Of a DNA stretch of 37,607 nucleotides, positions 1 to 37,607 are shown piece after piece. Source of the DNA: a virus (Duplodnaviria > Heunggongvirae > Uroviricota > Caudoviricetes). Both the position numbers and the translations under genes were made by a program. The stretch is taken from IMG/VR virus record IMGVR_UViG_2636415906_000005, one strand, 5' to 3'. The number at the start of each line of letters is the position of its first letter. Within the stretch, counting starts at the first letter, position 1. The notes under the pieces are model-generated. The model saw nothing but the letters and a program-made list of their open reading frames with translations, was not told the DNA's origin and ran no database searches.

Positions 1-1
1 A

Positions 2-1297
2 TTAATTTTTCATTGCTTCGTTATGGGGCATGGTTGGGGCAAACTCGCTTAACTGTGTATTTAACAAAGCTACCTGTGCATTATTGTTTTCAGACATCCA
101 TTTTCCGTATACCTGAAATACCATTTGCGCATCTGCATGGCCCATCTGGTTTGCTATAAATGCCGGGTTAGCACCAGCTGTCAGCGACCAGCAGGCATAA
201 GTATGTCTCGACTGATATGATTTTCGATGGCGGAGTCCGGCACGTTTTATCGCTGCGTCCCACATCTGCCTTATTGAGTCAACGGTAAAATGGTCACCAT
301 AATTTTTTACTCTCGCTGACACTTCAGGTTGAAAAACAAAGGTGCATTTATGTTTTTCTGTTCTGCCATACTCTCTGAGGTGAACATCAATGATATGCTC
401 TTTGCTCAGTCTCGTTAATGTCATCTGACTCCGGAGAGCGTCGATTGCTGGCTTAATAAGATGAATGACCCGATTGGTTCCCGCCTGTGTTTTTGGTACC
501 GTGAAACGGTCTTTTGCTAAATTTCTCCTGATCATCATTGTTCCATTTTTCAGATCTATGTCCTCCCATCCAAGTGCACACAGCTCACCAGGGCGAACGC
601 CAGTATAAACAGAAACACACCATAAATTTTTGGCTTGCTGATTTCTGCACGCATCGATAAGACGGATGAATTCCTCCCGCGAAAGAGGATCCGGAATGGT
701 TCTTGATTCCTTTAATGGCGAGATCCCCTTAAACGGGTTATCTACCAGGTAACCGTTATCAACACCAAACTGGAACACGGCGTTAAGATTTGTCATGTAA
801 TTATTTACAGTTACAGCCGATCTCCCTGGTTGTGTAACAATATAGTTACTTTTGGGGATCTGGTATCCAGTCAGTAGCTCTTTACGAACCTCCAGTAATT
901 TTTCTTTATTAATCGATGAGGCAAGATTTTTTTCACCGATTATGCTCAGGATATTTTTGATGACGGCACGGTATGTGTTGAGTGATGTTTTTGCGACTTC
1001 AGTTTCTTTCAGTGCCAGAAATTTTTCAGCCAGTTCTTTTATGGTTAAATCTTGTCGGGCCTCACCAAATTTTTCCAGATTGCGTGAGGAGGGAAACTGT
1101 TTTGCATAGTCGAAAACACCAGTTTTTATTGCGTAACAAACAGAGGCGCGTAGCTCACCTGCAACGCGCCTGTTTTTTGCTGTGTCAGGAACCCCCAGGT
1201 TTTCCCTGACTCTTACGCCTTTATAAACAAACCAGATACGTAATTTCCCTCCATGGTTTTCCACGCCTGTCGGATATTTCATTTCAACTTCTCTCAT
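2..1297 (-). CDS. int: Phage integrase, tyrosine site-specific recombinase (lambda Int family)
   Basis: 431-aa ORF with a C-terminal catalytic region of the tyrosine recombinase type (SRHTYACW ... HADAQMVFQVYGKW) and N-terminal arm-binding-like region; sits at the prophage edge next to an excisionase-like gene. True start may be the internal Met (MKYPTGV). Confidence 0.9.
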   Translation of the reverse strand: MREVEMKYPTGVENHGGKLRIWFVYKGVRVRENLGVPDTAKNRRVAGELRASVCYAIKTGVFDYAKQFPSSRNLEKFGEARQDLTIKELAEKFLALKETEVAKTSLNTYRAVIKNILSIIGEKNLASSINKEKLLEVRKELLTGYQIPKSNYIVTQPGRSAVTVNNYMTNLNAVFQFGVDNGYLVDNPFKGISPLKESRTIPDPLSREEFIRLIDACRNQQAKNLWCVSVYTGVRPGELCALGWEDIDLKNGTMMIRRNLAKDRFTVPKTQAGTNRVIHLIKPAIDALRSQMTLTRLSKEHIIDVHLREYGRTEKHKCTFVFQPEVSARVKNYGDHFTVDSIRQMWDAAIKRAGLRHRKSYQSRHTYACWSLTAGANPAFIANQMGHADAQMVFQVYGKWMSENNNAQVALLNTQLSEFAPTMPHNEAMKN

Positions 1298-1316
1298 TAG
1301 TTAGTGTGGCTTTTAG

Positions 1317-1568
1317 TCAAGTAAGATGACGTCTTGGTCTTGCTGATGCCTGGCGCTCAATCCAGCGATCAATTTCTTCCAGGTTGTAAAAGCATGGACT
1401 GTTATCCCATGGCATACCGTCATGAGCGACATGCTTATATTCCCTTCCTTCCATAAACGATTTTTCCCGGGCCTTTTTTAAGGTACCTTTTTTTATTCCT
1501 TTCAGCGCAATTAACTGCTCTTCGGATACCCATTTGCCGGGAGAGACAATCATGATTACTTCGCTCAT
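1317..1568 (-). CDS. xis: Excisionase-like small DNA-binding protein (putative Xis)
   Basis: 83-aa ORF immediately upstream of int on the same strand, the canonical xis position; basic, with a GREYK motif reminiscent of lambdoid excisionase-like proteins. Assignment is by position and size. Confidence 0.55.
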   Translation of the reverse strand: MSEVIMIVSPGKWVSEEQLIALKGIKKGTLKKAREKSFMEGREYKHVAHDGMPWDNSPCFYNLEEIDRWIERQASARPRRHLT

Positions 1569-1640
1569 CGATTTCTTTATCTCTTACATTAGACGAGCGC
1601 CGGTTGCAGAATACCAGTCACAACCGGCGACAGTTGAACA

Positions 1641-4112
1641 TTAAGAATCAGCCTGACTCGGGATCAGTTTTTGCCAGATAACTGAAACGTATTTTGCCTG
1701 GTAACGGGCGTCATCAAGTGCATTATGGCGCTCACCTTCGAATTGAATAGCCGTTCTGGCATCGAAGTCTATGGCTTTCCCCAGCTCAACGATTGTGCGT
1801 ACATCGCGATCGTTGTAGTAACGCCACGGGCAGGGGATCCCCTGCCGTTCGTATGAACGGCGCAAAATCGTGTTGTCGAAGTTGGCTCCATTTCCCCAGA
1901 CCTGAACAAAAAATTCACCGGAGTTTTCGTCGATAAATTCCCGCAATTGTAACAGTGCATCATCTAACGGGATTTCATCGGTCATAATGGCAGATTGCGC
2001 TTCGCGTGATTGCTTAAGCCACCATTTAATGGTGTCCCGATCAATGACTCCGCCAGCAGTTTCCAGATCGATAGTCTTACTAAATTCCGGTCCCATATCT
2101 CCGGTTTGCGGATCGAAAAATATTGCACCTATTGAGATGATCGGGGCATCAGGATTTTTTCCCATGGTTTCAAGGTCGATCATTAGATGGTCACACGTCC
2201 TGCTGGTGGATGTGATTTCGTGATGACCGTTCACCTTAATTGAGTGATCTGCCGTCTCGCCAGTTTCATTATCGCTATCGTGATGCTGATTGCCGCCAGT
2301 GTTCTCCTTGTGTGGATGTTCAGCGCCTTCCATTTTCTCCGGATCATCTTCCTGAACTTCAACCTGATACTCTTCATCGAATGTTTCCTGGTATGTTGCG
2401 TCGCCCATTACCGCGCCACAATCAGGGCAGTTGCCGCCGCCGGTCTGACCGCAGGCGGTGCAGACTTTTTCCACTTTCTGTTGCGCCACTGATTCAGGCT
2501 GTTTCGTTTCTGGCTCGTTTTGTAACGCATTTGGGCTGTTTTGTTCCGCTTTTTGGTAGTTCCGTTCCGATTCATGCTGGTTCTGGTTCACAGAATCGCG
2601 GGTCTGGATCCCCTTAACCCATTTCGGATCATTCGGGTCACTAATCCCTTCAACAAATTCACCACGTGATGCAGCAAGCAACTTATCGGCGTCAGGCTGG
2701 ATGATATTGGCTGCCTGCATAATTTTGTTTACTTCGTCAGCGGTAACTTTTATCGGCTCTGGTTGTTCTGAATCTTCAGCGGTATCTACATTTTGCGGTA
2801 AGCCCGTGTATGTGCCATTTTTTCGGGCAAAATATTCTTCTTTTGTGATTTCAGTGGCGCCAGCAGCCAGTGCCTTATCCAGACCAGAAAGTTTGTTTGC
2901 GCGACCGTATTTTTCTCCGTCCTTATCTGCGAAGAGGAAATAGAACGGCCCCTCACGCTCTACAGATGGTTCAGCTTCCGGCGCGGTTTCATTTTTTGGG
3001 ATATCAGATACCTCAGTTTCCACTGCATCAGTTTGTGTTTCTGATGACTGGAGAACATCAACAGTGCCCAGGTCTGTTTCTTCATTCTCAAACACGCCCT
3101 TTGTCGTCAGGTATTCGCAGATATATTTGTTCAGTGCTACGGGATCTTTGTGAATGTCGATCGGACGTTCACGGACAAGGCCAAAAATAGTTTGGCGGTC
3201 GTAGCGAAGGGCATCAGGCTGTTTGCGCATTGATGCCGAGATACGCTTCCAGTCTTCGCGGTCGTTATCGATAACTTCATTTTTTGCCCAGCGATGGATG
3301 CTGCCGTCAATGTTTCCGGCATCCACATCACCAGGCCAGAGAGCGTAGGCCAGTTCGTCATCCAGTGTTTTCCATGTCTGCTTGTATTCGCGATGAATGG
3401 CAGCAATGACCGGGCTGATTTTTCCTGTTGAATTTTCAGTGTACTGTTGATTGGCTCTGGCGCGGGCGAGATCAACAACAGACGTGTATTTTCCGGTTTC
3501 CTTGCGTTCACCTTCGCGACGTTTTTTCCAGATGCGCATCTCTGCCTGAATTTCGGGCCATTTGGCACCAGGAATACATTTATGCTTAACCCACCCAATG
3601 GCGTGCAACTTAAGCTCCGGATACATGGCGTTAACTTCTGGCATTTTCATCAACGCTTCAACGATATGTCCGTCGAATGTTGCCATGTCTTCCTGCAACA
3701 ATTCCTGTGCGCTAATAACCATATCAACGGTGATGTTTTCACATGTGTCGAACTTAACCATGACAGCGTTCTGTACTTCAGGGGCCAGCTTGTCAAAAGT
3801 GACGTTCATCGGATCGGATTCAGTCTCAACCGGGACAAAAGAAGCAGACTCCTCATCCCAGCGGTTTTCCTGCATATATTCAGCATCCCATGAATCGAGG
3901 GCAGGGCGGGGTATGCCAGGTTTATCCTCGCAGACAATAAATTTATAAGCGCAGTCCTGAGCAGCCGGATAATGTTCCAGGAATTGCCAGTGAAATTTTG
4001 CTCGAGCACGGCGTTCGTCGCTAGCTTCAATGGCTGTGGCTACAGCCACAGCGCCTTCTTCCCTTGTTGCCAGTTCGTCAGGAATAGCGGCGCAAATAAA
4101 GACTTTACTCAT
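1641..4112 (-). CDS. RecE-like exodeoxyribonuclease VIII family protein with C-terminal DEDDh (DnaQ-like) 3'-5' exonuclease domain
   Basis: 823-aa ORF. The C-terminal 180 aa carry Exo I (HLMIDLETMG), Exo II (VWGNGANFDNT) and Exo III (HNALDDARYQAKY) motifs. Internal segments (ASRGEFVEGISDPNDPKWVKGIQTRD) match my recollection of E. coli RecE-family proteins. Located in the early-left operon. Confidence 0.8.
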   Translation of the reverse strand: MSKVFICAAIPDELATREEGAVAVATAIEASDERRARAKFHWQFLEHYPAAQDCAYKFIVCEDKPGIPRPALDSWDAEYMQENRWDEESASFVPVETESDPMNVTFDKLAPEVQNAVMVKFDTCENITVDMVISAQELLQEDMATFDGHIVEALMKMPEVNAMYPELKLHAIGWVKHKCIPGAKWPEIQAEMRIWKKRREGERKETGKYTSVVDLARARANQQYTENSTGKISPVIAAIHREYKQTWKTLDDELAYALWPGDVDAGNIDGSIHRWAKNEVIDNDREDWKRISASMRKQPDALRYDRQTIFGLVRERPIDIHKDPVALNKYICEYLTTKGVFENEETDLGTVDVLQSSETQTDAVETEVSDIPKNETAPEAEPSVEREGPFYFLFADKDGEKYGRANKLSGLDKALAAGATEITKEEYFARKNGTYTGLPQNVDTAEDSEQPEPIKVTADEVNKIMQAANIIQPDADKLLAASRGEFVEGISDPNDPKWVKGIQTRDSVNQNQHESERNYQKAEQNSPNALQNEPETKQPESVAQQKVEKVCTACGQTGGGNCPDCGAVMGDATYQETFDEEYQVEVQEDDPEKMEGAEHPHKENTGGNQHHDSDNETGETADHSIKVNGHHEITSTSRTCDHLMIDLETMGKNPDAPIISIGAIFFDPQTGDMGPEFSKTIDLETAGGVIDRDTIKWWLKQSREAQSAIMTDEIPLDDALLQLREFIDENSGEFFVQVWGNGANFDNTILRRSYERQGIPCPWRYYNDRDVRTIVELGKAIDFDARTAIQFEGERHNALDDARYQAKYVSVIWQKLIPSQADS

Positions 4113-4205
4113 TTTGTTTTAACCTCATGACAGATTTAAGGATGAACAAATCCCTGCCATTGCTGGCATATAAGAATGAAACCGGATATTTATTACGGAA
4201 CTGTT

Positions 4206-4397
4206 TTAAAGACCTGCCGGGATTTCGATATTATACTGGTGAATAACTTTATCGACCGGGTAACAGTTACCGGGAATTTTCTGTTCGGTTGCTGCAGTCA
4301 TACACTCCTGCATTGTCCTGTGAACACTGACTGCAATATCAACTGGCTCTCCGGAAACAAGAAAAACTGTCAGAACAAGCGCAAATGCTGAATTCAT
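4206..4397 (-). CDS. ydfD: YdfD-like small lysis/toxic protein
   Basis: Internal Met of the 81-aa track ORF gives a 63-aa product MNSAFALVLTVFLVSGEPVDIAVSVHRTMQECM..., near-identical to my recollection of E. coli K-12 YdfD; directly downstream of dicB as in the Qin prophage. Confidence 0.7.
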   Translation of the reverse strand: MNSAFALVLTVFLVSGEPVDIAVSVHRTMQECMTAATEQKIPGNCYPVDKVIHQYNIEIPAGL

Positions 4398-4582
4398 TGT
4401 GCACATCCTTTTGGCATCAGACGTAAACGAGCCAGCATTGAAACAATGCATATTTTATTTAATAGCTCCCGTTCTTGTTTTCTCTTGTTAATGGCATCTT
4501 CAGTAAATACAGGGTTACTGATAGTGACACCAATTTCAAAACAACCTTCAGACGTATTAACGTTTGGTAATAACGTTTTCAT
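4394..4582 (-). CDS. dicB: Cell division inhibitor DicB (MinC-dependent FtsZ-ring inhibitor)
   Basis: Internal Met of the 97-aa track ORF gives a 62-aa product MKTLLPNVNTSEGCFEIGVTISNPVFTEDAINKRKQERELLNKICIVSMLARLRLMPKGCAQ, which matches my memory of K-12 DicB; GAGGA ribosome-binding site about 8 nt upstream on the minus strand. Confidence 0.85.
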   Translation of the reverse strand: MKTLLPNVNTSEGCFEIGVTISNPVFTEDAINKRKQERELLNKICIVSMLARLRLMPKGCAQ

Positions 4583-4751
4583 TATCGCGTCCTCAACAAT
4601 GAATTTTGTGATGCAGTGCCTGGTGCCTCCAGGTGACGTTAACCAGTTAACAATTAACGCCGGATACAGAGAATCCACCCATAACACTGTTTTTGGTTTT
4701 AACTGTTCCGCGTGCGCTTAGCCGCATTCACCGCATCACAAAATTCACTTT

Positions 4752-4809
4752 AAAAACGGCGGCAGAGCAGTCACGGAGTAAAACTGATACCGCCAAACGT
4801 CACCAGAAA
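4752..4809 (-). ncRNA. dicF: DicF small regulatory RNA (antisense regulator of ftsZ and other mRNAs) with intrinsic terminator
   Basis: Reverse complement of 4752-4809 reads TTTCTGGTGACGTTTGGCGGTATCAGTTTTACTCCGTGACTGCTCTGCCGCCGTTTTTA, matching the DicF sequence as I recall it, with a terminal GC hairpin plus U-run; immediately upstream of dicB as in Qin. Ends are approximate. Confidence 0.85.
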
Positions 4810-5068
4810 ATTGATAACAGAGGGCGTTGCAGCGGGGTTGTCACTTAAGCGTATGGTCAACCTGACAACTCGGTGTCCTCAACGGGGAAGGAATAACCCC
4901 GCCATACTTACCGCCGCGCCATTTCGCGGGTTGCCACAACCGGAAGCGCACGGTCGAATTAAATTTAACGACACCGTACAGTGAGACGAACTTCGCCGTG
5001 CGCTTTCGTGTTGTGTGCCTGCTTTTAACCACGTCAGGCGAGGTGGTATCCTTAAAATCACCACAGTT

Positions 5069-5644
5069 TTAAGGATTCATTAAGCAATGTCGCAACCACC
5101 AATAAATCCGCTTAAGAACATGAAAATTGATTACTGGTATAAAGCGCTTACAGTTGTTGGCGCTGCGTTGTTTGTCTTTAATGGAACGTCTTTTTTTGAC
5201 AGATATCCCGTTGTTCCATTGGGTTTTTTGTCCTCCGGCATCTTTTTTATTGGTTTGGGGGAGTGGATTAATCACCCTCTCAAAGTGAGATTTATTGGTC
5301 CTGGAGTTTGGACTCGTGGATATAATCGTTCTTCGTGCGCACTCGGTATCATCTTCGACATACTTGGTTGTTTCCTGATTGTTACAGGAGTCGTCAAGTT
5401 CTTCTGATGTAAAACCGCAAATGGGGCACGTAACGGGAATTTTGAAAAGCGTTTCTCCGGGTTCCAGAACAAAATTTTCTGCGGTCTGATTTTGCTTCTC
5501 ATATTTGTGCTCCGCGTCATTGTGAGAGCACATTCTTATTCTGAGTGCCTGTTTAAACTCACTGAAGCTGAGAGCTTCTTCGCCTTCGGCAAGGCCTTCG
5601 AAGTATTCTTCGTAAGCCTTTTCCATGATTGTGTCGAAATCCAT
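5069..5644 (-). CDS. Hypothetical early-left protein (ydfB/ydfC-region equivalent) with CPICGF zinc-ribbon-like motif; 3' extent uncertain
   Basis: ATG at 5644 overlaps the ydfA stop; the first ~90 aa (MDFDTIMEKAYEEYFEGLAEGEE ... CPICGF) look protein-like, while the C-terminal half is Lys/Asn-rich low complexity and overlaps a plus-strand membrane-like ORF (5087-5407). One of the two readings is probably spurious. Confidence 0.4.
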   Translation of the reverse strand: MDFDTIMEKAYEEYFEGLAEGEEALSFSEFKQALRIRMCSHNDAEHKYEKQNQTAENFVLEPGETLFKIPVTCPICGFTSEELDDSCNNQETTKYVEDDTECARRTIISTSPNSRTNKSHFERVINPLPQTNKKDAGGQKTQWNNGISVKKRRSIKDKQRSANNCKRFIPVINFHVLKRIYWWLRHCLMNP

Positions 5645-5645
5645 A

Positions 5646-5801
5646 TCACTCACCTGAGTTTCTTTCCAGCCAGCGACGGGCACCATTTTCGGTTTTAAAC
5701 GTTTTGCTTTTGGTATACGTCATCGCGGTGAACGTACCGTCCTGGTTGGGGAACACGCCACATACCAGAGATTCGCTGTTGCCAAGATCGATAGTATCCA
5801 T
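5646..5801 (-). CDS. ydfA: YdfA-like small protein
   Basis: 51-aa product MDTIDLGNSESLVCGVFPNQDGTFTAMTYTKSKTFKTENGARRWLERNSGE from the internal Met of the 103-aa track ORF; first gene of the early-left operon downstream of dicA, the same position and size as K-12 ydfA. Confidence 0.6.
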   Translation of the reverse strand: MDTIDLGNSESLVCGVFPNQDGTFTAMTYTKSKTFKTENGARRWLERNSGE

Positions 5802-5874
5802 GCTGACCTCATTTCCCCTTAACGCCGGGGTAGCGGAACTGTTTGCTGAGAACACCGTGCGGTGTCTTGATTGA

Positions 5875-5993
5875 AGTAATTTAGTTTTCTCATTATTTTT
5901 CGTCAAGGTTTTTTGATGAGAAAACTCAAGTATTGGCGCAAGATAAAGCCAATACATTGAAATGTAAGGCTTTAAAATTTTGTGAAGGGATGA
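5875..5993 (-). promoter_or_regulatory. PL-like early-left promoter/operator region downstream of dicA, containing an OL-like operator repeat (5918-5936)
   Basis: Non-coding interval between the dicA stop and ydfA; contains GAGAAAACTCAAGTATTGG (5918-5936), which matches the dicA/dicC intergenic sequence at 6454-6471 in 18 of 19 positions, and a TATTGG-N12-CCAATA inverted repeat. Confidence 0.45.
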
Positions 5994-6401
5994 TTATTGA
6001 TGCTTGTTGCGTTTGCGAGCCTCTAATAGCTCGGTGAACAGGCGATTAAAATTCTCAACGCGGGCGCGGAGTTCGCTGAGTTGTGCTTGTTGCTCTGATT
6101 TAGGAAGTGCGCGATACAAACGCAGCATCTCTAACTCATCTTCCGATAAGTCTAAGGCACTATCGAGTGAAACAGGGGGAGCTGGTGTTTTGTCCTCGTC
6201 GCCAAACAGTATCCAGGTTGGTGAACATTGCAATACCTCGGCGAGGCGATGCAAATTTTGCCCGCGCGGGGCTGTATGGTCACTTTCCCATAATGAAATT
6301 GATGAGCCAGATACGCCAGCAGCTTTGCTTAAACCGTTTTGACTTAAGCCTACCTGCTTACGTCTTTTTCTAATGCGTTGACCTAAAGTTTTCTCGTTCA
6401 T
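5994..6401 (-). CDS. dicA: HTH-type transcriptional repressor DicA (P22 C2-like immunity repressor)
   Basis: Internal Met gives a 135-aa product with an N-terminal XRE-type helix-turn-helix (LSQNGLSKAAGVSGSSISLWE) and the C-terminal block VLQCSPTWILFGDEDK that I recall from K-12 DicA; divergent from a Cro-like gene. Confidence 0.85.
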   Translation of the reverse strand: MNEKTLGQRIRKRRKQVGLSQNGLSKAAGVSGSSISLWESDHTAPRGQNLHRLAEVLQCSPTWILFGDEDKTPAPPVSLDSALDLSEDELEMLRLYRALPKSEQQAQLSELRARVENFNRLFTELLEARKRNKHQ

Positions 6402-6478
6402 ATTTAGATATCTTAATAACCCTTGACTTGAGATTCCTTGAGTGATTAGCATTGAGAAAACTCAATATTGGAGGTGCG
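6402..6478. promoter_or_regulatory. Divergent dicA/dicC promoter-operator region (immunity switch)
   Basis: 77-bp intergenic region between divergent repressor genes; contains the inverted repeat TTGAGAAAACTCAA (6452-6465) and the near-palindrome TTAGATATCTTAA, consistent with repressor operators. Confidence 0.5.
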
Positions 6479-6706
6479 ATGTTTAAATCAGACGTAATTA
6501 ATTTTTACGGTACGAAAGCCAAAGTAGCGAAAGCTGCTGGCGTTGACCCATCTGCTGTTTCTCAATGGCAAGAGCTGGTTCCTGAAGGTCGCGCGATGCG
6601 TCTACAGGAGGCATCTGGCGGCGAGCTTCTGTATGATCCCAAGGTTTATGACGAATATCGTAAGACGAAGCGGGCGGGGCGGTTGAACAATGAAAATCAC
6701 TCCTGA
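6479..6706 (+). CDS. dicC: DicC, Cro-like repressor
   Basis: 75-aa product from the ATG at 6479, preceded by GGAGG (6470-6474); C-terminal part LVPEGRAMRLQEASGGEL.YDPKVYDEYRKTKRAGRLNNENHS matches my recollection of K-12 DicC; divergent from dicA. Confidence 0.8.
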   Translation: MFKSDVINFYGTKAKVAKAAGVDPSAVSQWQELVPEGRAMRLQEASGGELLYDPKVYDEYRKTKRAGRLNNENHS

Positions 6707-7211
6707 ACAGGCTCGTGAGGCTCTGGATGCCTGGATATGTCGACCAGGAATGACACAGGAGCAGGCGACGATATTAATCACTGAAGCATTCTGGGCTTTG
6801 AAAGAGCGCCCGAACATCGATGTTCAGCGTGTCACAGATGAAGGTGGCGCGGTTGATCAGCGAGCGCTTGGCGTTAATCGAGTGAAGATATTCGAACGCT
6901 GGAAGGCTATCGACACTAGGGATAAGCGTGAAAAGTTCACGGCGCTAGTGCCTGCAATTATGGAGGCTATCCGGATTAATGATTTCAGGTTGTATCGTGA
7001 AATTAGTGACGGAAAAAGCATCACGTACATGATCGCCGGGTTAAACAAAGAATATGGCGATGTGGTGGAGTCCGGACTGCTTTTTGCTGATCCTGCCGTA
7101 GTGGATCGTGAAACTGACGAACTTATAGAAAAAGCAATTGCTTTCAAACTTGCGTATCGACAGCAATACAAACAAAAAGCTGGATGGAATTATGAGCCTT
7201 CTTTTTGCTGA
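6690..7211 (+). CDS. Early-right protein, YdaT-like (CII-position regulator/toxin YdaT family)
   Basis: 173-aa ORF overlapping the dicC stop, in the position occupied by cII/ydaT in lambdoid prophages; the family assignment is a loose, memory-based similarity. Confidence 0.45.
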   Translation: MKITPEQAREALDAWICRPGMTQEQATILITEAFWALKERPNIDVQRVTDEGGAVDQRALGVNRVKIFERWKAIDTRDKREKFTALVPAIMEAIRINDFRLYREISDGKSITYMIAGLNKEYGDVVESGLLFADPAVVDRETDELIEKAIAFKLAYRQQYKQKAGWNYEPSFC

Positions 7212-8157
7212 ACGCCCACTGGTTATAAACACACAGCTTGCGATGAAGATTGGCTTAAATGAAGCCATTGTGTTGCAGCAGTTGCATTACTGGTTGAGAG
7301 ATACCAATTCCGGCATGGAATGTGATGGTGTTCGCTGGATTTACAACACAACGGAACAATGGCTGGAACAGTTCCCATTCTGGTCAGAGTCAACGTTAAA
7401 GCGCGCGTTTGCAAGTCTGAAAACGCTGGGGCTTTTGCGTTGTGAAAAGCTCAATAAATCAAAGCGCGATATGACCAATTTCTACACGATCAACTACGGG
7501 AGCGAGCTTTTAGATGGTGGCAAATTGAGCGAATCCATCGGTTTAAAATGCGCCGCTCCATCAGGTCAAAATGACACGATGGAAGAGGTCAAAATGAAAC
7601 GCTCCATTGGTTCAAAACGACCCAATGTCATCGGGTCAAAATGGCCTGATGATCTTACAGAGAATACAACAGAGATTACTACAGAGAATAAAAACACTTT
7701 TCGTCCGGAAGCTTCGCAACCGGACCCGCAGACCGCTGAACAGGATTTTTTAACCCGGAACCCCGACGCGGTTGTGTTTAGTGCGAAAAAACGCCAGTGG
7801 GGTAGCAGGGAGGATTTGGCGTGTGCGCAGTGGATTTGGGGGCGGATCGTGAACCTTTACGAACAGGCTGCCAGCGACGATGGAGAGATCATGCGACCAA
7901 AAGAGCCTAACTGGACAGCCTGGGCCAATGACGTGCGCACAATGCGGATGCTGGATGGCAGAAGCCACAGACAAATTTGCGAAATGTTTGGTCGGGTACA
8001 GCGAGATCAATTCTGGGTAAAAAACATCATGAGCCCGTCAAAACTCCGCGAAAAATGGGACGAACTGGTCATCCGCCTGGGACGTTCACCTGTACAGCGT
8101 TGTATGAATCATATTTCTGAACCGGATACAGAAATTCCGCCTGGTTTCAGAGGATAA
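7192..8157 (+). CDS. Putative phage replication initiation protein (O-like / replisome organizer)
   Basis: About 321-aa ORF from the ATG at 7192 (overlaps the upstream gene end); the N-terminal predicted winged-helix region and the position after the cro/cII-like genes suggest a replication initiator. No DnaC/P-like helicase loader follows. Confidence 0.5.
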   Translation: MSLLFAERPLVINTQLAMKIGLNEAIVLQQLHYWLRDTNSGMECDGVRWIYNTTEQWLEQFPFWSESTLKRAFASLKTLGLLRCEKLNKSKRDMTNFYTINYGSELLDGGKLSESIGLKCAAPSGQNDTMEEVKMKRSIGSKRPNVIGSKWPDDLTENTTEITTENKNTFRPEASQPDPQTAEQDFLTRNPDAVVFSAKKRQWGSREDLACAQWIWGRIVNLYEQAASDDGEIMRPKEPNWTAWANDVRTMRMLDGRSHRQICEMFGRVQRDQFWVKNIMSPSKLREKWDELVIRLGRSPVQRCMNHISEPDTEIPPGFRG

Positions 8158-8197
8158 GTTTTGATTTCAGGTCATGAGGTAATTTTAAGGGGGACTT

Positions 8198-8599
8198 GTG
8201 GCAAAAGTTTTTACACAAGAAGAGCGGGAAAAAATTAAAGGGCAGGTGGTGGAACTCGTGCGCCAGAGCGGTCGTGAGACGTTACGGCAACTGGAAGCTA
8301 AAACAGGTGCGACTAGATATCTGATGAGCGTTCTTGCCAGAGAGCTGGTAGCCAGTGGCGATGTATACAACTCCGGCTACGGGTTATTCCCGTCTGAACA
8401 GGCGCGTAAGGACTGGCAAAACGCCCGCAAAAAACTATCGAGGGCAAAGGTGAAGAAAACAGCTGTGGTTGATCCGGACCTTATCTGGTCGTTACCTGAT
8501 GGAGAAATACGTCGCTACGACAGTCGCCTAAACATAATCTGTCGCGAGTGCCGGATGAGTGAAGTTATGCAGCGCATACTGGCATTTTATCAGGGATAA
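8198..8599 (+). CDS. Hypothetical phage protein (GTG start)
   Basis: 133-aa ORF with normal GC directly after the replication gene; no recognisable motif. Confidence 0.45.
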   Translation: MAKVFTQEEREKIKGQVVELVRQSGRETLRQLEAKTGATRYLMSVLARELVASGDVYNSGYGLFPSEQARKDWQNARKKLSRAKVKKTAVVDPDLIWSLPDGEIRRYDSRLNIICRECRMSEVMQRILAFYQG

Positions 8600-8696
8600 T
8601 GTTAGGTATTTTAGACGTTACTAGATTAAAAAGCATTAGTTCAGGAGTGAATTGACATTCTCATTTTTCATGGCACAGGGTAGATCTGGCGTGGTT

Positions 8697-8720
8697 GTCC
8701 GCTTTGTGCCAGAAGCGGAC
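8697..8720. repeat. Hairpin GTCCGC-N12-GCGGAC (left flank of AT-rich island)
   Basis: 6-bp perfect inverted repeat with a 12-nt loop; the same stem sequence and loop length recur at 10404-10427. Confidence 0.7.
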
Positions 8721-8798
8721 GTTACAATACAATCACTATGCTAATGCGCATTGATATGTGATATAACAATAATCAACCGTTCAAAAAGGAGCATTTAT

Positions 8799-9821
8799 AT
8801 GAGCAGGATGATAATTGATACAAATATTCTTTACTCACTAGTTGGTCTGTCGACAAACCAAAAAATAATTAACTCCCCTATAGATCAATTCAAATTATCC
8901 ATTACGACACCATCACTCATAGAAGTGATCTCTAAATATTGCAATGACTTAGGGGCTGTAAAAAAATGCATTAGCCCAATCATAAACGGAAATATTGAAC
9001 TAATTAGCATTGGTCATACTCCAATCTCAAATGAATTTCTTTATAGGTTGCATTTTTCAGACAAAATAGACGAAGTAAAAGATATTATTGATAATGTTAG
9101 AGCACTAAAAATATCTAGAGAGGCTGAGTTTTATAGGTTCATACTCATACTGGTTGTCTCTGGTTTGTTTGAGGTTATTAGAGAAGATGGATACAAGTTT
9201 GATAACGATGTACAAAATCAAAGTCAACTTAGTCTTGTGCAGACTCTACTTGAATCTAATATGGAATTAATTTTAGACTTCTTTAAAGATGAGTTGCGGA
9301 ATGGATATATTAATGGAAATGAGCAGCAATCAGCTTTGAAAGCTTTTGAAACCATGCTTATCGGACTCCTACATGCTTTTCATGTCAACTATCATATGAT
9401 TAAAACTGACACAGTTAACATTTCCGGAAGCCAAGACAGACTCAAAAATCTGTATGATAGTATAAAAAATGATAATTTTGATAAAAAGTTTAAAAAATAT
9501 ATGGAGAATCCAATATCCCTTGCCTGCAAAAAAAAACACGAATCAGTAGTTGATAACTACCTGAAAGAAATGGAGGAGGGGATTTCTGGCGCTCGTGGGC
9601 TTACTAAGAATTCGTTGAGCTTTCTAATGAGCAAGGTTGAGGATGCATATAAAAATGGTCGTAAATTACGAAAAAATGACATATTTGACTTTCTAATAGT
9701 TATTTCTCTAAATATGCCAGACACTTTGATTTTAACACTTGATAAAGGTTTTTTAAAAGACCTTAAAGATCTTCACCCTAACAGCTATAAAAAGTGTCTG
9801 GATTTCGGTTTTGTAAATTAA
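8799..9821 (+). CDS. Hypothetical 340-aa protein in an AT-rich cargo island; possible split PIN-like nuclease (candidate defense/accessory gene)
   Basis: ATG at 8799 with AAGGAG 7 nt upstream. The N-terminus MSRMIIDTNILYSLVG resembles the first PIN-domain strand with its conserved Asp; the C-terminus NDIFDFLIVISLNMPDTLILTLDKGF resembles the C-terminal PIN acidic motifs. Coding sequence is visibly AT-rich compared with the flanking phage genes (GC not computed). Confidence 0.65.
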   Translation: MSRMIIDTNILYSLVGLSTNQKIINSPIDQFKLSITTPSLIEVISKYCNDLGAVKKCISPIINGNIELISIGHTPISNEFLYRLHFSDKIDEVKDIIDNVRALKISREAEFYRFILILVVSGLFEVIREDGYKFDNDVQNQSQLSLVQTLLESNMELILDFFKDELRNGYINGNEQQSALKAFETMLIGLLHAFHVNYHMIKTDTVNISGSQDRLKNLYDSIKNDNFDKKFKKYMENPISLACKKKHESVVDNYLKEMEEGISGARGLTKNSLSFLMSKVEDAYKNGRKLRKNDIFDFLIVISLNMPDTLILTLDKGFLKDLKDLHPNSYKKCLDFGFVN

Positions 9822-9846
9822 AAATATATTGATGTAAAATAAAACG

Positions 9847-9915
9847 CACCCACATTTAACTTAGCTAGACTATATCCTTCAATTATTCTATCTGCTTTTT
9901 GTTAAATGTGGGGTT
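9847..9915. repeat. Inverted repeat CCCACATTTAAC / GTTAAATGTGGG (12-bp arms, about 45-nt spacer) just downstream of the 340-aa gene
   Basis: Perfect 12-bp arms read directly from the sequence; could form a long stem-loop terminator or structured RNA element. Coordinates approximate. Confidence 0.6.
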
Positions 9916-10403
9916 GCAGATGTTACGAGTCAATTAAATTTGCAAGTCAGGTAGAATTGATAAGAATTGCAATACGAATCCGTGAACATTAATGCTAACG
10001 CTAAGTATACGAAAGATATTGTAAATATACTTCTTTTTTTGTTTTTAAGTTCTTTTATTTGACAGTAGTTCCATCATTCAATTGCGTATTATCTTCCAAT
10101 GCCAGTGACACTCCCTCATTATGAGAGGATTGTGGTAATCAAAAGAAAAATTAATATCACGCCAAGAATATTCGAAACCAACCCTATGGTGTTAAGTCCT
10201 GGTGATGTCATTTAGTTTGCTCTAGGTTTATTATTCAGAAAGCAAAGAATATTCGTTAAATTATTATGTTAGCTTTAATTATTAAAAAACATGTTAATTA
10301 TCATCAAATGAGCACTTATCATCATTTTAGTCAAAGAGGTAGTGAGTATTCATTCTGGATCATAACTGCCTTCCTGTTTACGCTAGTGTTTTTTAAAGTC
10401 GAT

Positions 10404-10427
10404 GTCCGCTCATCGCTCAAAGCGGAC
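10404..10427. repeat. Hairpin GTCCGC-N12-GCGGAC (right flank of AT-rich island)
   Basis: Same 6-bp stem and 12-nt loop architecture as 8697-8720, in direct orientation, at the other end of the AT-rich segment. Confidence 0.7.
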
Positions 10428-10679
10428 TAGAAGGTTAGCTTGTGTCGGACTTTGCGTATTAAATGACTAGTGGTTGAGCCCCATTTCCACAGAAAAAATC
10501 AGAGAAACTATACCCAATAGTTGTATTGAATCACTGACGAGACAGCCTCATATTCATCAGGACTGGTGTACGTCCAATACAGGAGGTTGTGGTGCTGGTT
10601 CTCAAATGTGCGCTGGCTATTACGGCTGTAATGGCGATTTATTGTCTTGCTATTGTTCTTATGGATCGCCTTTCTGACT

Positions 10680-10892
10680 GATTTCACATTGGCGAGGTAA
10701 CGGTAGTTAAGTAGAATGGCTGCGGGTGCTTGAGGCTATCTGCCTCGGGCATGAACACCAACGGCAGATAGAGAAAAGCCCCAGTTAACATTACGCGTCC
10801 TGCAAGACGCTTAACATTAATCTGAGGCCAATTTCATGCTAGACACATGTAGGTTAGCCTCTTACGTGCCGAAAGGCAAGGAGAAGCAGGCT
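10680..10892 (+). promoter_or_regulatory. hok mRNA leader with overlapping mok-like frame (from 10836) and expected Sok-antisense target region
   Basis: Upstream of hokD there is an overlapping ORF starting at 10836 (MLDTCRLASYVPKGKEKQA...), the mok-like arrangement, and a 9-bp inverted repeat CTATCTGCC...GGCAGATAG typical of structured hok leaders. The Sok promoter itself was not pinpointed. Confidence 0.4.
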
Positions 10893-11048
10893 ATGAAGCA
10901 GCAAAAGGCGATGTTAATCGCCCTGATCGTCATCTGTTTAACCGTCATAGTGACGGCACTGGTAACGAGGAAAGACCTCTGCGAGGTACGAATCCGAACC
11001 GGGCAGACGGAGGTCGCTGTCTTCACAGCTTACGAACCTGAGGAGTAA
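10893..11048 (+). CDS. hokD: Hok/Gef family type I toxin HokD (RelF)
   Basis: 51-aa product MKQQKAMLIALIVICLTVIVTALVTRKDLCEVRIRTGQTEVAVFTAYEPEE, which I recognise as HokD/RelF; followed by a fold-back repeat CGAGGGAgaaaTCCCTCG and an intrinsic terminator. Confidence 0.9.
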   Translation: MKQQKAMLIALIVICLTVIVTALVTRKDLCEVRIRTGQTEVAVFTAYEPEE

Positions 11049-11118
11049 GAGACCCGGCGAGGGAGAAATCCCTCGCCACCTCTGATGTGGCAGGCATCCT
11101 CAACGCACCCGCACTTAA

Positions 11119-11140
11119 CCCGCTTCGGCGGGTTTTTGTT
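11119..11140 (+). terminator. Rho-independent terminator after hokD
   Basis: CCCGC-ttcg-GCGGG hairpin followed by TTTTTGTTTTT. Confidence 0.6.
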
Positions 11141-11264
11141 TTTATTTTCAACGCGTTTGAAGTTCTGGACGGTGCCGGAATAGAATCAAAAATACTTAAG
11201 TAGCGCGCAGGGATAAGAGGGATGGTCCCGTAAAGGGGAGAGCTAATTATCCGGAAGGATTCTG

Positions 11265-11516
11265 ATGATGAACATCGAAGAACTGCGTAAAATTTTTTGT
11301 GAAGATGGCCTCTATGCGGTGTGCGTTGAAAATGGAAATCTTGTTAGTCATTACCGCATTATGTGTTTGCGAAAGAATGGGGCTGCGTTAATTAATTTTG
11401 TGGATGGTCGAGTGACAGACGGATTTATCTTGCGCGAAGGTGAGTTTGTCACTTCATTACAGGCACTGAAAGAGATCGGAATAAAAGCAGGCTTTTCAGC
11501 TTTTGCAGAAGAATAA
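11265..11516 (+). CDS. Hypothetical 83-aa protein (Rem-like by size and position next to hokD)
   Basis: ORF MMNIEELRKIFCEDGLYAVC...; K-12 Qin carries an 83-aa rem gene adjacent to hokD, but I cannot confirm sequence identity from memory. Confidence 0.45.
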   Translation: MMNIEELRKIFCEDGLYAVCVENGNLVSHYRIMCLRKNGAALINFVDGRVTDGFILREGEFVTSLQALKEIGIKAGFSAFAEE

Positions 11517-11582
11517 ACTCATCTACAATCTTGCGCGGGGCTGAACTCCCGCTGAGTAACACCGTGCCACCGGAGAAAACCG

Positions 11583-11861
11583 ATGGCACGCAACGTAAAA
11601 TATTACAATTCTGATAATTCGCCCGTTCTTGCCTGCACGCACGAGCGGTATTCTCACGCATTCAAGTCTGAATGGTTCCAACACCCTCCATGCACTGAAG
11701 AGCAGGCTGAATGGATAATTCAGTGTTACCGCAGGCGCGGATACGAGGTTAAGAAAGCCCTTAGTCTCGACTACCGTCACTGGATAATCTCAGTCAGATT
11801 GCCTTACTCCGAACGCCCACCACGTGCGTCCCGCACTTTCCAGCAACGGATCTGGAGGTAA
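11583..11861 (+). CDS. Hypothetical 92-aa protein
   Basis: ORF with protein-like composition upstream of, and overlapping the annotated start of, the DUF968 gene; could alternatively be a frameshifted 5' part of it. Confidence 0.4.
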   Translation: MARNVKYYNSDNSPVLACTHERYSHAFKSEWFQHPPCTEEQAEWIIQCYRRRGYEVKKALSLDYRHWIISVRLPYSERPPRASRTFQQRIWR

Positions 11862-12912
11862 CGTGCGGGTATTACTTAGACCTGTTCTGGTGCCTGAGCT
11901 TGGGCTGGTGGTCCTTAAGCCGGGCCGTGAATCCATACAGATATTTCATAATCCTCGAGTGCTGGTGGAACCGGAACCAAAAAGCATGCGTAATCTGCCA
12001 TCCGGAGTCGTTCCTGCCGTTGGCCAGCCGCTGGCGGAAGACAAAACATTGCTGCCGTTTTTTAGTAACGCACGGGTAATTCGTGCTGCTGGTGGTGCTG
12101 GTGCATTGTCTGACTGGCTGTTGCGCCATATTAAATCCTGCCAGTGGCCACACGGCGATTATCATCACAGCGAAACCGTTATTCACCGTTATGGTACCGG
12201 CGCAATGGTGTTGTGCTGGCACTGCGACAACCAGCTGCGTGACCAGACATCCGAATCACTCGAGCAACTTGCTCATCAAAATCTGTCAGCATGGATGATT
12301 GACGTCATCGGTCACGCAATAAGCGGTACGCAGGAGCGTGAATTATCTCTGGCTGAATTATCCTGGTGGGCGGTCCGCAATCAGGTGGCGGACGCGCTAC
12401 CGGAAGCGGTATTACGTCGTTCGCTGGGGTTGCGTGCGGAAAAAATCCGCTCAATGTACCGTGAAAGCGACATCGTACCGGGAGAGCAGACCGCCACCAG
12501 CATACTGAAACAGCGCACAAAAAATCTTGCGCCGCTGCCTCACGCCCACCAGCAACAGAACCCACCACAGGAAAAGACGGTGGTCAGCATTGCCGTTGAT
12601 CCTGAGTCTCCGGAATCTTTCATGAAACGACCTAAACGTCGCCGCTGGGTTAACGAGAAATACACACGCTGGGTGAAGACACAGCCGTGTGCGTGTTGTG
12701 GTAAGCCAGCCGACGATCCCCATCACCTGATTGGTCATGGTCAGGGCGGAATGGGGACAAAATCTCACGATATTTTCACGCTACCGCTGTGTCGGGAGCA
12801 TCACAACGAGCTTCATGCGGATCCTCTGGCGTTCGAAGAAAAGCATGGTTCTCAGGTTGATTTAATTTTTCGTTTTCTTGATCACGCCTTTGCAACTGGC
12901 GTGCTTGGGTAA
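11824..12912 (+). CDS. ydfU: DUF968 family protein (YdfU-like) with C-terminal HNH-like zinc-binding motif
   Basis: C-terminus CACCGKPADDPHHLIGHGQGGMGTKSHDIFTLPLCREHHNELH carries a CxxC...HH...C..HH..H pattern typical of HNH/DUF968 proteins; this is the position occupied by ydfU in Qin. True start codon uncertain (possibly the Met at 11986). Confidence 0.65.
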   Translation: MRPALSSNGSGGNVRVLLRPVLVPELGLVVLKPGRESIQIFHNPRVLVEPEPKSMRNLPSGVVPAVGQPLAEDKTLLPFFSNARVIRAAGGAGALSDWLLRHIKSCQWPHGDYHHSETVIHRYGTGAMVLCWHCDNQLRDQTSESLEQLAHQNLSAWMIDVIGHAISGTQERELSLAELSWWAVRNQVADALPEAVLRRSLGLRAEKIRSMYRESDIVPGEQTATSILKQRTKNLAPLPHAHQQQNPPQEKTVVSIAVDPESPESFMKRPKRRRWVNEKYTRWVKTQPCACCGKPADDPHHLIGHGQGGMGTKSHDIFTLPLCREHHNELHADPLAFEEKHGSQVDLIFRFLDHAFATGVLG

Positions 12913-12924
12913 AAGAGGTGAGTG

Positions 12925-13299
12925 ATGCTCATAGATTTGGTTTTACCTTACCCGCCGACGGTGAACACTTACTGGCGACGCCGTGGCAGCACATATTTTA
13001 TCTCGGAGGAGGGAAAGCGTTATCGCCGGGCTGTGGCGCTTATTGTTCGCCAGCAGCGGCTGAAATTAAGCCTGTCCGGAAGGCTGGCGATAAAGGTGAT
13101 TGCAGAGCCACCGGATAAGCGTCGTCGCGACCTGGACAATATCCTGAAAGCACCGCTGGATGCGCTGACGCATGCGGGAGTGTTAATGGACGATGAGCAG
13201 TTTGATGAAATCAATATCGTTCGTGGTCAGCCAGTATCTGGTGGACGTCTGGGGGTGAAGATTTACCCCATAATGCATGAAGAGCAGGTCAAAAAATGA
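12925..13299 (+). CDS. rusA: Crossover junction endodeoxyribonuclease RusA (Holliday junction resolvase)
   Basis: 124-aa product with the RusA-family blocks PPTVNTYWRRRG and DKRRRDLDNILKAPLDALTHAGVLMDD; AAGAGG ribosome-binding site 6 nt before the ATG; standard NinR-region position before Q. Confidence 0.85.
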   Translation: MLIDLVLPYPPTVNTYWRRRGSTYFISEEGKRYRRAVALIVRQQRLKLSLSGRLAIKVIAEPPDKRRRDLDNILKAPLDALTHAGVLMDDEQFDEINIVRGQPVSGGRLGVKIYPIMHEEQVKK

Positions 13300-14117
13300 A
13301 ACTGGAAGATTTACCGAAATACTACTCCCCAAAATCCCCTTGCCTGACCGATGCATCGGCCTCAACGTCAAAAGATGCGCTGAGTATCACTGATGTGATG
13401 GCCGCGCAGGGCATGACACAGAATCGGGCTGAGATGGGGTTTTCTGCGTTCCTGGGGAAAATGGGCATCAGTATGAATGACAGGGCGCGGGCAACAGAAT
13501 TACTGGCAGATTATGCACTCAGTCGGTGCGATCGTGTGGCGGCGTTGAGAAAACTTCCGGTAGAAATAAAACCGTTAGTGATGCGCATTATGGCTTCGTA
13601 CGCTTTTGAGGATTATGCCCGCAGCGCAGCGAGTAAAAAGCAGTGCCCTTGTTGCTATGGGGAAAAATTTATTGAAAGCGTAGTTTTTACAAACAAGGTC
13701 CAGTATCCGGATGGTAAGCCGCCGGTATGGGCAAAGTGTACGAAAGGTGTGTATCCGTCTTACTGGGAAGAATGGAAAAAAGTCAGGGAGGTGGTAAAAG
13801 TTGCCTGTCCGGAGTGTGGCGGAAAGGGTGAGGTTTCCACCGTCTGTAAGGATTGCCGTGGGCGTGGTGTCGCCATTCACCGTGAAGAGTCGGTAAAACG
13901 TGGTATGCCTGTTATCAGAGACTGCCAGCGTTGTGGTGGTCGTGGCTATGAAAGACTACCATCAACGGAGGCATTTAATGCTATATGCGAGGTGACAAAC
14001 CAGATAACACGCGCGTCATGGGAAAAAACAGTTAAGAAATTCTATGATGCGCTGGTGACCCGGTTTGATATTGAAGAAGCATGGGCTGAGCGGCAGTTAA
14101 AAAAGGTAACTAGGTAA
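13296..14117 (+). CDS. Putative late-gene antiterminator (Q-like) with DnaJ-type zinc-finger repeats
   Basis: 273-aa ORF whose start overlaps the rusA stop; contains repeated CxxCxGxG motifs (CPECGGKG, CKDCRGRG, CQRCGGRG); positioned immediately before a tR'-like terminator, tRNA genes and the lysis cassette. Confidence 0.6.
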   Translation: MKLEDLPKYYSPKSPCLTDASASTSKDALSITDVMAAQGMTQNRAEMGFSAFLGKMGISMNDRARATELLADYALSRCDRVAALRKLPVEIKPLVMRIMASYAFEDYARSAASKKQCPCCYGEKFIESVVFTNKVQYPDGKPPVWAKCTKGVYPSYWEEWKKVREVVKVACPECGGKGEVSTVCKDCRGRGVAIHREESVKRGMPVIRDCQRCGGRGYERLPSTEAFNAICEVTNQITRASWEKTVKKFYDALVTRFDIEEAWAERQLKKVTR

Positions 14118-14199
14118 CAAGGTTGATTTTTCCGGAATCTGTGGTAAATTCGTCATAACGATGGGCTTTTTATACCTGACGTTAGAAGAGTTTCTACAA

Positions 14200-14222
14200 C
14201 CCGCCACCGAGCGGGTTTTTTA
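14200..14222 (+). terminator. Rho-independent terminator downstream of Q (tR'-like)
   Basis: CCCGC-caccga-GCGGG hairpin followed by TTTTTTATT, about 85 bp after the Q-like stop. Confidence 0.55.
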
Positions 14223-14260
14223 TTGCGGAATTAATTACGGACCGTTATTATTCTGCTCCC

Positions 14261-14336
14261 GGTCCTTTAGCTCAGTGGTGAGAGCGAGCGACTCATAATC
14301 GCCAGGTCGCTGGTTCAAATCCAGCAAGGGCCACCA
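14261..14336 (+). tRNA. tRNA with anticodon CAU, most similar to tRNA-Ile2 (lysidine, ileX/ileZ-like); tRNA-Met not excluded
   Basis: 76-nt cloverleaf folded by hand: acceptor GGTCCTT/AAGGGCC, D-arm TAGCTCAGTGGTGAGAGC, anticodon loop CTCATAA, T-arm GCTGG-TTCAAAT-CCAGC, 3' CCA; resembles my memory of E. coli tRNA-Ile2. Confidence 0.85.
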
Positions 14337-14398
14337 TCACAAACCGCCATGAGCTTATCAGGAAGAGCAGACGACACGATAACAGGGTTGTTGGTGGC

Positions 14399-14412
14399 GG
14401 GGGGGGGGGGGG
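14399..14412. repeat. Homopolymeric G tract (about 14 G) between the two tRNA genes
   Basis: GGCGGGGGGGGGGGGGGCGGG read directly from 14397-14416. Confidence 0.9.
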
Positions 14413-14446
14413 CGGGTCCCCGATGGCGGTCCATTATCGGTATTCA

Positions 14447-14523
14447 GCGTTGTTAGCTCAGCCGGACAGAGCAATTGCCTTCTAAGCAATCGGTCACTGG
14501 TTCGAATCCAGTACAGCGCGCCA
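14447..14523 (+). tRNA. tRNA-Arg (anticodon UCU)
   Basis: 77-nt cloverleaf: acceptor GCGTTGT/ACAGCGC, anticodon stem ATTGC/GCAAT with loop CTTCTAA, T-arm ACTGG-TTCGAAT-CCAGT, 3' GCCA. Confidence 0.85.
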
Positions 14524-14633
14524 TATTCATTCTTCCAGATTCCTTCCGGCAGAGCCTTATACTGGAATATACCTGGCTCAGGATATTGTTGAAAATATTA
14601 TATGTTTGTCAAAAATAAAAGTTCTGTTAAGTA

Positions 14634-14987
14634 TTGATTGAGTGTTTGTTATACGGTCTAATGGTTTTTTCAGCATTAAATATTTATCATTCATATGGTG
14701 TGGGTAGAGTGAATATTGATGAGGCGTCGGGGTGTTTCATCCTTAGGCAGCGTATTGATATAGTCAATGCAGCACGAGCAAAGGCCTTCAGCCGTTTGAC
14801 AGTTTTGTTCTGTGCTCCTGATCGTCTTTCGGGAAGAGACGTTATTATTCTGAATAGTGATGCTATACAGAGGGTTTGCGATGAGTTCATGGTTGCTAAT
14901 TCAGAATTATTTGCTCTTGTTCAGGAGTACAACAGAATAGCCAGGACCTGTGGTATGGATGAACTTCGGATTACTCATCTGGGGTAG
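14634..14987 (+). CDS. Hypothetical protein downstream of the tRNA genes (start uncertain)
   Basis: 117-aa track ORF with no strong ribosome-binding site identified; sits in the cargo position between Q/tRNAs and the lysis genes. Confidence 0.35.
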   Translation: MIECLLYGLMVFSALNIYHSYGVGRVNIDEASGCFILRQRIDIVNAARAKAFSRLTVLFCAPDRLSGRDVIILNSDAIQRVCDEFMVANSELFALVQEYNRIARTCGMDELRITHLG

Positions 14988-15520
14988 ATACATATCTGGA
15001 TTATCACCTGTTACGGTAAAAAGTGATTGCTTACTGTTTTTGTGAATGGCATTGCAGCAGCCGGATAATGTCAGTGCTGGCTGACGGTGTGCTGGTGGCG
15101 GGTGTGGTGGTTGTTGCTTTCCCGTTGCTGAAAAAGAAAACGCCAGACTGTTAGCCGGGTATCAGTTAGCGGGAGAAATTTTTAAATACTTCACAATTCA
15201 GGCGGTTGACTGTTCTCTGGTTTGCGGGGAGTTTGTTAAAAGAAACTGGCATGGTGAATCCCCCTGTGCGGAGGGGCAATCAGCGAGTAGGTATATGGGA
15301 TAATCGCGGATTCAGGTGCTGGTACTGAATTCACCGGGAGGCACCCGGCACCATGCACTTCAATAGATTCTCTCCACATTATGGATATTCTTTCAGAATA
15401 TCCCACGCAGACTTTGTGTAAATGTTAACAAATGTGCGTTTTATTTGATCTGATTCGCTGTTTGAGCGTCCAAAACAACGGTATATATAATCCTTTACTA
15501 TATGACATATGTGAGGAAAA

Positions 15521-15949
15521 ATGGGTTTTCGTAGCGCATCAATTCTTACGTTGATTATTAGTGGGATTATTATCGGGTGCACTGATGCTGTATCGACAAA
15601 TTATCATGACCGTACATCATATTACTCCGATAAAGCAATAGAGACACAGTATGTGAGTTTATCTGAACGTACTTCTGATGTTAGTGAGGATATCCGTCTG
15701 TATGCCCATCAAATCAAGAGCGCCATCGAAAAACAGTTCGGGGATGCGAGTAAGTATTCAGGAAAAGAGTGTACACTGAGAATGCATATGGCCCCGAATG
15801 GCCTTCTACTGGAGGTTAAAAGAGAAAGTGGAGACCTCGATTTATGTCGTGAAGCGATGAATGCGATAAAGAATGCTGATATACCTGCCCCCCCTTCGCC
15901 GGAAGTATATAAAGTATTTCAAAATGGGGTGCTGGATTTTAAACCCTGA
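15521..15949 (+). CDS. Lipoprotein with TolA C-terminal (domain III)-like fold
   Basis: Signal peptide with lipobox-like IIGC; the C-terminal 85 aa (YAHQIKSAIEKQFGDASKYSGKECTLRMHMAPNGLLLEVKRESGDLDLCREAMNAIKNADIPAPPSPEVYKVFQNGVLDFKP) aligns closely with my recollection of E. coli TolA domain III; GAGGA ribosome-binding site before the ATG. Confidence 0.75.
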   Translation: MGFRSASILTLIISGIIIGCTDAVSTNYHDRTSYYSDKAIETQYVSLSERTSDVSEDIRLYAHQIKSAIEKQFGDASKYSGKECTLRMHMAPNGLLLEVKRESGDLDLCREAMNAIKNADIPAPPSPEVYKVFQNGVLDFKP

Positions 15950-16099
15950 TATTTATTGTTTTGTAATAAACGGTTTCGGCTTAGGTTTGTTCTGACACAA
16001 CTACGGCACTGAGCTAAATCTAGCGGATAGTCAGCTCTGAGCCAGTGGCGGACGTAACAACTACTATTGCTGAGATTTTAATGGATTGAGGAGCAAGAA

Positions 16100-16495
16100 G
16101 TGGGATTAAAGAAAATCGTTATGTTGACTTTTTGGGTCAGTTTTGTTGCGGGATGCACACCTTTACACCCTTCAGATTGCCACAAAACTACTGCTACAGG
16201 TAGTTGCAGTTCAGGACGCTGGGATGATCAGGATGAATGGGGGGCGCAAGCGCGGGGAATCAGAGCTGCAATTAATGCCAAACTTGATGAGCCGCATAAC
16301 TGGAAAGGGAAAAAATGCAGGTTGCATATGGAATTCTCTCAGGATGGCACGGCGTTAAAAATATCTACCAGTAACGGTGATAAAGCCTATTGCGAAGCGA
16401 TAAAGTCCGCAGCTCATAAAGCCAAATTTCCGGCCTTCAACAATCCGGAAGTCTACAGAGATTTTCAGAAATCTGGCTTTGACATGCGAGGTTAG
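16100..16495 (+). CDS. Paralogous lipoprotein with divergent TolA domain III-like region
   Basis: GTG start after GAGGAG; signal peptide with lipobox VAGC; conserved skeleton GKKCRLHMEF..DG.ALKI....GD.AYCEAI.SAA.KAKFPAF..PEVYRDFQ shared with the upstream paralog. Confidence 0.7.
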   Translation: MGLKKIVMLTFWVSFVAGCTPLHPSDCHKTTATGSCSSGRWDDQDEWGAQARGIRAAINAKLDEPHNWKGKKCRLHMEFSQDGTALKISTSNGDKAYCEAIKSAAHKAKFPAFNNPEVYRDFQKSGFDMRG

Positions 16496-16620
16496 CTCTT
16501 CAATTACTATATCTCATTCATAGCAAACTGACAGATTTGATGATGTTCTATATACGAAACCTGTGATGTCAAGTCTGAGCTAATACAAATAAACATAATA
16601 TCAGAGAAATACATTTTATT

Positions 16621-16643
16621 AGCTCGCTACGGCGAGCTTTTTA
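16621..16643 (+). terminator. Rho-independent terminator between the lipoprotein genes and the lysis cassette
   Basis: AGCTCGC-tacg-GCGAGCT hairpin followed by TTTTT. Confidence 0.6.
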
Positions 16644-16746
16644 TATTGCATCGTCTCCAGCATATATATCAATTAAGGCTCTGATTGATGTGTCTGGAAG
16701 CCTACACATAATAACTATGCCATCCGTTCCGTGCGGAGGTGAGGCT

Positions 16747-16962
16747 ATGAAATCCATGGACAAAATTTCAACAGGCATTGCCTACGGCACCTCCGCAGGC
16801 AGTGCTGGCTACTGGTTTTTACAGCTGCTCGATAAAGTCACGCCCTCACAGTGGGCAGCAATAGGTGTGCTGGGTAGCCTGGTATTTGGCCTGCTGACGT
16901 ACCTGACAAACCTTTATTTCAAGATTAAAGAAGACAAGCGTAAGGCTGCACGGGGAGAGTAA
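16747..16962 (+). CDS. Class II holin (phage 21 S-like pinholin) with dual-start motif
   Basis: 71-aa product [71 protein letters not shown], recognised as S21-type pinholin; Met1/Met4 dual start; GGAGGTGAGG ribosome-binding site. Confidence 0.85.
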
Positions 16963-16966
16963 TTCA

Positions 16967-17311
16967 ATGACTCAAAAATATGAACTGATTGTGAAAGGGA
17001 TCCGCAATTTTGAGAATAAAGTTACGGTAACTTTAGCGTTACGGGACAAAGAACGCTTTGACGGTGAAATTTTTGACCTGGACATCTCGCTGGACCGTGT
17101 TGAAGGTGCCGCGCTGGAGTTTTATGAGGCAGCAGCCAGAAGGAGCATCAGACAGGTCTTCCTGGATGTTGCTGCCGGGTTATGTGAAGGGGATGAGCTG
17201 TCGCCGGAAAAGCGCCCCATAATTTTAGAGGCGCAGAATGTGTGGATAACCTACAAAGGAAAGCTACCGGGAAGAATTACTGGTTCTCTGAAGACTCCGC
17301 CGAAATGGTAA
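16967..17311 (+). CDS. Hypothetical 114-aa protein inserted between holin and endolysin
   Basis: ATG 5 nt after the holin stop with GGGGAGAG upstream; protein-like composition; no family recognised. Confidence 0.5.
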   Translation: MTQKYELIVKGIRNFENKVTVTLALRDKERFDGEIFDLDISLDRVEGAALEFYEAAARRSIRQVFLDVAAGLCEGDELSPEKRPIILEAQNVWITYKGKLPGRITGSLKTPPKW

Positions 17312-17549
17312 TTTCACCAGCATATTTTTCTTCCAGTAATACCGCCAGCCACTTGAAAGAATTTTGTTGTTGCTGGGACCATTTGGGGTTGAGTGATTCA
17401 AGCTGGAGCGATGCCAGTGTTGGTTGCATTTGTTCCTTGGGAATTGAGAATGCCAGATATGAAAATGCGACAGTAAGGGCATTTACATCATCCCGAAGCT
17501 TGGAAATGCAGTCGAGCAACTCCTGTAGAGAAATGGTGCTATTGTCCAT
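17277..17549 (-). CDS. Hypothetical 90-aa protein, convergent with and 3'-overlapping the preceding gene
   Basis: Minus-strand ATG at 17549 preceded by GAGAGGA about 7 nt upstream; overlaps the 16967-17311 gene by about 35 bp at the 3' ends; a competing plus-strand ORF (17242-17574) exists. Confidence 0.4.
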   Translation of the reverse strand: MDNSTISLQELLDCISKLRDDVNALTVAFSYLAFSIPKEQMQPTLASLQLESLNPKWSQQQQNSFKWLAVLLEEKYAGEITISAESSENQ

Positions 17550-17654
17550 AAACAATCCTCTCTATTGTATTTAACTATTCCTTGCCTGATTCAACAGGCC
17601 GGGACAGATAAACATATCCAGGGTTCAGAAACCGATAAATCCTGATAAATATCC

Positions 17655-18197
17655 ATGAACGTAAAAATCAGATACGGCCTGTCGGCTGCCGTTCTGGCAC
17701 TGATTGCCGTCGGTGCGCCTGCGCCTGATATTCTCGACCAGTTTCTGAATGAAAAAGAAGGTAACCACACAACGGCATACCGCGATGGTTCCGGCATCTG
17801 GACCATCTGTCGGGGTGCCACGGTGGTGGATGGAAAACCCGTTTTTCCCGGTATGAAACTGTCGAAGGAAAAATGCGACCAGGTTAACGCCATTGAACGG
17901 GATAAGGCGCTGGCATGGGTGGAGCGCAATATTAAAGTGCCACTGACCGAACCACAGAAAGCGGGTATAGCGTCATTTTGTCCCTATAACATTGGCCCCG
18001 GTAAGTGTTTCCCGTCGACGTTTTATAAGCGGCTGAATGCCGATGATCGTAAGGGGGCATGCGAGGCGATTCGCTGGTGGATAAAAGATGGTGGGCGTGA
18101 TTGCCGCCTGACAAAAGGGCAGAAGAATGGCTGTTATGGGCAGGTCGAGCGGCGCGATCAGGAAAGCGCACTGGCGTGCTGGGGGCTGGAGCAATGA
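17655..18197 (+). CDS. SAR endolysin (T4-lysozyme-like glycoside hydrolase with N-terminal signal-anchor-release segment)
   Basis: N-terminal hydrophobic segment LSAAVLALIAVGAPAP followed by the catalytic E-x8-D-x5-T triad (EGNHTTAYRDGSGIWT); pairs with the pinholin. Confidence 0.85.
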   Translation: MNVKIRYGLSAAVLALIAVGAPAPDILDQFLNEKEGNHTTAYRDGSGIWTICRGATVVDGKPVFPGMKLSKEKCDQVNAIERDKALAWVERNIKVPLTEPQKAGIASFCPYNIGPGKCFPSTFYKRLNADDRKGACEAIRWWIKDGGRDCRLTKGQKNGCYGQVERRDQESALACWGLEQ

Positions 18198-18730
18198 AAA
18201 TTAATCCGGATCTTATAGGCGTTGTCGTTATTGCTGGCCTTTCGGTCGCTCTCGTCAAGAGTTGCTCTCACGCCAGTAATCTTCAGAGCGATAACGACGT
18301 TCTGCGAAGTGACAACTCTATGCTGGGGCAGGTAATCGCCACCCAGGCATTCAACTTCAATCGATTCAATCAGGTTGCAGAACATGCCAACAGTCTTAAC
18401 TCCCTGATCGACACCAGCACCGAAAAAACCGTAATCGAATACCGGGAGATTCTCCGCCGTGAAAAAACCTGTGATCTGCCTGTTCCTGCTGATATCGCTG
18501 GTGGGTTGCTCGAATACACGTACCGTTTACGTGCCAGCGCCATGCACACCGATACCGGCAGACCTAATGAAGCCTATGATCGTACCGCTACCACCAGCTC
18601 AATGACCTACTGCCAAGCTGTCTTGTGGATTAAGCCGCTACTGGCGTTGATAGAAAAAGGAAATAATAATTTTTCGAGTATTCGTGAAATTGATGAGTTG
18701 CGTTACAGACCATCTGAGCATGGCCAGTAA
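18194..18730 (+). CDS. Inner-membrane spanin Rz (i-spanin)
   Basis: ATG overlaps the endolysin stop (ATGA); N-terminal transmembrane segment VVVIAGLSVALV followed by a predicted coiled-coil region; standard position. Confidence 0.75.
   Translation: MKINPDLIGVVVIAGLSVALVKSCSHASNLQSDNDVLRSDNSMLGQVIATQAFNFNRFNQVAEHANSLNSLIDTSTEKTVIEYREILRREKTCDLPVPADIAGGLLEYTYRLRASAMHTDTGRPNEAYDRTATTSSMTYCQAVLWIKPLLALIEKGNNNFSSIREIDELRYRPSEHGQ
18459..18605 (+). CDS. Outer-membrane lipoprotein spanin Rz1 (o-spanin), embedded in Rz in the +1 frame
   Basis: 48-aa hand translation from GTG: MKKPVICLFLLISLVGCSNTRTVYVPAPCTPIPADLMKPMIVPLPPAQ, with lipobox LVGC and a Pro-rich mature part; absent from the ORF track because it is under 60 aa. 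Confidence 0.6.
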   Translation: MKKPVICLFLLISLVGCSNTRTVYVPAPCTPIPADLMKPMIVPLPPAQ

Positions 18731-18805
18731 GGTTGCAGGAAATTTAAAATCTGGCGATGAAATTTAATATTAGAAATTCATTGCCTAGTGAGATTAATAA
18801 TGGGC

Positions 18806-18847
18806 ATCCCTTTGTGACGATAAGCTTTAACACATTCACAAAGGGAT
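18806..18847. repeat. 12-bp perfect inverted repeat ATCCCTTTGTGA / TCACAAAGGGAT between convergent Rz and the minus-strand cargo gene (likely bidirectional terminator)
   Basis: Read directly from the sequence; lies between the 3' ends of convergent genes. Confidence 0.55.
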
Positions 18848-18898
18848 ATTTAATATAGGGTGGTTAATTCCCACTTGCTGTGGTGTTTAGGGGGTAAT

Positions 18899-19591
18899 TC
18901 AAATCTTATCTAACTCATTATAGGCTTCGATAATAAAAATTCTGATTTTAATAAGGCATGATTCAATGAAAGGAATTACTTCATGGTCATTCCCATGGAA
19001 TCTTATTTTTTTCTCTTCGGTAATGACTATGTTTAAAGGTACACCATTACCACTTCTTTGTAATTTCCCATTTTCGAAAGTAAAGTCTTCTAATTTTTTG
19101 CCATTGATGTGGTTGTTTTTAAAGAGAATTTTTGCTGAGCTTCCTGCTGTGATTAAACCAAAACCATCTACGCTCACACTTAGGTCTTTAACAGAACTCT
19201 CTTCTCTTAAGGGGATTGGTTGTCTGTGCTTTACTTCATTAGTGAGATTACACATCATTTCCAACCAAGATTCGCCAGTGTGATAATCCTGTATAGAAGT
19301 AAAAATTTTATATAATGGAGAAGATGATGGTGGGTTTATTTTTAGCGTCTTTGAGAAAAATTTATCAATAAACTCTTTTTTTCCGTAAGGGAAATATATT
19401 TTGGGGCGCTCATCATTACTGCGTGGAGAAATATATTTATCATAGGTATCATTAGCGAGATACTCTAAGGAACTTCGTAAGTTTTCCAAAATAGCTTTGA
19501 CTTTTACAGGCTTGATATGCTGTGTCTGTCTCATTATGTCAAGACTTTCTTCAACTTCTTGCAATAAGTCCAACGAGCCTTCTCTAGACAT
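18899..19591 (-). CDS. Hypothetical 230-aa protein, AT-rich minus-strand cargo gene in the bor-equivalent position (candidate accessory/defense gene)
   Basis: Long ORF on the strand opposite all neighbouring late genes, with AAGGAG about 9 nt upstream of the ATG on the minus strand and visibly low GC; no recognised family. Confidence 0.65.
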   Translation of the reverse strand: MSREGSLDLLQEVEESLDIMRQTQHIKPVKVKAILENLRSSLEYLANDTYDKYISPRSNDERPKIYFPYGKKEFIDKFFSKTLKINPPSSSPLYKIFTSIQDYHTGESWLEMMCNLTNEVKHRQPIPLREESSVKDLSVSVDGFGLITAGSSAKILFKNNHINGKKLEDFTFENGKLQRSGNGVPLNIVITEEKKIRFHGNDHEVIPFIESCLIKIRIFIIEAYNELDKI

Positions 19592-19969
19592 ACAGGTAAT
19601 TCTCCTTTATGAATTTTCAACATGTTATAACTAATAATATATTTATCATATAACTGTATGAATAAATTGTGAGATTAGTAATGCAAGTTTCTATCCATAG
19701 TGTTCTCTAAGTACCCGCTTCCATCATGTTGTTACGGACGGTATGGCTAAAACAAAGCACCTGAAGTTAAACGTTCTGAACTTTATGCTCGTTGAGCATA
19801 TGAATTATCTGTAACCCGATGCGCTGGTTGTGGTTCACATTGATGGTCGTAATCAGCAGCGGTGGTGCCTGATGGCATGCAACTTCTTACTTATAAAACT
19901 TCGTATGGAATTGTTGCCATAACGAGCCCAGCTTAGCAGTTTTTAATGGGTCCTCCCGGCAGTGTGTCC

Positions 19970-20060
19970 TGCCACGGGGCGGGAGCGTCGCGGAAAAAGG
20001 CTAGTTTTTGAAATTTCATTCGTCATCACCACTACTGTAATGTATTGATATTACAGTGGT
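19970..20060 (+). other. cos-like region (cosN/cosB candidate) upstream of the terminase small subunit
   Basis: GGGGCGGGAGCGTCGCGG resembles the lambda cosN core GGGCGGCGACCTCGCGGG as I recall it; followed by CATTCGTCAT and the palindrome CTGTAAT-N9-ATTACAG. Coordinates approximate. Confidence 0.35.
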
Positions 20061-20162
20061 TTTATTTTTGTGGTGTCGATTTTGATTGTTTTTTGTTCAT
20101 CACTAACACCGTTTGCCTAAAGTTGTTCGCAAGATGCATGTTTAAAACATTCTGGAGCGGGT

Positions 20163-20657
20163 ATGGATCGAGAGTTAAAAAATCTGACGCTGAATATCAG
20201 TCAACTGGCGGCTCTGTCAGGTGTACATCGCCAGACTGCTGCGGCAAGGCTGCAAAATCTACCCGTTGCAGGGGGGCATGAAAGCAACCTCAAGCTTTAT
20301 CGGGTGGTTGATATTGTGTCGGCATTTCTGGCATTACCACCGCCGGTTGCAGAAGGCGAAATGGACGCGCATGAGCGCAAAGCCTGGTATCAGTCTGAAC
20401 GTGAGCGTCTTAAGTTCGAACAGGAAACGGCACAACTCATTCCGGCCAGTGATGTCAGACGGGAGTTTGCCATCTGGGCAAAAGCGGTCGTGCAGGTGCT
20501 GGAGACATTACCGGATATTCTTGAACGTGACTGCGGTCTGCAGCCTGCCGCTGTGAGCCGTGTTCAGTCCATTATTGATGATCTGCGCGATCAGATAGCC
20601 CTGCGGGTGACCGAAGCAGGTGCGGATGATGAGGAGGAATTACAGCGGGAGGAGTAA
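20163..20657 (+). CDS. Terminase small subunit (Nu1-like)
   Basis: 164-aa product with an N-terminal helix-turn-helix (LNISQLAALSGVHRQTAAARL) and an acidic C-terminus; immediately precedes, and overlaps the start of, the large subunit. Confidence 0.8.
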   Translation: MDRELKNLTLNISQLAALSGVHRQTAAARLQNLPVAGGHESNLKLYRVVDIVSAFLALPPPVAEGEMDAHERKAWYQSERERLKFEQETAQLIPASDVRREFAIWAKAVVQVLETLPDILERDCGLQPAAVSRVQSIIDDLRDQIALRVTEAGADDEEELQREE

Positions 20658-22759
20658 TGCTGAATCAGGAAACCGCAAAGGCAGCACGAACCGATTCAGG
20701 TTATATCCTTCGCGCACCGAGACGAATGCGGGTTGCTGATGCCGTTGCTCAGTATATGCGGGTGCCCATGGGGGCAGGGAACTCAGTCCCGTGGGATCCG
20801 CTGGTGGCACCGTATGTTATTGAGCCGATGAACTGCCTGGCCTCGCGTGAATACGACGCAGTGATATTTGTTGGCCCGGCACGAACCGGCAAGACTATCG
20901 GCCTGATTGACGGCTGGGTGATTTACAACGTGATTTGCGATCCTGCTGATATGCTGATCATACAGATGACGGAGGAAAAAGCCCGCGAACACTCCAAAAA
21001 ACGACTCGCCAGAACGTTTCGCGTCAGCCCGGAAGTGGTCAGTCGCCTGAGTCCGAACAAAAATGACAACAACGTTTATGACAGAACATTCCTTGCTGGT
21101 AACTACCTGAAAATCGGCTGGCCGTCAGTCAATATCATGTCCTCATCAGATTATAAATGCGTCGCGCTGACGGATTATGACCGTTTTCCGGAAGATATTG
21201 ATGGCGAGGGGGATGCTTTCTCTCTTGCCTCAAAACGTACCACAACATTTATGTCCAGTGGTATGACGCTTGTGGAGAGTTCCCCCGGCAGGGATGTGAA
21301 GGATGTGAAATGGCGACGGACTTCACCGCATGAGGCTCCACCAACCACGGGGATACTGTCGCTCTATAACCGTGGCGATCGCCGTCGCTGGTACTGGCCT
21401 TGTCCACACTGTGGTGAGTATTTTCAGCCCTGCGGCGATGTGGTTGCTGGTTTCCGTGATATTGCCGATCCCGTGCTGGCAAGTGAGGCGGCTTATATTC
21501 AGTGTCCTTCCTGTTCAGGACGGATTATGCCTGAACAAAAACGTGAGCTGAACGGACGTGGGGTCTGGTTGCGGGATGGTGAATCCATCAATGCGGATGG
21601 CAGTCGTTATGGTGATCCCCGACGCTCACGTATTGCGTCATTCTGGATGGAGGGTCCGGCAGCTGCTTACCAGACACTCTCGCAACTCGTTTACAAACTG
21701 CTTACTGCAGAACAGGAATACGAGACAACCGGAAGTGAAGAAACACTCAAGACGGTTATCAATACCGACTGGGGATTACCTTATCTTCCCCGCGCCAGCA
21801 TGGAGCAACGAAAAAGTGAACTGCTTGAGCAGCGGGCAGAGCCAGTTCCTTCCCGCAGTGTGCCGGATGGCGTTAATTTCCTTGTGGCGACAGTGGATGT
21901 GCAGGCGGGACGTCATCGCCGTTTTGTGGTTCAGGTAACGGGCTATGGCAGCCGTGGCGAACGCTGGATTATTGATCGTTACAACATCACGCAGTCATTG
22001 CGCGGTGACAGCGACGGGGAGAGCCAGCGAATTGATCCGGCCAGCTATCCGGAAGACTGGGATGTCCTGCTGACGGATGTTTTTCATAAAAGCTGGCCGC
22101 TGGCCTCCGATCCTTCTCAACAAATGCGACTGATGGCAATGGCGGTGGACTCCGGCGGTGAAGACGGGGTCACTGATAATGCCTATAAATTCTGGCGTCG
22201 TTGCCGTCGTGATGGCCTTGGTAAACGTATTTACCTGTTTAAGGGCGACAGCATCCGGCGCGCAAAACTGATCACCCGTACATTCCCTGATAACACCGGA
22301 CGAACGGGCCGACGGGCGCAGGCCGCAGGTGATGTGCCGCTCTGGCTTCTTCAGACGGATGCACTGAAAGACCGGGTGAATAACGCGTTATGGCGTGACT
22401 CGCCAGGTCCCGGCTATGTGCATTTCCCTGACTGGCTGGGGAGTTGGTTTTACGACGAACTGACGTATGAAGAGCGGAGCAGTGACGGGAAATGGAGTAA
22501 GCCAGGTCGCGGTGCCAACGAAGCTTTTGACCTGATGGTGTATGCCGAGGCTCTGGTCATTCTGCATGGATACGAAAAGATCCGCTGGCCGGATGCACCG
22601 GAGTGGGCGAGCCGGGAAACCTGGCTGGAGTGTGTCCCGGACAGTACCGAACCGTCACCCACACCGGAACCGGTATCCACGCCTGTTAAAAAACAAAAAC
22701 GGAAGAAAACAGTAACTGACGATGTTAACCCCTGGCTGACTTCCGGAGGATGGTTATGA
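20657..22759 (+). CDS. Terminase large subunit (lambda gpA-like)
   Basis: 700-aa ORF with a Walker A-like GPARTGKT motif and overall lambda A-like organisation. Confidence 0.9.
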   Translation: MLNQETAKAARTDSGYILRAPRRMRVADAVAQYMRVPMGAGNSVPWDPLVAPYVIEPMNCLASREYDAVIFVGPARTGKTIGLIDGWVIYNVICDPADMLIIQMTEEKAREHSKKRLARTFRVSPEVVSRLSPNKNDNNVYDRTFLAGNYLKIGWPSVNIMSSSDYKCVALTDYDRFPEDIDGEGDAFSLASKRTTTFMSSGMTLVESSPGRDVKDVKWRRTSPHEAPPTTGILSLYNRGDRRRWYWPCPHCGEYFQPCGDVVAGFRDIADPVLASEAAYIQCPSCSGRIMPEQKRELNGRGVWLRDGESINADGSRYGDPRRSRIASFWMEGPAAAYQTLSQLVYKLLTAEQEYETTGSEETLKTVINTDWGLPYLPRASMEQRKSELLEQRAEPVPSRSVPDGVNFLVATVDVQAGRHRRFVVQVTGYGSRGERWIIDRYNITQSLRGDSDGESQRIDPASYPEDWDVLLTDVFHKSWPLASDPSQQMRLMAMAVDSGGEDGVTDNAYKFWRRCRRDGLGKRIYLFKGDSIRRAKLITRTFPDNTGRTGRRAQAAGDVPLWLLQTDALKDRVNNALWRDSPGPGYVHFPDWLGSWFYDELTYEERSSDGKWSKPGRGANEAFDLMVYAEALVILHGYEKIRWPDAPEWASRETWLECVPDSTEPSPTPEPVSTPVKKQKRKKTVTDDVNPWLTSGGWL

Positions 22760-22968
22760 ACCAGAATGATATCGAAGCCATGATTCAGCGTTATACGGAA
22801 GCTGAAATGGCGGTGCTGGACGGAAAATCCGTCACCTTTAATGGTCAGCAGATGACCATGGAAAACTTATCTGAGATCCGGCAGGGGCGGCAGGAGTGGG
22901 AGCGCCGCCTTGCGGCTCTGATTACACGACGACGGGGGCATCCCGGGTACCGGCTGGCGAGGTTCTGA
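22756..22968 (+). CDS. Head-tail joining protein (gpW-like)
   Basis: 70-aa product ending ...RRLAALITRRRGHPGYRLARF, similar to the lambda gpW C-terminus; ATG overlaps the terminase stop. Confidence 0.7.
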   Translation: MNQNDIEAMIQRYTEAEMAVLDGKSVTFNGQQMTMENLSEIRQGRQEWERRLAALITRRRGHPGYRLARF

Positions 22969-24476
22969 TGGCAATTCTTGATGATGTGATTGGCGTTTTT
23001 TCACCAGGATGGAAAGCGGCAAGGCTGCGTTCCCGTGCGGTGATCCAGGCTTATGAGGCCGTAAAAACGACGCGGACACACAAAGCCCGGCGGGAAAACC
23101 GAACTGCCGACCAGTTAAGCCAGTACGGGGCCGTGTCGTTACGTGAGCAGGCCCGTTACCTTGATAACAACCACGATCTGGTCATTGGTGTATTTGACAA
23201 GCTGGAAGAACGGGTGGTGGGGAAAAACGGGATTATTGTCGAGCCACATCCGGTATTACGCAATGGGGCCATTGCCCGTGACCTGGCTGCGGAGATTCGC
23301 ACCCGATGGAGTGAATGGTCTGTCAGCCCGGAAGTCACCGGGCAGTTTACCCGTCCGATGCTGGAACGTCTGATGCTGCGTACCTGGCTGCGCGATGGTG
23401 AGGTGTTTGTCCAGATGGTTTCCGGGCGCATAAACAGCCTGACGCCTTCTGCCGGTGTTCATTTCTGGCTGGAGGCACTCGAGCCGGACTTTATTCCCAT
23501 GACCAGTGATGAGAGCAACAGGCTGAATCAGGGCGTGTTTGTTGATGACTGGGGGCGTCCCGAAAAATATCTGGTGTATAAAAGTCGTCCCGTATCCGGA
23601 CGGCAGATGGAAACCAAAGAAGTGGATGCAGAGCGAATGCTGCATCTTAAATTTGTTCGCCGTCTGCACCAGATGCGCGGGACGTCTTTGTTGTCCGGTG
23701 TGCTGATCCGCCTCAGTGCCCTGAAAGAGTATGAAGATTCTGAGCTGACTGCAGCAAGGATCGCCGCTGCTCTGGGGATGTACATCCGGAAAGGCGACGG
23801 GCAGAGCTATGAACCGGATGGTAATGGCAGCAAGGATAAGGAACGCGAGCTTACCATTCAGCCAGGCATTATTTACGACGATCTGAAACCCGGCGAAGAA
23901 ATCGGAATGGTGAAGTCGGATCGTCCCAATCCTAACCTTGAAACTTTTCGTAATGGTCAGTTGCGTGCCGTGGCGGCGGGCAGTCGTCTGAGTTTTTCCA
24001 GTACGGCACGCAACTATAACGGCACTTACAGCGCCCAGCGTCAGGAGCTGGTTGAATCCACTGATGGCTACCTGATCCTGCAGGACTGGTTTATTGGTGC
24101 CGTCACCCGCCCGATGTATCGTGCCTGGCTGAAACAGGCTGTGGCATCCGGTGTTATCAGGCTACCCCGCGATCTTGACCGTTCTTCACTGTATACCGCG
24201 GTGTATTCCGGACCGGTGATGCCGTGGATTGACCCTGTTAAGGAGGCTGAGGCCTGGAAAATTCAGATTCGTGGTGGAGCAGCGACAGAATCAGACTGGG
24301 TACGTGCAGGTGGTCGTAATCCGGATGATGTCAAACGTCGGCGCAAGGCCGAAATTGATGAAAACCGCACGCTGGATCTGGTATTTGATACCGATCCGGC
24401 CAGTGATAAAGGAGGCAGCAGTGCCGCAACGAAACGACAGGAGCCGCAGCACACCGACGACCAGTCCGAAGAATAA
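22968..24476 (+). CDS. Portal protein (lambda gpB-like)
   Basis: About 502-aa product from MAILDDVIGVFSPGWKAARLRSRAVIQAYEAVKTTRTHKARRENRTADQL..., recognised as lambda-like portal; ATG overlaps the W stop. Confidence 0.9.
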   Translation: MAILDDVIGVFSPGWKAARLRSRAVIQAYEAVKTTRTHKARRENRTADQLSQYGAVSLREQARYLDNNHDLVIGVFDKLEERVVGKNGIIVEPHPVLRNGAIARDLAAEIRTRWSEWSVSPEVTGQFTRPMLERLMLRTWLRDGEVFVQMVSGRINSLTPSAGVHFWLEALEPDFIPMTSDESNRLNQGVFVDDWGRPEKYLVYKSRPVSGRQMETKEVDAERMLHLKFVRRLHQMRGTSLLSGVLIRLSALKEYEDSELTAARIAAALGMYIRKGDGQSYEPDGNGSKDKERELTIQPGIIYDDLKPGEEIGMVKSDRPNPNLETFRNGQLRAVAAGSRLSFSSTARNYNGTYSAQRQELVESTDGYLILQDWFIGAVTRPMYRAWLKQAVASGVIRLPRDLDRSSLYTAVYSGPVMPWIDPVKEAEAWKIQIRGGAATESDWVRAGGRNPDDVKRRRKAEIDENRTLDLVFDTDPASDKGGSSAATKRQEPQHTDDQSEE

Positions 24477-24489
24477 TTCCTGGTTCAGG

Positions 24490-25668
24490 ATGCAGGCTGG
24501 TCACCAGAGTGACGCGGATATTTATATTTATGACGAGATTGGTTTCTGGGGTGTTACAGCGAAGCAGTTTATCAGTGATCTGAATGCACTGGGCGATATC
24601 ACCCACATTAATCTCCATATCAATTCACCGGGTGGCGATGTCTTTGAAGGCATCGCCATTTTTAATGCACTGAAAACACATGGTGCGTCCATTACCGTTT
24701 ATGTCGACGGTGTGGCGGCGTCAATGGCGTCGGTCATTGCGATGGTGGGAAACCCGGTCATTATGCCGGAAAACACCTTCATGATGATTCATAAACCATT
24801 TGGCTTTACGGGCGGTGATGCGGAGGACATGCGCACCTATGCCGACCTGCTCGATAAGGTTGAGGCGGTTCTGTTACCCGCTTATGCACAGAAAACCGGG
24901 AAAACCACCGATGAAATTGCTGCCATGCTGGCGGATGAGACCTGGATGTCCGGTGCCGAATGTCTGGCACATGGATTTGCTGATCAGGTGACGCCAGCCG
25001 TTAAGGCAATGGCATGTATTCAGTCAAAACGTACAGAGGAATTTAAAAAGATGCCGGAATCCATTCGAAACATGATTACTCCGCCACGCAACAGTGCTCC
25101 ACGCGTACAGGATGATGAACCTGCAGCCTCCCGGACGCCAGTGCAGGCAGCAGCACCCGTGGTGGATGAAAACAGTATCCGTGCGCAGGTACTGGCAGAG
25201 CAAAAAGCGCGTGTAAACGGTATTAATGATCTGTTTGCCATGTTTGGCGGGCGTTATCAGACGCTGCAGGCTCAGTGTCTTGCCGATCCTGAATGTTCGC
25301 TGGAGCAGGCCCGCGAAAAGCTGTTGAACGAGATGGGGCGCGAGTCCACGCCATCCAATAAAAATACACCGGCTCATATTTATGCCGGTAATCTGGAGGC
25401 CACAGGGCTGTATCAGGTGCCGTTGTCAGCGGCGCAGCCGGGCGATGTGCTGCTGTGCTGTTTTGGTTCATCGGTGCCGAATCATGCCGCCATTTACTGT
25501 GGCGACGGCGGGCTGCTGCACCATATTCCTGAACAACTGAGCAAACGAGAGAGGTATACCGACAAATGGCAGCGACGCACACACTCCCTCTGGCGTCACC
25601 GGGCATGGCGCGCATCTGCCTTTACGGGGATTTACAACGATTTGGCCGCCGCATCGATCTGCGTGTGA
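24490..25668 (+). pseudogene. Chimeric ORF: head maturation protease (gpC-like, ClpP/S49 fold) N-terminal part fused in frame to a tail assembly protein K-like (NlpC/P60-type) C-terminal fragment; scar of a head/tail gene deletion
   Basis: The N-terminal 200 aa carry ClpP/S49-like motifs (INSPGGDVFEGIAIFNALK ... VAASMASVIAMVG ... MIHKP). The C-terminal 90 aa (QPGDVLLCCFGSSVPNHAAIYCGDGGLLHHIPEQ...) look like the NlpC/P60-type end of lambda K. It is followed directly by gpI and gpJ, with no scaffold, capsid, tail tube or tape-measure genes in between. Confidence 0.6.
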
Positions 25669-26207
25669 AAACGGGGGCCGAAGCCATCCGGGCGCTGGCC
25701 ATGCAGATCCCGGCGTTTCGTCAGAAGCTGAGCGACGGCTGGTATCAGGTACGCATTGCCGGGCGTGATACAGGTGAAACGGAATTATCAGCCCGTCTTA
25801 ATGAACCGCTGGCAAATGGTGCTGTGATCCATATCGTGCCGCGTCTGGCGGGAGCCAAAAGTGGCGGTGTGTTTCAGGCTGTGCTGGGGGCGGCTGTTAT
25901 GGCGGTTGCTATATGGATGCCGGGGGTAGGAATTATGGCGAGTAATCTGCTGTTTTCTCTCGGTGCCAGTATGACGCTTGGCGGTGTTGCACAGATGCTG
26001 GCCCCTAAACCCAAAACCCCCCGCACACAGACAACGGATAACGGCAAACAGAACACCTATTTTTCTTCACTGGATAACATGGTTGCCCAGGGCAATGTTC
26101 TGCCTGTTCTGTACGGTGAAATGCGCGTGGGGTCACGCGTGGTTTCTCAGGAGATCAGCACGGCAGACGAAGGGGATGGTGGTCAGGTTGTGGTGATTGG
26201 TCGCTGA
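25566..26207 (+). CDS. Tail assembly protein I (lambda gpI-like)
   Basis: 213-aa product with the C-terminal block TTDNGKQNTYFSSLDNMVAQGNVLPVLYGEMRVGSRVVSQEISTADEGDGGQVVVIGR, recognised as gpI; precedes J. Confidence 0.85.
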   Translation: MAATHTLPLASPGMARICLYGDLQRFGRRIDLRVKTGAEAIRALAMQIPAFRQKLSDGWYQVRIAGRDTGETELSARLNEPLANGAVIHIVPRLAGAKSGGVFQAVLGAAVMAVAIWMPGVGIMASNLLFSLGASMTLGGVAQMLAPKPKTPRTQTTDNGKQNTYFSSLDNMVAQGNVLPVLYGEMRVGSRVVSQEISTADEGDGGQVVVIGR

Positions 26208-26228
26208 TGCAAAATGTTTTATGTGAAA

Positions 26229-26247
26229 CCGCCTGCGGGCGGTTTTG
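26229..26247 (+). terminator. Hairpin plus T-run between I and J (weak terminator-like element)
   Basis: CCGCC-tgcg-GGCGG followed by TTTTG. Confidence 0.3.
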
Positions 26248-26267
26248 TCGTTTATGGAGCGTGAGGA

Positions 26268-29200
26268 ATGGGTAAAGGAAGCAGTAAGGGGCATACCCCG
26301 CGCGAAGCGAAGGACAACCTGAAGTCCACGCAGTTGCTGAGTGTGATTGATGCCATCAGTGAAGGGCCGATTGAAGGTCCGATGGATGGATTAAAAAGCG
26401 TGCTGCTGAACAGTACGCCGGTGCTGGACAGTGATGGGAATACCAACATCGCCGGTGTCACGGTGGTGTTCCGGGCTGGTGAGCAGGAGCAGACTCCGCC
26501 GGAGGGATTTGAATCCTCCGGCTCCGAGACGGTGTTGGGTACGGAAGTGAAATACGACACGCCGATCACCCGCGCCATCACGTCGGCAAACATCGACCGA
26601 CTGCGCTTTACCTTCGGTGTGCAGGCACTGGTGGAAACCACCTCAAAGGGGGACCGGAATCCGTCGGAAGTTCGCCTGCTGGTTCAGATACAGCGTAATG
26701 GTGGCTGGGTGACGGAAAAAGACATCACCATTAAGGGCAAAACCACCTCGCAGTATCTGGCCTCGGTGGTGGTGGATAACCTGCCGCCGCGCCCGTTTAA
26801 TATCCGGATGCGCAGAATGACGCCGGACAGCACCACAGACCAGCTGCAGAACAAAACGCTCTGGTCGTCATACACCGAAATCATCGATGTGAAACAGTGC
26901 TACCCGAACACGGCACTGGTCGGCGTGCAGGTGGACTCGGAACAGTTCGGCAGCCAGCAGGTGAGCCGTAATTATCATCTTCGCGGGCGCATTCTGCAGG
27001 TGCCGTCGAACTATAACCCGCAGACGCGGCAATACAGCGGTATCTGGGACGGAACGTTTAAGCCAGCATACAGCAACAACATGGCCTGGTGTCTGTGGGA
27101 TATGCTGACCCATCCGCGCTACGGCATGGGGAAGCGTCTCGGTGCGGCGGATGTGGACAAATGGGCGCTGTATGTCATCGGCCAGAATTGCGACCAGTCG
27201 GTGCCGGATGGCTTTGGTGGCACGGAGCCGCGCATCACCTGTAATGCCTACCTGACCACACAGCGCAAGGCGTGGGATGTTCTCAGTGATTTCTGCTCGG
27301 CGATGCGCTGTATGCCGGTATGGAACGGGCAGACGCTGACGTTCGTGCAGGACCGACCGTCGGATAAGGTGTGGACCTATAACCGCAGTAATGTGGTGAT
27401 GCCGGATGATGGCGCGCCGTTCCGCTACAGCTTCAGTGCCCTGAAGGACCGTCATAATGCCGTTGAGGTGAACTGGATTGACCCGGATAACGGCTGGGAG
27501 ACGGCGACAGAGCTTGTTGAAGATACGCAGGCCATTCTCCGTTACGGTCGTAACGTCACGAAGATGGATGCCTTTGGCTGTACCAGCCGGGGGCAGGCGC
27601 ACCGCGCCGGGCTGTGGCTGATTAAAACGGAACTACTGGAAACGCAGACCGTGGACTTCAGCGTGGGTGCGGAAGGGCTTCGCCATGTGCCGGGCGATGT
27701 CATTGAAATCTGCGATGATGACTATGCGGGGATCAGCACCGGCGGGCGCGTGCTGGCGGTGAACAGCCAGACCCGGACGCTGACGCTCGACCGTGAAATC
27801 ACGCTGCCATCCTCCGGTACCACGCTGATAAGCCTGGTTGACGGAAGTGGCAATCCGGTCAGCGTGGAGGTCCAGTCCGTCACCGACGGCGTGAAGGTAA
27901 AAGTGAGCCGTGTTCCTGACGGCGTTGCCGGATACAGCGTATGGGGGCTGAAGCTGCCGACGCTGCGCCAGCGCCTGTTCCGCTGCGTGAGTATCCGTGA
28001 GAACGACGACGGCACGTATGCCATCACCGCCGTGCAGCATGTACCGGAAAAAGAAGCCATCGTGGATAACGGGGCGCACTTTGACGGCGACCAGAGCGGC
28101 ACGGTGAATGGTGTCACGCCGCCAGCAGTGCAGCACCTGACTGCCGAAGTCACCGCAGACAGCGGGGAGTATCAGGTACTGGCCCGCTGGGACACGCCGA
28201 AGGTGGTGAAGGGCGTGAGTTTCATGCTTCGCCTGACCGTGGCAGCGGATGACGGCAGTGAGCGGCTGGTCAGCACGGCCCGGACGACGGAAACCACTTA
28301 CCGCTTCACACAACTGGCTCTGGGGAACTACAGGCTGACAGTCCGGGCAGTAAATGCGTGGGGGCAGCAGGGCGATCCGGCGTCGGTATCGTTCCGGATT
28401 GCCGCACCGGCAGCGCCGTCGCGGATTGAGCTGACGCCGGGCTATTTTCAGATAACCGCCACGCCGCATCTTGCGGTTTATGATCCGACGGTACAGTTTG
28501 AGTTCTGGTTCTCGGAAAAGCGGATTGCGGATATCAGGCAGGTTGAAACCACAGCACGCTATCTTGGCACGGCGCTGTACTGGATAGCCGCCAGTATCAA
28601 TATCAGGCCGGGCCATAATTATTATTTTTACGTTCGCAGTGTGAACACCGTTGGCAAATCGGCATTCGTGGAGGCTGTTGGTCAGCCGAGTGATGACGCA
28701 TCCGGCTATCTGGATTTTTTCAAAGGCGAGATAGGGAAAACCCATCTGGCTCAGGAGCTGTGGACGCAGATTGATAACGGTCAGCTTGCGCCTGACCTGG
28801 CTGAAATCAGGACATCCATTACGGATGTCAGCAATGAAATCACACAGACCGTCAATAAGAAACTGGAAGACCAGAGTGCAGCGATCCAGCAGATACAGAA
28901 GGTTCAGGTTGATACAAATAATAATCTGAACAGCATGTGGGCTGTGAAGCTGCAGCAGATGCAGGACGGACGCCTTTATATCGCGGGTATCGGTGCCGGT
29001 ATTGAGAACACCCCCGACGGCATGCAGAGTCAGGTGCTGCTGGCGGCAGACAGGATTGCGATGATTAATCCTGCAAATGGCAACACAAAACCGATGTTTG
29101 TTGGTCAGGGTGATCAGATATTCATGAATGAAGTGTTCCTGAAATATCTGACGGCTCCCACCATTACCAGCGGCGGTAATCCTCCTGCATTTTCCCTGAC

Positions 29201-29747
29201 ACCGGACGGAAAGCTGACCGCTAAAAATGCAGATATCAGTGGCAGTGTGAATGCGAACTCCGGGACGCTCAACAACGTTACGATAAATGAGAACTGTCAG
29301 ATTAAAGGGAAACTGTCAGCCAACCAGATTGAAGGCGATATTGTCAAAACAGTGGGTAAGGCTTTCCCGCGGGACTCCCGGGCACCGGAGCGGTGGCCAT
29401 CAGGGACCATTACCGTCAGGATTTATGACGATCAGCCGTTTGACCGGCAGATTGTTATTCCGGCGGTGGCATTCAGCGGTGCTAAACATGAGAGAGAGCA
29501 TACTGATATTTACTCCTCATGCCGCCTGATAGTGAAGAAAAATGGTGCTGAAATTTATAACCGTACCGCGCTGGATAATACGCTGATTTACAGTGGTGTT
29601 ATTGATATGCCTGCTGGTCACGGCCACATGACGCTGGAGTTTTCGGTGTCAGCATGGCTGGTAAATGACTGGTATCCCACAGCAAGTATCAGCGATTTGC
29701 TGGTTGTGGTGATGAAGAAAGCCACCGCAGGCATCAGTATCAGCTGA
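26268..29747 (+). CDS. Tail tip / host specificity protein J (central tail fiber)
   Basis: 1159-aa product starting [38 protein letters not shown], recognised as lambda J-like over most of its length; the C-terminal receptor-binding region differs from what I recall of lambda. Confidence 0.95.
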
Positions 29748-29766
29748 ATTTTATAACCCATATACG

Positions 29767-29790
29767 GGCGCCAGAAATGGCGCCTTTTTT
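29767..29790 (+). terminator. Rho-independent terminator after J
   Basis: GGCGCC-agaaat-GGCGCC hairpin followed by TTTTTT. Confidence 0.6.
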
Positions 29791-29814
29791 ATTGCAGAAA
29801 AGCGAGAGGTAATT

Positions 29815-30414
29815 ATGCGTAAAGTTTGTGCAGCCATTTTGTCCGCAGCCATCTGTCTGGCCGTATCCGGTGCGCCTGCATGGGCGTCTGAGCAGCAGGC
29901 CACACTGAGCGCAGGGTATCTTCATGCCCGTACGAACGCTCCCGGCAGCGATAATCTGAACGGGATTAACGTGAAATACCGTTATGAGTTTACGGACACG
30001 CTGGGGCTGATTACGTCATTCAGTTATGCCAACGCTGAAGATGAGCAAAAAACGCATTACAGCGATACCCGCTGGCATGAGGATTCCGTGCGTAATCGCT
30101 GGTTCAGCGTGATGGCGGGGCCGTCTGTGCGCGTGAATGAATGGTTCAGCGCGTATGCGATGGCGGGTATGGCTTACAGCCGTGTGTCGACTTTCTCCGG
30201 GGATTATATCCGCGTAACTGACAACAAGGGGAAAACGCACGATGTGCTGACCGGAAGTGATGACGGTCGCCACAGCAACACGTCTCTGGCGTGGGGAGCT
30301 GGCGTGCAGTTTAACCCGACCGAATCCGTGGCCGTTGATGTCGCTTATGAAGGCTCCGGCAGTGGTGACTGGCGCACTGACGGGTTCATCGTGGGTGTTG
30401 GTTATAAATTCTGA
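29815..30414 (+). CDS. lom: Lom outer membrane beta-barrel protein (Ail/Lom family)
   Basis: 199-aa product with signal peptide MRKVCAAILSAAICLAVSGAPAWA and a C-terminal beta-strand ending GVGYKF; the lambda lom position between J and stf. Confidence 0.9.
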   Translation: MRKVCAAILSAAICLAVSGAPAWASEQQATLSAGYLHARTNAPGSDNLNGINVKYRYEFTDTLGLITSFSYANAEDEQKTHYSDTRWHEDSVRNRWFSVMAGPSVRVNEWFSAYAMAGMAYSRVSTFSGDYIRVTDNKGKTHDVLTGSDDGRHSNTSLAWGAGVQFNPTESVAVDVAYEGSGSGDWRTDGFIVGVGYKF

Positions 30415-30441
30415 TTAGCCAGGTAACACAGTGTTATGACA

Positions 30442-30467
30442 GCCCGCCGGTTCAGGCGGGCTTTTTT
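30442..30467 (+). terminator. Rho-independent terminator after lom
   Basis: GCCCGCC-ggttca-GGCGGGC hairpin followed by TTTTTTG. Confidence 0.65.
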
Positions 30468-30472
30468 GTGGG

Positions 30473-33400
30473 GTGAATATGGCAGTAAAGATTTCAGGTG
30501 TACTGAAAGACGGCACAGGAAAACCGGTACAGAACTGCACAATCCAGCTGAAAGCAAAACGTAACAGTACCACGGTGGTGGTGAACACGCTGGCTTCAGA
30601 AAATCCGGATGAAGCCGGGCGTTACAGTATGGACGTTGAGTACGGTCAGTACAGCGTTATTCTGTTGGTGGAAGGATTCCCGCCGTCACATGCCGGGACC
30701 ATCACAGTGTATGAAGATTCCCGACCCGGTACGCTGAATGATTTTCTCGGTGCCATGACGGAGGATGATGCCCGTCCGGAGGCACTGCGCCGTTTTGAGC
30801 TGATGGTGGAAGAGGTGGCGCGTAACGCGTCCGTGGTGGCACAGAACACGGCAGCCGCAAAGAAGTCAGCCAGTGATGCCAGCACATCTGCCAGTGAGGC
30901 GGCAACCCGTGCGACTGATGCTGCAGGCTCAGCACGCGCAGCCAGCACGTCAGCCGGACAGGCCGCGTCGTCGGCTCAGTCAGCATCTTCCAGCGCAGGA
31001 ACGGCATCAACAAAGGCCACTGAAGCATCGAAAAGTGCTGCTGCTGCAGAGTCCTCAAAAAGCGCGGCAGCTACCAGTGCCAGTGCCGCGAAAACGTCAG
31101 AAACGAATGCTGCAGCGTCACAACAATCAGCAGCCACTTCTGCATCCACCGCGACCACGAAAGCGTCAGAAGCTGCCACCTCAGCCCGGGATGCGGCGGC
31201 TTCAAAAGAGGCGGCAAAATCATCAGAAACGAACGCATCCTCGAGCGCCAGTAGCGCAGCTTCCTCGGCAACGGCGACAGCAAATTCTGCGAAGGCGGCC
31301 AAAACGTCCGAGACGAACGCCAGGTCTTCTGAAACGGCAGCGGGACAGAGTGCCTCAGCTGCGGCAGGCTCAAAAACAGCGGCTGCGTCGTCTGCCAGCG
31401 CCGCGTCAACAAGTGCCGGGCAGGCCTCAGCCAGTGCCACCGCCGCCGGAAAATCGGCAGAAAGCGCCGCATCATCCGCTTCAACAGCCACAACGAAGGC
31501 TGGCGAAGCCACTGAGCAGGCCAGCGCAGCAGCGAGGTCAGCTTCCGCAGCGAAGACATCCGAAACGAACGCGAAAGCGTCGGAAACCCGTGCAGAATCC
31601 TCAAAAACGGCTGCTGCATCGTCCGCCAGTTCGGCGGCGTCATCGGCATCATCTGCGTCTGCTTCAAAAGATGAGGCGAGCAGACAGGCATCAGCAGCGA
31701 AAGGCAGCGCCACGACGGCATCCACGAAGGCGACAGAGGCAGCTGGCAGTGCGACGGCGGCAGCTCAGAGCAAAAGTACGGCGGAATCCGCGGCAACGCG
31801 CGCTGAGACAGCGGCAAAACGGGCAGAGGATATTGCATCCGCCGTGGCGCTTGAGGATGCGAGCACGACGAAAAAGGGGATAGTACAGCTCAGCAGTGCG
31901 ACCAACAGCACTTCCGAGTCACTGGCGGCAACGCCAAAAGCCGTTAAGGCCGCGTATGACCTGGCTAACGGGAAATACACCGCACAGGATGCAACGACAG
32001 CACAGAAAGGGATAATCCAGCTAAGCAGCGCGACCAACAGCACGTCTGAAACGCTGGCGGCAACGCCAAAGGCAGTAAAATCAGCCTATGACAATGCAGA
32101 GAAACGTCTGCAGAAAGACCAGAACGGCGCTGATATACCCGATAAGGGACGCTTCCTGAACAACATTAACGCGGTCAGTAAAACAGACTTTGCTGATAAG
32201 CGTGGTATGCGTTATGTGCGGGTTAACGCTCCTGCAGGTGCAACATCTGGAAAATATTACCCTGTTGTTGTTATGCGTTCTGCTGGCTCAGTAAGCGAAC
32301 TGGCATCAAGGGTCATTATCACCACGGCAACGCGAACCGCAGGAGATCCGATGAATAACTGCGAGTTTAACGGATTTGTTATGCCTGGTGGCTGGACTGA
32401 CAGGGGGCGTTATGCTTATGGAATGTTCTGGCAATATCAAAACAATGAACGAGCCATCCACTCAATAATGATGAGTAATAAGGGCGATGATTTGCGCTCT
32501 GTGTTCTATGTTGATGGCGCTGCTTTCCCTGTTTTTGCGTTTATCGAAGATGGCCTGTCAATATCCGCACCTGGTGCTGATCTCGTTGTTAATGATACGA
32601 CCTATAAGTTTGGGGCAACAAATCCAGCGACTGAATGTATCGCGGCGGACGTTATCCTTGATTTTAAGAGTGGGCGTGGTTTTTATGAGTCTCATTCGTT
32701 AATCGTTAACGATAACTTGTCGTGCAAAAAACTTTTTGCCACAGACGAAATTGTAGCGCGTGGTGGTAATCAGATTCGAATGATAGGTGGGGAGTATGGG
32801 GCATTATGGCGTAATGATGGCGCTAAAACTTACCTGCTGCTTACCAATCAAGGTGATGTTTATGGTGGATGGAATACATTAAGACCGTTTGCTATTGATA
32901 ACGCAACCGGCGAACTGGTTATTGGAACCAAGCTGTCTGCAAGTCTGAACGGTAACGCATTGACAGCAACAAAGCTGCAAACGCCAAGACTGGTTTCTGG
33001 GGTTGAGTTTGATGGTTCCAAAGATATTACTTTAACCGCCGCGCATGTGGCTGCTTTTGCCAGAAGGGCAACGGATACATATGCCGATGCGGATGGTGGC
33101 GTTCCCTGGAATGCCGAATCAGGCGCTTACAATGTCACCCGCTCTGGCGACAGCTATATTCTGGTTAACTTCTATACCGGAGTCGGAAGTTGCCGGACCT
33201 TGCAGATGAAGGCGCATTACAGAAATGGTGGTCTGTTCTACCGTTCTTCAAGAGACGGTTATGGTTTTGAGGAAGACTGGGCAGAAGTTTATACCTCGAA
33301 AAATCTTCCACCAGAAAGCTACCCAGTCGGCGCACCAATCCCGTGGCCATCAGATACCGTTCCGTCTGGTTATGCCCTGATGCAGGGGCAGACTTTTGAC

Positions 33401-34009
33401 AAATCTGCTTACCCGAAACTTGCGGCCGCTTATCCGTCAGGCGTGATCCCTGATATGCGTGGCTGGACGATTAAGGGCAAGCCCGCCAGTGGTCGTGCCG
33501 TATTGTCTCAGGAACAGGACGGCATTAAATCGCACACCCACAGCGCCAGCGTATCCAGTACGGATTTGGGTACGAAAACCACATCATCGTTTGATTACGG
33601 CACTAAATCCACGAATAACACTGGTGCGCATACTCATAGTTTAAGTGGCAGCACGAATGCAGCTGGTAATCACAGCCATAGAGATGGCCGTCGATTTAAC
33701 CCCAGTGTTTTTAAAGATACTTATCAATATGGTTATACAAGCTCAGGTCAAAATACCTGGGGTGTACAAGGTTCAGTAGGTATGTCTACGGGGTGGTTAG
33801 CTAATACCAGTACAGATGGTAATCATAGCCACTCACTGTCCGGCACAGCAGCATCTGCAGGTGCACACGCGCATACTGTCGGTATTGGTGCTCATACGCA
33901 CTCCGTTGCGATTGGTTCACATGGACACACCATCACCGTTAACGCTGCTGGTAATGCGGAAAACACCGTCAAAAACATCGCATTTAACTATATTGTGAGG
34001 CTTGCATAA
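30473..34009 (+). CDS. stf: Side tail fiber protein (Stf-like) with long Ala/Ser-rich repeat shaft and His-rich C-terminal domain
   Basis: 1178-aa product; N-terminus [30 protein letters not shown] is tail-fiber-like; a low-complexity A/S/T/K/E shaft with recurring AAKTSETNA motifs; C-terminal GAHTHS/NHSHS repeats typical of lambda/T4 gp37-type fiber tips. Confidence 0.9.
30830..31890 (+). repeat. Degenerate tandem coding repeats (Ala/Ser-rich, recurring AAKTSETNA / SETNA(K/R)SSE units) within stf
   Basis: Repeated motif visible in the translation and the DNA; explains the several long artefactual ORFs in other frames and on the minus strand of this interval. Confidence 0.6.
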
Positions 34010-34590
34010 TGGCATTCAGAATGAGTGAACAACCACGGACCATAAAAATTTATAATCTGCTGGTCGGAACTAATGAATTTATTGGTGAAGGTGACGCATA
34101 TATTCCGCCTCATACAGGTCTGCCAGCAAACAGTACCGATATTGCACCACCAGATATTCCTGCTGGCTTTGTGGCTGTTTTCAACAGTGATGAGGCATCG
34201 TGGCATCTCGTTGAAGACCATCGGGGTAAAACGGTTTATGACGTGGCTTCCGGCGACGCGTTATTTATTTCTGAACTCGGCTCATTACCGGAAAATGTCA
34301 CCTGGTTATCCCCGGAAGGGGAGTTTCAGAAGTGGAACGGCACAGCCTGGGTGAAAGATGCAGAAGCAGAAAAACTATTCCGGATCCGGGAGGCGGAAGA
34401 AACAAAAAACAGCCTGATGCAGGCAGCGAATGAGCATATTGCGCCACTTCAGGATGCTGTAGATCTGGAAATCGCAACGGAGGAAGAAAACTCGTTGCTG
34501 GAAGCCTGGAAAAAGTATCGGGTGTTGCTGAACCGTGTTAATACAACAACTGCACCGGATATTGAATGGCCAGTAGCACCTATAGGGTAA
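34009..34590 (+). CDS. tfa: Tail fiber assembly protein (Tfa)
   Basis: 193-aa product; start overlaps the stf stop; C-terminal motif [31 protein letters not shown] is characteristic of Tfa chaperones. Confidence 0.85.
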
Positions 34591-35180
34591 ATTCGTAATG
34601 ATTACCTAAATACGTTATTCTTTTGTTCAAAAAGTGATTTTGCTATAGGTAGGGAGTATGTTCTTGGATTAAGAATAAAAAATCGCCATGAAAGAGCTTC
34701 ATGGCGAGTACATAAACGTACAAAATGTGATGAAAGTAGAGTGGCGTAAGCCACTATATTAAGATATGACAATAGCGAACAAAAGTAAATAACATTTTAT
34801 GGACGTTTAATTGTTAATTATAAAAACTAGAGTGCCCGATATTGTTTATCTTGCTTTAAAATAATGTACTCAAACCAAATTTTTGAGCTAAAAGCTCAAA
34901 TAATATAAATGCAATGATAATGTTTAATAAGACAATTAGCTTGCTTTGTATTTTCATTTCGGAATACTGTTAAGTAACTTTGATGACCCTAACAATAGAT
35001 CGGAATTTTCTTAGAGTCAATGGTCACTGTTTTTGTTTGCAAAGCAAATGTTTTGGTGGTTATAAGTTTTCCTAATATAGTCACCTATGCAACTTGTTCC
35101 GTGTGGAGATTAAAGGTTAAAATTTAATGCGAAGATGGAATTATAATATATTTTTTTATAATTAATTTAACCTTAACATC

Positions 35181-35277
35181 GTTGCTGGCGGCATGGAAGA
35201 AATATCGGGTCTTACTGATATCGTGTTGGCACTTCCTTAGTGCGGTTATCGAATGGCCAGCTGTACCTGTGGGGTAA
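35181..35277 (+). pseudogene. Remnant of an alternative tfa 3' end (degenerate duplicate)
   Basis: DNA about 70% similar by eye to tfa 34495-34590; reads ..[20 protein letters not shown] with an internal stop. Confidence 0.5.
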
Positions 35278-35949
35278 AAACTTTATATGGATGCTATTTT
35301 TATAATAGCTGGTAAAAACTGGCCGAACTGAAATTCACTGTTGATAAAAAAGATGTGTTTGAGTGTATGTCATTGTTTTCTTAATGGAATCCACTAGAAT
35401 GCAGCGAATTTAAGAAGGTGGGTTTTTATTGGAATATAAACTACAATAATGCTCAACTCGTTCGTAGAATTGTTTTTTCTTATTTCTTGGAATGCTAACC
35501 ATTATATGCATTATGGGGGCGATACTTCCTGATAATTTACATGATGCATACATTGAAGCAATAAATTCAATATCATTGTCATCAAAGTTAAAGCTTTCTC
35601 CGTCCATTTCAATTCCTTATGTGTTTGGCACAACTGATGCTGTATCCCATGAGAATTTATGCAAGTTGTTATGTTTGATTTGATATTGCAATGATAATTG
35701 TAGCTAATTGTTTTCAATTGAGTGAAAGTTTATTTCGAGTGATTAAGTCGAAAAAAAAGATTTCTCACGGTTAGTAAGCATATTAGGTCAGTATTCAGAT
35801 ATGAATGGTATTAATGACTAAATTTTCAATCATATATGGATTTTTATGCTGATGAAGATGTTTTATTTGGCGATTCGTCAAGCATCTTCACTTAAGTAAT
35901 CGTATATTTTAAGAGTGCAAAAGAGAAAGGGACAACGTTGCTCGCACTC

Positions 35950-36035
35950 TGGATTAAATATAGGGTGTTGTTAAACTGCGTTGATACATAATTGTACCGG
36001 ATATTGAGTGGTCTGAAGTCCCAGTCATTAAGTAA
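35950..36035 (+). pseudogene. Second degenerate tfa 3'-end remnant
   Basis: CTGGATTAAATATAGGGTGTTGTTAAACTGCGTTGATACATAATTGTACCGGATATTGAGTGG resembles the tfa C-terminal coding sequence; the motif CTTAAGTAATCG also recurs near 35890. Confidence 0.45.
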
Positions 36036-36323
36036 TCGTTTCGTGATATGCCGCAGAAACGTTGTATGCAATAACGTTCTGCGGTTGGCTGATGCACTTT
36101 CGAGAGTGTATTGAATAATTTCAAGCCGTTATTGTTTTTACGCGTAACACCATGAAAAGACTGCTTATCTGTTGGGGTGTTTTTTGGGGCATATATGGGA
36201 CAGAAATAGGCCACAGATAGATAGTAAGATCGAACTCAGGATGCTTTTGAAAAAATGTAACTATCTGAAAAAACCTAGAAAGCGCCAAGGAAACCACAGA
36301 ATGAGAAAAAACATCTGTGAATT

Positions 36324-37607
36324 ATGGATTTCCAGTTATATTCGCTCGGCGCAGCGTTAGTGTTTCATGAAATATTTTTTCCTGAATCATCAACGGCAAT
36401 GGCGTTAATTTTGGCAATGGGAACCTACGGTGCAGGTTATGTGGCGCGTATTGTCGGAGCATTTATTTTCGGCAAAATGGGCGACAGAATAGGGCGTAAA
36501 AAAGTGCTCTTTATTACCATCACCATGATGGGGATCTGTACCACCTTAATTGGTGTGTTACCGACCTATGCACAGATTGGTGTTTTTGCCCCCATCTTGC
36601 TGGTGACGCTGCGTATTATTCAGGGGTTGGGTGCAGGTGCGGAAATTTCCGGTGCCGGTACGATGCTGGCGGAATATGCACCAAAAGGTAAGCGCGGAAT
36701 TATCTCCTCATTTGTAGCTATGGGAACTAACTGCGGAACCTTGAGCGCAACGGCAATCTGGGCCTTTATGTTCTTCATTCTCAGTAAAGAGGAACTGCTG
36801 GCGTGGGGATGGCGTATACCGTTCCTGGCGAGCGTTGTCGTGATGGTCTTTGCTATCTGGTTACGTATGAATCTGAAAGAAAGCCCGGTCTTTGAGAAGG
36901 TTAATGACAGCAACCAACCCACAGCAAAACCTGCACCTGCTGGTAGCATGTTCCAGAGCAAATCCTTCTGGCTGGCAACAGGGCTGCGTTTTGGTCAGGC
37001 GGGTAACTCCGGGTTAATTCAGACTTTCCTTGCAGGCTATTTAGTGCAGACGTTATTGTTTAACAAAGCAATTCCAACAGATGCATTGATGATTAGTTCG
37101 ATTCTCGGCTTTATGACCATTCCGTTCCTTGGTTGGTTATCCGATAAAATTGGTCGCCGGATCCCGTATATTATTATGAATACCTCCGCGATTGTGCTGG
37201 CATGGCCAATGCTTTCTATCATTGTAGATAAAAGCTATGCCCCGAGCACCATTATGGTTGCACTGATTGTGATTCATAACTGTGCGGTGCTGGGATTATT
37301 TGCTCTGGAAAACATTACCATGGCAGAAATGTTCGGCTGTAAAAACCGCTTTACCCGGATGGCTATTTCTAAAGAAATTGGTGGTCTTATCGCTTCCGGT
37401 TTTGGTCCTATCCTGGCGGGTATTTTCTGCACCATGACGGAATCCTGGTATCCGATCGCCATTATGATCATGGCATATTCAGTAATTGGTTTAATCTCTG
37501 CGCTGAAAATGCCAGAGGTGAAAGACCGTGATTTAAGTGCGCTGGAAGACGCTGCGGAAGATCAACCGCGTGTTGTAAGAGCTGCGCAACCTTCCAGAAG
37601 TCTGTAA
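36324..37607 (+). CDS. ydfJ: MFS metabolite:H+ symporter YdfJ (host gene; 5' part disrupted by prophage insertion)
   Basis: 427-aa ORF with the MFS motif GKMGDRIGRKKV and multiple transmembrane segments, matching my recollection of E. coli YdfJ. Only about 50 aa precede the TM2-TM3 loop motif, implying loss of TM1. The ORF ends at the window end. Confidence 0.85.
   Translation: MDFQLYSLGAALVFHEIFFPESSTAMALILAMGTYGAGYVARIVGAFIFGKMGDRIGRKKVLFITITMMGICTTLIGVLPTYAQIGVFAPILLVTLRIIQGLGAGAEISGAGTMLAEYAPKGKRGIISSFVAMGTNCGTLSATAIWAFMFFILSKEELLAWGWRIPFLASVVVMVFAIWLRMNLKESPVFEKVNDSNQPTAKPAPAGSMFQSKSFWLATGLRFGQAGNSGLIQTFLAGYLVQTLLFNKAIPTDALMISSILGFMTIPFLGWLSDKIGRRIPYIIMNTSAIVLAWPMLSIIVDKSYAPSTIMVALIVIHNCAVLGLFALENITMAEMFGCKNRFTRMAISKEIGGLIASGFGPILAGIFCTMTESWYPIAIMIMAYSVIGLISALKMPEVKDRDLSALEDAAEDQPRVVRAAQPSRSL

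Follow-up and report, generated by a model that had tools for sequence, protein, structure and literature searches.

The lambdoid phages mEp460 and cdtI are complete, free-living and viable, and they carry a fusion gene that encodes a ClpP-type protease, the scaffold and the capsid. The protease-plus-scaffold arrangement in this gene is analogous to the nested C/Nu3 genes of lambda. Defective lambdoid prophages have been studied in E. coli O157 Sakai, where Sp4, Sp9, Sp15 and others have morphogenetic genes that are deleted or disrupted and have kept many phage functions (PMC2669165). Excision of such prophages was demonstrated experimentally, and prophages with head or packaging defects were packaged, and in some cases transferred, through complementation by co-resident prophages (PMC2669165). 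In addition, lambda can recombine with Qin, Rac and DLP12 and so gain DNA from them, at frequencies of about 2 × 10−6 to 2 × 10−4 (PMC3945230).

Here we describe a 37,607-bp stretch of DNA (IMG/VR record IMGVR_UViG_2636415906_000005), referred to below as the window. The window resembles the Sakai prophages in being lambdoid, in the loss of morphogenetic genes and in the retention of many phage functions; however, excision, packaging by complementation and transfer were shown experimentally for the Sakai prophages, whereas the element in the window is not known to behave in this way. Its structural genes are in the order found in mEp460 and cdtI. The window is very probably a prophage of the mEp460/cdtI type, from which one illegitimate recombination would have deleted 8,809 bp of the late operon.

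Chromosomal Site and Intact Relatives

In E. coli GZM7, a strain from chicken liver (China), a prophage matched the window at 100% identity, and near-identical prophages were identified in ACN002, XB2 (chicken) and NC22 (duck). A literature search identified no paper describing this prophage in strain ACN002. The prophage is integrated between rspB and an N-terminally truncated ydfJ. The Qin-type genes and RNAs annotated or detected in the element were dicB, DicF, ydfA, ydfB, ydfD, hokD/sok, rem, essD, ydfR, tfaQ and the split ydfJ. We take the rspB/ydfJ site and this gene repertoire to be those of the Qin cryptic prophage of K-12. In K-12, Qin has lost nearly every head gene and the greater part of its tail genes; in comparison, the element shares the site and the Qin-type genes, but is at a much earlier stage of decay, with one 8.8-kb block lost.

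Intact relatives at the rspB/ydfJ site were found using a 25-kb query. The closest was a prophage of the APEC strain E18005 (O78:H51; NZ_CP126946.1), referred to below as the sister, and related prophages were present in E19025 and A19. The sister occupies the same site and has the same gene order from the integrase to tfaQ, with 99.7–99.9% nucleotide identity, and the protein accessions for TerL, portal, I, J, Lom and Tfa are identical. The left arm (window positions 1–12604) showed 8 mismatches in 12,604 bp with no gaps, positions 11601–25391 aligned at 99.94% identity, and positions 25389–37607 aligned at 99.75% identity. The window and the sister are colinear from the integrase to ydfJ′ with a single gap of 8,809 bp, and otherwise one gap of 1 bp. 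Without the ydfJ remnant, the element measures about 36 kb compared to about 45 kb in the sister (about 80%).

The sister differs from the window in carrying the 8,809 bp, and in a patch of seven SNPs in K. This patch indicates that the sister is a relative of the window rather than its direct ancestor. Compared to mEp460 and cdtI, the DNA identity of the window is 99% from the small terminase subunit to the breakpoint and 93% from K to J.

The Open Reading Frame at 24490–25668

Positions 24490–25668 on the + strand form one open frame of 392 codons (392 aa). The Pfam analysis identified a CLP_protease domain (PF00574) at residues 23–168 (E 1.8e-36), and an NLPC_P60 match at residues 303–369 that covers only the C-terminal part of the domain (model positions 39–105 of 105). 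The PHROGs analysis assigned residues 1–305 to a head maturation protease (phrog_133, profile positions 12–320 of 668), and residues 296–392 to a minor tail protein (phrog_30, profile positions 445–541 of 544). Both PHROGs matches are partial, and they are described as non-overlapping. The last 96 residues are homologous to lambda gpK, aligning to its residues 104–199 with 93% identity (E 3e-64). The open reading frame is not colinear with any one known protein; it is a chimera of a head protease and its linker (approximately 300 residues when counted from 24490) and the C-terminus of K (approximately 91 residues).

Both parent genes are intact in the sister. The product of the head gene is 675 aa long and has a ClpP domain at residues 31–191 and a capsid domain (PF25209) at residues 375–672. 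In this gene the capsid is fused to the protease and scaffold, whereas lambda E is separate from both. The parent K protein is 247 aa in length and comprises a JAB domain (Prok-JAB, residues 4–98), in which HSHPGG at residue 68 is the JAMM motif, and an NlpC/P60 domain (residues 111–224) with the catalytic residue Cys121. A PDB sequence search with K returned a distant match to the JAB domain alone (2kks), which says nothing on the K remnant.

The left part of the chimera (24421–25391, + strand) corresponds to residues 1–324 of the 675-aa fusion protein, comprising the ClpP domain and the linker, and is 100% identical to the sister. The ClpP motifs are preserved, with Ser78 in AASMAS (24721–24723, + strand) and His101 in MIHKP (24790–24792, + strand). 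The right part (25392–25668, + strand) corresponds to K residues 157–247, a C-terminal portion of NlpC/P60, and is annotated by PGAP as a partial pseudogene. As these are the only K residues in the chimera, it has neither a gpK-type JAB/MPN domain (motif HxH...S..D) nor a complete NlpC/P60 domain with its catalytic Cys, Cys121 (TDCYT) being in the deleted part. The major capsid domain PF25209 (Phage_capsid_4) was found neither in the chimera nor anywhere else in the window. At this site, RefSeq PGAP reports two partial pseudogenes, a 'head maturation protease, ClpP-related, missing C-terminus' and an 'NlpC/P60 family protein, missing N-terminus'.

The family assignment was assessed with two NCBIfam models. 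Against NF045540 ('ClpP-like prohead protease/major capsid protein fusion protein'; 652 positions, cut-off of 475 bits), the chimera aligned over positions 2–304 of 652 only and scored 404 bits, under the curated cut-off, and is not a full-length member of the family; the intact head gene of the sister scored 985.7 bits over positions 2–651. Against NF045542 (ClpP-related head maturation protease; cut-off of 120 bits), the chimera scored 217 bits, and its N-terminal ClpP protease domain carries both the Ser and the His motif. The first-pass annotation had described the protease as being of a ClpP/S49 type. The ClpP part of this description stands, the window protease being ClpP-type (S14). The S49 part does not: lambda gpC, which is an S49 protease, was rejected as the N-terminal parent (BLASTP E 0.002, 23% identity) in favour of the ClpP-type protease/capsid fusion family.

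ATG 24490 is the start annotated in mEp460. A GTG codon in the same frame (24421–24423, + strand) is preceded by the Shine-Dalgarno sequence AGGAGG (24410–24415, + strand) and is the likelier true start of the chimera, which would give a product of 415 aa. This start is preferred because of the strong upstream AGGAGG, its selection by PGAP, and the calling of the 415-aa form on 28 public contigs.

The Deletion Junction

Relative to both the sister and mEp460, the left alignment stops at 25391 and the right alignment begins at 25389. The overlap is a 3-bp microhomology, TAA (25389–25391, + strand), which is present at both parental sites; a search for microhomology at this point had been proposed when the fusion was first noted. 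The sequence missing from the window amounts to 8,809 bp relative to the sister (sister locus positions 13791–22599), and 8,808 bp relative to mEp460 (positions 5254–14061). The suggestion that head and tail-shaft genes were deleted where the protease is fused in frame to K is thus supported at the base level, by a single gap against a colinear intact relative and by the same gap against mEp460. The extent of the loss had been put at about 10 kb on the basis of lambda; the measured figure is 8.8 kb. Nothing was found that contradicts the deletion itself.

The break falls after residue 324 of the protease gene product, in the linker/scaffold region, and before residue 157 of K, with an Asn codon (25390–25392) straddling the join. 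The distance between the starts of the parental genes (9,313 bp) and the length of the deletion (8,809 bp) both leave a remainder of 1 modulo 3, and the reading frame is therefore preserved. A random deletion would keep the frame in one of three cases, and the in-frame state therefore carries no weight.

In simulated random pairs of endpoints within both genes, a microhomology of at least 3 bp arose by chance with a P of 0.057. To the left of the join, 10 of 16 bases agree between the parental sites (P of about 0.03 given the 3-bp match, for a window of bases chosen post hoc). Illegitimate, microhomology-assisted joining would fit these data weakly. The 3-bp microhomology exceeds chance only marginally, and such joining is therefore no more than a candidate mechanism.

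No IS element, recombinase gene or long repeat was identified at the junction, either in the annotation or on comparison of the parental sites. The deletion could instead have been produced by homologous or site-specific recombination, involving co-resident prophages, an IS or an invertase. The patch of SNPs to the right of the junction partly matches other K alleles and could be the trace of such an exchange; however, the parental sites share no extended homology (3 bp exact, 10/16 imperfect), the sequence of the protease gene bears no relation to that of K, and the junction has no IS or recombinase gene. We consider this route quite improbable.

The seven SNPs relative to the sister cluster at 25429–25511, immediately to the right of the junction. 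Five of the seven occur in other intact K alleles, and the remaining two (25503 and 25511) were present in none of the three alleles compared. Decay after the deletion, or mutagenesis associated with repair, was rejected as the source of the cluster given these five shared SNPs, and the cluster is probably, for the most part, an allelic mosaic.

We also considered whether the junction could be an artefact of assembly, such as a collapse between repeats. Nothing specific favours this explanation. The junction was found unchanged in four genomes that had been finished independently, as well as on at least 24 additional NCBI and Logan contigs, and the parental sites have 3 bp in common, with no repeat to collapse; the chance of an artefact is accordingly negligible.

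Deleted and Retained Genes

The deleted block includes, on the head side, the whole capsid domain, a Phage_cement_2 (decoration) protein and a head protein of the Gifsy-2 family. On the tail side, Z, U, the tube protein V, the chaperones G and T, the tape measure, M and L are lost, followed by the N-terminal two thirds of K, including the JAB domain and Cys121. Scaffold and major capsid had been listed among the missing genes. They are not separate genes here, as both are part of the protease fusion gene.

A tblastn search using all 21 structural proteins of the sister as queries identified no copy of the ten fully deleted proteins elsewhere in the window. Similarly, no other capsid or tail-tube gene was identified in the window by PGAP, Pfam or PHROGs, in agreement with the first-pass annotation, which had seen none. 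The tblastn and profile searches are blind to a wholly novel capsid gene; the only unassigned open reading frames in the window are one of 356 aa without a Pfam or PHROG match and one of 230 aa that belongs to a PHROG of unknown function, and there is no other of a suitable size. Both of these open reading frames also occur in the intact sister. The remaining open reading frames of the window are integration, recombination, immunity, replication, antitermination, moron and lysis genes.

The genes upstream of the chimera are all on the + strand and show 100% protein identity to the sister. They include a gene in the position of the small terminase subunit (20163–20657; 164 aa; Pfam DUF1441), the terminase large subunit TerL (20657–22759; 700 aa; Pfam GpA_ATPase and GpA_nuclease; same WP accession as the sister), a 70-aa gene in the position of lambda W (22756–22968; a PGAP CDS, annotated as a head-tail adaptor in mEp460), and the portal (22968–24476; 502 aa; Pfam Phage_portal_2).

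Downstream of the chimera, also on the + strand, are the tail assembly protein I (25605–26207, with an alternative GTG start at 25665; Pfam Lambda_tail_I), the tip attachment protein J (26268–29747; 1159 aa; six J-specific Pfam domains), the outer-membrane protein Lom (29815–30414; Pfam Ail_Lom), the side tail fibre Stf (30479–34009; 1176 aa; Pfam phage_tail_N, fibre repeats and Collar) and the tail fibre assembly protein Tfa (tfaQ; 34009–34590; Pfam Caudo_TAP). Compared to the sister over their full length, Stf shows 99.9% protein identity and the other four show 100%. The intactness claimed at the outset for the terminase, portal, J, Stf and Tfa was therefore upheld.

The order of genes is TerS-like, TerL, W-like, portal and chimera, followed by I, J, Lom, Stf and Tfa without interruption. 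No strong terminator-like site was found between the terminase gene and the end of J, and the chimera would therefore be co-transcribed with the late operon.

Frequency and Age of the Junction

The junction was present in 4 of 5,426 complete E. coli genomes, each time at 100% identity, and three of these four are recorded as being from chicken or duck. It was also present in a few dozen draft assemblies, and the exact protein was identified on about 30 further contigs. In nr, the exact protein is named 'ATP-dependent Clp protease proteolytic subunit' (415 aa, 28 contigs) or 'protease/scaffold protein' (392 aa, 4 contigs). The context was TerL-W-portal-chimera-I-J in all of the contigs that were read. 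Five representative carrier loci differed from the window by 0–1 SNP per 7.2 kb. A 24-mer across the junction was absent from IMG/VR and the JGI metagenomes, and none of 50,697 phage records spanned the junction.

The parent protease gene, by comparison, was present in 2,118 of the 5,426 complete genomes. In an evenly spaced sample of 60 protease homologues from 2,122 records, 59 were annotated as the full-length fusion gene. As the carriers are few and are only 0–1 SNP per 7.2 kb apart, the deletion appears to be a single, recent and clonally inherited event. The perfect state of the retained genes would follow from its recency and carries no signal of selection.

One different deletion of the same kind was identified in MS6198 (NZ_CP015834.1). 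As in the window, this protease gene is cut short and continues into the tail-tip region, and the capsid and tail-shaft genes are gone. The endpoints differ, however: the left one lies 130 bp upstream of that in the window, again within the protease gene, and the right one is at the 3′ end of L. The loss amounts to about 8.4 kb, with 1 bp of microhomology, and K also carries a frameshift. Judged by these endpoints, the MS6198 deletion is independent of that in the window. A recurrent hot spot or a selected architecture is unsupported, with 59 of 60 homologues being full length and MS6198 providing one independent and different deletion.

A further state of decay, at this site or in this type of phage, was seen in STE15, where the full gene set is retained but the tape measure gene is interrupted by an internal stop and K is frameshifted.

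These data also bear on whether the chimera could be a functional new gene, that is, a selected fusion of protease and K with a cellular or anti-phage role. The frame is open, the ribosome-binding site is strong and the ClpP Ser and His motifs are kept, and the GenBank submitters named the product as an ordinary protein. However, the prior for an in-frame join is one in three, the K part is without Cys121 and the JAB motif, and the score of the chimera is under the NF045540 cut-off. The chimera is also restricted to one near-identical lineage, and no such fusion recurs, as the MS6198 deletion joins the protease to L. A function of this kind is highly improbable.

Discussion

The element lies between host genes, is colinear with an intact relative apart from one gap, and has lost essential virion genes without replacement, which makes it a defective prophage. 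Under the deletion reading that we prefer, the left break is in the linker between the ClpP-like protease and capsid domains of the protease/scaffold/major-capsid fusion gene, and the right break is inside the NlpC/P60 domain of the tail-tip assembly gene K. The ends meet at TAA, possibly having been joined by slipped mispairing or by microhomology-mediated end joining. The resulting open reading frame of 415 aa (or 392 aa) would be a by-product of the deletion. Its protease domain looks complete, but the capsid substrate is gone, and neither catalytic centre is left in the K remnant. Although probably still transcribed with the late operon, the chimera would have no function of its own. From its gene content, we infer that the prophage would be unable to make capsids or tail tubes alone.

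It had been proposed from the outset that the retained genes could be available to helper phages, or for recombination into superinfecting phages. Such use is plausible by analogy, being consistent with the complementation of the Sakai prophages (PMC2669165) and the recombination of lambda with cryptic prophages (PMC3945230).

A stronger version of this proposal is that the deletion derivative has been kept as a helper-dependent, mobilisable element or gene reservoir, with capsid and tail shaft from a related phage allowing it to be packaged or recombined. The packaging and tail-tip genes are undamaged, and the element has about 80% of the length of the sister; about 80% of the parental length is near the lower packaging limit of lambda. 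A second K-like locus is present in ACN002 and XB2, and the results cited above on other defective prophages point in the same direction. However, no further locus closely related to the protease or K region was found in GZM7, and the identity of the retained genes reflects a recent event (0–1 SNP per 7.2 kb), with no selection signal. The junction is also missing from the phage records, IMG/VR and the JGI metagenomes, and truncations of the protease gene are rare, at 1 in 60 of those sampled. We therefore regard maintenance of this kind as unlikely.

It is likewise doubtful, though conceivable by analogy, that an mEp460-like co-resident or superinfecting phage could package and spread the element, that the host-range genes J, Stf and Tfa could be donated by recombination, and that the element could in effect behave, in avian E. 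coli, like one that depends on helpers. The dedicated helper-exploitation genes that define phage satellites (P4-like, PICI, cf-PICI) were not found in the element, the gene content of which is that of the sister minus one block.

The deletion is an instance of ordinary, recent prophage decay, a well-known process, in a small E. coli lineage that comes mainly from poultry, at a site that was already annotated as pseudogene fragments. It has little importance beyond annotation, and no new biology is implied. For annotation, the GenBank names 'ATP-dependent Clp protease proteolytic subunit' and 'protease/scaffold protein' are corrected, as the product is a chimera and not a normal gene. The junction could be a lineage marker for carrier strains, and the element could be a natural substrate for complementation tests of prophages without head and tail. 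The locus provides a base-exact example of very early prophage decay at the Qin (ydfJ) site, the intact parent type of which still circulates in related avian strains.

Sequence differences to the right of the deletion junction

Just right of the junction between the protease and K gene parts, an 83 bp patch (positions 25429-25511) carries 7 of the 31 differences that separate the right arm of the window from that of the intact sister prophage in APEC E18005. No differences from the sister prophage were present in the next 5 kb. For five of the seven patch SNPs, the base in the window recurs among intact alleles of K from elsewhere, namely those of MS6198, mEp460 and lambda. The remaining two, at 25503 and 25511, were not matched by any of these three alleles, and the SNP at 25503 changes glutamic acid to glycine. 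Among complete genomes, the closest intact K 3' end is that of E. coli STE15, with 98.9% identity.

Other decayed prophages

A related prophage with an independent deletion is present in E. coli MS6198 (NZ_CP015834.1; locus L005, 8232-9920). Here, the same protease gene is cut 130 bp further upstream than in the window and is fused to the final ~100 bp of gene L, with a microhomology of 1 bp. Approximately 8.4 kb is gone, and K is frameshifted as well. Another ydfJ-site prophage was observed in the avian strain STE15 (NZ_CP095823.1; locus L006, 7426-12276). Unlike the prophage in the window, it keeps all of the head and tail genes; however, its tape measure gene has an internal stop codon and its K gene a frameshift. 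The STE15 prophage has reached the same defect by a different route.

Accessory genes and RNAs

The TolA C-terminal domain (Pfam PF06519) is encoded by two small ORFs, at 15521-15949 (E = 3e-23) and 16121-16495 (E = 1e-14). Both occupy a moron position, with the Q antiterminator/tRNA region on one side and the holin gene on the other. The sister prophage has a truncated version of the first ORF. The antiterminator gene is followed downstream by two phage-borne tRNA genes, one with a CAT anticodon (14261-14336; assigned to Met by ARAGORN and to Ile by PGAP) and one for Arg-TCT (14447-14523), and then by a match to the sRNA family STnc100 (15220-15410). Two Qin-type RNAs have also been kept: the DicF sRNA (4757-4808, minus strand), which adjoins ydfD and dicB, and sok (10724-10898, plus strand), an antisense RNA that adjoins hokD.

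The Rfam family 'IS009' matched positions 34352-34550 (212 bits), within the tfaQ coding sequence; this is probably a product of the definition of the family and not a separate gene. Between tfaQ and the ydfJ remnant, two short fragments (35179-35274 and 35917-35988) show 56-58% identity to the Tfa C-terminus, and are likely to be relics of alternative tail-fibre assembly genes.

Annotation of the chimera and its start codon

The chimera (24421-25668) is named 'ATP-dependent Clp protease proteolytic subunit' (e.g., HBB0559247.1) or 'protease/scaffold protein' (e.g., AKP84274.1) in GenBank/nr, and neither name flags a truncated two-gene fusion. Both the first-pass annotation and that of mEp460 start the gene at an ATG. 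A GTG codon (24421-24423) lies 69 bp upstream, preceded by a strong ribosome-binding site, AGGAGG (24410-24415), and the region from this start overlaps the 3' end of the portal gene by 56 nt. Given this upstream GTG and its AGGAGG motif, annotations of this family of protease genes may often miss the first 23 codons.

Follow-up and report, generated by a model that had tools for sequence, protein, structure and literature searches.

On its sequence, the segment between tfa and ydfJ (34591-36332 of the window, by which we mean the whole 37,607-nt stretch of DNA that was analysed) is very probably an ordinary accessory, 'b-region-like' slot that runs from tfa to attP in a Qin-family lambdoid prophage inserted in ydfJ, seen here in its integrated state and built as a three-layer mosaic that carries scars of tfa 3'-ends. 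Its AT-rich patchwork DNA is common to other lambda-like phages, and the two old tfa ends within it seem to mark joins; the slot reads as an ordinary mosaic scar and not as the remains of a DNA-inversion switch, for which the initial annotation had taken it. The slot is only 1.7 kb long here and nearly gene-free, and its AT-richness, noted from the start, was confirmed, with a GC content of 29-36% across ~34500-36000 vs ~44-56% in the flanks. When 34591-36323 was scanned in six frames with Pfam for other decayed genes, only Caudo_TAP (PF02413) was matched, and Rfam gave only sub-threshold IS009 matches on the two tfa remnants over the region. The full arrangement from tfa to ydfJ was present in 577 of 5426 complete E. 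coli genomes, and because these 577 copies are near-identical, selection cannot be read from them. The features of the slot are collected in Table 1.

Table 1. Features of the tfa-ydfJ slot and its borders (window positions)
Feature	Position	Strand	Basis or remark
tfa, tail fibre assembly gene, intact, 193 aa, Caudo_TAP	34009..34590	+	ORF; Pfam PF02413, E 1e-43; annotated tfaQ in identical genomes
segA, AT-rich accessory segment directly 3' of tfa	34591..35178	.	homology to phages and prophages
Intrinsic-terminator-like hairpin, strong, 11-bp stem and T run	34683..34707	-	sole perfect 9-10-mer hairpin of the region
Candidate YncL-like small membrane protein gene, 33 aa (MKIQSKLIVLLNIIIAFILFELLAQKFGLSTLF)	34856..34957	-	promoter-like site 35020-34992
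Imperfect inverted repeat	35113..35175	.	perfect 9-bp arms, imperfect extension
Remnant 1 (rem1), pseudogene fragment with a broken frame, from the final 100 nt of an older tfa	35179..35278	+	blast and Pfam
segB, second AT-rich accessory segment, with 65-aa orphan ORF 35410-35607 (-)	35279..35888	.	
Remnant 2 (rem2), last ~120-147 nt of a lambda-type tfa, internal stop	35889..36035 (left limit uncertain between 35889 and 35917)	+	
Post-tfa linker with 12-13 bp hairpin (36050-36086)	36036..36142	+	alignment with lambda
attR phage arm (P-arm equivalent of attP)	36051..36321	.	common to K-12 Qin
attR core, prophage/ydfJ junction	36322..36332	.	attL match and K-12 comparison
Host ydfJ, 3' part	36333..37607	+	first 28 codons beyond attL

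The right end of the slot could be fixed at the junction with ydfJ, where the right attachment site had been expected from the outset. The core TTATGGATTTC recurs as the same 11-mer at attL in strain ACN002, 37 nt to the left of window position 1, and agrees with a comparison of attL and attR in K-12 and with the annotated boundary of K-12 Qin. Everything by which a lambdoid attR is recognised was found, that is, a core at both ends, a tyrosine integrase beside attL (window 2-1297) and an empty site elsewhere. The reconstructed empty site, an uninterrupted rspB-ydfJ without any of the region, is intact in 2010 of the 5426 genomes, which identifies the region as prophage and not host DNA; the junction with ydfJ is the core at 36322-36332. 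An attachment arm of the K-12 type lies beside ydfJ in ~2100 genomes (~87% identity); counted by occupant, the slot is of the K-12 type in ~2100 genomes vs ~570 with the present type.

Two direct copies of the tfa 3'-end lie downstream of the intact gene, as had been proposed; both are real and stand well above chance, and only the extent of the second had to be revised, to ~35889-36035, which is longer than first given. Remnant 1 aligns with tfa 34492-34591 on the same strand (72% over 101 nt, E 4e-13 within the region), and its translation ends ...IEWPAVPVG after a frame that is broken midway by an indel. By blastn, positions 35889-36018 of remnant 2 align with tfa 34445-34576 (69% over 132 nt, E 3e-15), and positions 35916-36035 align on the same strand with the tfa of phage lambda (74%, E 4e-18); a 12-nt exact repeat, TTAAGTAATCGT, stands at both edges of this remnant (35892 and 36028), but with an estimated ~0.3 such repeats expected by chance it is given no meaning here. 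In translation the two remnants match Tfa residues 162-193 and 156-192 and Caudo_TAP positions 95-130. As a pseudogene fragment of tfa (PF02413) we counted a sequence with significant C-terminal Tfa similarity, a missing N-terminal domain and frame damage, and all three were seen in both remnants, which are very probably dead pseudogene scars with no present role in fibre switching. The block that recurs is the last ~100-175 nt of tfa, coding for the conserved C-terminal domain, and in six independent contexts, some of them with fibres that have an S74 intramolecular chaperone and no tfa gene, the remnant always comprised the terminal 100-175 nt and started at tfa nt 409-480. Tfa proteins are conserved in their C-terminal trimerisation domain and variable in their N-terminal domain (PMC9608196).

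Each layer of the slot also occurs independently elsewhere. Many phages and prophages of the lambdoid group carry segA immediately 3' of tfa or of one of its remnants; the segment was found in 830 genomes, with up to four copies per genome. It is 95-97% identical at two prophage loci (L004 and L005) and in phages ev099, mEp332 and PhiR70_1, where it runs on to an AraC-family regulator, and 89% identical upstream of sitABCD (L018). The combination of tfa or a tfa remnant with segA is thus carried by three viable phages (ev099, mEp332 and PhiR70_1) as well as by prophages near paoD, zinT and sitABCD, and the DNA beyond segA differs in each. Here segA is cut at ~35169 and joined to remnant 1, and over its last ~100 nt (35070-35178) the allele is divergent. 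In layout it resembles a promoter-gene-terminator unit, with a predicted promoter site of a kind no commoner here than in shuffles, the 33-aa ORF and the terminator-like hairpin all read leftward, and the small leftward ORFs of the slot may be expressed; the hairpin, a predicted terminator for leftward transcripts, would keep cargo transcription from entering tfa antisense. A moron has its own promoter and terminator around a gene that is dispensable for phage growth and is expressed from the prophage, and the segA unit may be compared with a moron as known from the established phage literature. The 33-aa ORF is intact in seven contexts and without annotation in every copy examined. It is 39% identical to K-12 YncL (E 2e-7) and scores 25 bits (E 1.3e-5) against the NCBIfam YncL model (NF000537), below the curated cutoff of 35 bits for membership of that family, and we therefore call it YncL-like and not an equivalog. 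A tblastn comparison of this ORF with phages gave no match, presumably owing to low-complexity masking.

The second accessory segment, segB, was found in 602 genomes and is ~80% identical to DNA downstream of tfa in a prophage at the prfC site, in which the 65-aa ORF is intact and an intact tfa occupies the position of remnant 1. Window 35179-36142 has a colinear counterpart in the YPE10 copy of this prophage, which is made up of an intact tfa, segB, remnant 2 and the hairpin and is 81% identical. This identity varies widely along the unit, from 53-72% on its left to 83-95% on its right, suggesting a history of more than three layers. At locus L003 the position orthologous to remnant 1 holds the 3'-end of an intact tfa, and remnant 2 follows segB there and also stands ahead of sitABCD at locus L014. 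Homologues of the 65-aa ORF were seen in E. coli only, many of them truncated, and the ORF had no match in Pfam, PHROG or the phage collection; its likeness to GlgS was rejected as a sub-threshold, chance-level score (NCBIfam 14 bits vs a cutoff of 105). Further to the right, remnant 2 and the hairpin align base for base with the tfa end of lambda and the DNA downstream of it, and it is at the hairpin that the arm of K-12 Qin sets in. The linker (RNA fold z -2.8) thus lies 3' of lambda's own tfa as well, and is common to K-12 Qin, the prfC-site prophage and the sit-carrying prophage.

These homologies suggest that the slot consists of three layers, each opening with the conserved tfa 3' block. 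The oldest, in the order of events that we infer, would be a lambda-type tfa end (remnant 2) with the hairpin that natively follows it and the attachment arm of Qin; another would comprise the tfa end of remnant 1 with segB, and another the functional stf-tfa pair with segA, including the YncL-like small gene, its promoter-like site and the terminator. Tail-fibre and cargo modules may have arrived from other lambdoid phages by recombination, the right-hand joint of each arrival falling at or just inside the C-terminal-domain block of the resident tfa, so that the last 100-150 nt would have stayed behind. The individual joints may have been illegitimate or homology-assisted, and because random illegitimate events would hardly have placed two right-hand joints within the final 150 nt of tfa, a homology-guided or selected process must have contributed. 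The 'cassette exchange' that had been offered beside inversion holds only loosely, as mosaic exchange of modules by general or illegitimate recombination.

The inversion reading itself would make the remnants alternative tfa cassettes that have decayed and the inverted repeat what is left of a crossover site, in a Pin/Gin-type system whose invertase has been lost. It is suggested by the position of pinQ directly 3' of tfaQ in Qin prophages of the K-12 type, which occupy the same att site, and by the frequency of tail-fibre inversion systems in related elements such as e14. An invertible segment would have an adjacent serine invertase, an inverted pair of ~26-bp crossover sites with the core AAACC-NN-GGTTT, one of them inside the fibre gene, and an inverted alternative fibre C-terminus with tfa, and none of the three was found here. 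That no invertase gene is present had been stated correctly, since tblastn with K-12 PinQ over the whole window gave a best E of 1.7 and no serine invertase, intact or as a pseudogene, and the six-frame scan of 34591-36323 gave no resolvase domain. Searches by tblastn with PinQ, YdfK, YnfT and the Stf C-terminus found nothing, neither remains of the three K-12 genes nor a stf C-terminus in inverted orientation, and minus-strand matches to the C-termini of Tfa or Stf were absent; both remnants lie directly, on the + strand, and are not inverted. The three consensus scans for crossover sites were empty, with no match to the core in the stf-attR region and a single, chance-level match in the window (29088), and with 0 matches to the full gix/hix-like and pix-like consensus at up to 3 mismatches, whereas the identical scan recovered both pix sites of e14. 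One arm in stf (32551) and another at the tfa end (34556) form a 17-nt inverted repeat that was judged to be due to chance. The imperfect inverted repeat noted at the outset is physically present, with arms AAGGTTAAA (35113-35121) and TTTAACCTT (35166-35174), but carries no significance: its fold has a z of -1.3, with 23 of 200 shuffles folding equally well, and the observed count of 9-mer inverted repeats at most 60 nt apart in the region was reached by 13% of dinucleotide shuffles. Moreover, its right arm crosses the segA/remnant-1 joint, and both arms are absent from six other, mutually consistent copies of the segment, so that the repeat is allele-specific. It does not rise above what chance yields in AT-rich DNA.

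Comparison with known elements leads in the same direction. K-12 Qin (tfaQ-pinQ-ydfK-ynfT-arm-ydfJ') has the same integration site, core and arm from hairpin to core (36051-36332), and its tfa is 94% identical, whereas the 1.45 kb from the tfa stop to the hairpin is wholly non-homologous and homology restarts only at 36051; the pinQ-ydfK-ynfT block, which shows no homology to 34591-36050, is an alternative occupant of the slot and not the ancestor of a decayed copy here. Even K-12-type elements are without inverted repeats or pix-like sites from stf to pinQ, and because K-12 Qin itself is empty in the crossover-site scans, its pinQ looks orphan. In e14 the alternative tfa copies (tfaP, tfaE) converge, whereas the copies here are direct. 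The slot resembles the Pin/Gin/Cin/Hin segments (e14 P, Mu G, P1 C) in having multiple tfa-related sequences downstream of a fibre gene, and in the presence of pin in the K-12-type Qin slot, but every defining feature of these segments is absent here, and every unit of the slot was seen elsewhere as ordinary cargo that follows an intact tfa and has no invertase near it. The Pin/Gin reading is thus already largely refuted, and we hold it to be highly improbable.

Three direct copies, spaced by 687 and 756 nt, might also arise by local tandem duplication of the tfa 3'-end and its downstream DNA within the prophage, followed by decay. This has already been refuted, because the spacers (segA, segB and the arm) share only short chance matches; moreover, the three tfa ends are of different allele types, remnant 2 being lambda-type and accompanied by lambda's downstream hairpin, and the units occur separately in other phages, which leaves tandem duplication scarcely credible. 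It is almost as improbable that the remnants are kept as functional RNA elements, be it as sRNAs of the Rfam 'IS009' family or as 3'-UTR or terminator modules. Both give weak IS009 covariance-model matches (40.8 and 30.1 bits), and remnant 2 is well conserved between two prophage lineages, yet these scores are far under the gathering score of 117 and a promoter-like site on the + strand is absent ahead of either remnant. The full-scoring IS009 matches all fall inside tfa coding sequence (window 34352-34550, tfaD, tfaQ and lambda tfa), hence the model merely describes conserved tfa coding DNA.

Less improbable than these, though still doubtful, is a view that refines the mosaic explanation and does not oppose it, in which cargo cassettes carry homology arms and are copied by a homologous double crossover driven by RecA or Red. 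The left arm would be stf/tfa, and the distal tfa 3' block would be the right arm and recombine with the 3'-end of the resident tfa, thus leaving tfa intact and regenerating a remnant every time. This would fit the tfa 3' blocks on both sides of every cargo unit here, the conserved block that remnants always span, the identical segB/remnant-2 joint at two att sites with differing DNA beyond, and the viable phage PhiR26_1 with its tfa-ybcY-tfa' order. Moreover, between two prophages remnant 2 and the hairpin are 88-95% identical vs 53-72% for the left part of the unit, as a repeatedly recombining arm predicts. On the other hand, segA mostly lacks a distal tfa block in other contexts, and the present repeats, 72-83% identical with exact runs of at most 13 nt, are too diverged for recombination now. 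Equally tentative is the wider proposal that the tfa 3' block and the post-tfa hairpin serve as a universal homology 'docking arm' for cargo among unrelated lambdoid phages, with tfa never inactivated.

The closest parallel to the mosaic slot is DLP12 of K-12 (tfaD-ybcY-tfaX-appY-ompT), which has an intact form in phage PhiR26_1 (tfa-ybcY-tfa'-...-ompT). In each case tfa is followed by opposite-strand cargo, a direct 3' tfa fragment (~150-190 nt) and further cargo, at the same place, the end of the lambdoid late operon. The cargo there is ybcY, appY and ompT vs the YncL-like ORF and the 65-aa orphan here, and the single remnant there contrasts with two stacked ones here, which are more decayed and unannotated. 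In phage lambda the same slot is filled by the b region, the accessory DNA that separates tfa from attP; the lambda tfa end and the next ~50 nt are orthologous to remnant 2 with its hairpin, and leftward cargo transcription converges on tfa in lambda as it is predicted to do here. Unlike the slot described here, that of lambda contains large ea genes and is free of tfa remnants.

Taken alone, the slot is of little importance. Its analysis corrects a tempting misreading as the fossil of an inversion switch and annotates 1.7 kb that is nearly blank in the current annotation of hundreds of E. coli genomes, now with two tfa fragments, an attR core and arm, and a linker. It also points to recurrent mosaic boundaries, namely the stop codon of tfa, the point where its conserved C-terminal block begins and the hairpin that follows the gene, at which lambdoid phages exchange host-range modules as well as cargo (sitABCD, AraC-type regulators, ompT and small membrane proteins). 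If the idea of homology arms is true, these boundaries would belong to a cassette system that moves lysogenic-conversion genes by recombination, of which the stacked remnants would be the footprint, and this would account for the accumulation of conversion genes at a single spot.

The window is a Qin-family lambdoid prophage, with DicF, sok, STnc100 and two tRNAs in its early and middle regions, and its late operon ends with gpJ, lom, a side tail fibre gene (1178 aa, 30473-34009) and the tail fibre assembly gene tfa (34009-34590). Over ∼34500-36000 GC falls to 29-36%, and the slot between tfa and the attachment site attR is annotated today with a single 'hypothetical protein'. E. coli ACN002 and other strains carry the region with 100% identity, and at least 80% of its length was found in 577 of 5426 complete genomes, adjoining ydfJ in all 30 records listed. 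Within the fibre gene, an Ala/Ser/Thr-rich low-complexity stretch of >1 kb (30750-32100; GC ∼62%, strong AT skew) creates long spurious ORFs both antisense and in the alternative frames.

The two tfa 3'-end remnants reported in the initial annotation are real. Remnant 1 (35179-35278) shares 72% identity with the last 100 nt of tfa (E 4e-13). Remnant 2 is genuine but had been drawn too short at 35950-36035; its alignment runs through 36035 from either 35889 (blastn with the resident tfa, E 3e-15) or 35916 (with lambda tfa, 74%, E 4e-18). Both lie on the strand of tfa, remnant 1 is damaged by an indel and remnant 2 by an in-frame stop, and scanning all six frames of the entire interval against Pfam gave Caudo_TAP as the sole match. 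An inverted repeat noted beside them is present, its perfect 9-mer arms lying at 35113 and at 35166, but is nothing special: its fold z-score is -1.3, 9-mer inverted repeats were as numerous in 13% of shuffles of the region, and both arms are absent from six other, mutually consistent copies of the segment. Its right arm spans the joint with remnant 1.

From these features a fossil of a Pin/Gin-type invertible region had been proposed, and this reading was not supported, although the underlying observations were largely correct. In the genuine Pin system of e14, two tfa genes are convergent and 21-bp inverted pix sites (core AAACC-NN-GGTTT) lie within both fibre genes beside pinE, whereas the remnants here have the same direction as tfa. 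The crossover-site scans that recover the e14 sites found nothing comparable in the window, nor was there any trace in it of PinQ, YdfK, YnfT or an inverted fibre C-terminus. In K-12-type Qin, pinQ-ydfK-ynfT sits between tfaQ and a post-tfa hairpin; this block has zero homology to 34591-36050, so the same slot has been filled by two different stretches of DNA, and that of the window is not a decayed form of the K-12 block. K-12-type Qin elements contain neither inverted repeats nor pix-like sites between stf and pinQ, and in two with full-length stf (L012 and L013) pinQ is directly 3' of tfaQ and an inverted alternative cassette is absent. Hence ∼2100 genomes appear to carry pinQ as an orphan invertase.

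Pairwise comparisons resolved three mosaic layers, each headed by a tfa 3' block. Layer A, tfa plus the AT-rich segment segA (34591 to ∼35169), is 95-97% identical to post-tfa DNA in prophages near paoD (L004) and zinT (L005) and in phages ev099, mEp332 and PhiR70_1, and in most of these matches segA continues into an AraC-family regulator. In strain A20 an 89% copy lies between a tfa remnant and sitABCD. Of 5426 E. coli genomes, 830 contain segA, with up to four copies each. The last ∼100 nt of segA (35070-35178) differ densely from six other copies, which match each other, and over the remainder five of the six show 95-99% identity; this pattern points to an extra hidden joint near 35070. 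Layer B (35179-36142) runs colinear with the YPE10 prophage adjoining prfC (81% overall), which has an intact tfa at the position of remnant 1 and then, in order, the second AT-rich segment segB, remnant 2 and the hairpin as here, and dinI. The match of layer C to lambda is base for base over remnant 2 and ∼50 nt beyond it, which correspond to the end of lambda tfa and its downstream hairpin, and the sequence from the hairpin (36051) to the attachment core is the K-12 Qin attachment arm, found at ∼87% identity in ∼2100 genomes. The hairpin block 36036-36142 may be a late-operon terminator or linker; it recurs in lambda, in K-12 Qin, in the prfC-site prophage and in a prophage that carries sitABCD, and the neighbouring DNA differs on one or both sides.

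The distal position proposed for attR was confirmed. In ACN002, attL runs through GCGCTTGAATTTATGGATTTC into AAGAGTC and attR through TCTGTGAATTATGGATTTC into CAGTTAT, with the common core TTATGGATTTC at window 36322-36332; K-12 attL and attR agree, and the annotated K-12 Qin boundary is at the equivalent base. The phage arm of the site is 36051-36321. An empty site was rebuilt by joining the ydfJ 5' fragment to the ydfJ of the window. A match to at least 80% of this reconstruction is present in 2010 genomes, and among the examples listed, those in a single piece have rspB directly adjoining full-length ydfJ; therefore none of the AT-rich DNA of the slot is host DNA. Immediately left of the core, an inverted repeat CACAGAAT...CATCTGTG (36296-36319) has the K-12 counterpart CACAGGAT...CACCTGTG, with both arms altered together, and is possibly a binding site for a recombinase or accessory protein.

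Coordinates of features in the window and in comparison loci
Feature	Sequence	Coordinates	Strand
Tyrosine integrase	window	2-1297	-
DicF	window	4757-4808	-
sok antitoxin RNA	window	10724-10898	+
Two tRNA genes, then STnc100	window	14261-14520, 15220-15410	+
IS009 match	window	34352-34550	
Predicted strong leftward terminator	window, segA	34707-34683	
Candidate 33-aa hydrophobic ORF, promoter-like site upstream	window, segA	34957-34856	-
Predicted 65-aa orphan ORF (RefSeq 'hypothetical protein')	window, segB	35410-35607	-
Host ydfJ, 3' part	window	from 36324	
IS009 match (tfaD)	L007	5857-6055	
IS009 match (tfaQ)	L002	5345-5543	
IS009 match (lambda tfa)	L009	2953-3151	
tfa 3' fragment after non-tfa fibre	L005	4854-4996	
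tfa 3' fragment after non-tfa fibre	L010	4001-4143	
tfa 3' fragment after non-tfa fibre	L018	3821-3979	
tfa 3' fragment after non-tfa fibre	L014	3971-4101	

The 33-aa ORF is open in 7/7 copies examined, and its predicted product is a YncL-like small membrane protein (39% identity to K-12 YncL; NCBIfam E 1.3e-5, with a score below the cutoff). With its promoter-like site and terminator it forms a predicted minus-strand unit (34683-35020) that is conserved directly 3' of tfa across many lambdoid phages and prophages, and is unannotated in every copy examined. The 65-aa ORF had no meaningful family match; its frame is kept in a copy at ∼79% nucleotide identity, and its homologues, many truncated, are restricted to E. 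coli. Full-scoring matches to the Rfam 'sRNA' family IS009 (RF02111) all lie inside tfa coding sequence, and what this family describes appears to be the conserved 3' part of tfa, not an independent RNA gene.

Fragments of the tfa 3' end were found in six independent contexts: DLP12 tfaX, the tfa-ybcY-tfa' of phage PhiR26_1, directly 3' of an S74-type fibre without a tfa gene (L005 and PhiR70_1), ahead of sitABCD (L014 and L018), YPE10, and the window itself. In 6/6 the fragment starts at tfa nt 409-480 and ends at the stop codon. According to PMC9608196, which reports North et al. (2019), this stretch encodes a C-terminal helical trimerisation domain conserved across Tfa proteins, and the N-terminal fibre-binding domain is variable. 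Mosaic boundaries therefore recur at this conserved block, at the tfa stop codon and at the post-tfa hairpin. Clusters with S74 intramolecular-chaperone fibres or other non-tfa fibres still carry a 120-160-nt tfa 3' fragment, followed by cargo (segA, sitABCD).

The best reading is that tail-fibre/cargo modules would have been acquired one after another from other lambdoid phages, with each right-hand joint at or near the resident conserved tfa block, which would be left as a scar. The joints could have been illegitimate, or could have spread later by homologous double crossovers with the distal tfa block as an arm. Identity to YPE10 is very uneven (53-72% on the left versus 88-95% across remnant 2 plus the hairpin), which hints at the latter, although no presence/absence polymorphisms with breakpoints inside the block were found and the repeats in their current state have diverged too far for recombination. 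The slot is a mosaic accessory region of an ordinary and widespread kind that bears pseudogene scars, and its closest described parallel is the K-12 DLP12 tfaD-ybcY-tfaX arrangement.
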